From Flavobacteriales bacterium (GTDB lineage Bacteria; Bacteroidota; Bacteroidia; Flavobacteriales_F; PHOS-HE28), in assembly GCA_041747675.1 (NCBI GenBank), contig JBGTES010000002.1, positions 66,538 through 130,537 of the forward strand: a stretch of 64,000 nucleotides of DNA, written 5' to 3'. Positions 1 through 64,000 of this stretch are shown piece after piece; within the stretch, counting starts at the first letter, position 1, and every line of letters begins with the position of its first letter. A program made the position numbers and the translations under genes. Below the pieces are notes generated by a model, which was not told the origin of the DNA, ran no database searches, and saw nothing but the letters and a program-made list of their open reading frames with translations.

Positions 1-928
1 GCTTCTTCATCACCTGGCGCTTGAACAGCTTGTCACTGTCGCGCTTGAACATGTTCTCCATGCCCTGCTTCACCCGCTCGCGGAAGGCGGCCTCATCGGC
101 CACGGCGCCCTTGCCATATACGCGATCGAAAAGCTCCGGACCCAGATCCACAGCCACCATGCGCTTGATCTCCACGACACGAAAGCGGAATTGGTCGGAG
201 ATCCCGTGCACCTGTTCGTGTTCCACCCCGAGCATGCGGGCCAGATCCTCGTGGTCCCGGCTCACCTTATGGGGATCCACGCTTACCTCGTCACCCACGG
301 ACCTGCCGGTAAGGGCCTCGCGGGTGGCCGCATCCTCCATGTACTCCAGGCTGATGGTGGCGCGGTGCATCAGTCCGCCTTCCTTCACGGCGCCATCTGC
401 ATCCAGTTCGATCATGTCGCCCAGCAGCATGTCGTTGGAGCCGCTCTCAGTGGCATCCTCCAGCTTCCCAAAGCGGCGGCGCATGTCTTCGATCTCCCGT
501 TGCACGAGTTCATCGGTCACCTCAACCACGGGATACTCCACGCCCAGCCTGTCGCTCAGCTCGATGTCGAATTCGGGCGCCATGCCCAATTCGTAGGTGA
601 ACTCGAACTCGCTGGGCTTGTCCCAATCGTTCCGGTCCGCCTGATCCTGCCTGGGCAGCGGCTGGCCCAGCACTTTCACAGCGTGGTCCTGCAGGTACTT
701 GCGCAGGTTCTCGTCGATCAGGCGTTCAACCTCATTCACCAGCAAGGCCTTGCCCACGCGCTTGCGAATGATCGTCATGGGCACCTGGCCGGGCCGGAAA
801 CCGGGCAAAACGGCCTGGCGACGCTGCTCCTTCAGGGCTTTTTCCACGCCGGGTGTGTAGTCTTCAGGGCTGAGCTTCACCTTGAGGGTGGCGGTGAGGG
901 TGCCGGTGTCTTCGCGTTCGATGTTCAT
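1..928 (-). CDS. tig: Trigger factor, partial (C-terminus runs off the window start)
   Basis: Reverse translation from ATG at 928-926 gives MNIEREDTGTLTATLKVKLSPEDY... and the PPIase/C-domain continues to the window edge. Plus-strand ORFs 21..596 and 191..1006 are shadows of this gene. Not in the ORF track because it has no stop inside the window. Confidence 0.85.
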   Translation of the reverse strand, partial: MNIEREDTGTLTATLKVKLSPEDYTPGVEKALKEQRRQAVLPGFRPGQVPMTIIRKRVGKALLVNEVERLIDENLRKYLQDHAVKVLGQPLPRQDQADRNDWDKPSEFEFTYELGMAPEFDIELSDRLGVEYPVVEVTDELVQREIEDMRRRFGKLEDATESGSNDMLLGDMIELDADGAVKEGGLMHRATISLEYMEDAATREALTGRSVGDEVSVDPHKVSRDHEDLARMLGVEHEQVHGISDQFRFRVVEIKRMVAVDLGPELFDRVYGKGAVADEAAFRERVKQGMENMFKRDSDKLFKRQVMKK

Positions 929-1027
929 GGTCTTGCTGCTGCTCGGTTCTCAGTTGTCAGATGTCCGTTCTCCGATCCGTATGTGCGATCAACAACGCAC
1001 AACTGAGCACGGAATACTGCTCTTCAG

Positions 1028-1109
1028 TACGGACGGGGGGACTCGAACCCCCACACCTTGCGGTACCAGATCCTAAGTCTGGCGCGTCTACCAATTCCGC
1101 CACGTCCGT
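1028..1109 (-). tRNA. tRNA-Leu (anticodon TAG)
   Basis: Reverse complement folds as a cloverleaf. Acceptor ACGGACG/CGTCCGT, D-arm GCGGAATTGGTAGACGC, anticodon stem CCAGA/TCTGG with loop CTTAGGA (anticodon TAG), long variable arm, T-arm GGGGGTTCGAGTCCCCC. Class II leucine tRNA. Confidence 0.8.
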
Positions 1110-1203
1110 GCTTTGAAAAGGGTGGCAAAGATAGCCGCCCTGGGGGCACGTCCGGGGCATGATGGTCACCCTTACCTTCGCCCTCCCACGGCTGGCTTGC
1201 CTC

Positions 1204-2100
1204 ATGAAGCACCTGGAACCCAAGGAACTGACGATCTCGGAGTTGCACGGCCACCTGGTTGGTGCCGTGGGGCCGCGTCCCGTGGCCTTCGCAAGTACGA
1301 TCGACCCCGAAGGGCGGCCCAACCTCAGCCCCTTCAGTTTCTTCAACGTGTTCGGTGCCAACCCGCCGCTGATGATCTTCAGCCCTGCCCGGCGCGGCCG
1401 TGACAACACCACCAAGCACACCTACCATAACGTGAAGGTCGTACCCGAGGTGACCATCAATGTGGTGACCTACGACATGGTGCGCCAGGTGTCGCTGGCC
1501 AGTGGCGAATACCCTGAGGGCGTGAACGAATTCGTGAAGGCCGGACTTACACCGATCCCCTCCCAGAAGGTGCGCCCGTTCCGCGTAAAGGAGAGCCCCG
1601 TGCAATTCGAGTGCGAAGTACGGCAGGTGATCGAGACCGGCACCGGTGGTGGCGCAGGAAACCTGGTGATCTGCGAGGTGGTGATGATCCACATCGACGA
1701 AGCGGTCTTGAATGAGAAAGGCCGCATCGATCAGCAGAAGATCGACCTGGTGGGGCGCATGGGAGGGAACTTCTACTGCCGCGCACATGGAGCGGCGCTC
1801 TTCGAACTGACCCAACCCAATACCAACATCGGCGTGGGTGTGGACGCACTGCCCGCCGAAGCAAGGAACAGCACTGTGCTGACCGGCAGCGATCTGGGGC
1901 AGCTGGGGGCCCTTCAGGTCCTGCCCGACGAGACCAGCGTGAACGAATACAAGCTCACCGAGTTGAGCGATATCTTCATCGGCCAGAAGGATAACCCCGG
2001 TGAGTTGGTCCTTGCCCTGCACCGCCTTGCGCAGCAACTGCTACGGCAGGATCGCGTGGAGGATGCCTGGAAGACCCTGCTTGCCCACAACGCCCATTGA
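1204..2100 (+). CDS. Flavin reductase-like FMN-binding split-barrel protein
   Basis: ATG at 1204 (MKHLEPKELT...). Motifs LSPFSFFNVFGANPPLMIF and VICEVV are typical of the flavin reductase family. Confidence 0.7.
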   Translation: MKHLEPKELTISELHGHLVGAVGPRPVAFASTIDPEGRPNLSPFSFFNVFGANPPLMIFSPARRGRDNTTKHTYHNVKVVPEVTINVVTYDMVRQVSLASGEYPEGVNEFVKAGLTPIPSQKVRPFRVKESPVQFECEVRQVIETGTGGGAGNLVICEVVMIHIDEAVLNEKGRIDQQKIDLVGRMGGNFYCRAHGAALFELTQPNTNIGVGVDALPAEARNSTVLTGSDLGQLGALQVLPDETSVNEYKLTELSDIFIGQKDNPGELVLALHRLAQQLLRQDRVEDAWKTLLAHNAH

Positions 2101-2105
2101 ACAAC

Positions 2106-2495
2106 ATGGCACAAGTCAATATCACAGGCACCATCAAGGTGGTCGGCAAGACGCAGGACGTCTCCGAGAAATTCCGCAAGCGCGAGGTGGTCATCACCGA
2201 GGCCGGCGGCCAGTACCCACAGCATATCCCCGTGGAATTCACACAGGACGGATGTGGTCTGCTTGAGGGCTACAAACCCGGCGATGAAGTGATCGTAAGT
2301 TGCTTCGTGAATGGTCGCGAGTGGACCGGCAAGGACGGAGTGACCAAGCACTTCCTGAGCCTGAAGGGGAACCGGATCGAACGCAGCGGTGCCACCGCAA
2401 CGGCAGGTAACAACGGCGGCTACCAGGCGGCACCCCCACCCTCCGCCACGGACATGCCACCGGCGGCCGGCGATGAGGACGATCTGCCTTTCTAA
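2106..2495 (+). CDS. DUF3127 family protein
   Basis: MAQVNITGTIKVVGKTQDVSEKFRKREVVITEAGGQYPQHIPVEF... matches the DUF3127 pattern. The track start at 2097 is TTG; the first ATG is at 2106. Confidence 0.65.
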   Translation: MAQVNITGTIKVVGKTQDVSEKFRKREVVITEAGGQYPQHIPVEFTQDGCGLLEGYKPGDEVIVSCFVNGREWTGKDGVTKHFLSLKGNRIERSGATATAGNNGGYQAAPPPSATDMPPAAGDEDDLPF

Positions 2496-2504
2496 GCGCC
2501 TAGC

Positions 2505-3596
2505 TCAACGGGCCGTGATGCCACGCGTGTCCATTGCATCACGCAGGCCATTGCCTACCAGCATGAAGGCCAGGGTGAGCAGCATGATGCACACGCCGGG
2601 CAATAACGCCAGGTGCCAGAGCTCGGTGGTGATGTACGGGTAGTAGCTGCGGATCATACCGCCCCAACTGACCATGGGCAGTTGCGCGCCTATGCCAAGG
2701 AAGCTCAAGCCCGCCTCCATGAGGATCGCCGTGGCGAAGTTCGCCGCGCTGATCACGATCACCGGGCCCATCACATTGGGAAGGATGTGCCGGAAGATGA
2801 TGCGGCCATGGTCGTAGCCCAGCGCCCTTGCAGCCTCCACATATTCCATCTCGCGGGTGCGGATCACTTCGCCGCGTACGATGCGCGCCACCTCCACCCA
2901 CATGGTAAGCCCCACGGCGATGAATACCTGCACGAAGCCCTTGCCGAGGGCGAGCGTGATGGCGATCACCAGCAAGAGTGTGGGAATACTCCAGATGACA
3001 TTGACCAGCCACATGATCGCATCGTCCACAGGCCAGCGGATGCGGCGGCCAAAGATCCGGAAGGTGGGCGCCTCGGCCCGGAAGTACCCCGCCAGGGCAC
3101 CGAGTGGAATACCGATCAGCAGGGAGATCAGCACAGCGATGAGACCCACGCTGAGACTGATCACCGTGCCGGCCATCAGGCGGCTCAACACATCGCGGCC
3201 GAAGCTGTCGGTGCCGAGCAGGTAGTACCGTTCTTCCAGGTCGTGACCCGCTGGCGCATGGATGCGTTCCAAAGTTCCGGGTACCAAGGCATTGTAGCCG
3301 TTGAAGCGCTCGAACACCACACTGTCCCCCACCGTGTGAAGGCGGTGCACTGGGACCACCTCCGGATGACCCGGAACGATCAGGAAGCGCGCACGAGATC
3401 CGGGTGACTGGTCCCTGATCTCCAAAACCTGCTGATTGGCCCATGGACTGCTGTCCGGCCGGATGACCCTGCCGAGCAATGCCACCACCACGGCGATGCC
3501 GATCACCACGAGCCCGGCCACGGCATTGCGGTCGCGCAGCAGGCGGTGCAGCGCGATGCGCCACAGGCTTTCACTGACGTGTCGGGTGGAGCTCAA
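2505..3596 (-). CDS. ABC transporter permease (DppC/OppC-like binding-protein-dependent family)
   Basis: Six TM segments and an EAA-like loop (EAARALGYDHGRIIFRHILPNV). Overlaps the upstream GT2 gene by 4 nt. Confidence 0.8.
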   Translation of the reverse strand: MSSTRHVSESLWRIALHRLLRDRNAVAGLVVIGIAVVVALLGRVIRPDSSPWANQQVLEIRDQSPGSRARFLIVPGHPEVVPVHRLHTVGDSVVFERFNGYNALVPGTLERIHAPAGHDLEERYYLLGTDSFGRDVLSRLMAGTVISLSVGLIAVLISLLIGIPLGALAGYFRAEAPTFRIFGRRIRWPVDDAIMWLVNVIWSIPTLLLVIAITLALGKGFVQVFIAVGLTMWVEVARIVRGEVIRTREMEYVEAARALGYDHGRIIFRHILPNVMGPVIVISAANFATAILMEAGLSFLGIGAQLPMVSWGGMIRSYYPYITTELWHLALLPGVCIMLLTLAFMLVGNGLRDAMDTRGITAR

Positions 3597-4765
3597 ACGC
3601 GGCGGCCTTTCCAGGTAGGACGGACGAAGATCGACAGCAGGGCGATGACCGGCGCGTAGATCAGGAACGCCGCCAGTGCGGGCAGGGTGAAGAACGGTCC
3701 ATCTCCGGCCCTTTGCACTCCCTCTCCCGCAGCAAGCAGGTAGGATCGTTCACTGACACCCGCCAACCGCAACACGGGGAACAACCAGGCCAGCCACGCG
3801 GCGGCCAGCAGCGTCGCTGTGTAGAAGAGGCCCTGCCCTACCTGCACATGGCGGGCCACCCAAAGCGATAGGAAGGCCAACGACCACGGGAGGAGCAGCG
3901 CGGCCACAGCGCCGACCAACGCGCCCAGGTCCTGGTATGCGCGCATCTTACCGGCCCAGCGCGAACGTTGCGCAAAGAAGGCCCCCCATCCTGATACAGG
4001 CGCCGTGTGGACCACCACCTCCGGCTGTGCAAGGCCATCCACCGCAAGTCCGTGTGCGCGCATGCGGGCCAGCAGGAACATGTCATCGCCACTTGCGAAC
4101 CGCTCACCGGCATAGCCTCCCACACGTTCGAAGGCCTTCCGCGAGAATGCCATGTTGGCCCCATTGGCCAGCAAGGGCCCATTGACCAGCACACTGCCCA
4201 TGGCCACGCCCTGCAGGGCCGCCTGCTCCTTGCGTTGCAACCAGGCCACGATGCCCGATCCGCCGATGGTATGCACGGGCATCAAGAGCATATCCGGGCC
4301 CGCGATCTTCCAATACGCGGCGATACACCCCAACCGTTCCGGTCCACAGCGCACATCAGCATCGGTCATCACCAACACCTCGCCACGCGCCTGTTCCACT
4401 CCCGCTGCGATGGCCGCTTTCTTACCCACCTCCTCCGCGAGGGAAAGGACCCGCAATTGGGGCCAGCGCTCCGCCATGCCCTCCACCAGCGCCACCGTTC
4501 CATCGCTGCTGTGATCGTCCACCACCATCACCTCATATGCATCTTTGGGATGGGTCTGCGCATACAAGTCCTGGAGCAGGGGTCCGAGCGTGTGCGCAGC
4601 GTCACGCGCCGGCACGATCACGCTAAGTATGGCGGAGGTCCCTCCCGGATCCCGCACCGGTATCACACGCTCCCCGATGATGGCTCTGTACCAACGGTCC
4701 AGCATCAGGGCATGGATCAGCGCCATCCCGAACGCCAGCATGGCCAGTGACATCTCCATGCTCAT
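3593..4765 (-). CDS. Family 2 glycosyltransferase (membrane-bound GT-A)
   Basis: SVIVPARDAAHTLGPLLQDLYAQTHPKDAYEVMVVDDHSSDGT plus DAD motif and C-terminal TM helices. Start moved to internal ATG (MSMEMSLAM...) so the gene abuts the upstream stop rather than overlapping 90 nt. Confidence 0.7.
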   Translation of the reverse strand: MSMEMSLAMLAFGMALIHALMLDRWYRAIIGERVIPVRDPGGTSAILSVIVPARDAAHTLGPLLQDLYAQTHPKDAYEVMVVDDHSSDGTVALVEGMAERWPQLRVLSLAEEVGKKAAIAAGVEQARGEVLVMTDADVRCGPERLGCIAAYWKIAGPDMLLMPVHTIGGSGIVAWLQRKEQAALQGVAMGSVLVNGPLLANGANMAFSRKAFERVGGYAGERFASGDDMFLLARMRAHGLAVDGLAQPEVVVHTAPVSGWGAFFAQRSRWAGKMRAYQDLGALVGAVAALLLPWSLAFLSLWVARHVQVGQGLFYTATLLAAAWLAWLFPVLRLAGVSERSYLLAAGEGVQRAGDGPFFTLPALAAFLIYAPVIALLSIFVRPTWKGRRV

Positions 4766-5814
4766 GGAACAACGCGATCGTTGGTCCGGATGCGGGCCAT
4801 GACCAGGATGAAGCTGCCGAGTATCGCAGGCAGCACCAGGTTGATGGCCCACAGCGCCGTGGTGGCGAGGAGCACCGGACCATGAGCGGCACCCAGCGGA
4901 GCGAAGAACGCCAGTGCCGTGCTACCCCGCACGCCCAGTTCGGTGAGCAGCACGGTGGGCACCAGCGTAGCCACGAGGTACACCACGGGGATCACCAGCA
5001 ATGTCACCGAGGTGGGAACACCCACATGGAAGGCACGGCACAACAACAGGAACTGCAGCGTGAAGACCATGTAGCGAAGGGCACTCCATGCCAGGATCAC
5101 CACCAACTCGCGCATTTCATAGGAGTTCAGTACAGCGGATGCACGCTCCAACCGTCGCAGCAGTGGCAAAGAGATCAACACCTGGCGCAGCAAGGCGGGG
5201 AACAGGTAGAGCAGCAATGTACCGGCGGCAACGAGCGTGGTAAGGGAGACCAGTGCGACCGAGTACCAGCCATCCGGCCAGGGCATGGGGTGGGCAAAGA
5301 CCATCAACAGGACCAGCGCTGTGCCGCCCGCCAACATGGTGATCACGAATTGCGCGATGCTGCCGAGTGCCGTAGCGAATCCACCCGGTACACGATTGCC
5401 AGGAGCAAGGAAGAGCACCCTGCCAAGGAATTCACCGGTCCGGTTGGGCGTGACCAATCCGATGCTCGTACCAGCTATGGTGGCTGTGAAGGCACGCCAC
5501 GCACCGACGGGCTCCAGGCCATGTACCAGACAACGCCACTTCCGCGCCTCTATGCCCCAATTCACGGGCACCAACAGCAGGGCCAGGCCCATCAGACGCA
5601 GGGCTGGAGCATCGCCAGGCAATGCCTGTAGCACCTGGAGGGCCTGAGTACCTTTATCCGCACGCAGCTGCCACCACAGGAATAAACAGGCCAGCAGGAA
5701 GATCCCCCAACGGAAGAGCAACAGCAACGTGCGGCCGGAAATGATGGATGACAAGGAAGCGGGCCTTTCGGCCAAAAGTAGGCGCGGGCCATCCGAGCGG
5801 ATCATCCTGGGCAT
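4762..5814 (-). CDS. Polytopic membrane protein, lysylphosphatidylglycerol-synthase-TM-region / flippase-like (UPF0104-like)
   Basis: About 8 TM helices, arginine-rich loops, and co-oriented with the GT2 gene. Start uncertain: GTG at 5829, ATG at 5814 or 5805. Confidence 0.5.
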   Translation of the reverse strand: MPRMIRSDGPRLLLAERPASLSSIISGRTLLLLFRWGIFLLACLFLWWQLRADKGTQALQVLQALPGDAPALRLMGLALLLVPVNWGIEARKWRCLVHGLEPVGAWRAFTATIAGTSIGLVTPNRTGEFLGRVLFLAPGNRVPGGFATALGSIAQFVITMLAGGTALVLLMVFAHPMPWPDGWYSVALVSLTTLVAAGTLLLYLFPALLRQVLISLPLLRRLERASAVLNSYEMRELVVILAWSALRYMVFTLQFLLLCRAFHVGVPTSVTLLVIPVVYLVATLVPTVLLTELGVRGSTALAFFAPLGAAHGPVLLATTALWAINLVLPAILGSFILVMARIRTNDRVVP

Positions 5815-6346
5815 CGACCCGGGCACCACCGTAATGGGCTATGGTGTGCTGCTGGTGGCCTCCGGCAAGATCACCCTGATTGATGCGGGCGCCATCCGAT
5901 TCACCGCAGGGGACGACCATACCTTGAAATTGCGCGCCATCTTCCGCGAGACCATGACCATCATCGAGCGCCACACACCCGATGAACTGGCCATCGAGGC
6001 GCAGTTCTTCGGAAAGAATGTGCAAAGCATGCTTAAACTGGGCCGGGCCCAGGGCGTGGCCATCGCAGCGGCACTGCAGCGCGAGGTCGCCGTGGTGGAA
6101 TACGCTCCCAAACGCATCAAGCAAAGCATCACCGGAAATGGGAACGCCAGCAAGGAACAGGTCGCTGCCATGCTGACCAACATTCTTGGCGTGGCACAAC
6201 TGCCTTCCAGCACCGATGCCACGGACGCCCTGGCGGTGGCGGTGTGCCACCATTTCGCAGGCAATGGAACCGCTGCCGTTAGAGGACGATCCGGAGGAAA
6301 AGGATGGTCCTCCTTCCTGAGGAACAATCCGGACCGGGTGATCTAA
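5741..6346 (+). CDS. ruvC: Holliday junction resolvase RuvC
   Basis: ILGIDPGTTVMGYGVL catalytic N-terminus and RuvC fold motifs (EAQFFGKNVQSMLKLGRAQG). Track start is GTG at 5729; ATG at 5741. Confidence 0.85.
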   Translation: MMDDKEAGLSAKSRRGPSERIILGIDPGTTVMGYGVLLVASGKITLIDAGAIRFTAGDDHTLKLRAIFRETMTIIERHTPDELAIEAQFFGKNVQSMLKLGRAQGVAIAAALQREVAVVEYAPKRIKQSITGNGNASKEQVAAMLTNILGVAQLPSSTDATDALAVAVCHHFAGNGTAAVRGRSGGKGWSSFLRNNPDRVI

Positions 6347-6361
6347 GAGCCTGTTTAGGCT

Positions 6362-6751
6362 CTATGCCTGCCGGATGCGCCCGGCCAGTGCCGACATTTC
6401 CTCTTGGGTCATCTTCAACTTCGGCTGGCTGAACGCCATGTCATGGATGCCATCGATCGGGATGAGATGGATGTGCGCATGAGGCACCTCAAGACCGATC
6501 ACCGTGATGCCGATGCGGGTGCAGGGCACCACCGCCTGGATCTTCCGCGCCACCTTCTTTGCGAAAGGCAGCATGCCCGCCAATTGCTCATCGTCCATGT
6601 CGAAGAGGTAGTCCACCTCCTGCTTGGGGATGACCAGGGTGTGACCAGCGCGCAGGGGGGCGATATCCAGAAAGGCGAGATAGCGTTCATCCTCGGCCAC
6701 CTTGTGGCAGGGGATCTCGCCCCTAATGATGCGCGTGAAGATGGAGGCCAT
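6362..6751 (-). CDS. HIT-family (histidine triad) nucleotide hydrolase
   Basis: Histidine triad PHAHIHLIP; N-terminal IIRGEIPCHKVAEDERYLAFLDIAP. Confidence 0.85.
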   Translation of the reverse strand: MASIFTRIIRGEIPCHKVAEDERYLAFLDIAPLRAGHTLVIPKQEVDYLFDMDDEQLAGMLPFAKKVARKIQAVVPCTRIGITVIGLEVPHAHIHLIPIDGIHDMAFSQPKLKMTQEEMSALAGRIRQA

Positions 6752-7224
6752 CAGCGGCTGATCTCGATGATCTCGAACCGTGCGCTACCAGTGGGGGTGG
6801 CCACCTCGGCGATCTCGCCACGTGCCTTGCCCAACAGGCCCTTCCCGATGGGCGAGCCCACACTGATCTTGCCCACCTTGATGTCCACCTCGGTCTCGGC
6901 CACCAGGGTGAATTCGCGTTGTGTGCCGTTGTCCACGTGGCGCACCGTGACCCGCGAATGGATGAACACACGCGAATCATCCAACAGGGAGGGGTCGACC
7001 ACGCGGGCATTGGCCAGCTGTTCCTCCATCTTGGCGATGCGTGCCTCCAGCAGACCCTGTTCCTCCTTGGCGGCGTGATATTCCGCATTCTCGCTCAGGT
7101 CACCCTTGTCGCGTGCATCGGCGATCTGCTGGCTCAGGTGCGGGCGATCCACGGTCCTCAGATGATGCAGTTCCTCCTGCAGCTTCCGGAGACCCTCCTC
7201 GGTGTAGTAGGCCGGTGTGCTCAT
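6751..7224 (-). CDS. greA: Transcription elongation factor GreA
   Basis: MSTPAYYTEEGLRKLQEELHHLRTVDRPHLSQQIADARDKGDLSENAEYHAAKEEQ... ATG verified at 7224-7222. The 270-aa track ORF is an upstream extension. Confidence 0.85.
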   Translation of the reverse strand: MSTPAYYTEEGLRKLQEELHHLRTVDRPHLSQQIADARDKGDLSENAEYHAAKEEQGLLEARIAKMEEQLANARVVDPSLLDDSRVFIHSRVTVRHVDNGTQREFTLVAETEVDIKVGKISVGSPIGKGLLGKARGEIAEVATPTGSARFEIIEISR

Positions 7225-7330
7225 GGTATGTCCGCCTGGATCCGGCGTGGTGTTGCAACGAATGGAACGGTGGGGTGGATAGCACGGAAGAGGACCCCGA
7301 AGGGCCCTCTTCCCAAGGTGTGTTATGTGC

Positions 7331-8386
7331 TCAGAGCGTGATCCGGAGACCGATGCTGTGCACGCCGGCAAAAGGGTTGGTGGCGCGGTATCCATAATCG
7401 ATGGCCAGGGCGGACTTCTTCTCATCGCCGAAGGGGAAGTCCACACTAAGACCTGCCGAGGGGCCGGTGAATACCGTGGTGCGCTCCGCATCGTCTGTGA
7501 TGCCATCCTCATAGAGGTAACCTGCCCGCAGGTGGAACATCTTACGGAAGGCGTACTCCACACCCACGATCCCCTGGTCCTTCGTGAAGGAATTCGACAC
7601 GAAGGTGCCGGCGAAGGAGAGGCGGTGCATGTCGCTCACATGCCAGTCATATGCGAAGCCGATGGTGAGCAATGAGGGGATCTCGAAATGGGCAGAGCGC
7701 TGCTCTAGTGTAAGCTGGTCACTCCCCTGCACCAACAGTCCCTGTACCGAAAGACCATCACCGGCGAACTGCATCGCGGGTCCCACATTCTTCAGTGCGA
7801 TGCCGAAGTGCACATTGTCCATCGGACCGGTCACATACTGGATGCCAGCATCGAAACAGATCCCGCTGGTTCGCACATTGGAGATCGCCTCGGACACAAC
7901 ACGCACGAGCATGCCGCCATGGATACTATTCGAAAAGCTTTTCGAGTAGGATACCCCGATGTTCGCCAGGCTGGGGCTGAAGGTTCCCCGGCCTCCCTCG
8001 GGTACATCGACGGTGGTCACCTCCAATTCGCCGAAGGACATGGTGGTCGCACTAAAGCCCAGCACTCCGGACGCGCCCACCTTCTGGCCCAGGCCCACAC
8101 TGTTTATCTGCACCCCGGAACCTGAGAGCCAGGTGGTGTTGGTGAAGAGCACCTCTGTGCGGTTCACATGGGCCAGGCCGGCGATGTTGCCGAACATGGA
8201 CTCCACACCGCGTATGGAAGCGGTATTCGCCAAACCCCAACCGGCCGATCGCGCCCAGGGATTGATCAGAAGTTGGGTGGCCCCTGCCGACCCCGCACGG
8301 TGGGTTTTGCCCGCCCTGGGGGGTACGGTGGCCTGGGCCACCAGGGCCGCGATCATGGCGGCCGGCCGTTTCATCGTTCGCATCAT
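7331..8386 (-). CDS. porV: PorV-like (LptO) T9SS outer-membrane shuttle protein, FadL-like beta-barrel
   Basis: Signal peptide. N-terminal INPWARSAGWGLANTA ... NIAGLA motifs resemble the PorV signature (PDARSGGMG...NPAGLA). C-terminal beta-signal ...IGLRITL. Lies immediately downstream of a large CTD-bearing protein, matching the conserved porU-porV arrangement. Confidence 0.55.
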   Translation of the reverse strand: MMRTMKRPAAMIAALVAQATVPPRAGKTHRAGSAGATQLLINPWARSAGWGLANTASIRGVESMFGNIAGLAHVNRTEVLFTNTTWLSGSGVQINSVGLGQKVGASGVLGFSATTMSFGELEVTTVDVPEGGRGTFSPSLANIGVSYSKSFSNSIHGGMLVRVVSEAISNVRTSGICFDAGIQYVTGPMDNVHFGIALKNVGPAMQFAGDGLSVQGLLVQGSDQLTLEQRSAHFEIPSLLTIGFAYDWHVSDMHRLSFAGTFVSNSFTKDQGIVGVEYAFRKMFHLRAGYLYEDGITDDAERTTVFTGPSAGLSVDFPFGDEKKSALAIDYGYRATNPFAGVHSIGLRITL

Positions 8387-8422
8387 CTCGAGCTTCCTTA
8401 TGGAGAGTGGTAGTGCTTGTGC

Positions 8423-11400
8423 TTAGAAATTCTGCAGATCGAGTGGCCTGAGCGTGCCGAACCATTTGATCACTTTCTCGCCCACGTTCGGAACATCCAC
8501 ATGGCATATGTACACTCCGCCCGCGATCGGGATGTTGTTGGCATTCTTCAGGTCCCAATCCAGGTAGGTGAGGTCATTGTCCTTGCGGAACTTCCGCACC
8601 AGCGTGCCGCTCACGTTGTAGATCGAGATCGTACACGTTTGCGGCAGGTTGATGAACTTCACACGGTTATCCAGGCGCGAGGTCTCATAGCCACTGAAGG
8701 CATTGTAGGGGTTGGGCACGATGTTGATCATGGCCAAGGCCTCATTCGCTACTTCGGCCACACCGGTCTCCGTGGCGAAGCCGAGCGTGCTGAACCCATA
8801 CAGCGGCAGTCCATTGTTGCGCTCGGGCTGGATCGGGGAGAGTGAGCCCGGGTAATCCACATACCGCGTGTACTTACGCTCCACGTTCAACACGATGCGC
8901 ACATCGGTCTCCAGCAGTTGGCGACCGGGTGCCACCATGGCGCTGCCCACCCAGCCCACGGCACGGAACACACGGCGCAAGGGTTCTGGCTGGGTGCTTT
9001 GGATGGTCTGGTAAATGAAGCGACACTCGTCGTAACCCGGAATACGCTGTTCGGAGTTGGCCACACCGGCCGACTGGCGACGATCGTTCTTGAACACATA
9101 GATCCAGTGACTTCCGCCGAAGACAGGTTCACCAGCCCCGGTGAGCAGTTCATCGCTGGGATTCCAGATCATGTCACGTCCGATCTCACCACCCCAGAAA
9201 CTGTTCTCCCCGTAAGCCATGTTCAGGCGCTCACCGGTCTCCAGGTCGATCGCATAGCCAGGGAACCAACCGGCACCCGTGGGTTGCTCACCGCCCAGGG
9301 TGGCTTCATCGTTGTTGGCCCCGGGAGTACCGGCTTTGCGGCCGTCCTTGTCGATGCTGGGTGAGGCACGCAGCTGCAATTTACCCGCACCACCTTCGCT
9401 GAGAGCGGTATTGTCCTCCTGCTCCAGCACCACCGCACGGCTCCACTTGCTCTTGTCCTTGGTGATCACCAGTTGGATGCTCGGGGTCTCATGCAGGAAG
9501 GATGCGCTATTCTGAGTGAGGGAGACCTGCTGGTTGTTGCTTGGCTGGAATGGCGCCTGGCCCACCAGTGCCCACGGCGCCCATGTACCGCCCAGGATGT
9601 TCTCGTACCACTGCTGGTCATCACGACCAGTACGGTCATTGTAGATGGGAACATCAGGGAAGGTCTGCGTGCCGGAGCGGATCCAGTTCTGGTCGATCGG
9701 ACCCTCTGTGTCCGGAATGCCCGTGAACCAGGGCTTGGAGGGATCCTGGAAAGTGATCGTCCCCGTGCCGATCGGACGCGTGGTCGAGTTGTTGTTCCCA
9801 TCGCGGGGGTAGTTCACCTGGCCGATGGTCACCGAGATGCCCCAGTCTGGCAGCAACTGCTCATACAGCAGGTCGATCGCCCGATCACTGTTCACTGTGA
9901 CCCCGGAATTCAGGTTGGTGATGTACCAGTACGCATCATCGAGGTTGCCCGGCGTGGCCGTATCCTGGAACCAGACTTCGAATGCTGCCTCTGGCACGCT
10001 CAAGGGGTCCACGATCTTCACATCGATCGGGCCGGCATTGCGCCGATAGAGCAACTCGTCGCTCCGCCAGGGTGGCCCGGCCATGATGGCATTCTCGGAC
10101 TCCGGTGTCAGTTCGAGCCGCAGGCCACCATTGCCCGCACCCTCGTAGCGCGTCACCTGCAGACGATCGCCGAACTGGGCGTTCTGAATGGTGCCGCCGT
10201 TGGCCGGGTCGGGTTTGTGGGGGATACCCACATAGGAGCGGATCGCCCCGAAAGCGGCCTTGCGGCCTGCCACATACCGGAAGGCCTGCCCTGTTCCTCC
10301 GAATGGGTCGAACTCCTCGAAGTTGTTGTAGCCGTATGTGATTGCCAGATAGTAGTAGGATTTGAAGTTCACCAGACGGCGGTCGCCTTGTGCGAACTCG
10401 TCCTCCGTGATCTGAATGGCGTGCTCGATGCCTTCATCTGCTCCGGCCACCATCTCACGCGGCACGGTCAGGTCCAGGGTCGGATCGTAGAGGTAGTTGA
10501 TGATCTGCCCCACCCCATCCTCTACGTCGGCCTGGTACACCAACCGAGCCTTGGATACATCCTCGATATCGGACACGCTCACCGTGGCATCCTTCAACTG
10601 GTAAAGCTTGTAGCCCTGGAAACGGTAGAACCGGTCGTACGGATTGCCATCCACATCCTCCTCAGGGATCGTGGGGTCCAACTCCTCGTACATCTCGTTC
10701 TCGTTGTTGCTGCCCGGCGGATTGATCAGATAGATGACCAACTCGCGGTCGAACTCACGTATGTCCAGATCAGGTGCGTCAGGGCCATCCAGGATCTTGA
10801 AGCAATTGTCGAACAGAGCCTGGGCCTTGTCATCGGCCAGGCGCAGCAATTCCACACTGGCCACTGCCCCTCCTTGCGAGGCACGGGCGTATACCACACC
10901 CACGGTCACGTTGTTGTAAGCACCAGGTTCCAGGGTGAAAGGGCCTGCACTTTGGGCGAAGCGGCGGTCCGGCTGGGCGGGCGTCTGCTCCAATTCACGC
11001 CAGTCCGCCTGTGGTACGCAATCGGTACCCCAACCCACCGGGTCGGAGCTCCAGGGGAACATGTAGAAGGCCCGCGTAGCGTTGGGGTCCTCGCTGTATC
11101 CGTTGCCACCGTAGCTCTGTGGGCGGTTGTTCTTCCAGATGGAACGCAGGTAGTTGTAAAAGTGCGTAGCGTTGGATGGGTCGGTCAGGTTGGGATTTCC
11201 CTCGCGATTGAAGTAGATGAAGGCGCGCATGCCGAAGCGCTCATTATCCGCCTTGCCATCGCCATAGCCGATGCCGATACCGCCGTATGGGATGCCACCC
11301 AACTGCTGGTATTCCTGGCAGCTCAGGTTTTGATCCGGGCCCGGGTTATCAGTGCCGTCATAATCCTGGAAGGGACCCTCGAAGAAGTCGACCCCGATGG

Positions 11401-12526
11401 CAGGGGGCGGCGGGGCGGGGCCTCCATAACCCACAGCACCCAGGCAGGGCTCGTCCACATCACTCCAGTTGTAGCAGAACCCAAGACCACGCTGAACGTC
11501 GCAACCCGTGAAGTCATCATTGGAGCAGCCCACATCCGGGTCCACGAAGTGGCCGAAGTAGGTGTTCAACAAGGTCTGGGTACCGCGGTTGATGACCACG
11601 TAGTTGTAAAAGGTCATGTTGTTGATCTCATCGTTCGAGTTGAACGAAAAGCCCTGGGCCTGCACCTCCAGGCCGATGGGCTGGCCCTGGGTCTCGGTAT
11701 GCACGTTGCCCTTGTCATTGAAGATCCAGTAGATATTGTCATCGCCGAACAAAGGCACAGGATCCTCACGCTCTTTCCCCTTGCAGTCCTCCACCGTGAG
11801 GTTGAAGCCGTAGTCCGGATAGTCGCCTGCGAATGGGTCATAGAAACCGTCCACATCCCAGTCCACAAAGGGGGCCAGATAGAGGGCCTGCCCGGCATCC
11901 ACGTTGCCCATGGCGGGCCAGGTGATGAAGTCCGGTGGTATCGAATAACCGTTGGGGAAGATGACATCCAGGTCGCATTCGGGATCTTCGCTGCACAGTT
12001 TCCACTGGATATGTGCTTCGGCCTGCGTCCGCTTGGTCTGCCAGAAGCGGTCGTATTGCAGACACACGTCGAAATCCACCGAGGCATCACCGGTCACGGT
12101 AAGAGGCCCGGGCCAGAAATCATTCCGGCCCTGCGCGCGGTACAGCACCGCGGCGATCTTCAACTGGTTGTCGGGCGAGAGGCCACCCATCCAAAGTGCA
12201 CCGGCATAAATGGCATTGGGTCCGCTGAAGTCCGGGGTCTTAGGCACCTCATATCCGGAGCGGCCGGAGGCCCGGCGGGTCCATTTGTTGCCGCCGTTCT
12301 CGATCACCGCGCGCACGTTGTTGAAATTCAACTGTGTGATGCGGCTTGCCGGCGAGCAACTGGCCGCCTTGCCCAGATTGGGTGGCGGTGGTGGCGGTGC
12401 CCCCGAGGTGGCGGGCGGTGCAATGGCCCAGGCATGCATGCCCAGGGACACGGCGAGGCTCAGAGCGAAGGTTCTGGTGAGGAGCGCGCTTTGAAAGCCT
12501 TTCATGTTGTGTGGTCGTTTTAGCAT
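8423..12526 (-). CDS. Large secreted T9SS-CTD protein, candidate PorU-like (C-terminal signal peptidase family)
   Basis: 1367 aa with signal peptide. C-terminal 90 aa (NPYNAFSGYETS...ISIYNVSGTLVRKF...WDLKNANNIPIAGGVYICHV...KWFGTLRP) resembles a T9SS CTD, closest to type B. The gene sits directly upstream of the PorV-like gene. Peptidase C25 motifs could not be verified by eye. Confidence 0.45.
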   Translation of the reverse strand: MLKRPHNMKGFQSALLTRTFALSLAVSLGMHAWAIAPPATSGAPPPPPPNLGKAASCSPASRITQLNFNNVRAVIENGGNKWTRRASGRSGYEVPKTPDFSGPNAIYAGALWMGGLSPDNQLKIAAVLYRAQGRNDFWPGPLTVTGDASVDFDVCLQYDRFWQTKRTQAEAHIQWKLCSEDPECDLDVIFPNGYSIPPDFITWPAMGNVDAGQALYLAPFVDWDVDGFYDPFAGDYPDYGFNLTVEDCKGKEREDPVPLFGDDNIYWIFNDKGNVHTETQGQPIGLEVQAQGFSFNSNDEINNMTFYNYVVINRGTQTLLNTYFGHFVDPDVGCSNDDFTGCDVQRGLGFCYNWSDVDEPCLGAVGYGGPAPPPPAIGVDFFEGPFQDYDGTDNPGPDQNLSCQEYQQLGGIPYGGIGIGYGDGKADNERFGMRAFIYFNREGNPNLTDPSNATHFYNYLRSIWKNNRPQSYGGNGYSEDPNATRAFYMFPWSSDPVGWGTDCVPQADWRELEQTPAQPDRRFAQSAGPFTLEPGAYNNVTVGVVYARASQGGAVASVELLRLADDKAQALFDNCFKILDGPDAPDLDIREFDRELVIYLINPPGSNNENEMYEELDPTIPEEDVDGNPYDRFYRFQGYKLYQLKDATVSVSDIEDVSKARLVYQADVEDGVGQIINYLYDPTLDLTVPREMVAGADEGIEHAIQITEDEFAQGDRRLVNFKSYYYLAITYGYNNFEEFDPFGGTGQAFRYVAGRKAAFGAIRSYVGIPHKPDPANGGTIQNAQFGDRLQVTRYEGAGNGGLRLELTPESENAIMAGPPWRSDELLYRRNAGPIDVKIVDPLSVPEAAFEVWFQDTATPGNLDDAYWYITNLNSGVTVNSDRAIDLLYEQLLPDWGISVTIGQVNYPRDGNNNSTTRPIGTGTITFQDPSKPWFTGIPDTEGPIDQNWIRSGTQTFPDVPIYNDRTGRDDQQWYENILGGTWAPWALVGQAPFQPSNNQQVSLTQNSASFLHETPSIQLVITKDKSKWSRAVVLEQEDNTALSEGGAGKLQLRASPSIDKDGRKAGTPGANNDEATLGGEQPTGAGWFPGYAIDLETGERLNMAYGENSFWGGEIGRDMIWNPSDELLTGAGEPVFGGSHWIYVFKNDRRQSAGVANSEQRIPGYDECRFIYQTIQSTQPEPLRRVFRAVGWVGSAMVAPGRQLLETDVRIVLNVERKYTRYVDYPGSLSPIQPERNNGLPLYGFSTLGFATETGVAEVANEALAMINIVPNPYNAFSGYETSRLDNRVKFINLPQTCTISIYNVSGTLVRKFRKDNDLTYLDWDLKNANNIPIAGGVYICHVDVPNVGEKVIKWFGTLRPLDLQNF

Positions 12527-15500
12527 CAGAAATCGAAACGTACACCCAGGCGGATCTGCCGGGGCAGGCCAAAGTTGAATGGGTTCTGCACCTTGGTGGT
12601 GTAGAGGTCACGGAAAGCATTGGGGTCCACCTGGCTGGTGTCGGTGAGCAGGGCCAGGAAGCCGTCGTTGTCCGGTGAACCGGTGAAACGGTACACGTCG
12701 ATGGTATTCCGCGTGTTCAACACGTTGGTCACCAGCAGGAAGATGTTCAGGTTCGCACTCTTGGCCTTGTCCCCTTCACCACCGAAGCTCAGCGGGATGT
12801 CGCGATCGATCTGCATGTCGGTCGTGAACTGCCATGGGAGTCGGGCACCGTTGAGCGAGCCATCCAGGCGGTAGTTGCCGCTACCGGCTCCTTCGTTCAC
12901 CACCTGAAGGCTGCGGCTGTACGGTGTGCCGCTGCCCAGGATGCTCACCACGTTCACACCGGTGCGCTGTAAGATCGCTTTGTCGAACAGCATCGGGCCG
13001 TTGTAGTCCTTTCCACCGCCATAGCGGAAGTCCACGGTCATCTGGAAGCGATGACGCTGGTCGAAATCAAGTGGTGAGATGGTGCGCAGGTTCGGCTGCC
13101 CGGAGTTGATCAGGTTGATGCCCGTATTGGGGCCGGAACCTGTTCCATCGGCGAACTGCAGGGTGTAGCCCAGGCGCATCCACACGTTGCCGGTCCGGCG
13201 CAGATCGTAGCTGGTGCTGAAGCCCTTCACGGTACCGAAATCGAAGTTGTCGTAGGTGCGATAGTCACGCGGCCAGGCGTTGAGCACATTGCGGATCTGG
13301 ATCTGGTCGCGCAGTTCGCGATAGAAAGCCGAGATCTTCAAAGAAGAACTCTTGGACAACACCTGCTGGAAGCCCAATTCGTAGTCGATGGTCTTCGTGG
13401 GCCGCAGGTTCGGGTTGGCAAGGATGTCGCCGGTGTTCTCGATGTAGGAGAAGCCGATCAGGTCCAGGCGGCTCTGCAAGGCATTGGGGCGCTGGGTCAA
13501 CACGTCGTAGTGGGCGAAGAACACGGCCTCATCGCTGATCGGGAAGCTGAAGGCGATCCGGGGCATGATATTCACCGCCGGGGAGTAATCCCGGAAAGCT
13601 TCCTTGCTCAGGTTGGAACCGATCAGGCTGCCCGCCCCTCCCCCGTCGATCAGGTAGGGCTGGATGATCCCGCCTTCCTGCAGGCTCGTGCCGTCCGCGA
13701 GTTCCACACCAGTGGCGCTGTACCACACGTCGCCGTCGCGGTAGCCTTTAATGATGTTGGCATTCTCCAGATTGTCCACATACACCACGAAGTCGTCGCC
13801 GATGTTGCCGGGGCGATTGGCCAGTTGGTTGGCGATATCGCTGTTGGGCACAGCTGATCCAGCCGTCCAGGCATCCTGCCAGAGATACTTATCCTTCAGC
13901 ACGTTCTGGTTCGCATCATAGCGGTCCACCCGCACACCCACGTTGAAGATGATGTCGTCGAAGGCGAATTTGTCCATCACATAGCCGGCCATGTAGATCG
14001 GCTGGAAGGGGGCCTGCACGCGGGTGTACTGTCCATTCCCGTCCTGCTCGTCGAAGAAGCTGTTGAAGCTGGGACGGCCGGTGAGACGGTTGCCGAGGTA
14101 ATCATAACCCACATAGCTCACCAGATTGTTGCCATCGTTGATCAACTCGTCCGGTGAGAACATATCCAGCGAGAACACGCTGGGGTCCAGTGCGTCCACG
14201 TCGATGAAGTCGAGCCCATTGGGGTCCAGGCCCAGTGCTTCACGCAGACTGCGATCGAAGAAGCGCTGGTCGTCCCCCCTGTTGCGGGAATAGAAGTAGA
14301 ACGGGAAGGGGCTGCCCGGTACCTGTACGATGCTCGTGGGCAGTGTATCCTGCCATTCCTGGATGTGGAAGTTCGCCAATTGACGTGCACGGGTCCATAG
14401 ACCCACGGGGGCCAGGTCGTAGCGTCGCTGGCTCAACTGCTCGTATTCCACACCCACCGAGATCGCGTGCTGTCCGATGTCGGCACTGCCGGCCGCAGTG
14501 AAGCGTACCTGATCGTTCTGGCGGCGGCGGAATTGTGCACCATTGGGGTCGTCGATGAAGCCGATGTTGTTCCACAGATCATAGAGCGATGCAGGGCGCA
14601 TGCCATTCCACAACACGCCGCGCTGCACCGTCTCCTGGAAATTCTGGTAGAAACCAACGTAGTTCGGGTCGCTGCCGGCCTCGGCTCCGAAGAGTTCCTG
14701 GATGGGGAACTGCTCGGGCGCGAAGGCATTGAAATAGAAATTGTTCACGGCGGCCAGGTCGGGGTTCTGTGTGCCCGGGGTGAAGGTCACCAGGGTGTCG
14801 CGCAAGCCCACCTGGTCCCAGCGGCCGTTGCGGAATTCGAACTGCGGGGCCCGGTAAATGTCGAAGCGGCCTACATATCCGTAGTCGAAGAAGCGGTCAC
14901 CGTGGGTGAAGTCCTCCACATTGTTCTGGTAGCGCGAGTAATCGAGCTGCAGGGTATAAAAGGCGTTCTGGATGGTGGCCCTGCGCTCTTCCTGCTCGGT
15001 CCTGTTCTGGAAGCGCTGTGTGAACCTCACGAAGGCACGCCAGGTGCTTTCTTTAATGCGTGTGTTATTCTCCGCGTTCAGCAGTGAATTGCGGCGGTTG
15101 TACACCTGGCGGTTACCGTAATCGAGCGACCCGCCCACACTGAGATTGATGGTGGGTGTGGTGGTGATGTCGATCTTGCCCGATGCCAGATAACTCAATT
15201 CCCCGGCGTTCTGGCGGGTGGGTACCGCCTCCAGGTCATTGAAGCGCAGGTATTCGCTGCTATAGACCATGGTGAAATCATTCACCCCACTCTGGAACAG
15301 GCGCGCGGGATTCTCCAGCAGGCCGTCACGCACCTCAGGCTTCACGCGCACATCACCATCGAACAAGGGGCGACCGTCCACCACGTTGGTGTACTGGCCG
15401 GATAGGAAGAAGCCGATGAGCGGACGGGTCTTGTTCCCCACACTGTCCTTCTTGAACAGCAGCGGACCCGAGAGGCTCGCCTCGAGCTGGTTGAATCCGT

Positions 15501-16278
15501 ATTTATCCAGGCCGTACACGTTGGCTATGTCATCACCGAGTTTGAATCCTGATGTAAGGTATTCCATCCCACCGAAGAAATTCCTGCTCGGACCACGTGT
15601 GGTGATGTTGATCAAACCACCGGTCACATCACCATAGTTGGCGGGCACGCCGCCGGTGATCACCTGCACTTCCTCGATGGCGCTCTTGGGCAGGCCGATA
15701 CCCGCACCGGCGGGCACCTTCACACCATCTATATAGTAATAGGTGTTCTCCGCACGTGCTCCGCGGATGCTGATGCCACCTCCCGTACCCGCATCGCTTG
15801 TACCAGCCACGGTGGTGGCGATGGATGCTGCGGAACGGCCGGGCATCTTGGCGATGTCCTCCCGTGTGACGGTACCTCCGCTGGCACCACCATCCCTGTC
15901 GATCAGCGGTACGGTATACTGGATCACCTCGAATTCCTTGAGCTCGATGCCCTGGGTGAGCTTGAGATCAAGGAAGGTGATGCGGTTGGCGCTGACCACC
16001 ACCCCCACCTGCTTGTAGGGTTGGTAACCCACATAGGTCACCACCACATCATACGAGCCGGGGTCGATCGGCTTGATGTCATATGCACCGTTGAAGTCCG
16101 AAGCGGAACCGGTGACCTGCTGACCACCGCGCTCGAGCACGACGTTCACGAAGGGCAACGGCTCGCCGGACTTGTTATCGGTGATCTTGCCCCTGAGACT
16201 GCCGGAACCCACCTGGGCTTGCAGTGTCATCACCAAAGGGAACAGGGCGATCGTGGAGAATAGCCTTCTCACCATCAA
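12526..16278 (-). CDS. TonB-dependent-receptor-like outer-membrane protein with N-terminal carboxypeptidase-regulatory domain
   Basis: 1250 aa. Signal peptide, CarboxypepD_reg-like N-domain (GSLRGKITDNKSGEPLPFVNVVL), plug-like region (ISIRGARAENTYYYIDGVKV...EVQVITGG), long beta-barrel ending ...LGVRFDF. Its stop overlaps the next gene's start by 1 nt. Confidence 0.7.
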   Translation of the reverse strand: MMVRRLFSTIALFPLVMTLQAQVGSGSLRGKITDNKSGEPLPFVNVVLERGGQQVTGSASDFNGAYDIKPIDPGSYDVVVTYVGYQPYKQVGVVVSANRITFLDLKLTQGIELKEFEVIQYTVPLIDRDGGASGGTVTREDIAKMPGRSAASIATTVAGTSDAGTGGGISIRGARAENTYYYIDGVKVPAGAGIGLPKSAIEEVQVITGGVPANYGDVTGGLINITTRGPSRNFFGGMEYLTSGFKLGDDIANVYGLDKYGFNQLEASLSGPLLFKKDSVGNKTRPLIGFFLSGQYTNVVDGRPLFDGDVRVKPEVRDGLLENPARLFQSGVNDFTMVYSSEYLRFNDLEAVPTRQNAGELSYLASGKIDITTTPTINLSVGGSLDYGNRQVYNRRNSLLNAENNTRIKESTWRAFVRFTQRFQNRTEQEERRATIQNAFYTLQLDYSRYQNNVEDFTHGDRFFDYGYVGRFDIYRAPQFEFRNGRWDQVGLRDTLVTFTPGTQNPDLAAVNNFYFNAFAPEQFPIQELFGAEAGSDPNYVGFYQNFQETVQRGVLWNGMRPASLYDLWNNIGFIDDPNGAQFRRRQNDQVRFTAAGSADIGQHAISVGVEYEQLSQRRYDLAPVGLWTRARQLANFHIQEWQDTLPTSIVQVPGSPFPFYFYSRNRGDDQRFFDRSLREALGLDPNGLDFIDVDALDPSVFSLDMFSPDELINDGNNLVSYVGYDYLGNRLTGRPSFNSFFDEQDGNGQYTRVQAPFQPIYMAGYVMDKFAFDDIIFNVGVRVDRYDANQNVLKDKYLWQDAWTAGSAVPNSDIANQLANRPGNIGDDFVVYVDNLENANIIKGYRDGDVWYSATGVELADGTSLQEGGIIQPYLIDGGGAGSLIGSNLSKEAFRDYSPAVNIMPRIAFSFPISDEAVFFAHYDVLTQRPNALQSRLDLIGFSYIENTGDILANPNLRPTKTIDYELGFQQVLSKSSSLKISAFYRELRDQIQIRNVLNAWPRDYRTYDNFDFGTVKGFSTSYDLRRTGNVWMRLGYTLQFADGTGSGPNTGINLINSGQPNLRTISPLDFDQRHRFQMTVDFRYGGGKDYNGPMLFDKAILQRTGVNVVSILGSGTPYSRSLQVVNEGAGSGNYRLDGSLNGARLPWQFTTDMQIDRDIPLSFGGEGDKAKSANLNIFLLVTNVLNTRNTIDVYRFTGSPDNDGFLALLTDTSQVDPNAFRDLYTTKVQNPFNFGLPRQIRLGVRFDF

Positions 16279-16525
16279 CGGAAAGGTTTAGCGTTCAGCG
16301 AAACAGCGCAACGAGGGGGCGTAAATATAGGAAGATCCCGGATCGGCAAAAATTTCTGTGTACTGCAGGAAAGGCCTATTCCCCTAAGGATCGCCGGGGG
16401 GCCATGGTCCGTTGAGGGGCGCGTCCTGCACATGGGGCGGTGATCTGGGGGAAAGATATTGGTAACGATCGCCAAGTCCGTTCGCGATGGCCTGCCAACA
16501 TCATTCTATACTATACACCTCCGAG

Positions 16526-16822
16526 CTACCGCTTGCGGTTGAAGAGCCGGCCCGGGAAGCGGTCGCGATGTGCGCCGATGCCACCACGCTCGGCCCGTCT
16601 CTGATGGCGTTTCAGGCGTTTGCGCGTGTCCTTGTCCTGGATGGCGAGATGCCGTTTCCGATCCTCCTTCTCCTTGGACTTCTTCGCCTTGGCATCCTCC
16701 TTCGCCTGGCGTGCCTCGTTCTTCTCGAACTGCTTGCGGCTGACCCCCTCCTGGGCGTTCAAAAGCACAGGGGCTCCCAACAGAAGGGTGTGGATCAACA
16801 GGAAGTGGAGTGTGTGACGCAT
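16526..16822 (-). CDS. Small secreted lysine/arginine-rich protein (hypothetical)
   Basis: Signal peptide MRHTLHFLLIHTLLLGAPVLLNAQE followed by a low-complexity K/E/R-rich tail. Weak coding evidence. Confidence 0.3.
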   Translation of the reverse strand: MRHTLHFLLIHTLLLGAPVLLNAQEGVSRKQFEKNEARQAKEDAKAKKSKEKEDRKRHLAIQDKDTRKRLKRHQRRAERGGIGAHRDRFPGRLFNRKR

Positions 16823-16898
16823 GGGATGGTGCAAGGATAACGCACGCCAGGGGCGTTCGCGCATACCTAACTTCGCGTCACCGCGTTACTGCCTGCGC

Positions 16899-17333
16899 AT
16901 GACCAGCTCCACCCTGTTCCGCATCATCATTCTATCCCTGCTGGCAGGCGTGCTGTTGTTCGGCTGCAAGAAGGACCGCCCGGGTGGGGTGCCATTGACA
17001 CCTGTGGACGTCAGCATCAACATCAACAATCCCTCCTATGCGGACCTGGCCGTGCCGGGGGGCTGGCTCTACCTTACCGGCGGGTCCATGGGCATCATCG
17101 TGTACCGCAAGTCCATGAGCGAATTCGCCGCAATGGACCGCCACTGCCCCTACCAGCCGCAGGACCTGTGCAGGGTGTATGTGGATGAGAGCGAGGTGAT
17201 CGCGCGCGATACGCTATGCTGCGGATCGTCCTATCTGATCATGGACGGCAGCGTGACACAGGGCCCCACCGCACTACCGTTGCAGCGATACAACACGTCA
17301 TTCAACGGGACGACACTACGGATCTACAACTGA
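16899..17333 (+). CDS. Hypothetical lipoprotein
   Basis: Lipobox LLFGC (MTSSTLFRIIILSLLAGVLLFGCKKD), then a Cys-rich 120-aa domain. Confidence 0.4.
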   Translation: MTSSTLFRIIILSLLAGVLLFGCKKDRPGGVPLTPVDVSININNPSYADLAVPGGWLYLTGGSMGIIVYRKSMSEFAAMDRHCPYQPQDLCRVYVDESEVIARDTLCCGSSYLIMDGSVTQGPTALPLQRYNTSFNGTTLRIYN

Positions 17334-17382
17334 TCCGTATACGGTGCTGGTGCATGACCGGCAGCACCTGTTCCAACAAGCA

Positions 17383-18696
17383 TCAGTACCTGTACTCGTC
17401 GCTCTTGAAGGGACCTTCCTTCGGCACGCCGATATACCTGGCCTGCGCATCGGTGAGTTCCTCCAACTCCACGCCGATCTTGTCCAGGTGAAGCCGCGCC
17501 ACCATCTCATCCAGATGCTTGGGCAGCACGTAAACCTTGTTCTCGTAATTGTCCCGGTTCTTCCAAAGCTCGATCTGGGCCAGCGTCTGGTTGGTGAAGC
17601 TGTTGCTCATCACGAAGCTGGGATGACCCGTGGCGCAGCCCAGGTTCACCAGTCGGCCTTCGGCGAGGATGATGATGTCCCTGCCATCGATCGTGTACTT
17701 GTCCACCTGTGGCTTGATCTCCACCTTGGTGTGTCCGTGGGTCTTGTTCAGCCAGGCCATGTCGATCTCATTATCGAAGTGGCCGATGTTGCACACGATG
17801 GTCTTGTCGTTCATCTTCCGGAAGTGCTGCTCCGTGATGATGTTGAAGTTACCCGTCGCGGTGATCACGATGTCCGCCCGATGGATGGCGGTGCTGAGCT
17901 TCTTCACCTCATACCCGTCCATGGCCGCCTGCAGCGCACAGATGGGGTCGATCTCCGTAACGATCACCCGCGCACCTGCACCGCGCAAGGAAGCGGCCGT
18001 ACCCTTGCCCACATCACCGTAGCCGCACACGATGGCCACCTTGCCGGCCATCATGATATCGGTGGCCCGGCGGATGGCGTCCACGGCGCTTTCCTTGCAG
18101 CCATACTTGTTGTCGAACTTGCTCTTGGTGACACTGTCGTTCACATTGATCGCCGGCATCACCAGGGTGCCGTTCTTCTCACGGTCCTTCAGTCGCAGCA
18201 CGCCGGTGGTGGTCTCCTCGCTAAGCCCCCGGATGCCGTTCACCAGCTCGGGGTATTTGTCGAAGACCATGTTGGTGAGATCACCGCCATCGTCCAGGAT
18301 CATGTTCAGGGGCCGACCCTCGGGGAAGGCATGGAGCGTTTGCTCGATGCACCAATCGAACTCCTGTTCATTCAAGCCCTTCCATGCGAACACGGGTATA
18401 CCAGCAGCTGCTATCGCGGCGGCGGCATGGTCCTGTGTACTGAAGATGTTGCAGCTGCTCCAGCTCACCTCGGCACCGAGCTCCTTCAGGGTCTCAATGA
18501 GTACGGCGGTCTGGATGGTCATGTGCAGACATCCGGCGATGCGGGCACCATTCAGGGGTTTGTCCTTACCGTATTGCTGGCGCAGGGCCATCAGGCCAGG
18601 CATCTCGGCCTCGGCCAGTTCGATCTCCTTGCGGCCCCATTCGGCCAGGGAGATATCCTTCACCTTATACTTCAGTTGCTCTTGTGTCTGGGGCAT
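17383..18696 (-). CDS. ahcY: Adenosylhomocysteinase
   Basis: Full-length match with NAD-binding GYGDVGKG and the catalytic region. Track start at 18717 is TTG; ATG verified at 18696 ([14 protein letters not shown]...). Confidence 0.9.
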
Positions 18697-18839
18697 GGTC
18701 GTTCGCATGGGCGGCAAAGGTAGTGTCCTTCAAGCTTTCAGACTTGTTGATCGAACTCCTGGCAGAGGAGTTCCATCCACAGCGGTCCACCGGCCGTCAA
18801 CCATCCAGCGATCAGCCGGGCAAAGAGTAAGTTCGCACC

Positions 18840-19580
18840 ATGGGCACTGTGCTTCAACAGCTCGAAGCAGCGAAGGGTTCAGGCAGGAAGTTGCTGGCCG
18901 TGCTGATCGATCCCGACTTCGGGCAGGATGAGCACATGCTGGAGCGCACCGTGCAGAACGCTTGTATGGCACGTGCGGACCTGTTACTCGTGGGCGGCAG
19001 TCTGCTCACTTCCTCCTCGTTCGACCGATGTGTGTCTCTTGTGAAGCAATGGAGCAACAAGCCCGTGGTGCTCTTTCCGGGCAGCCCGGCCCAGCTCAGC
19101 CGACATGCCGATGCGGTGCTCTTCCTATCGCTCATCAGTGGCCGTAACCCGGAGTTGCTCATCGGCCACCACGTCACGGCAGCACCCACCATCAAGGCCA
19201 TCGGTATCGAGCCCATTCCCACGGGCTACCTGCTGATCGATGGCGGAAAGCCCACCACGGTGAGCTATGTAAGCCAGACCCTGCCCATCCCATACGACAA
19301 GCCCGGTATCGCAGCTGCCACGGCACTGGCCGGAGCGATGCTCGGATTGCGCACGATCTACATGGACACGGGTAGCGGCGCTCTGCGCACAGCGTCCCCT
19401 GAGATGATCGCCGCTGTGCGCGAGGCCGTTGAGTTGCCGATCATCGTGGGAGGTGGTATCCGCACGGTGGAACAGGCACGCACCCTATGCGGGGCCGGCG
19501 CCGATGTGTTGGTGGTGGGCACGGCCTTCGAGGAGGATCCCGAGCATGTGTTCGCCATGAGCGAGGCGGTCCATGGGTGA
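18840..19580 (+). CDS. Geranylgeranylglyceryl / heptaprenylglyceryl phosphate synthase family (PcrB-like TIM barrel)
   Basis: LAVLIDPD...LLLVGGS...YMDTGSGA...PIIVGGGIRT motifs are typical of the GGGPS/PcrB family. Confidence 0.75.
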   Translation: MGTVLQQLEAAKGSGRKLLAVLIDPDFGQDEHMLERTVQNACMARADLLLVGGSLLTSSSFDRCVSLVKQWSNKPVVLFPGSPAQLSRHADAVLFLSLISGRNPELLIGHHVTAAPTIKAIGIEPIPTGYLLIDGGKPTTVSYVSQTLPIPYDKPGIAAATALAGAMLGLRTIYMDTGSGALRTASPEMIAAVREAVELPIIVGGGIRTVEQARTLCGAGADVLVVGTAFEEDPEHVFAMSEAVHG

Positions 19581-21576
19581 GCTCTCCTCATCAACCTCGC
19601 GGTCCATGGGACGCGTCACGGCCATCTGCCTGCTTCTCCTGGGTCATTCACCCAGCGGATCAGCGCAGGCGGACCCACTCTGGACGGTATGGAACGACAC
19701 CACCCAGCCGGACAGTGCACGCCTGAATGCCATGCAAGTGCTGGCCTGGAGAACCGTATTCGAGCAGCCGGACAGCGGCATCACACTTGCCGGACTACAA
19801 TTGGATCTGGCCCGGCGCAGTGGTTTCCGCCACTTGGAATATGAAGCTCATACGACCCTGGCTGTGGGCAGCACATTGCGCAGCGATTATGCGATGGCGC
19901 TGGAACACCTGCGCAGTTGTCTGCGGATCGCGCGTGGGATCGGCGACCGACGTCGCGAGGCGAACGCGCACAGCAACATGAGCAATGTGTATCGCAACCT
20001 GGGCGACCTGCCCCGGGCGCTGGAGGAACTTCAAAGCAGCATGCACATCGACCTGCTGTTGGGAAACAAGGAGGGTCTCGCGGGCACGTACAGTAACATC
20101 GGCAACATCCATTCGGAACTCGGCGACCTGGACCTGGCGCTGGATAACTACCAGCGTAGTGCGGACCTCGCCGAGGAACTTGACAGCGACCGTATCCGCG
20201 CGCAGGCCCAAATGAACCTGGGCGCCGTCTGGTTGCGAAAGGAACGGCCGGACACCGCCATCGCGGAACTCCACCGGGCCCTTGCGCTCTACCGCACCAT
20301 GGGCCGGAAACTAGAAATGGGCATGGCCTTGAACAATCTGGGGCGCGCTTTGGGCCAGTTGGGGCGCATGTCCGAGGCCCACACCAGTCTTGATTCCGCA
20401 TTGGTGCTTCTCAACAGCGTGGGAAGTGGCCGGCAGATCGCGCGCAACTGGATGAACCGTGGGGAACTGCACCGGCTCGACGGAATGCATGAACGCGCGA
20501 TCGCAGCCTGCACCAGGGGATTGCGTATCGCTTTGGAAGAGGCACTTCCGCAGCAGGAGATGGAATGCAGGCAGTGCCTGATGCAGGCCCACGAGGCAAT
20601 GGGCGACTACCGCAAGGCCTTCATCGAGCAGCGCAGGTACATGGCTCTGAACGATTCCCTGGAGACATTGAACAACAGCCGCGAGGTGACCCGTCTGGAA
20701 GTGACACGCGTGTTCCAGGAGCGCATGCTCTCCGACAGTCTCGTCAATGTGCGCCAGCGATTCGAGCAGGAACTGGCCTTTCAAGAGGACCTGGGGCGGG
20801 AGAAGCTGAGGCGCAATGCCTTGCTGTTCTCCGGTATCGGCATCCTCGTTCTCAGCATCGGGCTTTGGACAAGGCTGCGCCACGTGCGCCGTTCGCGTGC
20901 GGCCATCCAACACGAGCGTGACCGAAGCGAGCACCTGCTACTGAACATCCTACCCGCGCAGGTGGCCGAGGAACTCAAATCGAAAGGCGTGGCCGAAGCC
21001 AAACAGATCGATCAGGTCACCGTGCTCTTCACCGACTTCAAGGGCTTCACGGCCATGAGCGAGCAGCTAACACCCAAGCAACTGGTAAAGGACCTGCACG
21101 AGTGCTTCAGCGCTTTCGACGCCATCTGCCAGAAATACGGCATTGAGAAGATCAAGACCATTGGAGATGCCTATATGGCGGCGGGTGGTTTGCCCGTGCC
21201 CAATACCACCCATGCCTTGGACGTGATCGGGGCCGCTTTCGAAATGCGCGACTTCATCGCTGAGGGCAAAGCGCGGAAAGTCGCGATGGGGCAGCCATAC
21301 TTCGAGATCCGCATCGGTATCCACACCGGCCCTGTCGTCGCCGGCATCGTGGGCGTGAAGAAGTTCAGCTACGACATCTGGGGCGATACCGTGAACACCG
21401 CCAGCCGCATGGAGTCCTCAGGTGAGGTGGGGCATGTGAACATCAGTGAGGCGACATACACGCTGGTCCGTGAACGGTCAGGACGCCTGTTCGACTTCAC
21501 CCCCCGCGGAAAGATCCGGGCGAAGGGGAAAGGCGAAATGGCGATGTACTTCGCGGAGCGGGCCGTGATCACGTAG
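19573..21576 (+). CDS. Membrane-anchored class III adenylate/guanylate cyclase with periplasmic TPR repeats
   Basis: Signal peptide, multiple TPR-like repeats (NMSNVYRNLGDL..., YSNIGNIHSELGDL...), TM helix, C-terminal cyclase homology domain (VTVLFTDFKGFTAMSE...IKTIGDAYMAAGGLP...GIHTGPVVAGIVG...FSYDIWGDTVNTASRMES). Likely start at ATG 19606. Confidence 0.8.
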   Translation: MGELSSSTSRSMGRVTAICLLLLGHSPSGSAQADPLWTVWNDTTQPDSARLNAMQVLAWRTVFEQPDSGITLAGLQLDLARRSGFRHLEYEAHTTLAVGSTLRSDYAMALEHLRSCLRIARGIGDRRREANAHSNMSNVYRNLGDLPRALEELQSSMHIDLLLGNKEGLAGTYSNIGNIHSELGDLDLALDNYQRSADLAEELDSDRIRAQAQMNLGAVWLRKERPDTAIAELHRALALYRTMGRKLEMGMALNNLGRALGQLGRMSEAHTSLDSALVLLNSVGSGRQIARNWMNRGELHRLDGMHERAIAACTRGLRIALEEALPQQEMECRQCLMQAHEAMGDYRKAFIEQRRYMALNDSLETLNNSREVTRLEVTRVFQERMLSDSLVNVRQRFEQELAFQEDLGREKLRRNALLFSGIGILVLSIGLWTRLRHVRRSRAAIQHERDRSEHLLLNILPAQVAEELKSKGVAEAKQIDQVTVLFTDFKGFTAMSEQLTPKQLVKDLHECFSAFDAICQKYGIEKIKTIGDAYMAAGGLPVPNTTHALDVIGAAFEMRDFIAEGKARKVAMGQPYFEIRIGIHTGPVVAGIVGVKKFSYDIWGDTVNTASRMESSGEVGHVNISEATYTLVRERSGRLFDFTPRGKIRAKGKGEMAMYFAERAVIT

Positions 21577-21585
21577 GAGTGATCC

Positions 21586-22551
21586 TCAACGCATGACCAC
21601 CACGCGGGAGGAACCCAGCACACCCACTGACGAGATGGCCTGCATCACATAGGTGCCGGCGGGAAGTCCGGATAGGTCGAGCCAGCCGACGCCATCAGTG
21701 CCTTCGGGGATCCGCGTTTCCAGGACGGCCCGTCCCATGGCATCCAGCAGGAGGAACCGATCGGCACCCCGTACATCTCCATCAAAGGTCACGCGCAACG
21801 GACCATTGGTGGGGTTGGGGGCCACAGCGAACGCAGGGGTCGTCGTTGCAGCGTCGATGCCTTGCACGATACCCGTGATGAACCCTTCACTGTGGATGCC
21901 ACCTTCCCAGGATGCGGCGATGACCACTTCCTGGCCTTCGCTAAAGAGCTGCGCCTCGCATCCACCGCCACCCGACACTTCCAGGGCGTAGCAGCTTGCT
22001 GGGTCCAGCATCACCCACTGATCCTGGTCTTCCGCGCTGGCATAGGGACCACCCTGCACCACGGGCTGCCCCAGTGCATTGATCACGCGCCAGGTGGTGG
22101 TGTACGCGACGGGGCCGGGGACCACCACTTGCACCAGAAAACTCTCGGCGGTGGAAGGTGGATCTTCCACAATAAGTGAAAGGATGTTGCCCGAAGCATC
22201 CTCATCCGGGTTTCCGTTCACGCTGATGATATGGAACTCCAGCACATCACCGGCCTGAACATCGTTCACCGCGGGAAGGGCGGGGTTGCGCGACTCGTCC
22301 GGCTCCGCTTCCACGGGGAGCTGCCAGTCGAAACTACCCACGTGTAGACCGTTCTTCCAAGTATCCACCACGCAACTGCTCATGGCGGCCGCGCCGGTGT
22401 TCTTGATCGTCACCACCGGCGTGAAGATCCCGTCGCATACATAGCGCAGGCCCTTGTAGCGCACGAAGGATGCATCGTAGGTGAACTGCGCCACGGCGTG
22501 GAATGGTGCGCTCAGAAGGAAGGACAAAAGGATGGTATTGAAGTGCTTCAT
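21586..22551 (-). CDS. Secreted protein with T9SS type-A C-terminal sorting domain (hypothetical)
   Basis: Signal peptide. C-terminal about 80 aa (VAPNPTNGPLRVTF...LLLDAMGRAVLE...LDLSGLPAGTYVMQAISSVGVLGSSRVVVMR) fits the type-A CTD. Lies 110 nt downstream of the riboswitch-controlled TBDR on the same strand. Confidence 0.65.
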   Translation of the reverse strand: MKHFNTILLSFLLSAPFHAVAQFTYDASFVRYKGLRYVCDGIFTPVVTIKNTGAAAMSSCVVDTWKNGLHVGSFDWQLPVEAEPDESRNPALPAVNDVQAGDVLEFHIISVNGNPDEDASGNILSLIVEDPPSTAESFLVQVVVPGPVAYTTTWRVINALGQPVVQGGPYASAEDQDQWVMLDPASCYALEVSGGGGCEAQLFSEGQEVVIAASWEGGIHSEGFITGIVQGIDAATTTPAFAVAPNPTNGPLRVTFDGDVRGADRFLLLDAMGRAVLETRIPEGTDGVGWLDLSGLPAGTYVMQAISSVGVLGSSRVVVMR

Positions 22552-22660
22552 GGAAAAGCGGTTGAAGTGCCAAACCTAGGCCACCTCGTTGTGGACAGCA
22601 ATAGAACCTTGGTTAGTGGCCCCTGCCACAGAGCGATGCCAAAGTGCAGGGGCAGGGCCC

Positions 22661-25063
22661 TCACCACCGCACCACCACCCCGCCCAGCACATGGAAGGGC
22701 GCCTGCGGGAAGAGGCCCACCATGTCCTGGCGTGTTCCGCCTTCGACGAAGCTGTACACCCAGCCGTTGTTCTCGTACAGCTCGCTGAAGAGGTTGCGCA
22801 ACGTGAGGTTGAGGTCGATCGATCGCATGCCCTTGAAGCGCAACAGCGATACGTTGAAGCGCAGGTCGTGTACCAGGAAGGGATCCAGCATGCGGTCGCG
22901 GCTGGCGGTGTTGTCCAGGTACTGCTCGCCCACGTACTTGGTCACGAAGGCCACATCGCCCTGGCCCTTCCCGGGCTTGTCCCAGAAGCGGAAGCCCAGC
23001 TCGCTGCCTACGACGATCGATGGCGAGAAGGCGATGTCCGTGTCCCCCACTGCGCGCTCCACCTGCCCGCCATTGTCCCAGTCATCGAGGAACTCGGTGA
23101 AGCCCTTGATGCGGTTGCGGCTGAAGGCGGCGTTGGCGCGCCACACCAGCCGGCGTGTGAGTTGCGTGGTCCAGGTGAGCTCGGCGCCGGCACGGTAGCT
23201 CTCGGACACGTTGGTGCGCAGCGGATAGCCCACGTCATTCAACTCACCTGTGAGAACCAGCTGATCGGTGTAGTCCATGTAATACAGGTTGATACCCCCG
23301 GCGAAGCGGCCGCTGCGGCGCTCGTAGCCCAGCTCGTAGTCGATCATGCGCTCGTGTGTGGGACGGCTCTGCGGGCTGCTTTCGATCAGGTCGCGGCGAT
23401 TGGGCTCGCGGTTACCCACGGCCACGCTGGCATAGACGCGGCCTCCCTCATGCGCCTTCCATTGCACACCGCCCTTCGGGTTGAAAAAGGTCCAGTCGGC
23501 CTCCTGCGTCACGTTCTCCAGGTCGTTGTTGAAGCCAAGGAAGTCGTGCGTGACGGTGCGCAGCTGTGCATCGGTGAAGAGATCCACACGATCGTTGACC
23601 ACATAGTTGAACTTGGCGAAAGCATTGCCGTCCGTCTTGGTGCCTGTGTTGTCGTAGTAGCGTTCGCGGATGTCACTTTCACCGGCCCAGCGCGCCCAGA
23701 TCACCTCGCCGAAGTGGTCGTTGCTGTAGTGGCTGTAGCTGCCGCCCAGCACCAGCTTGTGCGCGCCCAGGCGCTGCTCCAGCGTCACGTTCACGCCGTC
23801 CAGCGTGTTGTCCAGCCAGCGGCGGCGGATCAGGTCGCTCCGCGTGATGGTGGTGTCTCCGACAACGATCGGTGTGATGCCATAGTTGCTCAAGGGATCG
23901 TCGTCCCGGAACTGCTCAAAGAAGCCCGTACCCAGTACGCGGAACAGGGTGATGTTGAGGTTGGCGTGCTCACTCAGTTCCTGGTCGAAGAGCAACTGGT
24001 AATGCGTCTGCTGGTAGTCGTCCACCTGGTTGTCGTAGTTGTAAGGATTGAAGGTGCGGTTGGTGTCAAGCACTTCGCGTGGCACGCCTTCCCAGGCCTG
24101 GTAGGTGACCTCCTTGCCGCTCATGGTGAAGAAGCGCAGCGAACGTTTCTTGCCCAGCCATGCCGCCTGGAACTGGTAGCTGCGCAGGTCAGCGGTGGCG
24201 CGATCGATGTAGCCGTCGCTGCTGATGCTGCTGAGCCGTCCATCGATGGAGAAGGCACCCGCTTCGCCGCCCTGGTTCATGAGCCCCGTGCCGAAGCGCG
24301 CGTTGTAGCGCTGCGTGTTGAAGCTGCCTCCGAAGGCGCTGATCTCGCCAAAAGCTTCCTTGCGGATGGCCGCGCTGCGCATGTTGATGCTGGCCCCGAA
24401 AGCGCCCGGCCCGTTGGTGCTGGTGCCCACGCCACGCTGGATCTCGATGTCCTCCAAGCCGCTGGCCAGATCGGGCATGTTCACCCAGAACACGCTCTGG
24501 CTCTCGGGGTCGTTGATGGGCACACCGTTGAGGGTGACGTTGATCCGTGTGGCATCACTACCGCGGATGCGCAGGCCGGTGTAGCCGATGCCCGTGCCCG
24601 CATCGGTGGTGGTGACCACACCGGGTTGCTGATCGAGCAAGATGGGCAGGTCCACCCCGGTGTTGATGCGGTCCAGTTCCTCGCGCGTCACCTTGCTCAC
24701 GGCGAAGGGCGCACGGTCGCCAGCGCGCAGTGCGGTCACCTCGGCCTCGCGCATCAGCACCAGGTTCGGCAGCATACGCAGGTTGAAGCTGTTCTCGCCG
24801 GAGGCAAGCTCAAGCAACGTATCCACCGGCAGGTAGCCGATGTACGACAACCGAAGTCGCAGTGCGCCGGAACGCAAACCGCCGATGGCAAAACGGCCTT
24901 CACGGTCGGTGCTGGTGCCGAAGCGTTGTTCATCGCCCACGATGAGGCTCACGCCATCGAGCGGGGAATCGCCTTCGCCGGTGATGGTGCCCGAAAGGCG
25001 TGTCTGGGCGTGCGTGGAAAGGGCCAGCAGTGTGGCCGCGAACAGGGTGTACATGATCTTCAT
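22661..25063 (-). CDS. TonB-dependent receptor, candidate thiamin / thiamin-derivative outer-membrane transporter
   Basis: 800 aa. Signal peptide, CarboxypepD_reg-like N-domain, plug (TQRYNARFGTG...), beta-barrel ending aromatic ...VVVRW. ATG verified at 25063-25061. Immediately preceded by a TPP riboswitch. Confidence 0.85.
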   Translation of the reverse strand: MKIMYTLFAATLLALSTHAQTRLSGTITGEGDSPLDGVSLIVGDEQRFGTSTDREGRFAIGGLRSGALRLRLSYIGYLPVDTLLELASGENSFNLRMLPNLVLMREAEVTALRAGDRAPFAVSKVTREELDRINTGVDLPILLDQQPGVVTTTDAGTGIGYTGLRIRGSDATRINVTLNGVPINDPESQSVFWVNMPDLASGLEDIEIQRGVGTSTNGPGAFGASINMRSAAIRKEAFGEISAFGGSFNTQRYNARFGTGLMNQGGEAGAFSIDGRLSSISSDGYIDRATADLRSYQFQAAWLGKKRSLRFFTMSGKEVTYQAWEGVPREVLDTNRTFNPYNYDNQVDDYQQTHYQLLFDQELSEHANLNITLFRVLGTGFFEQFRDDDPLSNYGITPIVVGDTTITRSDLIRRRWLDNTLDGVNVTLEQRLGAHKLVLGGSYSHYSNDHFGEVIWARWAGESDIRERYYDNTGTKTDGNAFAKFNYVVNDRVDLFTDAQLRTVTHDFLGFNNDLENVTQEADWTFFNPKGGVQWKAHEGGRVYASVAVGNREPNRRDLIESSPQSRPTHERMIDYELGYERRSGRFAGGINLYYMDYTDQLVLTGELNDVGYPLRTNVSESYRAGAELTWTTQLTRRLVWRANAAFSRNRIKGFTEFLDDWDNGGQVERAVGDTDIAFSPSIVVGSELGFRFWDKPGKGQGDVAFVTKYVGEQYLDNTASRDRMLDPFLVHDLRFNVSLLRFKGMRSIDLNLTLRNLFSELYENNGWVYSFVEGGTRQDMVGLFPQAPFHVLGGVVVRW

Positions 25064-25104
25064 CTTCCTCCGTGTTGGTCGTCATCGCACGGAGGCGCCC
25101 ACTC

Positions 25105-25200
25105 AAGTGGGATCGGTTCTTCCTTGGCAGCATTACCTGCCCAGGTTCTGCGGGTGTGATCTCAGCCGGCCTATTGGCGGGCACCCCGGGGATGACGGGG
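25105..25200 (-). promoter_or_regulatory. TPP (thiamin pyrophosphate) riboswitch, THI-box aptamer with RBS-sequestering expression platform
   Basis: Minus-strand read: CCCCGGGGUGCCC-GCCAAUAGGCCGG-CUGAGA-UCACACCC-GCAGAACCUGGGCAGGUAAUGCUGCC-AAGGAAG. This aligns block-for-block with the E. coli thiM aptamer (GGGGUGCCC...CUGAGA...ACCC...ACCUGAUCUGGAUAAUGCCAGCGUAGGGAAG). Downstream 8-bp stem CCUCCGUG...CACGGAGG (25093-25066) occludes a GGAGG 3 nt before the AUG at 25063. Confidence 0.75.
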
Positions 25201-25271
25201 CGAAGGTAATCAGATGATGGGGCGATCAGATGATCAGATGATGGGGGCTGATCGATGCGCCTCCCACCCCA

Positions 25272-25925
25272 TCAACTCGCCGCCCCGCGCATCATCGCCT
25301 CCACCACATCCACCGCCTTCTGCACGCGCTCCTCAGGGTCGCCTTCGATGATCACGTAAGGGAAGCCGTAGGCCTTCAGCTCGCGCTCCCACACGTCGAA
25401 CAGCCGGTCGCGGTCGTGCGGGTTCTCGCGCTGCGGGTCGGGCTCCCAGGGGATGTCCGGCCGGCAGAGCAGGCGCAGGTCGTACCTCAGCACACGCACC
25501 AAGTGTTCGATCTCCGGGTGTACCTGTCCGAATTTCTCCTGGCTCCAGATCTTGATGTTGAGAATGTCGGTGTCGAAGAACATCGGCTTGCGGGGTGCGC
25601 GCCTGGCGATCGGGTCCTTGCCATGAATGGCCTGGTGGTGTTCCTCACCGAACCGGGCCGCATCGCCGAACCACTGCGCATGGCCCCGGGCCATCTCCAC
25701 CAGGTCCTCTTCGTTGTAGGGCCGGTCCAGTTCATCGAGGTACTCGCGCGTGGCGTCCCCGACGTATCCGCCCATGGTGCGGAACATCAGTTGCTCGGCG
25801 AGGGTGGTCTTGCCAGAGCTCTCGGGGCCTACGATCGCGATGCGCAAGGGCAGCCTGTTCTGTTGGGAGAGCCAAGTTATCGAGCTGGCGGAAATGAAAT
25901 GTTGGTATCGCCATCCGCAAGGCAA
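25272..25925 (-). CDS. NadR-type (AAA_28) P-loop kinase, ribosylnicotinamide-kinase-like, paralog 1
   Basis: Walker A IAIVGPESSGKTTLAEQL, Walker B-like FFDTDILN. Overall architecture of the NadR C-terminal RNK domain. Confidence 0.65.
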   Translation of the reverse strand: MPCGWRYQHFISASSITWLSQQNRLPLRIAIVGPESSGKTTLAEQLMFRTMGGYVGDATREYLDELDRPYNEEDLVEMARGHAQWFGDAARFGEEHHQAIHGKDPIARRAPRKPMFFDTDILNIKIWSQEKFGQVHPEIEHLVRVLRYDLRLLCRPDIPWEPDPQRENPHDRDRLFDVWERELKAYGFPYVIIEGDPEERVQKAVDVVEAMMRGAAS

Positions 25926-25951
25926 GACCTGAAGGGGGTCGAACGCATCGC

Positions 25952-26548
25952 TCAGTTGGTCGCGCCCCGCAGCATCGCCTCCACGATGCTCACCGCCTTG
26001 CTCACCCGGTGCTCATGGCTGCCTTCGATGATCACGTATGGGAAGCCGTAAGCTTTCAGTTCACGCTCCCAAACGGCGAAGATCCGGTCGCGGTCAAGCG
26101 GCGGCACGCGCAGCGGGTCGGGCTTCACCGCAAAGTCCGGCCGGCAGAGGAGGCGCAGGTCGTACTTCAGCTCGCGCACCAGCCGCTCGATCTCCGGATC
26201 TACGCGGCCGAACCGCTCCAGGCTGAGGATCTTCAGGTTGAGGATGTCCGAGTCGAAGTAGGTGGGTTCCAAGGGCACGCTCTGGCCGATCACGGGGTCG
26301 TCGCCATGGATGATCTCCCAGTACTCTGCCGCCAAACCGGGGACACTCTGGAACCATTGGGCCTGGCTGTACGCCATCTCCAGGAGATCCTCCTCGGTGT
26401 GGCGCTCCTCCTCCTCGTCATCCACGTACTCGTGTGTTCCATCCGAGATGCGCCCACCACCCAGGCGCAGCATCAACTCATCGGAAATGGTGGTCTTCCC
26501 GCTGCATTCGGGTCCCACGATGGCGATGCGGACAAGTGTGATCGACAT
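25952..26548 (-). CDS. NadR-type (AAA_28) P-loop kinase, ribosylnicotinamide-kinase-like, paralog 2
   Basis: IAIVGPECSGKTTISDEL, YFDSDILN. About 50% identical to the adjacent paralog, with strongly conserved C-terminal halves (KYDLRLLCRPD...RDRIF.VWERELKAYGFPYVIIEG). ATG at 26548. Confidence 0.65.
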   Translation of the reverse strand: MSITLVRIAIVGPECSGKTTISDELMLRLGGGRISDGTHEYVDDEEEERHTEEDLLEMAYSQAQWFQSVPGLAAEYWEIIHGDDPVIGQSVPLEPTYFDSDILNLKILSLERFGRVDPEIERLVRELKYDLRLLCRPDFAVKPDPLRVPPLDRDRIFAVWERELKAYGFPYVIIEGSHEHRVSKAVSIVEAMLRGATN

Positions 26549-26653
26549 GGGTCGAGGTGATCGGTGCGGTGGCCACAAGATAACTTTCCACCACAGGCAG
26601 GCAGCGGAACGCCCATCCCGCGCGTCGATGGAATAGACCCTGACCCCGGTACC

Positions 26654-28504
26654 ATGATGCGCACCCTACTCCTCCCGATCGCCCTTTCGTTCGCATGTGG
26701 CACTCAAGCCCAACTCGGCCCTTGCACGGAAGCTCCCATCGCAGCCCACCTGTTGGAAGTGAATGCGCAGTGGTCCCAATTGGATCCGATGGCATTAGGA
26801 AGTACAGCACCTACCTCCTTCCACAATGACACTGAACGCATCGCCACGCACCTCTATATGGTCCACGACCGTCTCCTGGAACGTATGCCGGAAGGGCTCT
26901 CGGCCGATCAACAAACGAAACGGATGCGTTCGCTCGAGCGCCTGACACACTATGCCAACGATCAGCGTTTCCCGAAGAACAACATCCTGCCCTATCGCAA
27001 TCCGGTCTTCATCGATCCGAACGGAACAGCCTGTGCAGTGGGCTGGCTGATGATCGAAAGCGGGCACCACGCGCTTGCCGAGGAGATCAGCACATCGATG
27101 AACCTGGCCTATGTGCTGGAGATGCCCGGCTCCCCACAATGGCCTGCGATCTCATCTTGGGCTATGGAGCATGGCTTCAACGCGGAGGAACTGGCCTGGA
27201 TCCAGCCGGGTTATGCCCCCAACATTCCCTGGATCGCGCTGGGGGGGGGCACGAACGGACCCGTGCATGTGCTGCATAGTCTCGCCAATGGCGAGTTGCT
27301 TGTGGCGGGTGACTTCACCGAAGCGGGCGGCGTGCTGGCCCAGCGCGTGGCCATCTGGGATGGCGACAACTACATCGCCCTTGGTGGCGGGCTGCAGGGG
27401 GAAGTCGCCTGTGCCGTGGAATTCGAAGGATCCATCTACGTCGGTGGCATGTTCCTCAATGGTCCGGAGGACCTGGCCCGATGGGACGGCACATCATGGA
27501 GCTTCAGCACAGTGTTCGATGGAAAGCTGCCGCGCATCACCGCCCTGCATGTGCATGACGGCAGGCTCCATGCAGCGGGTTCCATCATGGGATTCGCTGG
27601 CGAGACCTTCCAGGTGATGCATCGGGAAAATGAACAGTGGTCCGTTCTCGGCGATCCTTTCAACGATCAGATCTTCGCCATGACCACCTTCAACAATGAA
27701 CTGGTGGCCGGTGGTGCCTTCACCCAGCCGGTCTCCGAGATCGATCCGCTCATGCTGCGTGTGGCACGCTACGATGGTTTCGGCTGGGCCCAGCTCGCCG
27801 ATGGTCTCGATGCCGTGGTGCGATGCTTCGCGCAGATGGATGGGAAACTTTACGCCGGGGGCGACCTGTATGCCGCTGAGGAGGAACCCGCTTTCGGTCT
27901 TGCACGCATCGCGCCCTTGGCGGATACCTGGGAGCACCTGCTGCCCAACCACCCCATTTACATGCCGCTGGACGAGGAATGGAGTGTGCAGCCCAAGTGG
28001 ATCGCTGCCCTGGCCGTGCAGGACGATGCCCTTTACTTCGGCGGCGAATTCCCCCTGTTCGAAGGCTTCGATGTTGTCGGCAGCCATGTCGGGCAGTTCC
28101 ATGCACCGGACCAAACCTCCGTGCTGGCTCCGATCTTCCCACCGGTCCATGCCCTGGCGATGTATGACTGGCGCCTTGTTCGCGGTGGTGAGTTCTGGTC
28201 TCCCATACCCTACGTGGCCATCACCGATATGACCATGGGCACAGGACCGTCCCCAGGGATGCCTACCACCACGATGTGCTATCCCAATCCCGCCGAAGAC
28301 CAGCTGGTGGTGGTACTGCCTGAAGGGATGCGCGACCTGCGTGCCTGGGTCGTGACCAACGTGCAAGGTCAACGGGTATCGCCGCCCACGGTAGGCACTG
28401 GTGATGGCCTGCGGATCGATGTATCCGCTTTGGCCGCCGGGATGTACCAGGTGACGATGCTCGTGGATGAACACTCCATGACCACCACGTTTCTGAAAGA
28501 ATAG
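26654..28504 (+). CDS. Secreted beta-propeller protein with T9SS type-A C-terminal sorting domain
   Basis: Signal peptide MMRTLLLPIALSFACGTQAQ. Repeated blade-like units (GDFTEAGGV..., ARWDGTSWS..., ARYDGFGWAQ...). C-terminal CTD CYPNPAEDQLVVVLPEG...LRIDVSALAAGMYQVTMLVDE...TTFLKE. Confidence 0.65.
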   Translation: MMRTLLLPIALSFACGTQAQLGPCTEAPIAAHLLEVNAQWSQLDPMALGSTAPTSFHNDTERIATHLYMVHDRLLERMPEGLSADQQTKRMRSLERLTHYANDQRFPKNNILPYRNPVFIDPNGTACAVGWLMIESGHHALAEEISTSMNLAYVLEMPGSPQWPAISSWAMEHGFNAEELAWIQPGYAPNIPWIALGGGTNGPVHVLHSLANGELLVAGDFTEAGGVLAQRVAIWDGDNYIALGGGLQGEVACAVEFEGSIYVGGMFLNGPEDLARWDGTSWSFSTVFDGKLPRITALHVHDGRLHAAGSIMGFAGETFQVMHRENEQWSVLGDPFNDQIFAMTTFNNELVAGGAFTQPVSEIDPLMLRVARYDGFGWAQLADGLDAVVRCFAQMDGKLYAGGDLYAAEEEPAFGLARIAPLADTWEHLLPNHPIYMPLDEEWSVQPKWIAALAVQDDALYFGGEFPLFEGFDVVGSHVGQFHAPDQTSVLAPIFPPVHALAMYDWRLVRGGEFWSPIPYVAITDMTMGTGPSPGMPTTTMCYPNPAEDQLVVVLPEGMRDLRAWVVTNVQGQRVSPPTVGTGDGLRIDVSALAAGMYQVTMLVDEHSMTTTFLKE

Positions 28505-28601
28505 GGAGGTTCCAGCCATGATCGGATGATGTGCGGGCCGATCGCCCCAATGGACCCTGGACGAACGATCTCGTGCATGGCGTGTTCCTTTGTGTCCGTA
28601 T

Positions 28602-29285
28602 ATGGAACGCTTCCTCTACCTGGGCCTTGTTGTGTTCAGCATCAGCTTTCCGCTGCTGGCCAGCTTCGAGCCACGCATCCGCTTCCACCGCAAATGGCCG
28701 GGCTTGTTCCTGGGCATCGCCGTCATGGCATTGGTGTTCCTGATATGGGATGCGTTGTTCACCGCGCACGGTGTGTGGGGCTTCAACCCTCGCTACCTGG
28801 TGGGACCGCACCTGTTCGGCATGCCCATCGAAGAGTGGTTGTTCTTCCTGATGATACCTTATGCCTGCGTGTTCCTCTACGAGGTGATGCGCTACTATGT
28901 CAGGCGTGATCTGCTGGGACCATTGGCCAGGCCCTTCAGTATCATATTGATGATCGCGCTTGTGGTCATCGGGACACTGAACCTGGATAAGCTGTACACA
29001 TCCATCACCTTCCTGAGCACCGCAGTCTACCTCGCTTTCGTTGTATTCGTGCTTCGGCCCAACTGGCTGGGGCGCTTCTACATCGGCTACGCAGTAAGCC
29101 TGATCCCCTTCTTGTTGGTGAATGGTCTGCTCACCGGCTGGCTGCTGGAGGAGCCGGTGGTGTGGTACAATGATGCGGAGAACCTCGGCATCCGCCTGGG
29201 GACCATTCCCGTGGAGGACAGCATCTATCTCTTGTTGATGCTGTTGATGGTGGTCACCTTCTACGAGCGGCCGCTGAAGCGCTGA
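28602..29285 (+). CDS. Lycopene cyclase domain protein (CrtYcd-type small membrane cyclase)
   Basis: 227 aa, 6-7 TM helices. PxEE(W/F) motifs (MPIEEWLFFLMIPY and TIPVEDSIYLLLM) are characteristic of the heterodimeric/fused lycopene cyclase domain. ATG at 28602; the track start is TTG. Confidence 0.7.
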   Translation: MERFLYLGLVVFSISFPLLASFEPRIRFHRKWPGLFLGIAVMALVFLIWDALFTAHGVWGFNPRYLVGPHLFGMPIEEWLFFLMIPYACVFLYEVMRYYVRRDLLGPLARPFSIILMIALVVIGTLNLDKLYTSITFLSTAVYLAFVVFVLRPNWLGRFYIGYAVSLIPFLLVNGLLTGWLLEEPVVWYNDAENLGIRLGTIPVEDSIYLLLMLLMVVTFYERPLKR

Positions 29286-29862
29286 GCAAGCCCGAAGAGC
29301 CCCGCCATTGCCGGTGCCACCGCAGCAGGGCCGCCACCGAAAGGCCCACGTACACGGCGTACAAACCCGCGTAGGCATATAGTTCCAGCAGGATGTAGAG
29401 CACGATGGCGGCGAGGTCCGTGACGATCCACCAGGCCCAGTTCTCCAGGATCTTGCGTGCCAGCATCCACGTGGCCAACAGGCTGAAGGCCGTGACCGAC
29501 GCATCGAGGCCGACGTGCTGGCCATCGGGCCAGACGCGCGCGGCATGATACAGAAGCACTGCGGCCATGGTCCCTGCGAGCAGTATCAGCAGATGGAAGA
29601 TCGGGCCCCGCCGGGTGATGGGCAGTTCGCCGCCGCGCCCCTGCCCCCATTGCCACCAGCCGTAGGCCCCCATCAGGACATAGAAGGCATTGAGGCCCAC
29701 TTGTGCATACACCTGGAGATGCCAGAACAGTACCACCCCCAATGCCGAGGCCCCGATGCCGAAGAGCCAGCCAATGCGCCGCTCGTATAGCATCAGCACC
29801 GTGTAGGCGAGATTGCCCGCCACGGCAAGGAGTTCGATGTGGGTGTAGGAGGACAAGGGCAA
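29254..29862 (-). CDS. pnuC: PnuC-family vitamin transporter (NR, thiamin PnuT or riboflavin PnuX type; specificity unresolved)
   Basis: TM1 aligns with E. coli PnuC (LSSYTHIELLAVAGNLAYTVL vs LSWIEAVGTIAGLL). Conserved YGWWQW motif and ILENWAWWIVTDLAAIVLY. No in-frame ATG ahead of TM1. Candidate TTG starts at 29862 and 29856; the track start at 30006 is also TTG. Confidence 0.7.
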   Translation of the reverse strand: MPLSSYTHIELLAVAGNLAYTVLMLYERRIGWLFGIGASALGVVLFWHLQVYAQVGLNAFYVLMGAYGWWQWGQGRGGELPITRRGPIFHLLILLAGTMAAVLLYHAARVWPDGQHVGLDASVTAFSLLATWMLARKILENWAWWIVTDLAAIVLYILLELYAYAGLYAVYVGLSVAALLRWHRQWRGSSGLLSASAAARRR

Positions 29863-30019
29863 AAGATGAATAGGGAAAAGGGAAAGGAAGGTTGAAGGTT
29901 GAAGGTTAAAGATCTGGGTCGAGGGTCGCTCAGCTACCAAGAAGTGATCGGCACCCTGCTGACAACAGCCAAGACCCCACCCCAACAGAACTCCGCACTG
30001 GGACAATGCCCGATCATCC

Positions 30020-30622
30020 CTACATCCCGCAATTACAGGGCTGCGAGAAGAAGATCTTCGCTTTGGGGAGCAGTTCCTCGATGCGGTCCATCTCGGGTTG
30101 TTCCATTTGGATCGCCCGCAGGTCGAAGAAGCGAAGTGCCTTCATGCCCTCGATCTCGTCGGGAAACTCCGCCAGGTCGTTGCTCCACAAGTCCAATGAG
30201 ATCAGTTCGGAAAGCTTGCCCATGCACTTGGGCAGCCCGCGGATCTGGTTGCGGCTCATGTCCAGGCGCTTGAGGTGGCGCATTTTGCAGATGGTCTTGG
30301 GGATCGTTTGCAGCTTGTTGCGCGAGATCCGCAGCTCCTGCATGTGCTCCAACTCGCCGAACCAATCCGGCAGTTCGCGCAGGCGGTTGCCGGAAAGGTC
30401 CAATGCGTTGAGATCCTTGAATCCGCGCACTTCTTCGGGCACGGTCTTCAGTTTGCGGCCGCTGAGATCCAGGCGGTACACCGGTCCATCATGTTTCAGG
30501 GCGCGCTCCATACTGCGGAAGGTGCGCACCGAGTCCAGCGCTGACTGCGACAGCAATTGTGCCTGGCCGGAGAGACCATGCGCCAGGCAGGCGATCAACA
30601 GTATGTGGGTGATCTTCTTCAT
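30020..30622 (-). CDS. Secreted leucine-rich-repeat (LRR) protein
   Basis: Signal peptide, then about 6 LRR units (LDLSGNRLRELP, LRISRNKLQTIP, LDMSRNQIRGLP, LDLWSNDLAEFP). ATG at 30622 overlaps the ribF stop (ATGA). Confidence 0.75.
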   Translation of the reverse strand: MKKITHILLIACLAHGLSGQAQLLSQSALDSVRTFRSMERALKHDGPVYRLDLSGRKLKTVPEEVRGFKDLNALDLSGNRLRELPDWFGELEHMQELRISRNKLQTIPKTICKMRHLKRLDMSRNQIRGLPKCMGKLSELISLDLWSNDLAEFPDEIEGMKALRFFDLRAIQMEQPEMDRIEELLPKAKIFFSQPCNCGM

Positions 30623-31581
30623 TCCTTGTCGATCCGGTGTGCCATGGCCTGCTCACGGTCGCGGCCCAGTTGTTCGCGCAGGCCATCCAGCCCATCAAAG
30701 CGCATATCGCCACGTATCCTCTCCACAAAACGCACGTTGATCGCCTCGCCGTACAGATCCCGTTCCCCTGTTCGGTATTCGTCGGCCAGGCCGAAGATAT
30801 TCACCTCCACTACTTGTTGCCCCGCCGCGCCAGGTACTGTGGGTCGCTGGCCGATGTACAGCATACCCTGGAAGATACCCTCGCGCAGTTCCACCGCCAC
30901 TACGTACACCCCCTCGCCCGGCACCAGCTTGTGCGGATCGATGGCCCCGATATTGGCCGTGGGATAGCCCAGGGTCCGTCCCAACTGGTCGCCCTTCACC
31001 ACCACGCCGCTGAGCGGATAACGGTAGCCCAGCAGTTCATTGGCTGTTGCCACATCACCCTGGGTCAGCGCATGCCGCACCTTGGTGCTGCTCACGGTGA
31101 TATGGTCCACCTCATGGGCGGGGATCTCCACCACCTGGAAGCCATGCAACGGGGCCATCCGCTCCAGCATGGGCAGGTCGCCTGCGCGGTCGCGCCCGAA
31201 GCGATGGTCGTGGCCGATCACCACCGCATGCACGCCGATGGATCTCACCATCACATTTCGAACGTATTCCTCCGCCGCCATGTTGGAGAAGGCCCGCGAG
31301 AAGGGTACCACAAGCAGGTGGTCCAGTCCGGTGTGGTCCAAGAGCGCTGCCTTCTCCTGTGGCGTGTTCAGGAGCTTCAGGTCGGTGTGCTCGGGGAAGA
31401 GCACCATGCGCGGGTGGGGGTGGAAGGTGAAGAGTACGCTCTCGCCACCTTCCCTTTTTGCCATGGCCGTAAGGCGCTCCAGTACCATGCGATGGCCCCG
31501 ATGCACACCGTCGAAGGTGCCCGTGGTGAGCACAGGACGCGTGACATCACGGAAAGCCGACAGGTCGGTGTGGATGCGCAT
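30619..31581 (-). CDS. ribF: Bifunctional riboflavin kinase / FAD synthetase
   Basis: FMN adenylyltransferase N-domain (LTTGTFDGVHRGHR) and riboflavin kinase C-domain (GYPTANI...). ATG verified at 31581-31579; the track ORF extends 55 aa further upstream. Confidence 0.9.
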   Translation of the reverse strand: MRIHTDLSAFRDVTRPVLTTGTFDGVHRGHRMVLERLTAMAKREGGESVLFTFHPHPRMVLFPEHTDLKLLNTPQEKAALLDHTGLDHLLVVPFSRAFSNMAAEEYVRNVMVRSIGVHAVVIGHDHRFGRDRAGDLPMLERMAPLHGFQVVEIPAHEVDHITVSSTKVRHALTQGDVATANELLGYRYPLSGVVVKGDQLGRTLGYPTANIGAIDPHKLVPGEGVYVVAVELREGIFQGMLYIGQRPTVPGAAGQQVVEVNIFGLADEYRTGERDLYGEAINVRFVERIRGDMRFDGLDGLREQLGRDREQAMAHRIDKE

Positions 31582-31663
31582 GGGCGCCAAAGGTCGCTTT
31601 CGGAACCGAGGTGCGATGTGTCGATCTGGCTTGTGCGGATCTCCTCGACCGACCGGCATGTAA

Positions 31664-33316
<1,653 letters not shown>

Positions 33317-33387
33317 GTGCGCTGGACCGATCGAGGCATTCTCTGTGAACGCGCAGCTTTCCATAGCGATGTAGTATTTGTCCAAAG

Positions 33388-33447
33388 TCTTATGTCCTAT
33401 GCCTGACCCCCTACGTGGACGATCGGGGTCAGGCATAGGGCATAAGA
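33388..33447 (+). repeat. Perfect 23-bp inverted repeat (hairpin) in the atpD-atpC intercistronic spacer
   Basis: TCTTATGTCCTATGCCTGACCCC - loop CTACGTGGACGATC - GGGGTCAGGCATAGGGCATAAGA. One G-U wobble. No U-tract on either side. Confidence 0.8.
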
Positions 33448-33469
33448 CAACAGTCAACAGACATTCCTC

Positions 33470-33703
33470 ATGAGAGTAGAGATCATCACCCCGGATAAAA
33501 AGCTCTTCAACGGCGAAGCTTCCTACGTGGGCGTGCCCGGCATCGACGGCAGCATGGGTTTCCTGGAGAACCACGCCCCGCTGATCACCGTGCTGAAGGC
33601 TGGCGATGTGAAGGTGAAGACCACCGAAGGTGAGAAGACCTTCCCTGTGAAAGGTGGCGTGGTGGAGGTGAGCAACAACACGGTGATCGTGCTGGCGGAG
33701 TAG
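33470..33703 (+). CDS. atpC: F0F1 ATP synthase subunit epsilon
   Basis: 77 aa: MRVEIITPDKKLFNGEASYVGVPGIDGSMGFLENHAPLITVLKAGDVKV... Confidence 0.9.
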   Translation: MRVEIITPDKKLFNGEASYVGVPGIDGSMGFLENHAPLITVLKAGDVKVKTTEGEKTFPVKGGVVEVSNNTVIVLAE

Positions 33704-33783
33704 GCGCCGAAGTCTTCGACCCCTACTCCGTCAGCGCACATGTACAACTGCTAACAGCGCTCCGGTGGGGCGCGGTTCCTGTT

Positions 33784-36700
33784 ATGTGTAATGCCACCCA
33801 CTGTCATTCATCCCTGGCGTTGCGCACCACCGAGCGCAGTTGCACGTCGCCGCCAGCATCGGGGCTACCTTTCCCGGGCTTGAACCGCCTGCTCGCTACC
33901 GCCTTCCTACCCTTCGCCATCACTGCTGCCGCACAACAGGCCGAGGTGACACGCTACGACGTGGCCGATGGCCTGCCGCAAAGCATGGTGAACCATGTGC
34001 TGCAAGACAGTGATGGCTTCATCTGGCTGGGCACCGGAGATGGATTGGCACGCTTCGATGGACAGCGTTTCGTAGTGTACAAGCATGATCCGCAGGACAG
34101 CACCACGCTTTCGCACAATAACATTTGGGGATTGGCGGAAAGGGACGAACACTCCCTGTGGGTGGGAACACGCAGCGGGCTGGACGTGCTGGACCGCCGC
34201 ACGGGGCGGGTGAGGCACCACCCCACAGGCCTGCCGTCCAAGGAGGACGGCTGCTGGACAGTGCTGGGCACCACAACAGACGAGCAGGTGTGGTACTCGC
34301 CACTCAACGGCCATCTGCTGAGGATCGGTCCGCATGGGCAGCGGCTGCAGCGCCTCACGCACGCAGCGAGCTACGCCACGCATCTTGATGCATCCAGTGG
34401 CACGATCAGCCAATACCTCTCGCATGACAGCCTGCTTACGATCCATGCGGAAGGCGAAGAAACAGTGGCGCAATTACCCAAGTCAAAACAAGAGCGCATC
34501 ACGGACCTGGTCAAGATCGGCGATCGCTGGCTGATGCTCTCGGACCAGAGCGCCTGGCTTTGGTCACCACAGCTTGGCCGCCTGCCGCTGCCACCCGCTA
34601 CACAGGCCTGGATGGACCATCCATCAGTAAAGAAGCGCGGCGCCATCGCCGATGACGGGAGCATCTGGGTGGGCGGCTCCGGGCAAGGGGTGGTCGTGTT
34701 GGACACCGCGCTGCACATCGTCCGATCATATCCGCTGTTGCCTCCCACAGAACGGCCGTTGGACATCACCTCCATCACCTTCGACCGGCAGGGCAATATC
34801 TGGGTGGGCACCGACGGAAAAGGGGTGTTCAAGATCGCGCCACAGCGGATCAAGTTCGGGCGTTGCATGCCTGGACAGGGCCTGCCATGGGAGCCTCCCT
34901 CATGGTTCGTACGCGGTTTCGCGCCATGGGACGCCCACCAGGTATTGGTGAACCTCTATCAAGGTGGCTTCGCGGTCTTCGATGAACGTACCAACATATT
35001 GCTGCCACTGGAACTTCCACCGGCGACCAGGCAATTGATACAGGAAGCCGACCTCTTCGGTCCCTCGGCGGACCTGCGCGGCACGCTCTGGCTACGTGAC
35101 CCCACAAGGGTGTCCGCCCTGGTCATGGGCAGTGGACGATCGCTGTTCCCCGATGGATGGATCGCTAGAAACGCCCTGGCCTGCAATAAGGATGGGGACA
35201 TGGTCACCTTGGACAAGCGCGGACTGTGGGCCATGCGATATGGGACTGAAGGCATCCGTGCGGAAGCACTTCCCTCCACACGCCTGAGTCATTGGATGGA
35301 TAGCATGGGAATGGTCCCCAACCGCATGGCCTTTGATGCGCAGGACAGGCTTTTCCTTTGCCAGAGCGTATTGCCGATCACTGTTTGGAAGGATGATCGG
35401 CGGATCGCCGCAGGCCCGTTCCATGACGATCTGCGCTTCACCTCGATCCAGCCGGACGACAGTGTGGATCTTTGGATGACCACCAATGATGGCCTGTATT
35501 TGCTTGCCGGCAGCGACCTGTCGGTGAAACGCCATTGGACCACGCATGATGGCCTGCCGGATCAGTTCCTCTATGGCATGCTCCCGGCCGGTGATGGCAC
35601 TTGGTGGATCTCCTCCAATAGTGGCCTGAGCCATTTCGACCCTGAGGCGGAAACCTTCACCAACTACGGTGTCGCGGATGGCGTGCAAAGCAGCGAGTAC
35701 AATTCGAACGCCTTCTACCGCTCGCGCAGCGGGCGCCTGTATTTCGGTGGCGTGAATGGCTTCAATCATTTCCTGCCCGGCGATGTCGGCACCGATCCCG
35801 ATACCGCCCACGTGCTGATCGTCGGTCTCGCCGTGCAGGACAGCATCGTTGATCTGGCAGTGTTGGGCAATGCCCCCGGCGTGGTGCTGCCGCATGGCCG
35901 CAACCACCTGCGCATCGATCTGGCGGTGCTGGAATTCTCGGCGCCGGAACACAACCGGTATCGCTATCGTGTCACCGGCTATTCGGAGTGGCAGGAGCAT
36001 GAGGTGATCCGCCCCATCAGCCTCACCAACATGCCGGCCGGAGCATACACACTGGAGGTGGTGGGCATCAATGGCGACGGCCTGGCCTCCACCCCGCGCA
36101 CACTGCTCAGCATCTCCGTGCCACTGCCATTCACTTCCTCACCCGGATTCTACGTGGTGCTGGGAATGCTATTCATCGGTGCGGCAGGCGGCATCGGCTT
36201 CCTTGTCTATCGCCAGCGCATGGAACGACGGCACGAACGCATCGCACAAGAAATGAAGGAGTTGCGGATCAGAGCAAGGATCGCACAGGACCTGCACGAC
36301 GATCTGGGAAGTGGCCTGGCGCGCATCACAGCACTATCGCGCACCGCCGAACGCAACATCGTCAAGGGCGATGATGTGCGCATACCAGTGGGCAAGTTGA
36401 CCACGCTCTCGCAGGAATTGATGCATGACCTGCGCGATGTGGTGTGGGTGAACGATCCCTGTGGGGGTGAACTGGCCGACCTTCTTTTGCGGATCCGCGA
36501 CCACGCCCTTGACCTGTTCGAGGGAACGAACACCATCTGCACAGTCCACTATCCCAGGCCACTACCCGAAAGGAACATCGGGCCCACGGCCAAGCGCGAT
36601 CTGTATCTCATCGCCAAGGAGGCAGCTCACAATGCCTTGAAATACAGCGGAGCATCAGCCTTCGACCTCGTCTTTCACATCGATGTCGAAGGCTTCCGAA

Positions 36701-36876
36701 TGGAACTGCGTGACAATGGGCGTGGGCTGAATGATGGCGCCAAGACCCAGGGGCACGGCCTGCGCAACATGCAGGACCGGGCGGTGGAGATCGGCTGCAC
36801 GCTGGTGGCCGGGAAACACGACCAAGGTGGATTCCAATTGGTGCTTGCCGGACCGGTCGCCAGCCTCGACCTTTGA
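33784..36876 (+). CDS. Sensor histidine kinase with periplasmic two-component-regulator beta-propellers and Y_Y_Y domain, HisKA_3 type
   Basis: Repeated propeller units (GLPQSMVNHVLQDSDGFIWLGTGDGLARFDG...), a Y_Y_Y-like region (NRYRYRVTGYSEWQEH), one TM helix, dimerisation/His box AQDLHDDLGSGLARI, and HATPase_c (EAAHNALKYS...DNGRGL). Confidence 0.85.
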   Translation: MCNATHCHSSLALRTTERSCTSPPASGLPFPGLNRLLATAFLPFAITAAAQQAEVTRYDVADGLPQSMVNHVLQDSDGFIWLGTGDGLARFDGQRFVVYKHDPQDSTTLSHNNIWGLAERDEHSLWVGTRSGLDVLDRRTGRVRHHPTGLPSKEDGCWTVLGTTTDEQVWYSPLNGHLLRIGPHGQRLQRLTHAASYATHLDASSGTISQYLSHDSLLTIHAEGEETVAQLPKSKQERITDLVKIGDRWLMLSDQSAWLWSPQLGRLPLPPATQAWMDHPSVKKRGAIADDGSIWVGGSGQGVVVLDTALHIVRSYPLLPPTERPLDITSITFDRQGNIWVGTDGKGVFKIAPQRIKFGRCMPGQGLPWEPPSWFVRGFAPWDAHQVLVNLYQGGFAVFDERTNILLPLELPPATRQLIQEADLFGPSADLRGTLWLRDPTRVSALVMGSGRSLFPDGWIARNALACNKDGDMVTLDKRGLWAMRYGTEGIRAEALPSTRLSHWMDSMGMVPNRMAFDAQDRLFLCQSVLPITVWKDDRRIAAGPFHDDLRFTSIQPDDSVDLWMTTNDGLYLLAGSDLSVKRHWTTHDGLPDQFLYGMLPAGDGTWWISSNSGLSHFDPEAETFTNYGVADGVQSSEYNSNAFYRSRSGRLYFGGVNGFNHFLPGDVGTDPDTAHVLIVGLAVQDSIVDLAVLGNAPGVVLPHGRNHLRIDLAVLEFSAPEHNRYRYRVTGYSEWQEHEVIRPISLTNMPAGAYTLEVVGINGDGLASTPRTLLSISVPLPFTSSPGFYVVLGMLFIGAAGGIGFLVYRQRMERRHERIAQEMKELRIRARIAQDLHDDLGSGLARITALSRTAERNIVKGDDVRIPVGKLTTLSQELMHDLRDVVWVNDPCGGELADLLLRIRDHALDLFEGTNTICTVHYPRPLPERNIGPTAKRDLYLIAKEAAHNALKYSGASAFDLVFHIDVEGFRMELRDNGRGLNDGAKTQGHGLRNMQDRAVEIGCTLVAGKHDQGGFQLVLAGPVASLDL

Positions 36877-36879
36877 GAC

Positions 36880-37506
36880 ATGCCGATCCGTGTCACCATC
36901 GTGGAGGACGATGACGTTATGATGGAGGCGCTCTACAACGCGATCCAGGATGACCCCGAACTGGTCCTGGCCGGTCGGTTCAACACTGCCGAGCGCTTCC
37001 TGGAAGGGATGCCAGCGGACCCACCCCAGGTGGTGATCATGGATATCAATCTGCCAGGGATCAGTGGTGTGGAGGCCGTGCGGACCATGAAGCCCCGCTT
37101 CCCCGAAATGCAGTTCCTGATCTGCACGGTGCAGGACGATGACGATAATCTGTTCCGCGCGATCTGCGCGGGTGCCACGGGCTATCTACTGAAGGACGCG
37201 TCTTCCGAAAGGATCATCGCATCCGTGAAGGAGGTGCACACTGGAGGTTCACCCATGAGCGCGGGCATCGCCAGGCGCGTGCTTCACATCGTGCGGCAGC
37301 AGCATGATCCGGCACCGGAGATCGCCCACCTCACCGAACGGGAACGCCAGGTGCTGGAGGAACTTGCACAGGGCTTCCGTTACAAGGAGATCGCCGACCG
37401 ATTGTCGTTGAGCATGGACACGGTGCGGACCCACATCCGCAACCTGTACCACAAGCTGCAGGTCAGTTCGCGCACCGACGCGTTGAACAAGCTCTATCCG
37501 CGCTGA
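36880..37506 (+). CDS. NarL/LuxR-family response regulator (REC + LuxR HTH)
   Basis: IVEDDDVMMEAL...VVIMDINLPGISG receiver and C-terminal HTH ERERQVLEELAQGFRYKEIADRLSLSMDTVRTHIRNLYHKL. Begins 4 nt after the kinase stop. Confidence 0.9.
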   Translation: MPIRVTIVEDDDVMMEALYNAIQDDPELVLAGRFNTAERFLEGMPADPPQVVIMDINLPGISGVEAVRTMKPRFPEMQFLICTVQDDDDNLFRAICAGATGYLLKDASSERIIASVKEVHTGGSPMSAGIARRVLHIVRQQHDPAPEIAHLTERERQVLEELAQGFRYKEIADRLSLSMDTVRTHIRNLYHKLQVSSRTDALNKLYPR

Positions 37507-37652
37507 TCTCGGAAAGAGGGACCCCATACCAACATGCCATAGCGCATGCATAAGGGCTGAGGTGCCGTCAGGACACTTCACACAAAAGCGGTATTGTGGA
37601 GGGTGTGGATCTGGGGAACATTTGACCCCCACCCACAAACCATCGTTGCATC

Positions 37653-39224
37653 ATGCGCTCCGCCCTGCTCACGTTCCTGCTCCTACCCATCACGCTCCTG
37701 GCCCAAAAGGAATTCCCCGAGGTGTGGGCAAGCAAATTCGCGGTGGAGGCCAGATGGAAGGTCTACAGTCCGGACCTCACCTACCTGATCGGGGGCGATA
37801 TGAACGAGATCCAGGTGCTCGAGGGGGCCACGGGCAAGTCCTTGTGGGTCTATAACTTCAAGGAGCAACTGGGTGTGAAGAAGTGCGAGGATTGGAACAC
37901 GGACCACACCACGGAGTCCATCGAAGTGATCATCCAAAAGGGGAAGGATGGAACGCGGGAGTCCGTCCACCTCGACTATCGTACGGGAGCGGTCGTGGCC
38001 CAGAAGGACCTAGCCGCACGGACTAAAGAGAAGGTCAAGGTGAAACGAAGCCGCTTTCGCAAGAGCCACATCAGTCAGACACAGTGCTACGACGAGGCCA
38101 CCAACACCACCATCGACCTGGACTATGAGAACAAGCGCAATATCGGGGTGAAGAAAGGCACCGAACTGGAACTCACGGTGGAGGCCTCGGGCGGCAAGAC
38201 ATGGAAGACCACCTTCACAGGCCGGGTGGTTTCACGGCTTACACAGCAATACCTCTCCGCCGATGAAGGGGATGTGATCCTGGACATCATCTGCAGCCAT
38301 GGTAAAGTGTTCGTCGTGTACGAAGGCATCACGTGCCTCGACCTGGCAACGGGCAAGGTGCTCTGGAACACCACCTTCGATAATGTGGAGTTCAGTTCCG
38401 GATTGAAGGCCAAGCAGGAGATCGGCCGCAGTGCCATGCCATTGGTCGCCGCGGACGGCGTGTACATCTGCGACTTCACCAAGGGCGAACGCGCCATCAA
38501 GAAGCTGGATGTGAACACCGGTGCCGTGATCTGGCAGGCGGACAAGCTGAAGAAGGACGACATCGTCTCGGCGCTCCTGCTCGATGGCGGCAACCTCATC
38601 GCACGTTTCGGGGGCGTGATCCGTGTGGAACAATACATCCCGGGCATGGATGGGAATCCCGATGTCTACAAGGCGGAGTACGTCTTTGAGGGCAGCACCA
38701 GCCTGCGCGCCTACAATGCTGGCACGGGTCAGGTGGTATGGCATACCGCCGACATGGACCTGGCGGACAATTTCAAGAAGAGCGAGTGCAACATCCTGAA
38801 CGCGGACGGGAAGGTCTTCGCCTGCGGGGAGAAGAACCTCTACATCTTCGATGCTGCCACCGGTGCGCTGGTCAAGCAGGGGGAATACAATGCGAAGGAG
38901 GTGGGCAGGGCCCGTGCGTTATACAACTACGAGGGCTCATACCTCGTGGCGGGTGAGAAGGGTGTGGCGCGGCTGGACGCGGAACTGGGACAGATGTATG
39001 CCACCAATACCGGCAAATGCCTGGACATGGATGTATACGGCGATGCGCTTATCGTATGGACCGGTAAGGACTTCGACGACCGGAAACAGTTCGTGCGATT
39101 CGACCCGGAATCTGGTTCCATCCTTGGGATCATCAAGGATTGCCCGAACCCCTATTTCAACAACGTTGGCGACCGTTTCGTGAAGTTCGATGGGCAGAAG
39201 GTGATGCAGTATCGGACCAACTGA
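37653..39224 (+). CDS. Secreted PQQ-like / BamB-like beta-propeller repeat protein (hypothetical)
   Basis: Signal peptide. Repeated units of the form TGKxLWxxxF / TGAVIWQAD / TGQVVWHTAD are typical of PQQ-enzyme-repeat propellers. Confidence 0.55.
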   Translation: MRSALLTFLLLPITLLAQKEFPEVWASKFAVEARWKVYSPDLTYLIGGDMNEIQVLEGATGKSLWVYNFKEQLGVKKCEDWNTDHTTESIEVIIQKGKDGTRESVHLDYRTGAVVAQKDLAARTKEKVKVKRSRFRKSHISQTQCYDEATNTTIDLDYENKRNIGVKKGTELELTVEASGGKTWKTTFTGRVVSRLTQQYLSADEGDVILDIICSHGKVFVVYEGITCLDLATGKVLWNTTFDNVEFSSGLKAKQEIGRSAMPLVAADGVYICDFTKGERAIKKLDVNTGAVIWQADKLKKDDIVSALLLDGGNLIARFGGVIRVEQYIPGMDGNPDVYKAEYVFEGSTSLRAYNAGTGQVVWHTADMDLADNFKKSECNILNADGKVFACGEKNLYIFDAATGALVKQGEYNAKEVGRARALYNYEGSYLVAGEKGVARLDAELGQMYATNTGKCLDMDVYGDALIVWTGKDFDDRKQFVRFDPESGSILGIIKDCPNPYFNNVGDRFVKFDGQKVMQYRTN

Positions 39225-39228
39225 GCCC

Positions 39229-39987
39229 ATGGTGTTCCGGCTCACCGTGGTCCTCATGATCCTTGGGATCGTGTCGATCAAGCTCCAGGCCCAACAGAAG
39301 GTCACTGTCTACGATGCCTCGCGCTACATCCTGGTGGATGCGAAATTCCTGCGGGGCTCTTTCGGTTACTCGGCGTTCAAGATCGGCGAGGTCGATACAC
39401 TGCCGGATCGGCACGCACAGGGCATCGACGTGTACATCGAAGCACGTCTGGTCTCTGGTCTGTTGAAACGCGACGAGGGCTTCGTGATCGCCGATGCCTT
39501 CTACCTCGGCATGTCCCTGGGACGGCTCGCCAGTGCACCACTGTACTACTACACCAGCCCGGAGGGCCGATTCAGTGGCGTCACCCGCACCGGGTATTCA
39601 TTGATGGCAGGCTACAGCGCCGAGCGCTTCGGTGTGCTGGCAGGCAAGCGCTTCGATTGGTCCGGCGCCTTCGTGGGTGGCAGCGAGCTGCCTGCCTCGG
39701 ACATCTTCATAGCCACCGCGCCGTGGATGGCCCGCGTGGAACTGCGGCCGGCTTTCTCCAGGGAGTTCCGACTGATGCTCACTGGGTGGGACAATTTCAA
39801 CGATGCGAAGCGCCACAACGGTTTCCGCGTGGATGTGCCCTTCCTGCCGGAGAAGCGCTTTTTTCTGAGCTATGAGTTCACCCGCATCGGTGCGGATGTG
39901 AGCTATGCCACTTTCGACAATGGGGTTTCAGCACCAGGCGTGTTGACCCAGCATATGATCGGCATGCGCTTCGGGTCGATCTACTAG
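39229..39987 (+). CDS. Small outer-membrane beta-barrel-like protein (hypothetical; PorT/OMP_b-brl_2-like?)
   Basis: Signal peptide MVFRLTVVLMILGIVSIKLQAQQ. Alternating amphipathic strands and a C-terminal aromatic (..MRFGSIY). A decayed paralogous fragment lies at 41640-41854. Confidence 0.4.
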   Translation: MVFRLTVVLMILGIVSIKLQAQQKVTVYDASRYILVDAKFLRGSFGYSAFKIGEVDTLPDRHAQGIDVYIEARLVSGLLKRDEGFVIADAFYLGMSLGRLASAPLYYYTSPEGRFSGVTRTGYSLMAGYSAERFGVLAGKRFDWSGAFVGGSELPASDIFIATAPWMARVELRPAFSREFRLMLTGWDNFNDAKRHNGFRVDVPFLPEKRFFLSYEFTRIGADVSYATFDNGVSAPGVLTQHMIGMRFGSIY

Positions 39988-40072
39988 CAGCATTAAGTTG
40001 GATCCGCAGGAGTGAGACCCCGGCGTTGTTCAGCATCCACGTTCCAGAGATCAACACTCACAACCCGTATCC

Positions 40073-41611
40073 ATGAAACATCTTCTACTGCGTCTCTCCC
40101 TCGGCAGTGCGCTTGCGCTTCCGGCTTTCGATATCAGCGCTCAGAGCGACTACTTCAAGCGTTGGGAACTACCGCAAACCGCAGCCGTGTATAACATACA
40201 AGCCGCAGCGGACGGGGGCGCGTACCTCACCTTGGTACCGGGGATCGCCGCGCTGGCACGCGTGGACGCCACGGGTGATATGCTCTGGGTAAAGCGCCCC
40301 ACATTGGTCGCTCACGAAGGGACGAACCTGCATGTGGCGAACGGGCAACTCATCCTGGTGGGCACCATCGGTTCCCAGATCGATGGTGGCAACATGCCTG
40401 TGATCCACAAGATGACATTGGACGGGGACACGCTGTGGACCAACGGCATCAACGGCGCCATGTCGGACATTTCGTCGCTTGCCAGCGTCGTGCTTTCCGA
40501 TGGCTCCGTGGTGGTGTCGTTGACCGGGGCCACCGATCCGCTGGACCCCAACACCCAGCGCCCCTTCCTGTCCCGAACCAGTGCTTCGGGCGTTGTGCTC
40601 TGGACCATGGTGCCCGGATTCCAGAATGACGCCAATGTGAACCGGATGGCAGAGACCGCAGGTGGCGACATCTGGACCGCAGGCTACCATAATGACGTCG
40701 CGTATGGCGCGGGCCTTTTGATGCGACTATCGCCCGCTGGTGAATTACTGGAGAGCTACAGTGTTCCAAGCCAGTTCCCCAATTCAAGTGTGACGCTGTT
40801 GCATGTACAACCCCAACCCGATGGCCGCATCATACTGTGGGGCCGGGTGTCCAACGGAGCATTGGGCCAGAACAGTTGGGCCACCTTCACGATCGCTGCC
40901 AATGGCACCCCTGGCAACTGGACGTACTATGGCACCCAGGGGGCGGACAACCCCACCGGCGTGGCCTATCGTGCCGATGGGTCCGTTGTGGTGTCCGGCA
41001 ACTGCGGGCTCCAGTGGGTTCAGGCGATCATCGCCGCGGACGGGACCGTTACGGACGCGGTGTCCATCGGTAGTGTGGGCCCAAACAACATGAACATCGC
41101 CATGGCCCTGAGCGGAAATGACCACGTGCTGATGGGTGGCCACCAAGGGACCACATCCCCCCATGTGGCCTTCGCGCGTGTCACCCTCGGTTCGGGCAGC
41201 GGCTGTGTGGCTCCCTTCGAACTGACCCGCGTAGAGGGGGTGGCGGCGACGCTGGTCCCGATCACTGTGTCCACCAGCGCCTTCGGCAACAGCGAGCACC
41301 CCATCCACTTCCCCTTTCCACCCGAGCCCATGGTCGTCGAGAACCTGTGCATAGGCGCATCCATAGCCCCCATAACGGGGATGGAGGTGGCCGTATGGCC
41401 CAACCCCACCGATGGGTTGTTGAACATTGACCTGGGCAACACCTCCGGCAGCTATCAACTGATCGACCCCAGTGGCCGTACCGTGGTTGGGTCCACGAAG
41501 ATCCCAGGTGGCACGCAACACCTGGACCTGTCCGGGCTTGCTGCGGGGTTGTACGTGCTGCGGGTGTCCGCCGGGAACGGATCACGATCGATCATGGTGG
41601 TGCGGCGCTGA
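40073..41611 (+). CDS. Secreted protein with T9SS type-A C-terminal sorting domain (hypothetical)
   Basis: Signal peptide. CTD VWPNPTDGLLNIDLGNTSGSYQLIDPSGRTVVGS...LDLSGLAAGLYVLRVSAGNGSRSIMVVRR. Confidence 0.7.
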   Translation: MKHLLLRLSLGSALALPAFDISAQSDYFKRWELPQTAAVYNIQAAADGGAYLTLVPGIAALARVDATGDMLWVKRPTLVAHEGTNLHVANGQLILVGTIGSQIDGGNMPVIHKMTLDGDTLWTNGINGAMSDISSLASVVLSDGSVVVSLTGATDPLDPNTQRPFLSRTSASGVVLWTMVPGFQNDANVNRMAETAGGDIWTAGYHNDVAYGAGLLMRLSPAGELLESYSVPSQFPNSSVTLLHVQPQPDGRIILWGRVSNGALGQNSWATFTIAANGTPGNWTYYGTQGADNPTGVAYRADGSVVVSGNCGLQWVQAIIAADGTVTDAVSIGSVGPNNMNIAMALSGNDHVLMGGHQGTTSPHVAFARVTLGSGSGCVAPFELTRVEGVAATLVPITVSTSAFGNSEHPIHFPFPPEPMVVENLCIGASIAPITGMEVAVWPNPTDGLLNIDLGNTSGSYQLIDPSGRTVVGSTKIPGGTQHLDLSGLAAGLYVLRVSAGNGSRSIMVVRR

Positions 41612-41639
41612 CCGTGCGTATCGTGGCGCGGAACACGGT

Positions 41640-41854
41640 CACATCGTGCCGCTGCACGGCGAGGTGCCGAGGGTCCTACTACTGGGCGCGACCGGCCAAC
41701 ATGCCAGGGAGCCATTGTCCAGCTACAAGATCCCCGGAGGGCCGCTTCTGGGTTGTTGCTCGTACCGGCTATTCGTTCATGGCGGGCTACAGCGCAATAC
41801 GATCCGGTGCTTGCTGGCAAGAGCTTCAGCATGCGCTGCGGGTCGATCCACTAG
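41640..41854 (+). pseudogene. Degenerate fragment of a paralog of the 39229-39987 gene
   Basis: Nucleotides 41730-41822 align at about 75% to 39559-39650 (...PEGRF.G..RTGYS.MAGYSA.R.G...). The last 25 nt (CATGCGCTGCGGGTCGATCCACTAG) match the gene's 3' end (CATGCGCTTCGGGTCGATCTACTAG). About 310 nt of the interior are missing and the frame is broken. Confidence 0.5.
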
Positions 41855-42015
41855 GCGCGAGTGACCGGATCCCGGAAAGATCCACTGTCGTTCCCTTCCG
41901 ACCTTTCATCGCGTGCTAGACCATGCGGCAAGAATTATATGGACCTCGCACAAAAGTGGTATTGCGCCCCCCGGGTGGTGTCACTTCACCTTTGGGTCCA
42001 CATCAAACCCATCAC

Positions 42016-42903
42016 ATGACCAAGACCCTTACTCTCGTCCTGCTGTTCTCAACTACTCTGGCACATGCCCAGGTGACCCTCAACTACGGCGACATCAGCC
42101 CGACCGGCGTGCAGACCAACATCTATCTGCTGACATCCGGGGCTCCTCCTGCACCACCCAGCGATGGCATCGATCAGACCTGGAACCTGACCGGAGCCAC
42201 GTGGCAGCCGATCGGCACCATGCACTTCCGTCCGGCGGCAGGCACCCCCTACGCGGCCACCTATCCGGCGGCCAACTGGGCATGGGAGATCGTCCTCACG
42301 GGGATCGGGACCACGTACATGTATCTGCAGATCGACAATAGTGGCATGTACGTGGTGGCCGACAAGGTGCCCACGGATATCCAGTTGTACACCAACACCA
42401 AAAAGGTGCTTCAATTCCCGATGGCTTACGGGAATTCATTCTCGGATGATTACGTGGACAACGGAAGCCCCGATAACGTCACCTGGTCCTACACCGGGCA
42501 CGGCACCTTGCAAACCACCTTGGGCAACTATCCGGATCTCGCCAAGGTGTGGAGTGACGAAGGCGACATCCTCTTCTGGAACAAAGCCCCATTGTACCCG
42601 GTCGTTCTCGCTTCTTCTTCTGGTGTGCGTGCGTTCGTGGACGCGATGGTGGGCATCTCGGAAGTGAACAATGGCCGCACCGTGCTGGCCTACCCCAACC
42701 CCTGCACGAGCCAATTGATGGTGGACGGACTGGACGCCGCTCCATGGCGCATCACCGACATGCACGGCCGTCTCGTGCACACTGGGTCCTTCCCGGTCAC
42801 CGGGGTCCAGACCCTGGACGTGTCCATGTTGGATGCAGGCACCTATCTCTTCATGAGCGATGCCACAACGGGCACCCGGGTGGTGCGTTTCACCAAGGAG
42901 TGA
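42016..42903 (+). CDS. Secreted protein with T9SS type-A C-terminal sorting domain (hypothetical)
   Basis: ATG at 42016 (MTKTLTLVLLFSTTLAHAQ). CTD AYPNPCTSQLMVDGLDAAPWRITDMHGRLVHTGSF...LDVSMLDAGTYLFMSD...RVVRFTKE. Confidence 0.7.
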   Translation: MTKTLTLVLLFSTTLAHAQVTLNYGDISPTGVQTNIYLLTSGAPPAPPSDGIDQTWNLTGATWQPIGTMHFRPAAGTPYAATYPAANWAWEIVLTGIGTTYMYLQIDNSGMYVVADKVPTDIQLYTNTKKVLQFPMAYGNSFSDDYVDNGSPDNVTWSYTGHGTLQTTLGNYPDLAKVWSDEGDILFWNKAPLYPVVLASSSGVRAFVDAMVGISEVNNGRTVLAYPNPCTSQLMVDGLDAAPWRITDMHGRLVHTGSFPVTGVQTLDVSMLDAGTYLFMSDATTGTRVVRFTKE

Positions 42904-42962
42904 GTACGGACCATTGATATAGAATGCTGCGAGGGACGCCGATCGGGGCGTCCCTCGTGCGT

Positions 42963-43934
42963 TCAGTTCCCCTTGCGTTCCTCCCTGGCCTTCTCCTTGA
43001 AATACTTCCGGAAGAACCAGTTGCGCTGTAGTGCGCGCAGGTTCTCCTCCAGCGTGGCGCTGCTCTTTTCCAGGTTCGCCATGGTGCGGCGCACATCGCC
43101 TGCGGCGGCAGTATCATGCGCCAGGGTGTACGCCGTGCCACCAGGTGTATTGAGGCCTTTCGCGAAACGATCCACCTGGGAGGAGGCATGGGCCAGTGTA
43201 TCGGCCATGCGCTGCATCGCAGTAAGCCCATCGCGCACCTGTTGCTCCGTGGCGGGGTCGCTCACCAGCATGCCCAGCACGCCCTTGCCCGCCTTCATGT
43301 CGGCGATCATCGCGTTCGCATTGGCTGTTACGGCACGCACATGCTCCACGGAACGCTGCAGGTCCGTGATCGAACCACGCATTTCCATGGCGAACACGGA
43401 GTCGCTCAGCATGTGAATGAGACCACCCGGCTGCGTGAGGCGCTTGCTCAGTTCCTTGAGATCATCGGTGATCTCGGCCATGTTCATGTTCGTGCGGTCC
43501 AGTGTGCGCATCATCTGGTCGGTGTCCAGCGGTATGCTGCTATCCAGGACGGTACCATCCACGATGGCGTTCCCATTCCCCGTGCTTGAGGCGATGTTCA
43601 CAAGTTTGTTGCCCATAAGCCCATCGGTGCCCAGGCTGGCGATGGCGTTGTCGCGGATGTACGCCGCATCCTCCTCGCGTATCGCCATGGTCACCAGCAC
43701 GGTGGTATCGTTCATGATCCGCACCTCCTCCACCGTGCCCACGTTGATGCCGGCGTAACGCACGTTGTTGCCTGGTCTGAGACCGCCGGCATTCTGGAAG
43801 TTGGTGCTGATCTCCACTGTGCTGCGGAACAAATTGCGTTTGCTACCGAGCATGTACAGGCCCACGACCAGCAGGACGGAGCCGGCGAGGACGAAGAGAC
43901 CGAGTTTGATGTGGTCACCGGGTTTGGAAGCCAT
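42963..43934 (-). CDS. mlaD: MlaD/MCE-domain substrate-binding protein of an Mla-type ABC system
   Basis: N-terminal TM helix then the MCE domain (RSTVEISTNFQNAGGLRPGNNVRYAGINVGTVEEV), followed by an extended helical C-terminal region. Confidence 0.85.
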   Translation of the reverse strand: MASKPGDHIKLGLFVLAGSVLLVVGLYMLGSKRNLFRSTVEISTNFQNAGGLRPGNNVRYAGINVGTVEEVRIMNDTTVLVTMAIREEDAAYIRDNAIASLGTDGLMGNKLVNIASSTGNGNAIVDGTVLDSSIPLDTDQMMRTLDRTNMNMAEITDDLKELSKRLTQPGGLIHMLSDSVFAMEMRGSITDLQRSVEHVRAVTANANAMIADMKAGKGVLGMLVSDPATEQQVRDGLTAMQRMADTLAHASSQVDRFAKGLNTPGGTAYTLAHDTAAAGDVRRTMANLEKSSATLEENLRALQRNWFFRKYFKEKAREERKGN

Positions 43935-43947
43935 GGGTGTGGTGGGC

Positions 43948-44050
43948 GGTTGAGGGGTTGAGGGGTTGAGGGGTTGAAGGTGGTTGAGGGTTGGAGGTGG
44001 TTGAGGGTTGGGGGTGGTTGAGGGTTGGGTGGTTGAGGGTTGAGGGGTTG
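43948..44050. repeat. Tandem array of about 11 GGTTGAGGG-like 8-10 nt units in the mlaF-mlaD intercistronic spacer, plus an inverted partial copy at 44082-44095
   Basis: ggttgagggGttgagggGttgagggGttgaaggTggttgagggttggaggtggttgagggttgggggtggttgagggttgggtggttgagggttgagggg. Read on the minus (coding) strand it is CCCTCAACC repeats immediately 5' of the mlaD ATG. Confidence 0.85.
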
Positions 44051-44107
44051 TGTCACCTGGGAACTTTCAACTTATCACCTTCTCAACCCCTCAACTTCAA
44101 CAGGTCT

Positions 44108-44890
44108 CTACATGAAAATGAAGAATTTCTTGACGAGTTCGTCCTCCGAGGCGAGTAGGTCATCGTAGGTGCCTTCCAGATAGTTCTTCCCCTCGTGTAA
44201 CAAGGCGATCCGGTTGGCGGCCAGCTTGGCGACGTGCAGATCGTGCGAGATGATGATGGACGATGTGCCATAGGTCCGTTGCAGTTCCAGGATAAGTTCC
44301 ACGATCTCCTTGCCACTGATGGGATCGAGGCCGGTGGTGGGTTCGTCGTAGAGCACGATCTCCGGTTTCAGGATCAGGGTGCGGGCCAGGCCGATGCGCC
44401 GCTTCATGCCGCCGCTGAGTTCGCTGGGATATTTGTCGCGGGTATTCGGCAGACCTACGGCAGTAAGGACCTCCTCCACGAGCTCATCCACGTTCTGCCC
44501 ACCCTTGTCGATCCAATGTCTGCGCAGTGGGAACTCCAGGTTCTCCTTCACCGTCATGCTGTCGTAGAGCGCGCTGCTCTGGAAGAGGAAGCCGATCTTC
44601 ACGCGGATGTGATCCAGCGCGTCCTGGTCCATGGTAAGGATGTCCTCGCCCAGTACGGTGATACTGCCCGCATCGGGATCAAGCAACCGCACGATGCACT
44701 TGATCAGCACGCTCTTGCCACTGCCGCTCTTGCCCAGCACCATCAGGTTCTCCTTGCGGCGCACATCGAGGTCGAAGCCCTTCAGCACATCGAGGTCCCC
44801 GAACGACTTGGTGAGCCCGCGTATGCTGATCACCACCTCGGCATTCTCGTCCGGTGGGGCTTCGATGATATCGGGCTTTTGTTCCTCCAT
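44108..44890 (-). CDS. mlaF: ABC transporter ATP-binding protein (MlaF-like)
   Basis: Walker A GKSGSGKS, signature LSGGMKRR, Walker B LYDEPTTGLD. ATG (MEEQKPDIIE) overlaps the mlaE stop as ATGA. The track ORF is extended 47 aa upstream. Confidence 0.85.
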   Translation of the reverse strand: MEEQKPDIIEAPPDENAEVVISIRGLTKSFGDLDVLKGFDLDVRRKENLMVLGKSGSGKSVLIKCIVRLLDPDAGSITVLGEDILTMDQDALDHIRVKIGFLFQSSALYDSMTVKENLEFPLRRHWIDKGGQNVDELVEEVLTAVGLPNTRDKYPSELSGGMKRRIGLARTLILKPEIVLYDEPTTGLDPISGKEIVELILELQRTYGTSSIIISHDLHVAKLAANRIALLHEGKNYLEGTYDDLLASEDELVKKFFIFM

Positions 44891-45642
44891 CAGTTGAGTC
44901 CCATGAAATCGGTGATCTGCACAGCGATGAGGTCCAGGATGAAGATCAGCAGGGAGGCCACCACCACCGCGCTGTGTGCGGCCTGGCCCACACCTTCGGT
45001 ACCCTTCAAAGTGTTGTAGCCCTTGAAACAACCCACCACACCGATCGCCAGCCCGAAGAAGTAGCTCTTGATGAACGCGGGGATGAAATCCGAGAACGCA
45101 AGCGATTCGAAGACCTGGCGATAGAACAAGTTCCAGCTCACCGAGTCCTTGATGTTCACACCGATCCAGCTGGCCCAGATGGAGATGCCCATGGCCAGCA
45201 CCACCAGGATGGGCAGGGTGAGGATGGTGCTCCAGATGCGGGTGACCACCAGATAACGGAAAGGGTTGGTACCGCTCACCTCCATGGCGTCGATCTGTTC
45301 GGTCACCTTCATGCTGCCCAGTTCGGCACCCATGCTGCTGCCGATCTTACCCGCACAGATGAGGGCGGTGATCACCGGGGCGATCTCGCGCACCATGCTG
45401 ATGGCCACCATGGCCGGAAGCATGCTCTCCGCGCCGAAGTTGGCCAGGGTGGGCCTGCTTTGTACGGTGAGCACCAGTCCCATGATAAAAGCCGTGATCC
45501 CCACCAGGGGCAGGGAGCGGTAGCCATTCTCTGTGCATTGCCGCAATAATTCACGCCATTCAAAGCGTGGATGGAAGGCATTGGTGAAGAAACGCCCCGT
45601 AAAATGGGCGATACTCCCCACTTCATCCAGCAAGGTCTTCAT
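44890..45642 (-). CDS. mlaE: ABC transporter permease (MlaE-like)
   Basis: About 250 aa, 5-6 TM helices, typical MlaE/YrbE sequence (VTEQIDAMEVSGTNPFRYLVVTRIW). ATG at 45642. Confidence 0.85.
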   Translation of the reverse strand: MKTLLDEVGSIAHFTGRFFTNAFHPRFEWRELLRQCTENGYRSLPLVGITAFIMGLVLTVQSRPTLANFGAESMLPAMVAISMVREIAPVITALICAGKIGSSMGAELGSMKVTEQIDAMEVSGTNPFRYLVVTRIWSTILTLPILVVLAMGISIWASWIGVNIKDSVSWNLFYRQVFESLAFSDFIPAFIKSYFFGLAIGVVGCFKGYNTLKGTEGVGQAAHSAVVVASLLIFILDLIAVQITDFMGLN

Positions 45643-45880
45643 GGTCGAATGCGGCTTGGACACGTTGCTGGGTGGGAAGTTAAGTGCCGGGGCTGCCTGC
45701 GAAAATGACGGATCGCATCAACGCAAAAAGGGAGTTGGCCCAAGGACCGTGCTGCGAACCACACTTGGGACCGGTATAAGGCCCGTTCCGCCGATCACAC
45801 CATCGGCGCTAACGATACACCGGTGGCCATGCAACACATACGGCCCCTGCTACCTTCGCCCCCCTACCAACCTGCACGGC

Positions 45881-46822
45881 ATGCTGCGACTGGAGGGCAT
45901 CGAGAAACGATTCGGGACCTATACGGCCCTGGATGGCGTGAGCATGGAGGTGCAGGCAGGTCGCATCTTCGGTTTGCTGGGACCCAATGGGGCAGGCAAG
46001 ACCACGCTGATCCGCATCATCACCCGCATCACGGGCCCTGACGCCGGACGCGTGCTACTGGACGGACATGAGATGCGGCCGGAGGACGTGGCCCGCATGG
46101 GCTACCTGCCCGAGGAGCGTGGACTATACAAGAAGATGAAGGTGGGCGAGCAGGCCCTTTACCTGGCACGGCTGAAGGGCATGAGCCGGGCCGAGGCCAC
46201 CAGACGCCTCAAAGAGTGGTTCGCACGTTGGGAGATCGATGGATGGTGGAACAAGAAGGTGGAGGAGTTGAGCAAGGGCATGGCCCAGAAAGTACAATTC
46301 ATCATCACCGTACTGCACGGGCCCAGGTTGCTGATCCTGGACGAGCCCTTCAGTGGCTTCGACCCCATCAATGCGGAGCTGATCCGCACCGAGATCCTGC
46401 GTCTGCGCGATGATGGCGTGACCGTGATGCTGAGCACCCACAACATGGGCAGTGTGGAGGAATTGTGCGACGACATCGGCCTGATCGACAAGGCACGGCT
46501 GGTGCTGCATGGCCCGGTGAACGAGGTGCGCCGCCGCTATGCCACGGACACCTATCAGATCGAATTCCAAGGTACCGCGGTTGCGCTGGCGAATGCTCTT
46601 GGCTTCAGCGGGGAGCTGGTGCATACCGAAGATCGCGGTGAATGGACCCGGGCACGGGTGCGCATCACCAAAAGTGCGGACCTGAACCAGGTGCTGCGGC
46701 AGCTGCTACCGGCGGTGCGTATCCACGGCGTGCAGGAAGAGATCCCCCGCATGCACGACATCTTCATCCGCGCTGTAAGTGAACAGGAACCCACCCATGT
46801 GGTGGCGGATATGACCGAATGA
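45881..46822 (+). CDS. ABC transporter ATP-binding protein (ABC-2 / GldA-like subfamily)
   Basis: ATG verified at 45881 (MLRLEGIEKRFGTYTALDGVSMEV). Walker A GPNGAGKTT, signature LSKGMAQK, Walker B LLILDEPFSGFD. The track ORF starts 116 aa upstream in the same frame and is not credible. Confidence 0.85.
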   Translation: MLRLEGIEKRFGTYTALDGVSMEVQAGRIFGLLGPNGAGKTTLIRIITRITGPDAGRVLLDGHEMRPEDVARMGYLPEERGLYKKMKVGEQALYLARLKGMSRAEATRRLKEWFARWEIDGWWNKKVEELSKGMAQKVQFIITVLHGPRLLILDEPFSGFDPINAELIRTEILRLRDDGVTVMLSTHNMGSVEELCDDIGLIDKARLVLHGPVNEVRRRYATDTYQIEFQGTAVALANALGFSGELVHTEDRGEWTRARVRITKSADLNQVLRQLLPAVRIHGVQEEIPRMHDIFIRAVSEQEPTHVVADMTE

Positions 46823-46830
46823 GCAGGCCA

Positions 46831-46942
46831 TGTGCAAAAGTGGAAAAGTGCAAAAGTGGAATGATGCCAGGGGGCTGTTGCCCAGCAACGGTGTCTTCGA
46901 CCCTTGCACGATATCAACCTTCCACTTTTGCACCTTTCCACT
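46831..46942. repeat. Intercistronic palindromic repeat element, copy 1 (unit GTGCAAAAGTGGAAAA)
   Basis: Left arm tGTGCAAAAGTGGAAAAGTGCAAAAGTGGAA (two direct 16-nt units). Right arm TTCCACTTTTGCACCTTTCCAC is its near-perfect reverse complement. The 57-nt loop holds a small GGGC/GCCC hairpin. Sits between the ABC ATPase stop and the permease start. Confidence 0.75.
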
Positions 46943-46966
46943 CCAACACCCTTCGCGCAGCGAACA

Positions 46967-48283
46967 ATGAACAAGATCCTCCTCATCCTCCAGCGCGAGT
47001 TCATCACCCGCGTGCGCAAGCCCAGCTTCATCATCATGACATTGCTTGGGCCGCTGCTGATCGCCGGGGGTATCACGCTGATGGTATACCTGGGCATGCA
47101 GGGTCGTAGTGAGGAACACGTGCTGGTGATCGATCGCGAGCAGGTGATCGGCACCAAGCTGCGCAGCAATGACAGGGTGAAATTCTTCGTGGATCACCAG
47201 CTCTGGTCCGACAGCGCTTTTCTTGAAAGCCCCTACACGGTGCGGGTGATGCTGCTGGACAACGTGCTCAACGCGCCACAGGCCGACCTCTACTATAAGG
47301 AATTGCCAGGTGCACCCGCACAAACGGTGATCCGAAATGAGATCGAGAAGGCCCTGGAACTGGCCAAGCTCCAAAGCGAAGGCATCGATGAGGAGGCGTA
47401 CCGTCGCGTGCGCAAACCGCTCGACCTGAAACTTTTCGACATCAAAAAGGTGGGTGAGGAATCGCTTGAGCAGGAACGCGCCGGTATCGGTTTCTTCTTC
47501 GGTTACTTCATGTTCTTTTTCATTTTCCTTTACGGCATCCAGGTGATGCGTGGGGTGATGGAGGAGAAGCAGAATCGCGTGGTGGAGGTGATCATCAGCA
47601 GCGTGCGGCCCTTCCAGTTGATGATGGGCAAGATCACCGGCATCGCACTGGTAGGTCTCACCCAGTTCATCCTCTGGATCGTGGTCACCACCGCACTGGT
47701 CACCGCCGGAAGCGCCCTGCTGATGAAGGATCGTTTCGATCCCGCTGCACTGGCTGAAACACCCATGACCGCCGGCATGAAGGAGCAGTTGGACAAGCAG
47801 GCCATGGCCATGCCCGATGTGAACGACGTACAGATCCTGAAGGCCCTGGCGCAGATCAACATTCCCGTGACCCTGTTGATCTTCTTTTTCTTCTTCATCA
47901 GCGGCTACCTGCTGTACAGCTCGCTGCTGGCGGCCATCGGTAGTGCGGTGGACAGCGAGGCGGAGACCCAGCAGTTCATGTTCCCCGTCACCCTGCCCAT
48001 GATCCTGGCCATATTCGTGGCGCAGATGGCCGTCTTCAACCCGGGAGCGCCGGCCGTGATGTGGTGCAGCTTCATCCCATTCACCAGTCCCATCGTGATG
48101 ATGGTGCGCGTGGTGATGGGTAACGTGCCCCTTTGGCAGTTGCTGCTCAGCATGGGCTTGCTGGTGGCCACCTTCCTCTTCACCACCTGGCTTGCCGGCC
48201 GCATCTACCGCACCGGCATCCTCATGTATGGCAAGAAGGCGAGCTGGAAGGAGATCGGGAAGTGGCTCTTGTACAAAGGCTAG
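46967..48283 (+). CDS. ABC-2 type transporter permease
   Basis: ATG at 46967 (MNKILLILQREFITRVRKPSFIIMTLLGPLLIAGG). N-terminal TM, large extracytoplasmic loop, then 5 TM helices. Partner of the upstream ATPase. Confidence 0.75.
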   Translation: MNKILLILQREFITRVRKPSFIIMTLLGPLLIAGGITLMVYLGMQGRSEEHVLVIDREQVIGTKLRSNDRVKFFVDHQLWSDSAFLESPYTVRVMLLDNVLNAPQADLYYKELPGAPAQTVIRNEIEKALELAKLQSEGIDEEAYRRVRKPLDLKLFDIKKVGEESLEQERAGIGFFFGYFMFFFIFLYGIQVMRGVMEEKQNRVVEVIISSVRPFQLMMGKITGIALVGLTQFILWIVVTTALVTAGSALLMKDRFDPAALAETPMTAGMKEQLDKQAMAMPDVNDVQILKALAQINIPVTLLIFFFFFISGYLLYSSLLAAIGSAVDSEAETQQFMFPVTLPMILAIFVAQMAVFNPGAPAVMWCSFIPFTSPIVMMVRVVMGNVPLWQLLLSMGLLVATFLFTTWLAGRIYRTGILMYGKKASWKEIGKWLLYKG

Positions 48284-48358
48284 GAAACATGAGGGCTTGT
48301 GCTCATATGCACTTGTGCCCATCGGATCCCGACCATGTGATCAGAAGCACATGAGTAC

Positions 48359-49288
48359 ATGAATGAGCCGGGAACACGCGTGGCCATCATCGATCTTGGC
48401 ACGAACACCTTCAAGCTGTTGGTATGCGAGCGTCAGGAGGGCCGCATGCGTGTACTACACCGTGACGAACTGCCCGTGTACCTGGGTCGTGGCGGGATCG
48501 AGCAGGGGATCATCGCCGATGAGGCCTTTGCACGCGGGATCGCCACACTGCGCACGCTGGCGGATCGGGCCCGCGAATTGGGCGCTTCCATCCCGCGCGC
48601 ATTCGGCACCTCGGCCCTGCGCAACGCCCGCAATGCGCCCGAATTCGCAAGTGCAGCGTTGGACGCCACAGGCATCACGATCTCCATCATTCCCGGCGAA
48701 GAAGAAGCGGGGTTGATCCTCGAAGGTGTGCGACAGGCGGTCCGCATGGGCGACCGGCCCGCACTGATCATGGACATCGGCGGTGGCAGCACCGAGTTCA
48801 TCATCGCAACGGACAAGGCCCTGCTGTGGAAGCGCAGCTTCGAGCTGGGGGTGACCCGCCTGCGGGAACGCATCCCGGTGAGCGATCCGATGAGTATGGC
48901 AGAGGAGACCCGCATCTCCGCCCATCTGGATGAAAGGCTGGCGCCGCTTTACGCCATGATCGAACGGTACATGCCGCGGATCCTGATCGGCAGTGCGGGC
49001 AGTTTTGATACGCTGGCAGCGATCATCATCGGGACCACCCCGCCTGCGGAAGAGACCTCGTTGGCCTTCACTGCGGATGCCTTCGATGAGTTGAAGGATC
49101 GCCTGCTGCGCATGACCCGCGATGAACGACTCCGCGTGCAAGGTCTGCCGGAACACCGTGTAGATACCATCCCTTATGCCCTGGTCCAGATCGAGCGCGT
49201 GCTACAGGCCGGCGGCATATACGAATTGGCATGGAGCCGCTATGCGCTGAAGGAAGGTGCAGCGGCGCGGATCATGGGCATTCCGTGA
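48359..49288 (+). CDS. ppx: Ppx/GppA-family exopolyphosphatase / guanosine pentaphosphate phosphohydrolase
   Basis: VAIIDLGTNTFKLLV, GTSALRNARN, DIGGGSTEF actin-like ATPase-fold motifs of the Ppx/GppA family. Confidence 0.85.
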   Translation: MNEPGTRVAIIDLGTNTFKLLVCERQEGRMRVLHRDELPVYLGRGGIEQGIIADEAFARGIATLRTLADRARELGASIPRAFGTSALRNARNAPEFASAALDATGITISIIPGEEEAGLILEGVRQAVRMGDRPALIMDIGGGSTEFIIATDKALLWKRSFELGVTRLRERIPVSDPMSMAEETRISAHLDERLAPLYAMIERYMPRILIGSAGSFDTLAAIIIGTTPPAEETSLAFTADAFDELKDRLLRMTRDERLRVQGLPEHRVDTIPYALVQIERVLQAGGIYELAWSRYALKEGAAARIMGIP

Positions 49289-49299
49289 AGAAAGGCAAC

Positions 49300-49349
49300 G
49301 GGCCCACGCATGGTGTTCCCTGAACTGCGAACGTTGCGCCCGTGGGCCC
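49300..49349. terminator. Candidate bidirectional terminator hairpin between convergent ppx and S8 protease genes
   Basis: GGGCCCACG...CGTGGGCCC 9-bp GC-rich stem with a structured 32-nt loop. No clear U-tract. Confidence 0.3.
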
Positions 49350-49370
49350 TTCGACATAAGAGCAGTACTG

Positions 49371-52070
49371 TCAGGGCAACAACGCAGCCCGTGTATTGGT
49401 GGGCACTGCACCGCCAATGTTCACCAGGATCGGATCGCGATCGTTGCCAATTCCAGTGTATTTGATCATACCATCCAGGTTCACATCCGAAAGGTTGTAT
49501 CCCGTGTTGGTATTGGAAGGCACCGTACCTCCGATCGTACTCAACACCGGGTCGCGGTCGTTGCCGGGGCCCGTGTATTGGATCACCCCGTCGCCTGTCA
49601 CATCACCCGCCCATAGCGCGCGAATGCTGCCGATGGTCTTGCGTGCGGCAGCGCCACCGTAGGTGGAGGTGCCGCCAAGCGTAAGGTCCACCGAGGTGGC
49701 CGTGGCACTCAATGCCACTGTGGAGGCGGTCATGCAGCCCAGGTGATTCCGATGCCGGATGGCCACGTGATAATTGCCCGCCGGGGCGAGGAATCCGATG
49801 GAAGAGGTCCCATCGACGGCATCGACAACGTCACCGTCGCGCTGGATCAGGGCATTGCGCGCGGCCACCACGACAGCGGGGTTGGCGGCCTGTCGCAGTT
49901 CCACCCGCACCCAATCCACGATCGCGTTATTGCCCGTGACCCCGAGTACACCCCCGCCGATGGTCTCGCCACCACCACCTTGTTGGGGCCATCCCATGGC
50001 GGTGTATGGCTCCTGTTGCGGAATATACCCGCCGGTACGCAATCCGTCACTCATCAATGGTCCCACATAGGGTCCTTCCAGGAAGGCCTTCAAGTTCAGG
50101 CGCACCTGGGAACTGACGCAGAAAGGCAGGGTGACCTGCGAATAGTTGCCCGATGGAGTGGCCGCCAGCACCTGCCCCCCGGGGCCGATCACCTGGATGC
50201 TGCCATTGCCATACGCGCAACAGATGCCATCGCCCCAGCTATCATTCACCACCAGTTGGTAGCAACCATCCGGCAGGCATGCGTTCACCGAAGGTTGAGG
50301 ATAGGACCCGTTGGCGCCATACTCAGGATAAGGGCCTCCACTGGCGTAAGTGGTACCGCCGCCGGAAAGACTCCATGTGATGTCAATGCCATAGCGGTCC
50401 GACACCACAGTGACGGTGACCGGGGTGCAGCAGGCGGAATAGACCCAGGTGATCGATGAGGACCAGTTGCTGGTGGCGCCGGAACCGCAGTCGCGTTGCA
50501 CCTGGAATTCATACTGCGTGCAGGTCGCCAGGTTGTTCGCGGTATGGCTGCCCTGCGATAGTCCGTTCACCGTGGTCCAGGTCGGCCCGCCCACCGGCCG
50601 GTACCGCAGGTTGAAGGTGCCTCCGCCGGATGCATTCCATGTGGCGGTGGCCGATGTGGCTGAATTCTCCTGCACTGCCAGACCACCGGGTGCGGTGCAG
50701 ACCGAACCACACTCGTTCATGATCAGCTGCATGCTGTTGTTCACATTGATCCGGCCTCCGGTGACGATCGTACCCGGCAGATTCCCCACCTGTTGCACGC
50801 CCTGGAAGAGCTTTTGCCGCACATACAGCGCACCGGCCTGTGGATCCGACTGCACCAGGGCCATCAGTGATGGGCAGGGTGCGCTGTACAAGAGACCGAT
50901 CACACCCGCGGTGAGCGGGCTGGCGAAGGAGGTGCCGCTGGTATAGGTATAGCCGCTGCTCCCGCTGGTCGTGTAAATGTTGTCGCCCGGCGCCCCCACA
51001 TCGATCGTGGTCGGTCCGTAGGCGCTGAAGGTCCTGTTGTTGCTACTGTTGGTGGCGGTAACACTCACCATGAAGGGACTGGGACAGGCCGTGGGCATAT
51101 CACCTACCACGTCCACATTCACATTATTGTTGGCCGTGGCTCCACAGTTCAGAACACCTTCCGCACCCAACGAGTCGTAGATGGCGCACCACAGTGGGTA
51201 GTTGTTCGGGTTGGCGCCATCGAGTCCCCAACTGGCGTTGGTGGCCACCACAAAGGCGCCCTGCTGTCCGTTGCTCTGGTTATAGCGGCGGCGCATGACC
51301 CAGGGGTAGGTATAGCTCTGGATCACATTGGCCTGGGTGAGATTGCCCACATCCACCACCATGATCTTCACGTTCCAATTGGCGCCGGCCACCCCCACGC
51401 CGTTGTTGCCCACCGCACCGATCATTCCCGCCACGTTGGTGCCATGGCCAGCGTTGGGACCATACAAATTCTGGTCGTTGTTGGACACCGGGTTCCAGCC
51501 CAGGTAGTCGTCCACGTAGCCGTTGCCGTCGTCATCGATGCCGTTGTTGGGGATCTCTGCGGTATTCAGCCACCGGTTGGCCACCAGATCGGTATGCAGC
51601 AGGTTGGACCGCTCGATCACGCAGACCACGATCTCATCGCCCGTGGCGGTGGTACCACCTGTAGTGACATCCCATGCCTGTGGCGATTGGATGTTCGGAT
51701 GCTGCCACTGATTGCTGTAAAGGGGGTCATTCGGCACGACGCGGAAGGCCACCGGGTGGTCGTTCTGGGCCATCATCACATCCCGGTGTCGCTGCACGGC
51801 CGCCAGCATGCGGTCCTGGCTTACCGTGCCCGGGGTGAACTTCAGCAACCAGATACGCATCGGCTCGCTCACCAGATGGTCCACATGCAGGCCGGTTTCG
51901 ACACCGTCCAGCAGACAGAGGTCGCGCACCACTTCGCCAGCACGGCCTTCCGGGGTGAGCATCAGCAGGATATCCCCGGGGATGATGCCGGGGTCGGACT
52001 GTTGCGCGGTGGTCTGATGGGTGAGGAAGGGGATGGCCAGGGCCAGGAGGAGCGTACGGTCCCAATTCAT
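49371..52070 (-). CDS. Secreted subtilisin-like serine protease (peptidase S8) with fibronectin-III-like domain and C-terminal dockerin-like Ca-binding repeats
   Basis: Signal peptide. Propeptide-like N-region. Catalytic D (DDDGNGYVDD), H (GHGTNVAGMIG), S (SGTSFASPLTAGVIG). FN3-like SATSATATWNASGGGTFNLRYRPVGGPTWTTV. Two C-terminal DVTGDGVIQYTG.GNDRDP / DVNLDGMIKYTGIGNDRDP repeats. No T9SS CTD. Confidence 0.85.
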   Translation of the reverse strand: MNWDRTLLLALAIPFLTHQTTAQQSDPGIIPGDILLMLTPEGRAGEVVRDLCLLDGVETGLHVDHLVSEPMRIWLLKFTPGTVSQDRMLAAVQRHRDVMMAQNDHPVAFRVVPNDPLYSNQWQHPNIQSPQAWDVTTGGTTATGDEIVVCVIERSNLLHTDLVANRWLNTAEIPNNGIDDDGNGYVDDYLGWNPVSNNDQNLYGPNAGHGTNVAGMIGAVGNNGVGVAGANWNVKIMVVDVGNLTQANVIQSYTYPWVMRRRYNQSNGQQGAFVVATNASWGLDGANPNNYPLWCAIYDSLGAEGVLNCGATANNNVNVDVVGDMPTACPSPFMVSVTATNSSNNRTFSAYGPTTIDVGAPGDNIYTTSGSSGYTYTSGTSFASPLTAGVIGLLYSAPCPSLMALVQSDPQAGALYVRQKLFQGVQQVGNLPGTIVTGGRINVNNSMQLIMNECGSVCTAPGGLAVQENSATSATATWNASGGGTFNLRYRPVGGPTWTTVNGLSQGSHTANNLATCTQYEFQVQRDCGSGATSNWSSSITWVYSACCTPVTVTVVSDRYGIDITWSLSGGGTTYASGGPYPEYGANGSYPQPSVNACLPDGCYQLVVNDSWGDGICCAYGNGSIQVIGPGGQVLAATPSGNYSQVTLPFCVSSQVRLNLKAFLEGPYVGPLMSDGLRTGGYIPQQEPYTAMGWPQQGGGGETIGGGVLGVTGNNAIVDWVRVELRQAANPAVVVAARNALIQRDGDVVDAVDGTSSIGFLAPAGNYHVAIRHRNHLGCMTASTVALSATATSVDLTLGGTSTYGGAAARKTIGSIRALWAGDVTGDGVIQYTGPGNDRDPVLSTIGGTVPSNTNTGYNLSDVNLDGMIKYTGIGNDRDPILVNIGGAVPTNTRAALLP

Positions 52071-52227
52071 GTCCGGAGCGGTTTACGCGAGCAAGATAGC
52101 GGAACCAGCCCTCTCCTGCCGCATACCGACATGGCCACTTCCTTGGAAGCCAAAGGGATGGGACGGGGCAAGGGGCGTATTCGCATCATGCCGTGCATCT
52201 TTGCGCCGCATCATCACCCAACCTGCA

Positions 52228-53403
52228 ATGGCGCACATTCTGATCATCGACGACGAAAAAGCCATCCGCTACGCCTTGCGCGAGATCCTGGAACATGAAG
52301 GCCACAAGGTGGAGGAGGCCGAGGATGGCGCCGCCGGGCTGGACAAGGCGAAGAAGGGCCGGTTCGACCTGGTACTCTGTGACATCAAGATGCCCAAGAT
52401 GGACGGTATCGAGGTGTTGGAAAAGCTTCAGGCCCACAACGAGGAGTTGCCTGTGGTAATGATCAGCGGACACGGCACGATCGACACCGCCGTGGATGCG
52501 TTGAAGAAGGGCGCGTTCGACTTCATCCAGAAGCCGCCCGACATCAACCGGATCCTGGTGAGCGTACGCAATGCACTGGACCGTGGCGACCTGGTGAAGG
52601 AGACCAAGGTGCTGCGCAGCAAGGTGGGCAAGGCCAAGGGCAATGGCGTGCAGATGGTGGGCGAAAGCAAGGCCCTGCATGCCATCCGCGAGATGATCGA
52701 CAAGGTGGCGCCGAGCGACGCACGCGTGTTGATCACCGGAGGCAACGGAGCTGGCAAGGAGGGTGTGGCACGCCTGATCCACCAGAAGAGCAACCGCGCC
52801 ACCGGACCGTACGTCGAGGTGAACTGCGCGGCCATCCCCGGCGAGTTGATCGAGAGCGAACTCTTTGGCCACATGAAGGGAAGCTTCACCAGCGCCATCA
52901 AGGACCGTAAAGGGAAGTTCGAACTTGCCCACGGCGGCACGCTATTCCTGGACGAGATCGGTGATATGGCCCTGGCCGCACAGGCCAAGGTGCTGCGCGC
53001 CTTGCAGGAAGGCCGCATCACTCCGGTAGGTGGCGACAAGGACGTGACAGTGGATGTACGCGTGATCGCGGCCACCAACAAGGAATTGAAAAAGGAGATC
53101 GCGGAAGGTCGTTTCCGCGAGGACCTCTTCCACCGCCTCAGTGTGATCCCCATCCATGTGCCAAGCCTTGGCGAGCGTTTGGACGACATCCCCCTGCTGG
53201 CCGAGCACTTCATCGGGCAGGTCTGCGGAGAGCAGGGCATCGCACCGAAAAAGATCGCCGACAAGGCGATCAAGGAACTTCAGAAGCTGCCTTGGACGGG
53301 CAACGTGCGCGAGTTGCGCAACGTGGTCGAACGGCTGGTGATCCTAAGTGGCAAGGAGATCACCGAGGCGGACGTGAAGGCCTATGCTGCGCCAAAGTCC
53401 TGA
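52228..53403 (+). CDS. Sigma-54-dependent response regulator (REC + AAA+ sigma54-activator), lacking a C-terminal HTH DNA-binding domain
   Basis: ATG at 52228 (MAHILIIDDEKAIR). Receiver D (LVLCDIKMPKMDG). Sigma54-interaction motifs GESKAL, ITGGNGAGKE, GAFTSA-like GSFTSA, ESELFGH. Protein ends about 25 aa after the AAA+ domain with no Fis-type HTH. Confidence 0.8.
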   Translation: MAHILIIDDEKAIRYALREILEHEGHKVEEAEDGAAGLDKAKKGRFDLVLCDIKMPKMDGIEVLEKLQAHNEELPVVMISGHGTIDTAVDALKKGAFDFIQKPPDINRILVSVRNALDRGDLVKETKVLRSKVGKAKGNGVQMVGESKALHAIREMIDKVAPSDARVLITGGNGAGKEGVARLIHQKSNRATGPYVEVNCAAIPGELIESELFGHMKGSFTSAIKDRKGKFELAHGGTLFLDEIGDMALAAQAKVLRALQEGRITPVGGDKDVTVDVRVIAATNKELKKEIAEGRFREDLFHRLSVIPIHVPSLGERLDDIPLLAEHFIGQVCGEQGIAPKKIADKAIKELQKLPWTGNVRELRNVVERLVILSGKEITEADVKAYAAPKS

Positions 53404-53606
53404 TAGTCATCAGGAAACGTTCGTTCCACCACCAGCCGATCGGGGAACGCGGCCTTCCGTACATGACCGCTCCCCGTTCACATTGCGCCGTTCATATCCG
53501 TGGGCCACGATCGGGGTCCATGTAGGCAACCCGGGGCCGCAGATAGCGTCTTACACTTGGAACCACTTGGACACGGACTCGCTGTGATGAACCAAAACCT
53601 GCCCCA

Positions 53607-54053
53607 ATGGACTTCCTGATCAACATCCACGATTACTTCTATGGCAACATGGGCGTTGCTTTCTACTATATGCTGATGTTCCTTGCCGTGATCGCGGCAC
53701 TGGCACAATGGCGCCTCTACGAAAAGGCCGGCCAGCCAGGCTATACGGCTTTGATCCCGGTGTTGAACATCATCGTCTTCCTGCGCATTGTGGGCCGCCC
53801 GGCCAAGGATGCCTGGCTGATGTTGATCCCCTTTTACGGACAGTTGTACTTCATCCCCAAGGTGTGGATAGAGGTATGCCAGAGCTTCGGCAAGCGCACC
53901 ACGCTCGATTATGTGCTGGTGATCCTGCTCAACGGGCTGTACATCCTGAACCTGGCGATGAGCGAGGACACCCGCTATGTGGGACCCGTGCATGGCCGGC
54001 AGGAGCTGAAACCCGCCCGTCCGCTGAGCCCGCGTCCCAGTCTGGCCGCCTGA
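53607..54053 (+). CDS. Small integral membrane protein (DUF5684-like, hypothetical)
   Basis: 148 aa, 3-4 TM helices, conserved-looking WRLYEKAGQPGYTALIPVLNIIVFLRIVGRP. Confidence 0.45.
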   Translation: MDFLINIHDYFYGNMGVAFYYMLMFLAVIAALAQWRLYEKAGQPGYTALIPVLNIIVFLRIVGRPAKDAWLMLIPFYGQLYFIPKVWIEVCQSFGKRTTLDYVLVILLNGLYILNLAMSEDTRYVGPVHGRQELKPARPLSPRPSLAA

Positions 54054-54139
54054 ATCCCTTTCTCATGACCACTCTGAAAGCCGCCTCCGGGCGGCTTTCT
54101 TCATTCCTTTTGGCCCCCGGTATACCTTTCGCGACGACC

Positions 54140-54871
54140 ATGAAACTCTTTAATAAGGTCCGAAGGCGTTTGCTGGATGATGGCCGTTTCCAACGGTACA
54201 TGCTCTATGCGGTCGGGGAGATCGCACTGGTGGTGATCGGCATTTTCATCGCGCTGCAGTTGAATGCCTGGAAGGCCAATGTAAAGGACCGGGACCTGGA
54301 ACGGACCTACCTCAGGAACCTTCGCGATGACCTGGTCCTTCAACAGGAGATCATCGACGAACAGATCGCACACGAAGCCGGCAAAGTGGCCATGGCCGAT
54401 TCCGCCATGAGCTGCTTCGAAGCTGCTTGTCCTTTGGATATCCTCGAATCCATGTTGACCGGTACCGGCAATTTGTACCAGCGCAAGACCTTCATTGCCA
54501 ACCAACCCACCTTCAACGACCTGGTCTCTTCCGGGAACATGGCACTGCTAAGGGACCAGAAGGTGAAGGCTGAATTGATGCGCTATCACCAGGAACTGGA
54601 ATTGCAGGCCACGGTGATCAACTCGAACAACCGGTTGCTCATCGACCAGCAGTTCGGCCAGAGCATGATGGAGAACAGACTCGGCTTCAGCCTGAACGAC
54701 CAAGGCGAGTTGGACGGGACCAAGACCTTGAGCGGTGATCAGCGCTACACACTGCGCACACTGCTGCGGATGCGGCGGCGGATATCCGAGCTTCATCGAG
54801 AGCGTTGCGAAGTGTTGAACCTCGCCACGGCGAACATGATCGACGTGCTGGACAAGGCGACCAGGCCGTGA
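54140..54871 (+). CDS. DUF6090-like membrane-anchored protein (hypothetical)
   Basis: ATG at 54140 (MKLFNKVRRRLLDDGRFQRYMLYAVGEIALVVIGIFIALQLNAWK), the typical DUF6090 N-terminus, then a coiled-coil-rich region. The 387-aa track ORF is an out-of-context upstream extension. Confidence 0.5.
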   Translation: MKLFNKVRRRLLDDGRFQRYMLYAVGEIALVVIGIFIALQLNAWKANVKDRDLERTYLRNLRDDLVLQQEIIDEQIAHEAGKVAMADSAMSCFEAACPLDILESMLTGTGNLYQRKTFIANQPTFNDLVSSGNMALLRDQKVKAELMRYHQELELQATVINSNNRLLIDQQFGQSMMENRLGFSLNDQGELDGTKTLSGDQRYTLRTLLRMRRRISELHRERCEVLNLATANMIDVLDKATRP

Positions 54872-54875
54872 TCTC

Positions 54876-57482
54876 TCAAGCGAGCAGTTCCGCCGCTTTC
54901 TTCAGCGCCTCAGCCATACCGCCAGGGTCCTTGCCACCGGCCGTGGCGAATTCGGGCTGACCGCCACCGCCGCCCTTGATCAGCGGGCCAAGCTGCTTGA
55001 TAAGGTCGCCCGCCTTCAGGCCGGAAACCTCCATGAAGCTCTTCCCCAGCGAAACGGCCAGGAGCGGTTTGCCGTCGATCACAGACCCGGCGATGAAGGC
55101 GAGGTCTGGCCGCTGCTCGCGCAGTTGGTAACCCAGGTCCTTCAGGCTCTGGGCATCGAGATCCAGTCGTTCAACCAGGAACCTGGCACCTGTGCCGTTC
55201 GATTTCGCGTTGGCGGGCAATGAAGAGGCGAGGCCTTTCACTTTCTCCTTGGCGAACTTCTCCAGTTCCTTGGCCATGGTACTGTGCTGATCCATGAGCT
55301 TCTTCACGGCACCGACCACATCGACGGGGTTCTTCAATAGTGCGTTGATGGCCTCCAGCTTGTCGAGCTTTTCGTTGATCATGCGCTCGGCTTCCACGCT
55401 TGTGATCGCCTCGATGCGGCGTATCCCTGCGGCCAGGGCGCTCTCACTCACGATGCGGAAAGGGCCGATGGTGCCGGTGCGTGGCACGTGCGTACCACCA
55501 CAGAGCTCCACACTGGGGCCGAACTTCACTACACGCACATTGTCGCCGTACTTCTCGCCAAACAGGGCCATGGCACCCATGGCTTTCGCCTCGGCGATGG
55601 GCACATTGCGCTTGTCCTCGAAGACGATATCCTCGGCGATCATGGCGTTCACCGCGTGCTCGATGGTGGCAAGTTCCTCCGGCGTCACCTTGGCGAAGTG
55701 GCTGATATCAAAGCGCAGGCGGTCGGGTGCGACCAGCGAGCCCTTCTGCTCCACGTGTGTACCAAGGTGCTTGCGCAGTACGTGATGCAACAAGTGCGTG
55801 GCCGTGTGGTTGCGTGCGGTGAGGCTTCTGCGCGTGCTGTCCACCTGTGCGGTGACCGGCTTGCTCACATCCTTGGGCAGTTCCTTGGTGAAGTGGATGA
55901 TCAACTCGTTCTCACGCTTGGTATCCACGACCTCCACGTTGTCATCACCCTGCAGCAGCCATCCCTGGTCGCCCACCTGACCGCCGCCTTCCGGGTAGAA
56001 GGAGGTCCGATCCAGCACGAGTTGGAATTGATCCCCCCCCTTGCCGCTGACCTTTCGATAGCGTAGAATGCGAGACTTGCAGTTCAACTCATCGTAGCCG
56101 ATGAATTCGGTCTCCCCCTTTGCCAGTTCCACCCAATCGCCGGTGGTGACGGCGGTGGCAGCGCGGCTGCGTTCCTTCTGCTTTTGTAGTTCGGCCTCGA
56201 AACCTGCCATGTCCACTTCACGGCCTTGTTCGCGCGCCATCAACTGCGTAAGGTCGATGGGGAAACCGTAGGTGTCGAACAGCTCGAACGCCTTGTCGCC
56301 GGGTAGGACTCCTTTACTCTCGGCAAGCGCTTGCTCGATCCGTTTGGTGCCTTGCTCCAAGGTGCGCAGGAAGGCCCGCTCCTCCTCCAGCATCACGTTC
56401 TTCACGATGTCCTGCTGCTTTTTCAGTTCGGGGAACTGCTCCCCCATCTGACCAACCAGCACAGGCACCAACGCATGCATGAATGGCTCATTGAAGCTTA
56501 AGAAGCTATATCCGTAGCGCACGGCACGGCGAAGAATGCGGCGGATCACGTAGCCTGCACCAGTGTTGCCGGGGAGTTGTCCATCGGCAATGGCGAATGC
56601 AATGGCGCGCAAGTGGTCCGCGATCACCCGCATGGCGATGTCTGACCTCTCTTCCTTGCCATAGACCTTACCGCACTGATCCGCCAGTTCCTGGATCAGC
56701 GGCTGGAACACATCCGTGTCGTAGTTACTGCGCTTGCCTTGCAGTACCATGCAAAGGCGCTCGAAACCCATGCCGGTATCCACATGTTGCGAAGGCAATG
56801 TGTGCAGCGAGCCATCGGCCTTGCGCTCGTACTGCATGAACACATTGTTCCAGATCTCGATCACCTGCGGGTGGTCGTTGTTCACCAGTTCGTGCCCCGA
56901 CTTGGCGGCCTTTTCCTCTTGCGTTCGCACGTCCACATGGATCTCCGTGCAGGGGCCACAGGGGCCGGTGTCGCCCATTTCCCAGAAGTTGTCCTTCCGG
57001 CTGAAGGGCAGGATGCGCTCGGCCGGCAAGTACTTCAGCCATAGCTGGCGGGTCTCCTCATCAGGCTCCAAGCCATCCCTGGCATCACCACCGAAGTAGG
57101 TGACGTAAATATCCCTGGTGTCGATCTTGTACTCGTCCACCAGCAGTTCCCAGGCCCACTGGATGGCTTCGGCCTTGAAGTAATCGCCGAAGCTCCAGTT
57201 GCCCAGCATCTCGAACATGGTGTGGTGGTAGGTATCGATGCCTACTTCCTCCAGGTCGTTGTGCTTGCCACTTACACGCAGGCACTTCTGCGTGTCGGCG
57301 ATGCGCTTGTGTTTCGCTTCCCGGTTGCCCAGGAACAGGTCCTTGAACTGGTTCATGCCCGCGTTGGTGAACATCAGCGTGGGATCGTCCTTGATCACCA
57401 TGGGCGCGCTGGGCACGACGGTGTGGCCGCGCCGGGCGAAATGATCGAGGAACTTCTGGCGGATCTCTTGGGAAGTGGGCAT
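54876..57482 (-). CDS. alaS: Alanine--tRNA ligase
   Basis: Full-length (868 aa) class II aaRS with the AlaRS catalytic core, editing domain (HxxxH...CGGTHV) and C-Ala domain. ATG at 57482. Confidence 0.95.
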   Translation of the reverse strand: MPTSQEIRQKFLDHFARRGHTVVPSAPMVIKDDPTLMFTNAGMNQFKDLFLGNREAKHKRIADTQKCLRVSGKHNDLEEVGIDTYHHTMFEMLGNWSFGDYFKAEAIQWAWELLVDEYKIDTRDIYVTYFGGDARDGLEPDEETRQLWLKYLPAERILPFSRKDNFWEMGDTGPCGPCTEIHVDVRTQEEKAAKSGHELVNNDHPQVIEIWNNVFMQYERKADGSLHTLPSQHVDTGMGFERLCMVLQGKRSNYDTDVFQPLIQELADQCGKVYGKEERSDIAMRVIADHLRAIAFAIADGQLPGNTGAGYVIRRILRRAVRYGYSFLSFNEPFMHALVPVLVGQMGEQFPELKKQQDIVKNVMLEEERAFLRTLEQGTKRIEQALAESKGVLPGDKAFELFDTYGFPIDLTQLMAREQGREVDMAGFEAELQKQKERSRAATAVTTGDWVELAKGETEFIGYDELNCKSRILRYRKVSGKGGDQFQLVLDRTSFYPEGGGQVGDQGWLLQGDDNVEVVDTKRENELIIHFTKELPKDVSKPVTAQVDSTRRSLTARNHTATHLLHHVLRKHLGTHVEQKGSLVAPDRLRFDISHFAKVTPEELATIEHAVNAMIAEDIVFEDKRNVPIAEAKAMGAMALFGEKYGDNVRVVKFGPSVELCGGTHVPRTGTIGPFRIVSESALAAGIRRIEAITSVEAERMINEKLDKLEAINALLKNPVDVVGAVKKLMDQHSTMAKELEKFAKEKVKGLASSLPANAKSNGTGARFLVERLDLDAQSLKDLGYQLREQRPDLAFIAGSVIDGKPLLAVSLGKSFMEVSGLKAGDLIKQLGPLIKGGGGGQPEFATAGGKDPGGMAEALKKAAELLA

Positions 57483-57607
57483 AGGGGCTTTCTGAAGTGG
57501 CGGCAAAAGTACCGAGCCACGGATCCACATTCTTTAACAAGCAGCCAGCCCCTCAGTAGGGCGTAACCCGGCAGGTGCGGCTATATTCGCCTGCCTCCGC
57601 TCCCACC

Positions 57608-58579
57608 ATGGCCGAGCTCAAGTACCGCTTCAATCCCGAGACGCTCAATTTCGAGCGCATCCGGCTGTCCGCCTGGCAGAAGGCCAAGCGCCTGGGATGG
57701 ATGCTGCTGCCCGGGCTGCTGGTGGGTATCATGGGTATTTTCCTGGTGTACCAGTTCGTGGATTCGCCCAAGGAGGCGGCCATGCGGCGCGAGAATCAGC
57801 AACTCCTCACCCAGTATGAATTGATGAACCGCCAGCTGGCCGAGTTGGAACGCGTGATGAGCGATGTGCGTCGGAGAGACGACAACCTGTACCGGGTGAT
57901 CTTCGAGGCGGACCCCCTGCCGGAAAGCATGCGTATGGCGGGGTCCGGCGGAGTGGACCGCTATAAGGGCCTGGAAGGCTTCATTACCAGCGACCTGGTG
58001 GTGGCCACCAAACGCAGGCTGGAAAAATTGACGCGTCAACTGGTGGTGCAATCGAAGTCTTTGGACGAGGTGGTCTCCATGGTGCTGCTGAAACAGGAGA
58101 TGCTCGCGAGCATCCCGGCGATCCAGCCCGTTGCCAATGAGGATCTCACACGCACAGCAGGTGGCTATGGTTGGCGCATCCACCCGATCCACAAGATCAA
58201 CAAGTTCCACGCGGGCATGGACTTCACCGCCAAGGTGGGTACACCCATCCATGCTACGGGCGATGGCCGCGTGGTGACCGCCGAGTACAGCACGAATGGA
58301 TATGGCCTACACGTGGTGATCGACCATGGCTACGACTATCAAACCCTTTACGCACACCTGAGCAGACTGGAGGTGAAGAAGGGGCAGAAGTTGAAGCGCG
58401 GCGACGTGATCGGTCTGGTGGGCAATACCGGCTTGAGCGCTGGTCCCCACCTCCACTACGAGGTGCACAAGGGTGGTGAAGCGGTGGATCCGGTGAACTT
58501 CTTCTTCAATGACCTGAGCCCTGCCGAGTACGCCCTGATGCTGGAGATCTCGCGGAACGCAGGGCAGTCACTGGACTGA
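57608..58579 (+). CDS. M23-family (LytM-type) peptidoglycan endopeptidase
   Basis: N-terminal TM/coiled coil. C-terminal M23 motifs HAGMDFTA...GNTGLSAGPHLHYEV. Confidence 0.85.
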   Translation: MAELKYRFNPETLNFERIRLSAWQKAKRLGWMLLPGLLVGIMGIFLVYQFVDSPKEAAMRRENQQLLTQYELMNRQLAELERVMSDVRRRDDNLYRVIFEADPLPESMRMAGSGGVDRYKGLEGFITSDLVVATKRRLEKLTRQLVVQSKSLDEVVSMVLLKQEMLASIPAIQPVANEDLTRTAGGYGWRIHPIHKINKFHAGMDFTAKVGTPIHATGDGRVVTAEYSTNGYGLHVVIDHGYDYQTLYAHLSRLEVKKGQKLKRGDVIGLVGNTGLSAGPHLHYEVHKGGEAVDPVNFFFNDLSPAEYALMLEISRNAGQSLD

Positions 58580-58594
58580 TACCTTTGGGCACAC

Positions 58595-58945
58595 ATGCCC
58601 TACAAGGAGAGGACGGTCGGCAAGCTCTACTGGACCATCGGCGAGGTGGCCTCTGAACTGGGTGTGAACACCTCCACGATCCGTTACTGGGAAAAGGAAT
58701 TCGGCACTGTGCGGCCCAAGCGCACCGAGCGTGGCGACCGGCACTATACGGGCAAAGACATCGAGCAGCTCAAACGCATACAGCACCTATTGAAGGAGAA
58801 AGGCTTCACGTTGCAAGGTGCAAAGGATCAATTGCGAACGGGTGCTGCACATGCTGCCCCCGGGCCCATTGACCGCATCGCCGATCTGCGAGAACGCCTG
58901 CTGGCTGTGCGCAAAGCGCTGGTGGTCCTGCGCAACAAACTGTAG
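58595..58945 (+). CDS. MerR-family transcriptional regulator
   Basis: HTH YWTIGEVASELGVNTSTIRYWEKEFG, then a coiled-coil dimerisation helix. Confidence 0.75.
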   Translation: MPYKERTVGKLYWTIGEVASELGVNTSTIRYWEKEFGTVRPKRTERGDRHYTGKDIEQLKRIQHLLKEKGFTLQGAKDQLRTGAAHAAPGPIDRIADLRERLLAVRKALVVLRNKL

Positions 58946-58953
58946 GTTTCCGG

Positions 58954-59922
58954 TCAGAGGTACGCGGCCCGCTCCAGATAGTTGGTCACGTAGTCCGTCA
59001 CACCCTCCTCCAAGGTCATGAAGGGCTTGTCGAATCCGATGCCCCGGAGCTTCTCCATGCGTGCTTCGGTGAAATACTGATACTTGTCCCGGATGTCAGC
59101 AGGAGTGTCGACGAATTCGATGTGATCCTTCTTTCCCATCGCTGTGAAGGTGGCGCGCGCCAGGTCCAGGAAGCTGCGTGCCCTGCCACTGCCAAGATTG
59201 TAGAGGCCACTGTCCTTGCGATGCTCCATCAGGAAGAGGCACACCGCGCAGACATCCTTCACGTACACGAAGTCGCGCAACTGTTCGCCATCCTTGTAGT
59301 CGGGCCGGTGGCTGCGGAAGAGCTTCACGCCACCCGTGTCGCGGATCTGATCGAAGGCATGGTAGACCACGCTGGCCATCCGGCCCTTGTGGTACTCATT
59401 GGGACCATACACATTGAAGAACTTCAGGCCAGCCCAGAAGTAAGGCTTCTTCTCCTGCGCGAGGGCCCACAGGTCGAAGGCATTCTTGCTCTCCCCGTAA
59501 GGATTCAATGGCCTCAGGCATTGCGGCAGGGTGTCGTCGGCATCACTGTAGCCCAGTTCACCGCCCCCATAAGTGGCCGCGCTGGATGCGTAGACCAGTG
59601 GGATACCGAACTTCACACAGGCCTGCCACATGCGCTGGCTGTAGCCCACGTTCAATTCGTCGAAGATGGCTTTGTCGAACTCGGTGGTATCGGTGCGCGC
59701 ACCCAGATGGAAGATGAACTGCACCAGTTTCTCGTTCGCTTCCAGCCAGGCGAAGAACTCGCTTCGGTCGATCCTGGCGCTCAGCTTCTTACCTTGAAGG
59801 TTGGGAGCCTTGTCGGCCCGGGAAAAATCGTCCACCGCCACGATGTCCTGCCAGCCCTCGCGCAGCAATTCACTCACCAAGGCACTTCCAATGAAGCCGG
59901 CCGCTCCGGTCACTACGATCAT
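58954..59922 (-). CDS. hldD: ADP-L-glycero-D-manno-heptose-6-epimerase (SDR family)
   Basis: MIVVTGAAGFIGS Rossmann start. YASSAATYG / YGESK catalytic region closely mirrors HldD/RfaD. ATG at 59922. Confidence 0.75.
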   Translation of the reverse strand: MIVVTGAAGFIGSALVSELLREGWQDIVAVDDFSRADKAPNLQGKKLSARIDRSEFFAWLEANEKLVQFIFHLGARTDTTEFDKAIFDELNVGYSQRMWQACVKFGIPLVYASSAATYGGGELGYSDADDTLPQCLRPLNPYGESKNAFDLWALAQEKKPYFWAGLKFFNVYGPNEYHKGRMASVVYHAFDQIRDTGGVKLFRSHRPDYKDGEQLRDFVYVKDVCAVCLFLMEHRKDSGLYNLGSGRARSFLDLARATFTAMGKKDHIEFVDTPADIRDKYQYFTEARMEKLRGIGFDKPFMTLEEGVTDYVTNYLERAAYL

Positions 59923-60003
59923 GTTCCAGTCGCTTAAGCCTGATGGCGAAAGCGGACCGCGAAGGTAGGAGCCGTCCAACCTCGGCCCCTACCTTCGCTG
60001 CCC

Positions 60004-60432
60004 ATGCCCATTGTCCACATCACCCGTCGGGAGCGCTTCTCTGCTGCGCACCGTTTGGCCCGGCCGGATTGGAGCGATGAAAAGAATTCACAGGTCTTCG
60101 GTAAATGCGCGAACCCCAACTGGCATGGGCACAATTATGTCCTTTGGGTGACCGTGGCGGGGGAACAGGATCCGGAAACGAGCTTCGTGACCGACTTAAG
60201 CAAGCTCAGCAGGCTCATCAAGGAATACGTGATCGACCATCTGGACCATAAGAACATCGACCTGGACGTACCGTTCATGAAGGGGCGTTACAGCAGCACA
60301 GAGAATTTGTGTGTGGCCATCTGGGAACAATTGGAGGCTCCCGTCAAGGCTTTGGGCGTCGCACTGAAGACCGTGAAGGTGGGGGAGACGGAGAACAACT
60401 ACGCTGAATATCATGGTATCCAGGGAACATGA
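60004..60432 (+). CDS. queD: 6-carboxy-5,6,7,8-tetrahydropterin synthase / 6-pyruvoyl-tetrahydropterin synthase family (QueD-like)
   Basis: RFSAAHRL zinc-binding start, CxxxHGH motif ([11 protein letters not shown]), 142 aa. Confidence 0.8.
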
Positions 60433-61042
60433 ACCCACGGGCGAGGGCTACGAGCGCATCGACCAGTACGACCCTGCGCTGATAGACCGCATCGCGGGCA
60501 AATACGGGGAGATCCTGCGTGCGATCGGCGAGGACCCGCAGCGCGAGGGGCTTTTGAGGACCCCCGAGCGTGTGGCCAAGGCCTTGCAATATCTCACCCA
60601 CGGCTACGATCTGGACCCCGCGGCGATACTGCGCAGCGCGATGTTCACCGAGGATTACAGCCAGATGGTGCTGGTGAAGGACATCGAGGTATACAGCATG
60701 TGCGAACACCATATGCTGCCCTTCTTCGGCAAGGCGCATATCGCCTACGTGCCCAACGGTCACATCGTGGGCCTGAGCAAGGTGCCCCGAGTGGTGGACG
60801 CCTTCGCGCGCCGCTTGCAGGTGCAGGAGCGTCTCACCAATGAGATCCGGGACTGCATGCACGACACTCTGGCTCCCCTAGGCGTGGCCGTCGTGATCGA
60901 ATGCAGCCACCTTTGCATGCAGATGCGCGGCATACAAAAACAGAATTCTGTGACCACCACATCGGCATTCACAGGCATCTTTCTGGACGACAGCAGGACA
61001 CGCGAGGAATTCATCAAACTGATCAGCGCCAAACTGCATTGA
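60413..61042 (+). CDS. folE: GTP cyclohydrolase I
   Basis: [22 protein letters not shown]...[16 protein letters not shown] canonical FolE motifs. Overlaps queD by 20 nt. Confidence 0.9.
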
Positions 61043-61126
61043 TGCATTGACCTCGTTCAACGAGCCATTACCCGTCGATCAATACTGAAGACAGTCACAG
61101 TGGAGGTCGACCTTAGCACCTGAACC

Positions 61127-61876
61127 ATGGAAACACCAAGCAACTTCCCCACACAACCGACCGGCCAGACCATTTACGGCCCCGACACGCAAGCAGCATC
61201 CACGGTACGCACTTTTCTCGCCAGTGTCTTCACCTACATGGCCATGGCTCTGTTGATCAGCGGCGTGATGGCGTATTGGTTCGGCCATGATATGGAGAAG
61301 CTGCGATACTTGATCAACTTCGAGACCGGCAGCCACACCGTCCTTGGTTGGGTGGTGATGCTGGCTCCGCTGGGCCTGGTCTTCGTGATGGGTGGCTTGA
61401 TGGAACGCATGAGCGGTGGTGCCTTGCTGGCCACCTTCATCGCCTTCTCCACCATCATGGGCATCAGCCTCAGCTACATCTTCCTCATCTATTCCATGTC
61501 GGCCATCGCCAATGTGTTCTTCATCACGGCCGTGGTATTCGGCATCATGGCGGTGATGGGCTACACCACCAAGACAGACCTCACCAAGTTGGGCAGCCTG
61601 CTCTTTATTGGGCTTATCGGCATCATTCTAGGCTCACTCGCCAACGCCTTCATTTTCAAGAGCGGTACTATGGACTACATCATCACCATCATCGGTGTGG
61701 CGGTGTTCACCGGCCTCACTGCCTACCACACACAGCGTCTGAAACAGATCGGAGAGACGGTGTTCAACGGCACCGAAGGAGCCCAGAAAATGGCGTTGAT
61801 GGGGGCCCTGAGCCTCTATCTGGCGTTCATCAACCTCTTTCTGATGTTGCTGCGTTTGCTGGGCGGCCGGCGATAA
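61127..61876 (+). CDS. Bax-inhibitor-1 / YccA-family membrane protein
   Basis: 7 TM helices. BI-1-family pattern (RTFLASVFTYMAMALLISGV...LYLAFINLF). Confidence 0.8.
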   Translation: METPSNFPTQPTGQTIYGPDTQAASTVRTFLASVFTYMAMALLISGVMAYWFGHDMEKLRYLINFETGSHTVLGWVVMLAPLGLVFVMGGLMERMSGGALLATFIAFSTIMGISLSYIFLIYSMSAIANVFFITAVVFGIMAVMGYTTKTDLTKLGSLLFIGLIGIILGSLANAFIFKSGTMDYIITIIGVAVFTGLTAYHTQRLKQIGETVFNGTEGAQKMALMGALSLYLAFINLFLMLLRLLGGRR

Positions 61877-61951
61877 GCAACAAGGAGAATTGAACATGCA
61901 CCACCTGTACATTCGACCCATTGGGCCGACCGAAAGACAAAATACCAACCG

Positions 61952-62827
61952 ATGACCGCCTACGTATTCCCCGGCCAAGGCAGCCAGTTCCCTGGCATGG
62001 GCAAGGACCTGTACGATGCTGACAGCAATGCCCGCATCTGGTTCGAACATGCCAACGATGTCCTGGGTTTCAACCTCACGGATGTGATGTTCAACGGTAG
62101 TGAAGCCGATCTGAAGCGGACAAATGTCACACAGCCCGCGATCTTCCTGCACAGCGTGGTGAAGGCCAAGGTGCTGGGGGATACGTTCCGTCCCGACATG
62201 GTGGCAGGGCATTCACTGGGGGAATTCAGTGCATTGGTGGCCGCCGGGGCGATGGAATTCGCCGATGGGTTGAAGCTGGTGGCCGCGCGTGCCAATGCGA
62301 TGCAGAAGGCCTGCGATCTGCAGCCCAGCACGATGGCTGCCATCCTTGGCCTGGAGGACGAAAAGGTGGAGGAGGTCTGCCGTACCATCCCCGGCGTGGT
62401 GGTGCCCGCCAATTACAATTGTCCCGGGCAGCTGGTGATCAGCGGCAGCGTGGTGGCCGTGAACGCCGCCTGCGAAGCTCTGAAGGCCGCCGGGGCCAAG
62501 CGCGCGCTGGTGCTGTCTGTGGGGGGCGCATTCCATAGCCCGCTGATGGAACCCGCCCGCGTGGAACTGGAAACGGCCATCGCGTTCACCCCCATCGTGG
62601 ACCCGCGCTGCCCCATCTATCAGAATGTGGATGCCCGCTCACATACCGTACCCGCCCGGATCAAAGCCAACCTCATCGCGCAGCTTACCGCACCGGTGCG
62701 CTGGACACAGACCATGCAGCACATGCTAAACGCTGGGGCCAACAAAGTGGTGGAGGTGGGTCCTGGCAATGTGTTGCAGGGGCTGTTCAAGAAGGTGAAC
62801 AAGGAGGTGGAGACGAGCGCGGCGTGA
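61952..62827 (+). CDS. fabD: Malonyl-CoA:ACP transacylase
   Basis: FPGQGSQ and GHSLGE active-site motifs, 291 aa. Confidence 0.9.
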   Translation: MTAYVFPGQGSQFPGMGKDLYDADSNARIWFEHANDVLGFNLTDVMFNGSEADLKRTNVTQPAIFLHSVVKAKVLGDTFRPDMVAGHSLGEFSALVAAGAMEFADGLKLVAARANAMQKACDLQPSTMAAILGLEDEKVEEVCRTIPGVVVPANYNCPGQLVISGSVVAVNAACEALKAAGAKRALVLSVGGAFHSPLMEPARVELETAIAFTPIVDPRCPIYQNVDARSHTVPARIKANLIAQLTAPVRWTQTMQHMLNAGANKVVEVGPGNVLQGLFKKVNKEVETSAA

Positions 62828-62842
62828 GCGCTCAGGCGGAAT

Positions 62843-63592
62843 TCAAAGCGTGCTGTTAAGCAGCTTCCCGCTCCCGATCAACTTGTGCAGGTATGGCCGC
62901 GTGAGGGTGTTGTGGATGGCCTGCACGTGATTCATGTTGTGGCAGTCACTGCCCAGGAGTTCGTAGTAGCCCGCGTCGATCATGCGCTCGGCGAGCTGTT
63001 TGGCCTGCGGCCCGTAGGCACCGGATAAGGCGATCAGGTTCAGTTGGAACAACACGCCACGCTCTTTCAATTCCGTGAACTTGCTGAAGTCATTGTACCA
63101 GAAGCTGTAGCGCTCGGGATGGGCCAGTACAGGATGATAGCCCTGGGTCTGCATCTGGAAGACCACCTGCCGCAACATGGCCGGCTCGCCGATGAAGGGG
63201 ACCTCGAAGAGCAGCAAGCGCTCGCCGAAGGTGAGCACCGCACCAGCGGTCACCTGCTCCTGAAGCGCATGGTCCAGGTAGTACTCGGCAGCAGCATCCA
63301 CTTCGATGTCAAGCCCCACGCTGCGGACCTCGGCTCGTAGTTTCTCCAGCCCACCGAGGATGATCGCCGGCGAGTTGCGGTAGCCATCGGCCATGCTGTG
63401 CGGGGTGGTGATCACCTTGCTGTAACCCAGTGCACGCATGGCGGTGAGCATCTCGATACTTTGCGCAAGGGTCTGTGCGCCATCATCGATCCCGGGGATC
63501 ATGTGTGAATGCACATCGGTACCCAACACGCCAAGATCCGCAGGCCCGAGCTCCGGTTCCTTCTTGCCGAATATGTTGGTGAGTAGGCCCAT
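62843..63592 (-). CDS. PHP-domain Mn-dependent protein-tyrosine phosphatase (CpsB/YwqE-like)
   Basis: DVHSHMIPGIDDGA N-terminal metal-binding motif and later HPERY, characteristic of CpsB/CapC/YwqE. Sits next to an rfbB gene. Confidence 0.75.
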   Translation of the reverse strand: MGLLTNIFGKKEPELGPADLGVLGTDVHSHMIPGIDDGAQTLAQSIEMLTAMRALGYSKVITTPHSMADGYRNSPAIILGGLEKLRAEVRSVGLDIEVDAAAEYYLDHALQEQVTAGAVLTFGERLLLFEVPFIGEPAMLRQVVFQMQTQGYHPVLAHPERYSFWYNDFSKFTELKERGVLFQLNLIALSGAYGPQAKQLAERMIDAGYYELLGSDCHNMNHVQAIHNTLTRPYLHKLIGSGKLLNSTL

Positions 63593-63602
63593 TCCTTAGG
63601 AA

Positions 63603-63698
63603 GAGGGTGCAAAGGTGGAAAAGTGCGAGGGTGGAAATGTGCAAAGGTGCGCGCATGAACGGCCACCTTGCACTGTTCCACCTTTCCACTCTTGCACA
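63603..63698. repeat. Intercistronic palindromic repeat element, copy 2 (GTGCAAAGGTGGAAAA family)
   Basis: GGTGCAAAGGTGGAAAAGTGCGAGGGTGGAAATGTGCAAAGGTG - CGCGCATGAACGGC - CACCTTGCACTGTTCCACCTTTCCACTCTTGCACAC. Same unit and palindromic architecture as 46831-46942. Lies between rfbB and the PHP phosphatase. Confidence 0.7.
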
Positions 63699-63708
63699 CG
63701 TTCCATCA

Positions 63709-64000
63709 TCACCCAGCGTAATGCGCCGCGTAATACTTCTGATACGCCCCGCTCGTCACATGCTCCAGCCACTCCGTATTGGCCAGGTACCAGTCCACCG
63801 TGCGCTCCAGGCCTTCCTCGAAGGTGATGCCCGGCTTCCACCCCAGCTCACGCTCGATCATGCCCGCGTCGATCGCGTAGCGCAGGTCGTGCCCGGCACG
63901 GTCGGTGACGTAGGTGATCAACTTCGCACTCTCCCCTTCGGCACGACCCAGTTTGCGGTCCATGATGCCACAGAGCAAGTGTATCAGGTCGATGTTCTTC
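63709..64000 (-). CDS. rfbB: dTDP-glucose 4,6-dehydratase, partial (N-terminus beyond window end)
   Basis: C-terminal region ...DRAGHDLRYAIDAGMIERELGWKPGITFEEGLERTVDWYLANTEWLEHV is the conserved RmlB C-terminus. The ORF runs off the window edge. Confidence 0.8.
   Translation of the reverse strand, partial: KNIDLIHLLCGIMDRKLGRAEGESAKLITYVTDRAGHDLRYAIDAGMIERELGWKPGITFEEGLERTVDWYLANTEWLEHVTSGAYQKYYAAHYAG

Follow-up and report, generated by a model that had tools for sequence, protein, structure and literature searches.

In the T9SS, PorU stays bound to PorV and PorZ to PorQ, in both cases with the CTD retained (PMC10202324; PMC10947112); the atypical CTD of PorZ has a 14-strand PorV/PorQ-superfamily barrel of its own as docking site (PMC10947112), and cognate PorV-like barrels have been proposed to shield CTDs from cleavage (PMC10202324; PMC10947112). 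In the PorP/SprF systems (SprB-SprF, PG1035-PorP) a cognate carrier barrel is encoded beside its own uncleaved-CTD cargo, and proteins with type-B CTDs have such carrier barrels as a rule (PMC10202324). PorF (PG0534), a T9SS-linked protein of ~800-830 aa, combines a CarboxypepD_reg-like extension, a plug and a barrel, and orthologs of PorF, PorQ and PorZ of normal size have been reported across the Flavobacteriia (PMC7323717). In SusCD, BtuB-BtuG and XusA-XusB, a large TonB-dependent transporter with an N-terminal extension is found directly beside a large extracellular partner. The surface lipoproteins SusD, BtuG and XusB are the capture or lid partners of these transporters. The locus analysed here shares elements with each of these systems and matches none of them, and a search of the literature for the trio, for PorV-like paralogs and for complexes of the T9SS with TonB-dependent transporters found no description of it.

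The locus lies in a 64,000-nt window of the Flavobacteriales bacterium contig JBGTES010000002.1, the whole stretch of DNA that was analysed, and all coordinates are positions within this window. Three ORFs follow one another on the minus strand: gene 1 (16278..12526), encoding a 1250-aa outer-membrane protein of the TonB-dependent-transporter type; gene 2 (12526..8423), encoding a 1367-aa (probably 1360-aa) secreted protein of an uncharacterised family; and gene 3 (8386..7331), encoding a 351-aa outer-membrane barrel assigned to clade "T" of the PorV/PorQ superfamily. The sizes are as given in a preliminary description of the region, which had regarded the three as tightly coupled outer-membrane genes of one operon. 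This view is borne out by the short gaps, by the lack of a terminator-like site on the minus strand between the three genes, where one was looked for, and by the same gene order in 52 of 82 sampled loci. Two flanking signals were read from the sequence. A possible Bacteroidota-type promoter (16322..16350, minus strand; TTTG, 17 nt, TAtaTTTa), proposed on motif resemblance only, lies ~45 nt upstream of the gene 1 start, and a terminator-like hairpin (7286..7313, minus strand) with a 12-bp GC-rich stem, one G.U pair and a UUCG loop lies 3' of gene 3. The start of greA, at 7224, is beyond this hairpin.

The preliminary description had the first two genes overlapping by a single base at 12526. The longest ORF of gene 2 does share one base with the gene 1 stop (the junction reads TGATG), and the apparent 1-nt overlap arises because this longest ORF was taken. 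However, Met8 (ATG at 12505-12503) is invariant in the family alignment, where the consensus begins, and the overlapping ATG is absent in the close relatives L008, L009 and L012, so that the true spacing is most likely 20 nt. Across the 52 syntenic loci the signal-peptide-bearing start of gene 2 is found 11-95 nt (typically 19-35 nt) past the stop of the barrel gene; the tight coupling of genes 1 and 2 is conserved, and the 1-nt overlap is not. Genes 2 and 3 are separated by 36 nt, not the 37 nt given earlier, and by typically 16-55 nt in the syntenic loci.

The trio thus described forms a genuine operon, and its conservation is ancient. The comparison of synteny that the preliminary description had called for found the shared order in different species of the Flavobacteriales and Bacteroidales, at identities down to 43%, and its recurrence in 52 of the 82 loci is more than chance would produce. 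Genes 1 and 2 occur together in 60/82 loci, down to 42% identity; identities range from 42 to 77% for gene 1 (51 loci) and from 43 to 87% across orders for gene 2. The locus is core-like, with a single position and conservation stronger than that of typical nutrient-uptake loci. It is adjoined by greA in 41/43 loci, and a flippase-like gene paired with a GT2 glycosyltransferase is nearby in 25/43. Carriers of the trio include genomes of Fluviicola, Cryomorpha and Lentimicrobium, whereas Bacteroides, Flavobacterium and Porphyromonas are not among the carriers sampled. The components also occur in other combinations: a gene 2 paralog accompanied by a T-clade barrel (NF033709 124.9 bits; PorP/SprF 16 bits against a cutoff of 90.55) and no transporter in L034; a transporter and gene 2 without the barrel in L036 (on the same contig as L034), L077, L079 and L080; and about 15 gene 2 paralogs standing alone, with neither barrel alongside. 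That gene 2 is paired with the barrel but no transporter in L034, and with the transporter but no barrel in L036, suggests that it is the hub of the module.

Translation of gene 1 likely begins at the ATG at 16275, one codon past a TTG. Its signal peptide, read directly from the sequence, ends in ...LQAQ before V, and the C-terminus is ...RLGVRFDF. The mature protein opens with a CarboxypepD_reg-like N-terminal extension (residues 27-108; 15955..16200, minus strand; PF13620 55.7 bits, PF13715 49.7 bits), followed by a linker and a plug (15595..15954, minus strand; PF07715 Plug 36.3 bits, matched over residues 135-221, with the domain delimited as 135-228). Between extension and plug, the linker holds a conserved TonB-box-like strand, LKEFEVIQY (residues ~113-121), a putative TonB box. 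Conservation in gene 1 is highest in linker and plug (top-residue frequency 0.71 and 0.75), and several large extracellular inserts are conserved at 0.61-0.69 versus 0.69 for the membrane strands. The AF2 model (pLDDT 75, pTM 0.75) has 22 long strands (at least 10 residues each) and very low confidence in the plug; with Foldseek it matched ~200 TonB-dependent transporter chains (best E 1.7e-17), including PirA, OprC, Cir, BtuB and XusA, and relatives of gene 1 also match PF00593. Taking a plug domain within a 22-strand barrel as the criterion for a TonB-dependent transporter, gene 1 has this fold in genuine form, with N-terminal extension, plug and 22 strands. Pfam, AF2 and Foldseek agree with the earlier reading of a giant TBDR-like barrel bearing a carboxypeptidase-regulatory domain and a plug, which lies outside the described T9SS core as that reading had it. 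The fallback offered there, a generic TBDR, does not apply, because gene 1 is co-conserved with gene 2. A SusC/RagA assignment was rejected as well: no such NCBIfam model was matched at E<=0.01, the neighbouring gene 2 lacks a SusD domain, and, unlike SusCD, the trio occupies a fixed core locus and not a variable PUL.

Gene 2 begins with a type I signal peptide (...GMHAWA/IAPP) without a lipobox and does not encode a lipoprotein, which sets it apart from the partners in SusCD, BtuB-BtuG and XusA-XusB, as do its CTD and the presence of its own putative anchor barrel. Two different queries brought up over 3,300 and over 5,900 homologs, and the family is present in at least 587 Bacteroidota species genomes. 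The body of the protein matched no Pfam family even at E<=1 in 20 family members, an HEXXH motif was sought in gene 2 and is absent, and searches of PDB sequences with all three proteins, with the family profile and with the CTD alone gave no match. The AF2 model of residues 50-1249 (pLDDT 88.9, pTM 0.73) is mostly beta, and its best Foldseek match in the PDB has an E of 1e-4 (TM 0.17-0.22). There is a weak beta-supersandwich resemblance to GH15-like, GH94 and GH116 enzymes, glycoside hydrolases and phosphorylases (TM about 0.2), but the (alpha/alpha)6 domain of these enzymes is missing from the model and we therefore make no enzyme assignment.

The C-terminal domain (residues 1265-1367; 8426..8734, minus strand) is the best-conserved segment of gene 2 (top-residue frequency 0.76 vs 0.61 in the body, entropy 0.88 vs 1.50) and has an invariant C-terminal extension, ...RPxDLQNF. 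With type-A CTDs defined by TIGR04183 or PF18962 above cutoff and a seven-strand Ig-like fold, gene 2 scores 17.1 bits on TIGR04183 against a cutoff of 23 and does not match PF18962. Among 20 family members, 7 match TIGR04183 below threshold and one matches PF18962 (E 0.12). No match to the type-B models (TIGR04131, PF13585) was found in gene 2 at E<=0.01. The CTD attributed to gene 2 in the preliminary description can be made out, although beneath the curated thresholds, and by profile comparison the tail can be identified as a divergent CTD only. NCBI names some relatives T9SS type-A sorting-domain proteins. Among models, the domain comes closest to the retained CTD of PorZ, whose CTD region is matched by gene 2 at E 2e-3 and by 9 of the 20 members (best 5e-5), and, weakly, to the CTD of PorU2. 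When 1.84 billion representatives were searched with the CTD, the best 150 of 3,457 matches were all members or fragments of the gene 2 family, and judged by these the domain appears to be exclusive to it. Conversely, an HMM of the family CTD fails to recognise the canonical CTDs within the same window, which holds two canonical Por_Secre_tail proteins.

Gene 3 scores 135.1 bits on the PorV/PorQ family model NF033709 (cutoff 90), with residues 35-350 aligned to model positions 3-325/326. Scores on the models for individual members are far lower: 63.4 bits on PorQ NF033711 (cutoff 220), 52.2 on PorV NF033710 (cutoff 250) and 28 on PorV2 (cutoff 325). The PorP/SprF models TIGR03519 and PF11751 had no match at E<=0.01. 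To place the barrel, curated sets of PorQ and PorV sequences were used for an NJ tree and for cross-scoring of HMMs. T-clade barrels reach 508-569 bits on their own HMM and 18-76 bits on the others. With an HMM made from curated PorV sequences the trio barrels score 32-76 bits versus 507-603 for PorV, and with a PorQ HMM 46-73 bits versus 395-469 for PorQ, from which their mean distance is 0.92. By these measures gene 3 represents a fourth clade of the superfamily, apart from PorV, PorQ and PorV2, and also from PorP/SprF. It had earlier been called a PorV-like FadL-type barrel; the relationship to PorV holds, the identification with PorV itself does not.

We propose that genes 1-3 encode one outer-membrane module in which a T9SS-exported surface protein, its CTD retained and held on a cognate PorV-like barrel, cooperates with a TonB transporter, a model to which we give about an even chance. 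Gene 2 would be exported by the T9SS to the cell surface, its CTD, probably uncleaved, would stay docked on the dedicated gene 3 barrel, and the tethered protein would work with the gene 1 transporter, most likely as an extracellular capture or lid component. Such a partner would be delivered by the T9SS instead of by lipoprotein export. From the evidence above we infer T9SS dependence, CTD retention, contact among the three proteins and the direction of transport, namely import. The superfamily of gene 3, the proximity of the CTD to that of PorZ and the two Por_Secre_tail proteins in the window speak for the model, as do the conserved operon, the strong conservation and exclusivity of the CTD, the TonB-dependent-transporter fold of gene 1 and the precedents of PorU and PorZ. 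Counting against it are a CTD below every curated threshold, a gene 2 body that offers no functional clue (no Pfam domain, TM about 0.2), the ~15 stand-alone gene 2 paralogs and the very low model confidence of the gene 1 plug. The core-like locus, given its single position, the adjacency of greA and its conservation above that of typical nutrient-uptake loci, suits a housekeeping function in the envelope no less well than the capture of nutrients.

Alternatively, the trio could be a counterpart of PorF-PorZ-PorQ of P. gingivalis, an accessory to the T9SS that acts at a late attachment stage and not in nutrient uptake, perhaps on a glycolipid or glycan that serves for cargo anchoring. We consider this unlikely, even though the PorZ CTD model is the best match of the gene 2 CTD, the locus has its greA and flippase-GT2 neighbours, and gene 1 aligns over its N-terminal 230 aa with PorF at E 1e-7 to 1e-9 (4.5e-2 to 2.5e-4 for the window's other TBDR). 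PorF sequences from P. gingivalis, Weeksella and Parabacteroides (PMC7323717 supplement) were used for comparison, with end-to-end homology to PG0534 (~800-830 aa) as the criterion of orthology. BLASTP aligned only residues ~12-230 of gene 1, that is the extension and plug, at 24-27% identity; gene 1 is no PorF ortholog, since its barrel is unaligned and it is ~420 aa longer. The 800-aa TBDR at 22661-25063 was rejected as a PorF ortholog in the same way. For PorZ the criterion was NF052228 above cutoff, with two beta-propellers and a CTD; gene 2 scores 16.6 bits against 260, the match is limited to the CTD region, its body of about 1,200 aa is unrelated to the PorZ propellers, and the 50 Foldseek matches listed from the PDB do not include 5M11, the structure of PorZ. 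Gene 3 falls outside the PorQ clade, the trio operon differs from PorQ-PorZ in including a TonB-type transporter, and these lineages probably also possess the original PorF, PorQ and PorZ, because orthologs are reported across the Flavobacteriia. It is also rather improbable that genes 2 and 3 are a cargo/carrier pair only, with gene 2 a T9SS-delivered adhesin or surface-layer protein on its cognate barrel and the transporter unrelated or merely co-transcribed. The transporter-free arrangement in L034, the gene 2 paralogs standing alone and the rule that type-B CTD proteins have carrier barrels would accord with such a pair. However, transporter and gene 2 are conserved together in 60/82 loci, with gaps of typically 19-35 nt, and the transporter accompanies gene 2 without the barrel in the four loci named above. 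A PorP/SprF carrier with a type-B CTD was rejected at the level of membership: the barrel belongs to the PorV/PorQ superfamily and matches neither TIGR03519 nor PF11751, and the CTD does not match TIGR04131.

The preliminary description had read genes 2 and 3 as PorU and PorV, an attachment or sortase complex with an extra barrel. The two do resemble PorV-PorU in setting a PorV-superfamily barrel beside a large protein with a CTD-like tail, and PorU too retains its CTD (PMC10202324). This reading nevertheless has next to no chance of being right, and we regard it as refuted because the defining C25 domain is absent: neither Peptidase_C25 nor T9SS_sortase (NF033707) was detected in gene 2 or 20 relatives at E<=0.01, the gene 2 model has no structural match to a protease fold, and gene 3 stays below the PorV equivalog cutoff and in a clade apart from PorV. 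As a positive control, the PorU2 of locus L060 scores 205 and 705 bits on the C25 and sortase models, and the genuine PorU2/PorV2 pair there scores 705 and 514 bits on its own models; an association of this pair with the trio was seen in L060 only and is therefore taken as coincidental. The earlier description had itself suggested the profile search for C25, allowing that gene 2 might lack the domain and gene 3 be a PorP/SprF barrel; it was right on the former count and not on the latter. Its looser suggestion, that the large barrel is a further outer-membrane partner or recognises cargo, may yet hold. A last possibility, which we judge very improbable, is that the gene 1 barrel works outward and exports or assembles gene 2, whose CTD would be a docking domain and not a T9SS signal. 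Outward transport has reportedly been proposed for the Oar transporter of Myxococcus, gene 1 presumably shares its N-terminal-extension architecture with Oar-type transporters, and the gene 2 CTD scores beneath every T9SS CTD threshold and differs from the canonical CTDs found in this genome. Against an outward barrel stand the origin of gene 3 in the PorV/PorQ superfamily, which to our knowledge is known only from the T9SS, and the T9SS sorting-domain label that NCBI gives to gene 2 relatives; a folded protein of 150 kDa would also seem unlikely to pass through a plugged 22-strand barrel.

The gene 2 family comprises thousands of members with a ~1,200-residue body that has no Pfam domain or close solved structural relative, and its strong conservation across orders at a fixed core locus marks an important, unstudied envelope function. 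The lack of study is probably due to the absence of Bacteroides, Flavobacterium and Porphyromonas from the sampled carriers. To the PorV/PorQ superfamily, known for shuttling or anchoring CTD proteins, gene 3 adds a fourth clade with an exclusive CTD, and the trio extends the idea that a cognate barrel protects and holds a CTD, so far only a hypothesis in the T9SS literature. It is conceivable, at somewhat less than an even chance, that the trio represents a third route to stable surface machines, besides A-LPS attachment and PorP/SprF carriers. The linkage of the gene 2/gene 3 pair to a TonB-type transporter offers a concrete and testable idea of what PorF-like transporters, whose role is unexplained, might do in T9SS biology, and likewise of T9SS-dependent nutrient uptake. 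If the trio does represent such a third route, it would also be a natural, operon-encoded model for PorF-type transporters cooperating with PorQ/PorZ-type pairs.

The three genes lie on the minus strand in the order of a 1250-aa TonB-type barrel (gene 1, 16278..12526), a 1367-aa protein with a divergent T9SS-type C-terminal domain (CTD; gene 2, 12526..8423) and a 351-aa PorV/PorQ-like barrel (gene 3, 8386..7331), in a window with a GC content of ~60%. Genes 2 and 3 are 36 nt apart (37 nt in the preliminary description), and a scan of the coding strand found no terminator-like site between the three genes. A hairpin with a 12-bp GC-rich stem and a UUCG loop (7286-7313) occurs 3' of gene 3 directly ahead of greA, and a Bacteroidota-like motif (TTTG...TAtaTTTa) is located ~45 nt 5' of gene 1. 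The stop of gene 1 shares one base with the longest gene 2 ORF (TGATG). Met8 of gene 2 is invariant across the family, whose consensus starts at this residue; the signal-peptide-bearing start lies 11-95 nt (typically 19-35 nt) past the transporter-gene stop in 52 syntenic loci, and the overlapping ATG is absent in three close relatives (L008, L009, and L012). Based on these spacing, terminator, start, and synteny data, the tight three-gene operon described previously is real, whereas the single-base overlap reported with it is most likely a product of choosing the longest ORF. A 1016-aa ORF running antisense within gene 2 (9473-12523, plus strand) is not a gene but a shadow ORF of the kind common where coding sequence is GC-rich.

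Gene 3 belongs to the PorV/PorQ superfamily, passing the subfamily model (135 bits vs. a cutoff of 90), and falls below the equivalog cutoffs for PorQ (63/220 bits), PorV (52/250), and PorV2 (28/325), with no PorP/SprF match in Pfam or NCBIfam. When 20 trio barrels were compared with curated PorQ and PorV sequences and one PorV2 (from locus L060), they formed a tight separate clade, scoring 508-569 bits on their own HMM vs. 18-59 bits for PorV, PorQ, and PorV2; the PorQ and PorV HMMs gave the trio barrels 32-76 bits. Their mean distance is 0.86 to PorV and 0.92 to PorQ, vs. 0.89 between PorQ and PorV.

Gene 2 encodes a type-I signal peptide without a lipobox. No C25 or sortase signal was found in it or its relatives using Pfam and NCBIfam, nor any Pfam domain even at E<=1 across 20 family members; it has no HEXXH motif and no match in a PDB sequence search. 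These HMM searches, which the preliminary description had proposed, rule out its identification of genes 2 and 3 as a PorU-PorV pair, as gene 2 lacks a C25/sortase domain and gene 3 lies outside the PorV clade. Its fallback, a SprB/SprF-type pair beside a generic TonB-dependent receptor, was sound in the logic of the pair and wrong in family membership and in a generic transporter. The AF2 model of gene 2 residues 50-1249 is confident (pLDDT 88.9, pTM 0.73) and mostly beta, and Foldseek returned nothing stronger than a weak beta-supersandwich likeness to glycoside hydrolases and phosphorylases (E 1e-4, TM ~0.2). The family is very large (>3,300 and >5,900 matches from two queries), occurring in at least 587 GTDB species genomes, chiefly of Flavobacteriales outside the Flavobacteriaceae (Crocinitomicaceae, Cryomorphaceae, Vicingaceae, Parvicellaceae, and Fluviicola) and also of Bacteroidales and Lentimicrobium. 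Database names for its members are solely "T9SS C-terminal target/sorting domain-containing protein" or "hypothetical protein".

The gene 2 CTD (residues ~1265-1367) has a type-A-like layout (VPNPY ... GVYICHV ...) and scores under every curated threshold (TIGR04183, 17 bits vs. a cutoff of 23). Among curated models, the CTD region of PorZ is the one it matches best (9 of 20 members, best E 5e-5). An HMM of the family CTD, for which the best match was a weak one to the CTD of a PorU2 protein, did not recognize the canonical CTDs of two other window proteins (26564-28504 and 40073-41611, plus strand), whose above-threshold Por_Secre_tail domains show that the organism uses a T9SS. The CTD is the most conserved segment of gene 2 (top-residue frequency 0.76 vs. 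0.61; entropy 0.88 vs. 1.50), and when 1.84 billion representatives were searched exhaustively with HMMER, the top 150 of 3,457 matches (E<=1e-33) all belonged to the gene 2 family, either as full-length members or as colinear fragments. Such hyperconservation and exclusivity would be expected of a domain that is retained and always binds the same partner, not of a disposable cleaved sorting signal.

Gene 1 has Pfam matches to CarboxypepD_reg (27-108) and Plug (135-221), and its relatives also match the TonB_dep_Rec barrel model. The AF2 model of residues 112-1250 (pLDDT 75, pTM 0.75) has exactly 22 strands of at least 10 residues and matched ~200 TonB-dependent transporter chains in Foldseek (best E 1.7e-17), including PirA, OprC, Cir, BtuB, and XusA. 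Conservation within the protein peaks in the plug region (residues 112-228; 15595-15945, minus strand), yet its pLDDT is <45 despite the Pfam match, which may reflect removal of the N-terminal extension or an unusual plug. No SusC-type model matched in Pfam or NCBIfam, and there is no SusD-like neighbor gene. The ~450 additional residues are modeled in extracellular inserts, of which B, D, and F are conserved nearly as well as the membrane strands among 51 orthologs (42-77% identity), lending mild support to a fixed protein partner. An ordinary 800-aa TonB-dependent receptor with CarboxypepD_reg, Plug, and a clean PF00593 barrel match is also present (22661-25063, minus strand); comparison with real PorF sequences (PMC7323717 supplement) rejected it as a PorF ortholog.

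In the synteny comparison, also suggested previously, tblastn with the three proteins found the complete trio in identical order in 52 of 82 loci, many of the others being truncated by contig ends. A gene 2 paralog adjoins a barrel of the gene 3 clade downstream of an unrelated helicase in L034, while the transporter and gene 2 precede an RND efflux system in L036 (on the contig of L034) and superoxide dismutase in L077, indicating that gene 2 is the hub, tied to each barrel independently. A second syntenic class comprises some 15 paralogs that stand alone. In L029, L031, L034, L038, L039, L045, L050, and L055 (homolog at ~8000-12100), paralogs of this class always lie 3' of a RecB-like helicase, usually lack both barrels, and retain the CTD at 56-66% identity. 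On a Vicingaceae chromosome (L060, 13381-19657), a paralog adjoins PorV2 (NF052325, 514 bits) and PorU2 (NF052324, 705 bits), a putative second T9SS sorting system; this adjacency recurs in none of the other loci.

Of 43 full-trio loci with sufficient flanking sequence, 41 have greA (6754-7224, minus strand, in the window) immediately after the trio. This order spans Flavobacteriales and Bacteroidales, extends to gene 2 proteins of only 43% identity, and is unusually persistent for such distance. Genes for an MprF-flippase-like protein (LPG_synthase_TM, 4786-5733) and a GT2/GT21 glycosyltransferase (3596-4630), both on the minus strand a few kilobases downstream, recur in 25 of the 43, including loci from distant orders (L064, 14909-17073; L073, 14888-17025); they could point to a surface-glycolipid connection or simply reflect core synteny. 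The remaining immediate neighbors are housekeeping genes. The trio is a vertically inherited core locus, unlike the variable polysaccharide-utilization loci. Directly upstream of gene 1, a ~100-aa secreted protein (16526-16864, minus strand) with a signal peptide, an extremely K/R/E-rich body, and no Pfam match is conserved in a relative whose gene 2 is 54% identical (L001, 5667-5966), and its gene might belong to the trio's transcription unit. Divergent from the trio is a 170-aa putative lipoprotein (16821-17333, plus strand) with an LLFGC lipobox, Cys-rich motifs, and no Pfam match.

PorU and PorZ are T9SS substrates whose uncleaved CTDs stay bound to PorV and PorQ, and PorV-like cognate barrels have been proposed to shield CTDs against cleavage (PMC10202324, PMC10947112, PMC12365241). 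The anatomy and family assignments of the trio are solid, and the most economical reading is that gene 2 protein would be exported by the T9SS, its private CTD would stay docked on the private gene 3 barrel, and the surface-tethered protein would cooperate with the gene 1 transporter; we give this composite mechanism about an even chance, with contact among the proteins, retention of the CTD, reliance on the T9SS, and the transport direction and substrate all inferred. A serious alternative would give the trio a part in late secretion steps like that of PorF, PorZ, and PorQ. PorF is TonB-receptor-like with unknown partners, and its deletion phenotype clusters with those of porQ and porZ (PMC12704123). 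However, the trio includes no ortholog of PorF, PorZ, or PorQ; gene 1 is rejected as a PorF ortholog because its alignment with PorF is confined to the N-terminal extension and plug (24-27% identity, E 1e-7 to 1e-9).

Our literature searches turned up no description of the trio, the gene 2 family, or a complex of T9SS cargo and TonB-dependent transporter. Under docking and cooperation with the transporter, gene 2 protein would be a functional counterpart of the SusD, BtuG, and XusB lipoproteins that differs in its delivery route. The pairing of a barrel with a retained-CTD protein is itself known; what would be new here is the joining of a cognate PorV-like barrel and its retained-CTD protein to a TonB transporter.

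Follow-up and report, generated by a model that had tools for sequence, protein, structure and literature searches.

A 64,000-nucleotide stretch of DNA from a Flavobacteriales bacterium (the window) features a minus-strand leader that resembles a TPP riboswitch, a gene for a TonB-dependent receptor, and a gene for a T9SS cargo protein (the T9 gene). The locus raises the question of whether the leader controls the receptor and whether this control extends to the cargo protein. A preliminary description proposed that both are the case. The likely answer is a divergent TPP-type riboswitch with its own promoter that would control translation of a vitamin B1 receptor, next to which the T9 gene is a separately transcribed neighbor. 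The arrangement itself is a known system, the aptamer is a sequence variant, and the partner hypothesis for the cargo protein is unsupported.

The receptor and its leader

The features of the receptor and its leader are as follows.

25272-25925 and 25952-26578 (span 25272-26578), minus strand: two tandem AAA_28/NadR-kinase-like genes (Pfam and NCBIfam matches)
25201-25208, minus strand: sigma-A-type -7 box (Bacteroidota) TACCTTCG; TAnnTT[TC]G conserved in leaders
25191-25196, minus strand: segment a (GUCAUC) at the predicted 5' end of the transcript, pairing with a' in the sequestor loop and lacking a local P1 partner
25120-25188, minus strand: TPP-type aptamer core (P2, P3, J3/2 CUGAGA, P4/P5, L5 GUAAUG) without the P3a insert, matched by RF00059 and by our own model R1
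25125-25142, minus strand: collapsed pyrophosphate-sensor region, with G25142 opposite A25125 and a G25141:C25126 pair in place of bulges
25098-25111, minus strand: hairpin H (CCCAC UUGA GUGGG), a spacer element separating aptamer and anti-start strand
25088-25098, minus strand: strand b (GCGCCUCCGUG), whose 3' part pairs with b' and whose 5' part complements the invariant GGGGUGC of the aptamer (proposed anti-sequestor)
25081-25086, minus strand: segment a' (GAUGAC), within the loop of the sequestor hairpin, pairing with the transcript 5' end
25067-25074, minus strand: strand b' (CACGGAGG), which holds GGAGG 3 nt 5' of the AUG
22661-25063, minus strand: receptor ORF, 800 aa, with CarboxypepD_reg, Plug, and TonB barrel domains (Pfam), a 22-strand barrel, and an alternative start at 25054

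The domain content confirms the 800-aa TonB-dependent receptor of the preliminary description. Its homologs number in the thousands, the closest being in uncultured Flavobacteriales, and by analogy with OMthi/omr1 it is probably an importer of thiamine or B1 vitamers. TPP-regulated outer-membrane receptors, which had been cited as predicted in Bacteroidetes, are documented: the riboswitch of OMthi (BT2390) in B. thetaiotaomicron directly adjoins the start codon and controls translation (PMC5613172; bioRxiv 10.1101/867226), and omr1 is found near TDP riboswitches in Flavobacteriales MAGs (PMC10881298). TPP-controlled TonB-dependent thiamine receptors, translational control included, are thus already known. 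Of 53 informative clade loci, 45 have the AAA_28/NadR-kinase-like pair 5' of the receptor on the same strand, as do 6 of 16 distant loci; the pair is a conserved upstream neighbor outside the riboswitch-controlled unit.

The leader had been said to match the THI box block for block. All four blocks are found at that place (GGGGUGC 25181-25187, CUGAGA 25160-25165, ACCC 25152-25155, and CCUGGGCAGGUAAUGCUGCCAAGG 25122-25145), but the leader lacks a local P1 and the J4/5-J5/4 pyrophosphate bulge. RF00059 matches the leader at 25104-25198 (minus strand) with 38.3 bits (E=5e-6, 501 nt searched), short of the gathering score (54.3); a scan of the whole window at that score returned no match. The other clade members also score below it (37.5–40.9 bits). 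Canonical TPP aptamers are located at the equivalent position in front of distant receptor orthologs (Balneolaceae, Roseivirga), where all scores (73, 70.9, 67.5, 63.8, and 54.7 bits) exceed the Rfam gathering score; the clade aptamers lie ~25–30 bits below these. Model R1 gives the window aptamer 83 bits and, in 1.0 Mb, finds one match per locus, always 5' of the receptor, in every locus with upstream sequence. By a strict regular expression, 56 of 74 loci have the THI core 5' of their orthologous receptor, and TPP-type aptamers precede receptor orthologs in Flavobacteriales, Chitinophagales, Cytophagales, Balneolales, and Bacteroidales.

The leader structure is 90.8% paired, compared with 35–45% in slid registers, and the alignment features 11 pairs in which both sides changed; the observed values were reached by 0 of 500 shuffles. 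P2, P3, and P4/5 are 91–100% paired with compensatory changes. The pyrimidine-sensor half (GGGGUGC, P3, CUGAGA, ACCC) and the L5 loop are canonical. Judged from sequence comparison, the sub-gathering aptamer is genuine despite its 38.3 bits, because the same element is present at all related loci with upstream sequence, compensatory changes are retained, and distant orthologs carry canonical TPP aptamers. These results support a riboswitch upstream of the receptor, as first described, that would have descended from the TPP (THI-box) class and would act on receptor translation initiation.

A decaying relic without regulation, in which the hairpin merely sets constitutive low translation, would account for the sub-gathering score, for the loss of P1 and the pyrophosphate bulge, and for the REP-like repeat arrays that lie between aptamer and start codon in three relatives (L029, L037, and L049). 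It is exceedingly improbable given the 46 invariant leader columns across 54 species whose receptors are only 57–88% identical and whose DNA 5' of the leader is unconserved, and given the compensatory changes kept in P2, P3, P4/5, b:b', and a:a'.

The riboswitch leader appears to have its own Bacteroidota-type promoter. TAnnTT[TC]G occurs 12–15 nt 5' of GGGGUG in 53 of 54 clade leaders, and the sequence beyond it is unconserved. With the -7 box placed at -12 to -5 (PMC9723704), the transcription start of the receptor mRNA is predicted at G25196. TAnnTTTG is not enriched in the 64 kb of the window (6 seen, 7.25 expected).

Ligand pocket and proposed switch

The clade aptamer differs from canonical TPP aptamers in two ways: by sequence, the bulge is replaced by one pair and a G.A mismatch, and the local P1 by a long-range pairing of the 5' end with the sequestor loop. 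E. coli thiM features J4/5 (A61 U62) and J5/4 (C77 G78) bulges where the window aptamer has one covarying pair and G.A. Of 54 leaders, 29 have G:C at this pair, 25 have C:G, and none breaks it, while the partner A of the mismatch (A25125) is invariant in the clade leaders. The conserved pyrophosphate contacts in TPP riboswitches are G60, C77, and G78, with G78 the sole base that touches pyrophosphate directly (PMC3764141, PMC7824784). Additionally, cmscan marked the P1 pairs of the window aptamer as non-canonical. Because the C77/G78-type contacts and the local P1 are absent, TPP binding by the aptamer is not assured.

The variant aptamer might instead sense a related compound that is not diphosphorylated (thiamine, TMP, HMP, or another pyrimidine vitamer) within an unchanged architecture, in which case the receptor would answer to a different pool. 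The collapse of the bulge in 54 of 54 clade leaders, the strict conservation of the pyrimidine pocket, and the score deficit relative to canonical orthologous aptamers are consistent with such a ligand, as are two further orthologs: L060 from Chitinophagales shows the same collapse independent of P1 loss, and L058 features G.A where the clade leaders have the Watson-Crick pair. This alternative is unlikely, since G60 and the general P4/P5-L5 geometry are kept, Mg-mediated diphosphate contacts could re-form around the G.A, orthologous leaders of other orders carry canonical TPP aptamers, and for a B1 importer the signal that makes physiological sense is TPP.

The GGAGG-burying hairpin described before the AUG is present. 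It is formed by CCUCCGUG (25088-25095) and CACGGAGG (25067-25074), with the AUG at 25061-25063, 3 nt beyond, and is 91% paired with compensatory changes in 54 orthologous leaders. The 'SD' label given to GGAGG is doubtful, however, because flavobacteria are largely without SD-led initiation (PMC9723704) and only 3 nt separate it from the AUG. For a:a', own-pair duplex energies are better than those of cross-species pairings (matched by 0 of 5000 permutations), and both sides change at alignment pairs 8:136, 9:135, and 10:133. The proposed anti-sequestor GGGGUGC:GCACCUC is 89.7% paired versus 46–60% in slid registers. At the place of hairpin H, 45 of 55 leaders have a hairpin whose stem is 4 bp or longer, with 53 different sequences and a mean dG of -6.8 versus -3.5 for shuffles.

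The ligand and the switch direction are inferred as follows. The mRNA would begin near G25196, its first 6 nt being segment a and the aptamer coming next. When the ligand (most probably TPP) is bound, P2/P3 would hold GGGGUGC, leaving b to pair with b' in a hairpin that ends just before the AUG and would block 30S access, turning receptor synthesis off. Without ligand, a and GGGGUGC would pair colinearly with b and a', and this long-range helix would disrupt both aptamer and sequestor, free the start region, and turn receptor synthesis on. The minimum free energy (MFE) fold of the window leader is the long-range helix, in which GGAGG is mostly free, with 2 of its 5 nt paired. Forcing the aptamer gives a fold only 2.8 kcal/mol higher, with GGAGG fully paired. 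In most clade leaders the unconstrained MFE fold already contains aptamer and sequestor (mean SD pairing 4.1 versus 4.8 of 5), so that the ON state is argued from kinetics and complementarity only. The a:a' pairing could equally be a long-range P1 within a pseudoknotted OFF state.

The downstream T9SS cargo gene

The T9 gene and the spacer between it and the receptor comprise the following features.

22619-22653, minus strand: GC-rich inverted repeat after the receptor stop codon (arms 22619-22626 and 22646-22653)
22599-22614, minus strand: conserved spacer motif AACCAAGGTTCTATTG, which recurs as TAACnAAGGTTCTATTG
22571-22578, minus strand: -7-type box TAGGTTTG, upstream of the T9 ATG by 27 nt counted from its start and 19 nt from its last G
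21586-22551, minus strand: T9SS cargo ORF, 321 aa, starting 109 nt 3' of the receptor ORF
N-terminus of the 321-aa protein, minus strand: signal peptide ending in AQ
Residues ~27-127: D1, a CARDB-like sandwich
Residues ~139-225: D2, a sandwich
Residues ~241-319 (21589-21831, minus strand): type-A CTD

The same-strand position of this ORF and its T9SS C-terminal domain bear out the preliminary description: TIGR04183 scores 25.5 bits (cutoff 23) and the modelled CTD superposes on solved T9SS CTDs, with Pfam PF18962 at 19.1, under its cutoff of 27. The window contains three T9SS-CTD genes. The GC-rich spacer hairpin suggested as an attenuator or processing site is a real inverted repeat with perfect 8-nt arms and a 19-nt loop, but it folds no better than shuffles (z=-0.40), intrinsic terminator scoring was negative with the U-tract absent, and its sequence is unconserved, other loci having different hairpins or none. 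Neither suggested role is supported; the repeat is possibly a U-less terminator, or nothing.

Most likely, the T9 gene is transcribed separately, from a promoter of its own. The box TAGGTTTG may serve as this promoter; the 64 kb contain just 6 TAnnTTTG sites, this one included, and TAnnTT[TC]G or TAnnTTGY is found at approximately equal distance from the T9 start in most relatives. The motif AACCAAGGTTCTATTG, with one exact copy in the window, is probably the upstream part of the promoter; most of the receptor-T9 spacers compared between species have it in the form TAACnAAGGTTCTATTG.

The proposal that the cargo is a surface-exposed or secreted thiamine-binding companion, co-expressed under thiamine control in a SusD/HmuY/BtuG-like role, draws on the same-strand position close behind the receptor. 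A T9-family gene, in short or long form, comes after the receptor at 31 of 54 informative clade loci; most T9-centred metagenome loci show this order as well, and tandem T9 paralogs occur at L007, L011, and L013. The family is, however, missing from 22 of 54 clade loci, among them that of the closest species representative (L001), and none of the 17 distant TPP-receptor loci has it. Homologs at L089, L090, L091, L093, and L095 lack a receptor within 3.6–4.5 kb upstream and still keep the convergent cyclase neighbor, and the slot holds unrelated T9SS cargo at L001, L024, L030, L043, and L066, such as a GH18 chitinase, SprB-like adhesins, or a distinct protein of 297 aa.

The tandem Ig-like build loosely resembles the Bacteroides surface glycan-binding protein SGBP-B (6e57; whole-chain Foldseek E=3.4e-6, TM only ~0.2), and the invariant D1 residues Y32, W76, E105, F106, and D116 could line a cationic-ligand site. 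Against this, structure comparison found no known vitamin-binding fold, many larger proteins also contain the D1-D2 module, and the modelled protein is an assembly of generic CARDB/Ig-like sandwiches and a CTD. Because the riboswitch would be translational, it should leave the downstream cistron unaffected. Given this, the promoter-like signals, and the patchy distribution, a role of the 321-aa protein as a riboswitch-controlled companion is unsupported and quite unlikely. Local synteny, in a region rich in T9SS cargo, would instead keep the T9 gene beside the receptor. Some T9SS-CTD gene follows the receptor in ~70% of clade loci and most T9-family homologs adjoin this receptor, so a functional link is conceivable.

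Comparison with known systems

The T9 protein shares with SusD, SGBPs, BtuG, and HmuY an exported tandem beta-sandwich encoded right after a TonB-dependent receptor, and its weak whole-chain likeness is to SGBP-B. Those partners are lipoproteins, co-transcribed and consistently co-occurring with their transporter, whereas the T9 protein is exported as T9SS cargo, its gene has promoter-like signals of its own and is patchily distributed, and the protein shows no recognizable ligand site. OMthi (BT2390) and omr1 likewise have a TonB-dependent receptor right behind a TPP-type aptamer. In contrast to these, the window locus lacks a downstream pnuT-tnr3, its unit is monocistronic with varying neighbors, its receptor has an additional N-terminal CarboxypepD_reg domain, and an AAA_28 kinase-like gene is the conserved upstream neighbor.

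The window element shares with the TPP riboswitch (RF00059, E. coli thiM) the P2/P3 pyrimidine-sensor helix with GGGGUGC, the J3/2 CUGAGA T-loop, ACCC, the P4/P5 arm with the GUAAUG L5 loop, a translation-blocking expression platform, and its genomic position with bona fide RF00059 members at orthologous loci. It differs in its score (38.3 versus the gathering 54.3), in lacking P3a, and in having, instead of a local P1, a 5' end that pairs with the sequestor loop ~105 nt downstream. The HMP-PP riboswitch (thiS motif) is also a thiamine-pathway riboswitch distinct from canonical TPP aptamers, and it offers a precedent for diversified ligands within the pathway (PMC6478431). Its tiny aptamer lies inside a terminator stem and controls biosynthesis genes, whereas the window element has the full two-arm TPP architecture in front of a receptor.

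The aptamer in the receptor leader

Reading of the leader and the ORFs and location of the inverted repeat confirmed that every feature of the preliminary description exists where it had been placed. The receptor and its leader are as follows.

22661-25063 (-), receptor ORF, an 800-aa TonB-dependent receptor with CarboxypepD_reg, Plug and barrel domains
Leader, 5' half, downward from 25208 (-): TACCTTCG, CCCC, GUCAUC, CCC, GGGGUGCCCGCCAAUAGGCCGG, CUGAGA, UCAC, ACCC, GCAGAA
Leader, 3' half, directly after GCAGAA (-): CCUGGGCAGGUAAUGCUGCCAAGG, AAGAACCGAU, CCCACUUGAGUGGG, CG, CCUCCGUG, C, GAUGAC, GACCAA, CACGGAGG, AAG, AUG

The receptor features a Plug (PF07715, 51.4 bits) and a 22-strand barrel (PF00593, 71.1 bits), and it has thousands of homologs, the closest of which are from uncultured Flavobacteriales. 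An Rfam scan of the whole window at gathering thresholds returned tRNA only and no RF00059. The TPP aptamer that had been read in the minus-strand leader has its blocks in the positions described, however, its match to RF00059 at 25104-25198 (-) is 38.3 bits (E=5e-6, permissive filters, 501 nt), which falls well under the curated gathering threshold of 54.3 bits. The alignment to RF00059 is good in P2, J3/2 and P4/P5-L5, the optional P3a is deleted, both strands of the J4/5-J5/4 internal loop are gapped, and the P1 pairs are non-canonical (cmscan).

A set of 80 species-representative genome loci was collected via receptor alignment, and a strict regular expression located a THI core upstream of the receptor in 56 loci. 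At the same position the gathering score is passed in three Balneolaceae loci (L080, L059 and L070) and in Roseivirga (L067), with 73, 70.9, 67.5 and 54.7 bits, respectively, and the receptors of these orthologs are 41-44% identical. A distant Flavobacteriales locus (L065) scores 63.8 bits. Every tested aptamer from the window's own Flavobacteriales clade (receptors at least 53% identical) scores 37.5-40.9 bits. A covariance model, R1, was built from 53 distinct clade aptamers and found a single copy per locus with upstream sequence, always ahead of the receptor, and no further copy in the remainder of the window or in the related DNA (1.0 Mb). Regular expression matches to a second TPP core in two loci (L081 and L103) were confirmed by neither Rfam nor R1.

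The alignment of 54 clade leaders spans the predicted transcription start to the AUG, and RNAalifold recovered P2, P4/P5 and the sequestor from it. The hand-drawn full structure is 90.8% paired in these leaders, compared with 35-45% in slid registers; 11 pairs are altered on both sides, and 0/500 shuffles match the observed values. The blocks GGGGUGC, CUGAGA and ACCC are invariant, P2 is 99.6% and P3 91% paired with compensatory changes, and P4/5 is 100% paired with an L5 loop that reads GUAAUG or GUCAUG in 53/54 leaders and AUAAUG in L056. Comparison of the relatives' loci revealed no conservation at all in the DNA upstream of the promoter box. Taken together with an aptamer that hardly varies among species with 57-88% receptor identity, this result argues for selection on the aptamer, which is judged from its sequence to be a functional relative of the TPP riboswitch and no chance match.

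Departures from the TPP class and the proposed switch

The clade aptamer retains the pyrimidine-sensor helix of RF00059 (P2, P3 and the J3/2 T-loop, U39-G40-A41-G42-A43) and, on its P4/P5 arm, an L5 loop that would putatively dock on P3. It differs from the family in three features, the gathering score, the pyrophosphate bulge and the local P1, and is therefore filed as a TPP-derived variant and not as a canonical RF00059 member. Canonical aptamers read CCUG-AU-CCGG...CCGG-CG-UAGG, whereas the clade reads CCUG-[G/C]-GCAG GUAAUG CUGC-[C/G]-AAGG. The bracketed pair is G:C in 29 leaders and C:G in 25, with nothing else, and the A that follows it is invariant. In E. coli thiM numbering, A61, U62, C77 and G78 give way to a single Watson-Crick pair, G60 is kept and now lies opposite A, and the equivalent of G78 is an invariant A in the clade leaders. 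G60, C77 and G78 have been reported as highly conserved residues around the diphosphate, with the only direct contact made by G78 (PMC3764141; PMC7824784). The bulge has also collapsed in a Chitinophagales ortholog (L060), L058 has G.A where the bracketed pair would lie, and both of these loci retain the local P1.

The clade leaders feature no local P1 complement. Segment a (GUCAUC), which forms the first nucleotides of the transcript in the window, complements a' (GAUGAC), a part of the sequestor hairpin loop. The two partners co-vary between species (GUCUUGCA/UGCAAGGAC, GUCCG/CGGAC and GUCGC/GCGAC), the duplex energies of own pairs are better than those of cross-species pairings in each of 5000 permutations, and both-side changes occur at three a:a' alignment pairs in the 54 leaders. 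This pairing could be a long-range P1 in a pseudoknot with the sequestor helix b:b'. A P1-like pairing of the transcript 5' end with the start-codon region found weak support (88/5000 permutations) and was set aside. One reading takes the aptamer of the Flavobacteriales clade, which a Chitinophagales ortholog shares, as a natural specificity variant of the TPP riboswitch. With its pyrimidine pocket intact and a continuous helix in place of the pyrophosphate pocket, it would sense a ligand other than TPP, namely thiamine, TMP or a pyrimidine vitamer, and the long-range junction closure would double as expression platform. We regard this reading as unlikely.

The promoter of the leader was considered together with the following features.

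25272-25925 (-) and 25952-26578 (-), a tandem pair of AAA_28 / NadR-ribosylnicotinamide-kinase-like genes that adjoins the riboswitch promoter on its upstream side
1028-1109 (-), tRNA gene (61.3 bits) with a perfect TATCTTTG -7 box at 1126-1133 (-), 17 nt upstream

A TAnnTT[TC]G box (TACCTTCG, 25201-25208 in the window) lies 12-15 nt ahead of GGGGUG in 53/54 leaders. The flavobacterial sigma-A -7 box TAnnTTTG spans -12 to -5 (PMC9723704), which places the predicted start at ~G25196; the riboswitch would thus have a promoter of its own in the interval that separates the aptamer from the AAA_28 gene upstream. TAnnTTTG matches are no more frequent in the window than expected by chance, and the basis of the promoter calls is therefore the conserved position of the box across species. 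A scan for sigma-70 promoters and U-tract terminators gave no relevant match, in line with expectation for Bacteroidota. The box of the tRNA gene is an internal example of the promoter type called at the receptor and T9 genes. Short tandem repeats of CATCTGAT units (25209-25246, period 8 x 4.2, 24-nt super-period) abut the -7 box upstream; L010, L018 and L028 carry similar GATC-rich repeats, and those of L024, L030 and L031 are of another kind (GTCCAT).

The aptamer is followed, in order, by hairpin H (25098-25111), sequestor strand b (25088-25098), a' and the second sequestor strand b' (25067-25074). H is variable and is found in 45/55 leaders (53 different sequences). The 5' extension of b is GCACCUC (GCGCCUC in the window) and complements the invariant GGGGUGC of P2/P3; this helix is 89.7% paired compared with 46-60% in slid registers. 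Because a precedes GGGGUGC and a' comes after b, the two complementarities are colinear and form one long helix, and this helix is what MFE prediction yields for the window leader. The aptamer-forced fold lies at +2.8 kcal/mol and has GGAGG fully paired. Strand exchange on b is the most economical switch model. Without ligand, b would pair with the 5' strand of the aptamer and the start region would be free, and with ligand, b would pair with b' and the start region would be occluded. The MFE of many relatives already holds the aptamer and the sequestor, which suggests that the switch decision is probably kinetic. The MFE two-state test over the 54 leaders is only partly informative, therefore the case for the switch is built on complementarity and covariation counts.

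The hairpin before the AUG, which had been described as a classic SD sequestrator, is present and its b:b' helix is 91% paired with compensatory changes in the 54 leaders, but the label is doubtful. Shine-Dalgarno-led initiation is largely absent in flavobacteria (PMC9723704) and GGAGG is only 3 nt from the receptor AUG, so the hairpin is better termed an occluder of the ribosome landing site. The terminator scan found no U-tract terminator in the leader, which is consistent with translational control. In three relatives, REP-like palindromic arrays (CCGCAGGGTC...GGGACCCTGCGG and others) lie between the aptamer and the receptor start, and these insertions may uncouple or alter regulation there.

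L029:3083-3469, REP-like array
L037:4181-4500, REP-like array
L049:4145-4500, REP-like array

The T9SS cargo gene behind the receptor and its neighbours

The region downstream of the receptor and the other neighbours feature the following elements.

21586-22551 (-), ORF of the 321-aa T9 protein, 109 nt downstream of the receptor
22619-22626 / 22646-22653, inverted repeat between the receptor stop codon and the T9 promoter-like elements
22571-22578 (-), T9 promoter-like box
19573-21576 (+), TPR-adenylate/guanylate cyclase, convergent to the T9 gene
26564-28504 (+), 646-aa T9SS cargo with a DUF5122 beta-propeller and CTD, divergent
12526-16278 (-), 1250-aa CarboxypepD_reg and Plug outer-membrane protein, then a 1367-aa ORF (8423-12526) with no Pfam match

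The CTD of the T9 protein passes TIGR04183 (25.5 bits, cutoff 23) and fails Pfam PF18962 (19.1 vs 27), which is present in T9 homologs. The N-terminus is hydrophobic and ends in AVAQ, with Q nearly invariant in the alignment. The AlphaFold model from the homolog alignment (pLDDT 89.4) features a putative signal peptide, two beta-sandwiches (D1 and D2) and a C-terminal sandwich, and the predicted beta-sandwich fold of the CTD matches solved T9SS substrates. Foldseek on the whole chain retrieved generic tandem Ig/FnIII only, with Bacteroides SGBP-B on top at a TM of ~0.2, and a sequence search of D1-D2 against the PDB found no match. The homolog clusters number only 33, all from Flavobacteriales MAGs. 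An exhaustive phmmer search of 1.84 billion representatives gave 37 clusters at E<=1e-30 and 172 at E<=1e-3, and in the distant matches the D1-D2 module sits inside larger proteins. The CTD models, the fold and the Foldseek, PDB and phmmer results together indicate that the T9 protein is a genuine T9SS cargo without a recognisable vitamin-binding fold. A distant member of the family (P0153) has an N-terminal thioredoxin-like insertion (HWCGPCW) before D1-D2.

The spacers of most related loci share a motif, TAACnAAGGTTCTATTG, that is strongly conserved across species (window copy 22599-22614 (-)). It is followed after ~20 nt by a TAnnTTTG or TAnnTTGY box, typically 26-33 nt ahead of the T9 ATG. 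The TAnnTTGY box, which some loci carry, is one base shorter, and in F. psychrophilum it has been assigned to an alternative sigma factor. The motif and the box form what is, by prediction, the layout of a flavobacterial promoter (PMC9723704). The inverted repeat behind the GC-rich hairpin of the preliminary description is present, but an attenuator or terminator role is not borne out, as the hairpin folds no better than shuffles (z=-0.40), it differs or is missing in the spacers of other species, and the terminator scan reports no intrinsic terminator there, the tail ACUAACCAAGG having no U-run.

Comparative evidence speaks against the earlier proposal of a vitamin-binding receptor partner delivered by the T9SS, which would have been a biological novelty. 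A T9-family gene lies behind the receptor in 31/54 informative clade loci and in 0/17 distant TPP-receptor loci, and the closest species representative (L001) has none; the consistent co-occurrence with the transporter that marks SusD/BtuG/HmuY-like partners was not found. A T9-centred metagenome scan revealed that most homologs sit behind the receptor. Five homologs (L089, L090, L091, L093 and L095) have no receptor in 3.6-4.5 kb upstream and retain the convergent cyclase neighbour. Unrelated T9SS-CTD proteins occupy the same slot in other loci.

L001:6981-7874, another CTD protein, 297 aa long, whose N-terminus is novel
L024:7501-9675, L030:7284-9524 and L043:7352-10213, SprB/DUF7619 adhesin-like proteins
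L066:4856-6706 (Bacteroidales), a GH18-CUB-CTD chitinase

Elsewhere the slot holds non-secreted proteins (a luciferase-like monooxygenase, DUF1800 and MsrA). The different T9SS-CTD proteins suggest that the slot is a hotspot of T9SS cargo turnover. Additionally, the region is rich in T9SS cargo genes; the 64-kb window has three, and another lies divergently upstream in most loci, where a 610-680-aa CTD protein takes the position equivalent to 26564-28504 (+). The promoter-like elements of the spacer, the patchy distribution, the receptor-less homologs, the slot turnover and the cargo density point to inherited local synteny in a cargo-rich region and not to a dedicated partnership, and a functional link between the T9 protein and the receptor is unlikely.

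Full-length T9 homologs have no neighbour more constant than the cyclase, which accompanies them even where the receptor is missing. On the other side of the receptor, an AAA_28 gene lies upstream on the same strand of the TPP-receptor unit in 45/53 informative clade loci and in 6/16 distant orthologs, including Roseivirga. As a neighbour, the AAA_28 gene is conserved more widely than the T9 protein, and its product could be a vitamin kinase.

Relation to known thiamine riboswitches and receptors

A TPP riboswitch ahead of a TonB-dependent receptor is textbook for Bacteroidota, and TPP-riboswitch-controlled TonB-dependent thiamine receptors were predicted long ago. The riboswitch-receptor arrangement is already known and, as such, adds little as a headline. 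The interest lies in a clade-wide, Rfam-invisible TPP-type aptamer with a predicted collapse of the diphosphate pocket and a putative long-range substitute for P1. This TPP-derived aptamer is missed at the Rfam threshold in at least 70 loci of uncultured Flavobacteriales from species-representative genomes and metagenomes, and surveys of B1 auxotrophy or transport that use RF00059 at gathering would miss the one B1-uptake signal that can be recognised in these genomes. The variant drops exactly the diphosphate-contacting nucleotides and the local P1, which makes it a clean natural test case for diphosphate recognition or ligand change. If it were a specificity variant, annotation would systematically understate the B1-transport capacity of Flavobacteriales that abound in wastewater and freshwater, as the score of the aptamer is below the Rfam threshold.

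The HMP-PP (thiS) riboswitch is a tiny terminator-embedded aptamer (PMC6478431) from which the window element differs in architecture, and this class was rejected on that basis. The receptor shares with OMthi and omr1 a Plug and a 22-strand TonB-dependent barrel, and a TPP-type riboswitch lies directly upstream and is conserved across orthologs. OMthi (BT2390) has been studied genetically (PMC5613172), the OMthi riboswitch of B. thetaiotaomicron was found experimentally to act by translational control (bioRxiv 10.1101/867226), and omr1 has been reported near TDP riboswitches in Flavobacteriales MAGs (PMC10881298). The window system is predicted to work in the same way.

Follow-up and report, generated by a model that had tools for sequence, protein, structure and literature searches.

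A conserved Bacteroidota module of a Pnu-family transporter, NadR-like kinases and a riboswitch-controlled TonB receptor, putatively serving thiamine uptake

Introduction

A pnuC gene together with a kinase of the ribosylnicotinamide kinase (RNK) type is the textbook gene pair for salvage of nicotinamide riboside (NR), and the kinase that partners PnuT in Proteobacteria has a fold different from that of the AAA_28 kinases. Pnu transporters combine facilitated diffusion with kinase trapping, and pnu genes co-localise with kinase genes (PMC5749112). The PnuT protein of Shewanella woodyi depends on the Asp of its WxxWxxxD motif (D166), which is essential for thiamine binding (PMC5749112). Thiamine uptake operons of the form OMthi-pnuT-tnr3 occur in gut Bacteroidetes, as at BT2390 and BT2396-BT2397 of B. 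thetaiotaomicron (PMC5613172). Here we describe a locus within a 64,000-nucleotide stretch of Flavobacteriales DNA (the window), for which the original prediction had proposed a possible vitamin-salvage neighbourhood, with genomic context in support of NR, thiamine and riboflavin alike.

Results

The kinases, the PnuC-family gene, the leucine-rich-repeat (LRR) protein gene, ribF and the TonB receptor gene are all present, and all lie on the minus strand (Table 1). As predicted, two standalone AAA_28 (NadR kinase-domain-like) genes stand in tandem upstream of a TPP-riboswitch/TonB-receptor unit, and the PnuC-family gene is the last of a ribF-LRR-pnuC cluster that lies 2.7 kb from them; the kinases, however, follow one another head-to-tail on the same strand and are not "back to back". 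Two genes occupy the interval between pnuC and the kinases. A homolog of the DUF5122 gene is encoded divergently from the kinase in 31 genome loci, none of them labelled Cytophagales, Chitinophagales, Saprospiraceae or Bacteroidales; the gene is a lineage-specific insertion and probably lies outside the module; the lycopene-cyclase-domain gene, also an inserted gene, is convergent with pnuC and overlaps its 3' end by 32 nt. The LRR protein begins with a signal-like sequence, and its gene separates ribF from pnuC in nine Flavobacteriales loci. The receptor is Omr1/OMthi-like by context. Directly downstream of it, the gene for the 321-aa protein may belong to the same riboswitch-controlled unit; in L009, L013 (two copies), L014, L023 and L028, homologs of the N-terminal ~200 aa of this protein come immediately after the receptor.

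Table 1. Features of the locus, by position in the window
Feature	Coordinates	Strand	Supporting match or remark
321-aa protein with T9SS C-terminal sorting tail	21586..22551	-	TIGR04183 Por_Secre_tail, 25.5 bits
TonB-dependent outer-membrane receptor	22661..25063	-	Plug, beta-barrel and CarboxypepD_reg domains
TPP riboswitch aptamer, short-P3 variant	25104..25198	-	RF00059, 38.3 bits, E=2e-5 (2-kb search)
Candidate Bacteroidetes -7 promoter box TACCTTCG	25201..25208	-	one mismatch to TAnnTTTG; just upstream of riboswitch
K1, standalone AAA_28 / NadR-RNK-like P-loop kinase	25272..25847	-	PF13521 AAA_28, 96.4 bits; TTG start, 191 aa
K2, paralog of K1	25952..26548	-	PF13521 AAA_28, 62.7 bits; ATG start, 198 aa
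DUF5122 beta-propeller protein, T9SS tail	26564..28504	+	between pnuC and kinases
Lycopene-cyclase-domain membrane protein	28590..29285	+	PF18916, 149 bits
Pnu-family transporter	29254..29856	-	PF04973, 136 bits
Secreted leucine-rich-repeat protein	30020..30622	-	LRR_8, 67 bits; in ribF/pnuC interval
ribF, bifunctional riboflavin kinase / FAD synthetase	30619..31581	-	FAD_syn and Flavokinase domains; TIGR00083, 238.8 bits

The locus was compared with 160 related loci, comprising the 80 genome loci whose kinases matched best and further loci from metagenomes. In 61 of the 80 genome loci the kinase is preceded on its own strand by a pnuC-like gene, which abuts it directly in 29; among metagenome loci the kinase comes straight after pnuC in 55 of 65, and in both sets the reading frames of such pairs often overlap. 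A TPP aptamer core and a homologous TonB receptor follow the kinase on the same strand in 42/80 genome loci, immediately in most of these, giving the order pnuC-like gene, AAA_28 kinase, TPP riboswitch, TonB receptor. These 42 loci are labelled Flavobacteriales, Cryomorphaceae, Crocinitomicaceae, Cyclobacteriaceae, Roseivirga, Cytophagia, Chitinophagales and Saprospiraceae, and span at least four Bacteroidota orders. The receptor/riboswitch unit is adjacent downstream in L108, L150, L153 and L162, divergent upstream in L148, about 6.5 kb away in L149, L161 and L165, and split from the pair by insertions in L008, L025, L055 and L058; linkage of the module thus outlasts rearrangement. No receptor was found near the kinase in about half of the genome loci and in most Bacteroidales-type loci, which weighs against the thiamine reading set out below. 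The kinases, the transporter and the riboswitch-controlled receptor constitute one module conserved across Bacteroidota orders, and the notion of a vitamin-salvage neighbourhood is upheld. Synteny within the Flavobacteriales partly reflects shared ancestry and so is not independent evidence.

The aptamer scores below the Rfam gathering score for RF00059 (54.3 bits) and was consequently missed by the whole-window scan at that threshold. Four related loci carry elements in the corresponding place that exceed it (54.4-73.2 bits), and an alignment of 37 aptamers retains the invariant TPP core, with compensatory changes in three stem pairs; the window riboswitch is genuine despite its sub-threshold score. 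Downstream of the aptamer, a CCUCCGUG/CACGGAGG hairpin, read by eye and not present in the computed fold, can cover the GGAGG just before the ATG, and the riboswitch would thus act by translational control. The Bacteroidetes -7 box has the consensus TAnnTTTG. Exact copies precede the aptamer GGGG in 27 of 43 loci at a distance of 18-24 nt (40 nt in L032 and L087), and most of the others share the one-mismatch form of the window. Because the riboswitch follows the kinase and a conserved -7 box stands directly before the riboswitch, the receptor appears to be transcribed from its own promoter, apart from the kinases; pnuC and the kinases lie outside TPP control, and their co-transcription with the receptor is not required.

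The surroundings of the pnuC-kinase pair do not favour the three vitamins equally; several independent associations point to thiamine. A small protein of 82-87 aa, encoded before pnuC-kinase in 33/71 metagenome loci and five genome loci, is placed by profile matches in the Thiamine_BP/YkoF superfamily: PF01910 hits were obtained for 18 of 20 members, and its profile matches the PDB YkoF entries 1S7H (E=4.2e-4) and 2IBO (E=2.4e-4). A ThiE/TenI-like gene precedes the pair in L047 (PF02581, 37.8 bits) and, as a weak match, in L079, and a clustered homolog is divergent upstream of pnuC in L063. In L145, a kinase-less PnuC with the D-type motif described below abuts a genuine thiamine pyrophosphokinase (TPK; PF04263, 84.5 bits; PF04265, 39.5 bits). 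In Cytophagales, the protein encoded after the receptor is named thiamine pyrophosphokinase by some sources.

Riboflavin fares less well. A PnuX/RibM-type carrier co-transcribed with ribF, whose flavokinase would trap riboflavin, is suggested by the tight packing of ribF-LRR-pnuC (ribF shares 4 nt with LRR, and LRR is separated from pnuC by 13-163 nt, depending on which start codon is used) and by recurrence of this type of order in 15 loci. However, ribF lies upstream of pnuC in just those 15 of 61 loci, all labelled Flavobacteriales, whereas in other taxonomic orders the orthologous pnuC abuts an AAA_28 kinase and ribF is not in the vicinity; ribF has a housekeeping role and is universal, and the window holds no FMN riboswitch at gathering threshold. 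We consider this explanation highly improbable.

The main alternative to thiamine is canonical NR salvage, in which the transporter would be an NR carrier (PnuC), K1 and K2 would be standalone ribosylnicotinamide kinases making NMN for NAD synthesis, for example via NMN deamidase, and the nearby thiamine receptor, YkoF-like and ThiE-like genes would reflect only a general "vitamin island". The textbook pairing of pnuC with an RNK-type kinase counts against a thiamine reading, and both the lack of a TPP riboswitch before the pair and the separate promoter of the receptor would suit NR salvage. Against it, neither set of loci shows enrichment of NAD-metabolism families near the pair, and inspection of all 160 loci revealed neither NAD genes or regulators nor an NMN adenylyltransferase domain, but did reveal several thiamine-related families.

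The transporter itself offers evidence to both sides. Its profile matches PnuC structure 4QTN (E=1.8e-27), and it clears the cutoff of the PnuC equivalog model TIGR01528 (55.7 versus 42.45 bits), the latter in favour of NR salvage. Its motif, however, reads WAWWIVTD, compared with WLLWVIIN in E. coli and WALWIVVN in N. mucosa, so that both verified NR carriers end in N where this protein has D. Among Bacteroidota homologs, ~90% of those from the genome set have the WxxWxxxD form; in the metagenome set the count is 72 of 80. We regard the transporter as PnuT-like, with thiamine or a thiamine vitamer as its predicted cargo. The D/N difference tracks gene context imperfectly: an N-type PnuC is still paired with a kinase in two cases, and in L072 one occurs together with a YkoF-like gene.

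Homology places the kinases nearest to the NR-kinase domain of NadR. Their family profile hits the RNK domain in the NadR structures 1LW7 (E=9.9e-16) and 8X7F (E=5.3e-15), the NCBIfam nadR models are their top matches, relatives are labelled "nicotinamide riboside kinase" by JGI, and K1-type kinases have W134 in common with NadR RNK, as well as aromaticity at position 101 (W in K1, F in NadR), all of which favour NR salvage. Yet the nadR matches fall far under the family cutoffs (66.6 versus 341 bits), and the kinase LID, DPxRENPxDRDRLF, is unlike the DGLRSLGSxxxRxxF of NadR. Taking both sides together, we consider NR salvage unlikely, though deserving of serious attention.

K1, which is 99% identical to the 191-aa protein P0001, is the ancestral copy and the predicted cargo-trapping kinase. 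The two kinases are more alike overall than the roughly 50% identity first reported (60%; 49.5% in the N-terminal and 70.8% in the C-terminal half), and their C-terminal halves are not near-identical; the longest shared run, VWERELKAYGFPYVIIEG, is 18 aa and lies in a stretch conserved family-wide. K2 is a young, lineage-restricted paralog, nested in the tree within the K1 clade on a long branch. Its conserved residues are remodelled by clade-wide changes (RPY to EERH, W101L, W134V, E141V and N142P). It retains Walker A, Walker B, the DR(D/E) motif and the LID arginines, and its dN/dS of 0.16-0.22 indicates purifying selection. Substitutions fixed at near-invariant family positions, together with purifying selection, fit a changed substrate, which is thus plausible; K2 is probably a functional but remodelled paralog acting on a substrate different from that of K1. 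The pair had been suggested to comprise, for example, an NR kinase plus another kinase; this is not the most likely combination, since even K1, the ancestral copy, is unlikely to be an NR kinase.

A mixed explanation would keep the transporter as PnuT and hold either that the AAA_28 kinases are unrelated to the imported vitamin or that K2 is a non-catalytic regulatory paralog, their adjacency being inherited order. Consistent with this, the transcription units appear separate and K2 lacks some family-wide conserved residues. In Cytophagales, moreover, clusters already hold the TPK-like gene beside the AAA_28 kinase; a second kinase there is not accounted for by the thiamine reading, and this also counts against it. 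We nevertheless think the mixed explanation quite unlikely, given that a kinase directly after pnuC, as in the 55 metagenome and 29 genome loci, is the usual signature of a transporter-kinase pair, and that K2 keeps Walker A, Walker B and the LID arginines under purifying selection.

Discussion

We judge it moderately likely that the region is a local, rearranged form of a Bacteroidota uptake module for thiamine, or a vitamer such as HMP, in which a kinase traps the cargo. Genes that carry an NR-salvage annotation here more likely code for a transporter of thiamine and for a thiamine-trapping kinase of a type not described before. Gene identities, homology, the synteny counts, the riboswitch and the selection acting on K2 are demonstrated; what each protein acts on, and the part of the kinase in trapping, we infer as follows. 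The TonB-dependent receptor, made from its own promoter and turned off through the TPP riboswitch when TPP is plentiful, would bring the vitamin across the outer membrane; the Pnu-family protein would let it diffuse across the inner membrane, as for PnuT; and K1 would phosphorylate it, leaving a product trapped in the cell that feeds TPP synthesis. K1 would thereby fill the slot held by thiamine pyrophosphokinase in OMthi-pnuT-tnr3 operons. In this Flavobacteriales lineage, two unrelated genes have been inserted between pnuC and the kinase, pnuC has come to follow ribF-LRR, and duplication of the kinase has given K2.

Among described systems, the PnuC-NadR route of NR salvage in E. coli, Salmonella and Haemophilus shares with this module a Pnu carrier and a NadR-RNK-fold kinase, as well as the logic of facilitated diffusion followed by phosphorylation. 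It differs in that the kinases here are standalone, lacking the NMN adenylyltransferase and HTH domains of NadR, the motif of the transporter has a final D instead of N, and the neighbours are thiamine-related, with no NAD genes or regulators nearby. The small protein before many pnuC-kinase pairs, absent from the window, matches the superfamily of the thiamine/HMP-binding proteins YkoF and MTH1187 (UPF0045), but is a single domain with weak Pfam matches (best E=1e-7). With the characterised thiamine facilitator PnuT of S. woodyi, the transporter shares the seven-helix Pnu core and the WxxW(x)3D motif (PMC5749112). The OMthi-pnuT-tnr3 operons likewise combine, in Bacteroidota, a TPP-riboswitched TonB receptor, a Pnu inner-membrane carrier and a cytoplasmic kinase (PMC5613172). 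In contrast to those operons, the kinase here has a P-loop AAA_28/NadR-RNK fold and is not a thiamine pyrophosphokinase, the order is pnu, kinase, riboswitch, receptor, and the riboswitch precedes the receptor alone; the window shows, in addition, two genes inserted between pnuC and the kinases, and a duplication of the kinase.

Organization of the locus

On the minus strand of the window, between 21.5 and 31.6 kb, the order of transcription is ribF, a leucine-rich-repeat (LRR) gene, a pnuC-like gene, the AAA_28 kinase genes K2 and K1, a TPP-riboswitch-like element, a TonB-dependent receptor gene, and a gene whose product bears a T9SS sorting tail. The start of the LRR gene and the stop of ribF overlap by 4 nt, and in nine Flavobacteriales loci the LRR protein is wedged between ribF and pnuC. 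The closest relatives of this DNA are uncultured Flavobacteriales. Because antisense ORFs mislead in DNA of 60% G+C, neighboring genes were identified by HMM searches of stop-to-stop ORFs. The lycopene-cyclase gene and the 3' end of pnuC are convergent and overlap by 32 nt.

Features of the window and of related loci (L-numbers)
Locus	Feature	Location	Strand	Evidence or remark
Window	ribF	30619-31581	-	FAD_syn and Flavokinase; TIGR00083, 238.8 bits
Window	LRR protein, secreted, 200 aa	30020-30622	-	signal-like N-terminus
Window	pnuC (Pnu-family transporter)	29254-29856	-	PF04973, 136.2 bits
Window	lycopene-cyclase-domain gene	28590-29285	+	between pnuC and K2
Window	DUF5122 beta-propeller/T9SS protein gene	26564-28504	+	between pnuC and K2
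Window	K2, standalone AAA_28 kinase, 198 aa	25952-26548	-	PF13521, 62.7 bits
Window	K1, standalone AAA_28 kinase, 191 aa	25272-25847	-	PF13521, 96.4 bits
Window	repeat-filled stretch of the spacer between K1 and riboswitch	25209-25246	-
Window	direct repeats CCCCATCATCTGAT	25246-25233; 25222-25209	-	in the spacer
Window	predicted -7 box TACCTTCG	25201-25208
Window	TPP-riboswitch-like element	25104-25198	-	RF00059, 38.3 bits
Window	TonB-dependent receptor	22661-25063	-	Plug PF07715, 51.4 bits; 22-strand barrel PF00593, 71.1 bits
Window	321-aa protein with T9SS sorting tail	21586-22551	-	directly after receptor
L009	T9SS-tail relative	9675-11078		after receptor
L013	T9SS-tail relatives	11450-12436; 12457-14646		after receptor
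L014	T9SS-tail relative	13265-14251		after receptor
L023	T9SS-tail relative	13158-15242		after receptor
L028	T9SS-tail relative	13091-15547		after receptor
L036	paired TPP aptamer cores	10557-10764		before receptor
L061	paired TPP aptamer cores	10579-10758		before receptor
L108	paired TPP aptamer cores	1658-1797		before receptor
L049	MSSHHIVR protein	15300-15947		after receptor
L001	NTase_sub_bind and NTP_transf_2/Polbeta pair	8619-9297		just downstream of K1
L003	Polbeta gene	9332-9634		just downstream of K1
L003	lycopene-cyclase and carotenoid genes	156-4582		with transposase
L110	Asn-ending PnuC homolog	7854-9058		no kinase
L125	Asn-ending PnuC homolog	7992-8834		no kinase

Conservation of the module across Bacteroidota

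A kinase-profile scan of one genome per species supplied a first set, the 80 loci with the best kinase matches. Clustering of neighboring ORFs in these genome loci revealed a recurrent same-strand order of pnuC-like gene, AAA_28 kinase, and TonB receptor; the module was counted by HMM and motif searches. A pnuC-like gene was located upstream of the kinase on the same strand in 61 of the 80 loci, abutting it directly in 29, and a TPP aptamer core with a homologous receptor was found downstream of the kinase in 42, whose records are labeled Flavobacteriales, Cryomorphaceae, Crocinitomicaceae, Cyclobacteriaceae, Roseivirga, Cytophagia, Chitinophagales, and Saprospiraceae. In the window's own Flavobacteriales branch, pnuC and the kinase have been separated by insertion of the DUF5122 gene, frequently along with the lycopene-cyclase gene; one relative, L044, has the order ribF, LRR, pnuC, kinase, riboswitch, receptor, which looks like the undisturbed Flavobacteriales arrangement. 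Metagenome contigs scanned with a Bacteroidales-type PnuC profile yielded 80 more loci, and the kinase directly followed pnuC in 55 of the 65 that extended far enough. The receptor/riboswitch unit may be adjacent to pnuC-kinase, divergent from it, or a few kilobases off; the linkage has therefore outlasted rearrangement.

Several other arrangements were observed. The DUF5122 gene (neighbor cluster c3; the window and 31 genome loci) is transcribed away from the kinase in all of one Flavobacteriales branch, including in L007, although pnuC and the receptor are both absent from the 8-kb flanks of that locus; the arrangement may be functional or simply inherited. In L001 and L008, a nucleotidyltransferase-type toxin-antitoxin pair (NTase_sub_bind with NTP_transf_2/Polbeta) is found just downstream of K1, where it separates K1 from the riboswitch if the contig includes the latter; L003 has a Polbeta gene of this type just downstream of K1, and its lycopene-cyclase gene is accompanied by carotenoid synthesis genes (Caroten_synth and an amine-oxidase-type desaturase) and a transposase. 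A separate clade of AAA_28 kinases (L053, L064, L065, L069, L075, L080, L081, and L084), from Cyclobacteriaceae and Roseivirgaceae, lacks both pnuC and the receptor in its vicinity, and several of its members adjoin genes for an MFS transporter and an amine-oxidase-like protein; this clade may represent a second paralog that serves a different role.

TPP control of the receptor

A whole-window Rfam scan at the gathering threshold reported no riboswitch, as the window element, detected when a 2-kb slice was searched by E-value, scored 38.3 bits against a gathering score of 54.3 for RF00059. Its positional orthologs scored higher (73.2 bits in L063, 58.0 in L071, 56.7 in L046, and 54.4 in L056). 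In an alignment of 37 sequences the TPP core GGGGUGC...CUGAGA...ACCC...ACCUG...UAAU...GGGA was conserved, with 26 invariant columns, and the consensus fold consisted of P2 and P4/P5, with three pairs altered on both sides. P3 of the window element is short. The window riboswitch is genuine despite its low score. Paired aptamer cores precede the receptor in some Cyclobacteriaceae-like loci (L036, L061, and L108) and may be tandem riboswitches.

No TPP element was found upstream of pnuC or of the kinases. The motif TAnnTTTG, the Bacteroidetes -7 promoter consensus, is present without mismatch in 27 of 43 loci, 18-24 nt ahead of the aptamer GGGG or, in L032 and L087, 40 nt ahead of it; the window box, TACCTTCG, has one mismatch, a form shared by most loci without the exact box. 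A sigma-70 promoter scan, which is ill-suited to Bacteroidota, gave no match. With a -7 box ahead of the aptamer, the receptor would be transcribed from its own predicted promoter, limiting TPP control to the receptor and whatever follows it. The original prediction of a vitamin-salvage neighborhood was to be abandoned if its genes proved both independently transcribed and unrelated to vitamin availability; the receptor does seem to have its own promoter, but the link to vitamin availability is unbroken. Just upstream of the predicted box, the spacer between K1 and the riboswitch contains two direct repeats, CCCCATCATCTGAT, with an extra CATCTGAT between them.

Downstream of the aptamer, inspection by eye shows that CCUCCGUG can pair with CACGGAGG over the GGAGG that shortly precedes the ATG, a pairing absent from the minimum-free-energy fold. 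The stretch from the aptamer to the receptor start codon yielded no terminator-like site. We infer that the riboswitch acts on translation.

In the window and five relatives, the gene directly after the receptor under riboswitch control encodes the T9SS-tail protein, which has a conserved N-terminal domain of about 200 aa with no assigned family. Other vitamin receptors of Bacteroidota have accessory proteins, and by analogy this protein could work with the receptor by capturing the vitamin at the surface.

Thiamine-related neighboring genes

Ahead of pnuC, 33 of 71 metagenome loci encode a protein of 82-87 aa, in which PF01910 was matched by 18 of 20 members (best E=1e-7) and PF07615 by 14 of 20, and whose profile recovered the PDB entries 2IBO (E=2.4e-4), B. 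subtilis YkoF 1S7H (E=4.2e-4), and 2EKY (E=6.9e-4); this protein is a member of the Thiamine_BP/YkoF superfamily. L047 (PF02581, 37.8 bits) and L079 (a weak match) have a ThiE/TenI-like gene ahead of pnuC-kinase, and in L063 a clustered homolog is located upstream of pnuC in divergent orientation. One homologous PnuC, that of L145, has no kinase and is directly next to a bona fide thiamine pyrophosphokinase (TPK; PF04263, 84.5 bits; PF04265, 39.5 bits).

Seven Cytophagales loci (L042, L049, L056, L057, L066, L074, and L077) encode, after the receptor and sometimes behind a ROK-family gene, a protein of 194-215 aa that starts MSSHHIVR. The 215-aa Cytophagales post-receptor protein of cluster c19 had no match in Pfam, NCBIfam, or the PDB; the thiamine pyrophosphokinase label of its homologs comes only from some source names, and the gene is absent from the window.

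The Pnu transporter and its candidate substrates

The window transporter is a member of the Pnu family: the profile of its Bacteroidota homologs matched the PnuC structure 4QTN (E=1.8e-27), which a PDB search with the single window sequence did not recover. Its sixth transmembrane helix carries the ligand motif WxxW(x)3D/N (PMC5749112) as WAWWIVTD, ending, like about 90% of Bacteroidota homologs, in the Asp that is needed for thiamine binding in PnuT (PMC5749112). By contrast, the nicotinamide riboside (NR) carriers of E. coli (WLLWVIIN) and N. mucosa (WALWIVVN) end in Asn, a difference that counts against an NR-specific PnuC but is a weak discriminator, as the NR references number just two and thiamine-type contexts also occur with a few Asn-type proteins. 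Asn-ending homologs without a kinase, convergent with a NUDIX hydrolase gene near pth, rplY, and prs, were found in L110 and L125 and may be the true NR-type carriers of the phylum.

The original prediction had offered NR, thiamin, and riboflavin as options. A riboflavin carrier (PnuX/RibM), for which the upstream ribF might speak, is very unlikely: ribF precedes pnuC in 15 of 61 loci, in Flavobacteriales only rather than across lineages, and no FMN riboswitch was found in the window at the gathering threshold. The main rival is ordinary NR salvage, with the thiamine receptor as no more than a neighbor. It is favored by homology-based annotation, and the transporter passes the PnuC equivalog cutoff of TIGR01528 (55.7 versus 42.45 bits), a model that may not separate the Pnu subfamilies. 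No NAD-metabolism family was enriched near pnuC-kinase in either locus set (160 loci, 80 genome and 80 metagenome), however, nor was a full-length NadR, NAD regulator, or nad gene recognized among the neighbor families inspected there; the adjacent NadR-related gene is a kinase-domain homolog only. We consider NR salvage unlikely, keeping it in contention because of the annotation. The context is instead that of PnuT: 42 of 80 loci include a receptor behind a TPP riboswitch, and YkoF-like, ThiE/TenI-like, or TPK genes occur elsewhere. Uptake of thiamine or a thiamine vitamer, by a receptor, a Pnu carrier, and a trapping kinase, is the best-supported reading of the module, and one that we modestly favor; both the substrates of the proteins and the trapping role of the kinase are what we infer.

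The tandem kinases

K1 and K2, encoded head to tail on one strand, are 60% identical overall, with 49.5% identity in the N-terminal and 70.8% in the C-terminal half. Gene conversion between them was considered and rejected, as their identical 18-aa stretch has synonymous differences and is conserved family-wide. Both are AAA_28 (PF13521) proteins that retain the Walker A motif GPE(S/C)SGKT, the Walker B motif FFDTD/YFDSD, and the LID arginines LR...DRDR. Against NadR structures, the family profile aligned with the kinase domain only (1LW7 residues 172-348, E=9.9e-16); neither protein has an NMN adenylyltransferase or HTH domain, and the TIGR01526 (NadR) score was 66.6 against a cutoff of 341. 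In a published NadR kinase-domain structure the active site is empty (PMC7221760).

The K2 clade is small (P0035, P0036, P0040, P0041, P0044, and the second kinase of L008, which is not adjacent to K1) and forms a long branch nested within the K1 lineage, indicating a recent, lineage-specific duplication. All of its members share derived residues (RPY to EERH, W101L, W134V, E141V, and N142P) at sites where the rest of the family is invariant or almost invariant; NadR also keeps W134 and an aromatic at 101 (F, against W in K1). In the same genomes, orthologs were 87% identical for K1 and 75-81% for K2, with dN/dS of 0.10-0.17 and 0.16-0.22, respectively. K2 is thus a constrained, functional protein with a remodeled LID region and post-Walker B segment, and a change of substrate is plausible. 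Decay of K2 to a pseudogene was rejected, given its intact frame and a dN/dS of about 0.2.

Discussion

Our literature search found no paper tying AAA_28 or NadR-like kinases to thiamine. We tentatively propose, as a possibility short of an even chance, that the standalone AAA_28 kinases of NadR-RNK fold in environmental Bacteroidota constitute an unrecognized class of thiamine or vitamer kinases, with K2 retuned to a second vitamer. If so, they would provide a third non-homologous way, after TPK and ThiK, to trap Pnu cargo, and the thousands of genes that carry the annotation "PnuC / nicotinamide riboside kinase" would serve vitamin-B1 uptake. An AAA_28 trapping kinase would also fill the "which kinase?" gap where no TPK gene adjoins the transporter, correct a widespread NR-salvage annotation, and represent recruitment of the NadR kinase fold for a second cationic vitamin. 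Most aquatic bacteria lack vitamin B1 synthesis, and Bacteroidota are major B1 consumers. The identity of B1 uptake and activation genes governs the reading of metagenomes and metatranscriptomes, and one study has counted omr1 and "pnuC" together as Bacteroidetes B1-uptake genes (PMC12442306).

The regulatory layout is unusual in that the riboswitch precedes only the energy-costly outer-membrane receptor. On the thiamine reading, the module is the same in architecture as OMthi-pnuT-tnr3 of gut Bacteroidetes (PMC5613172), from which it differs in that its kinase has the NadR-RNK fold.
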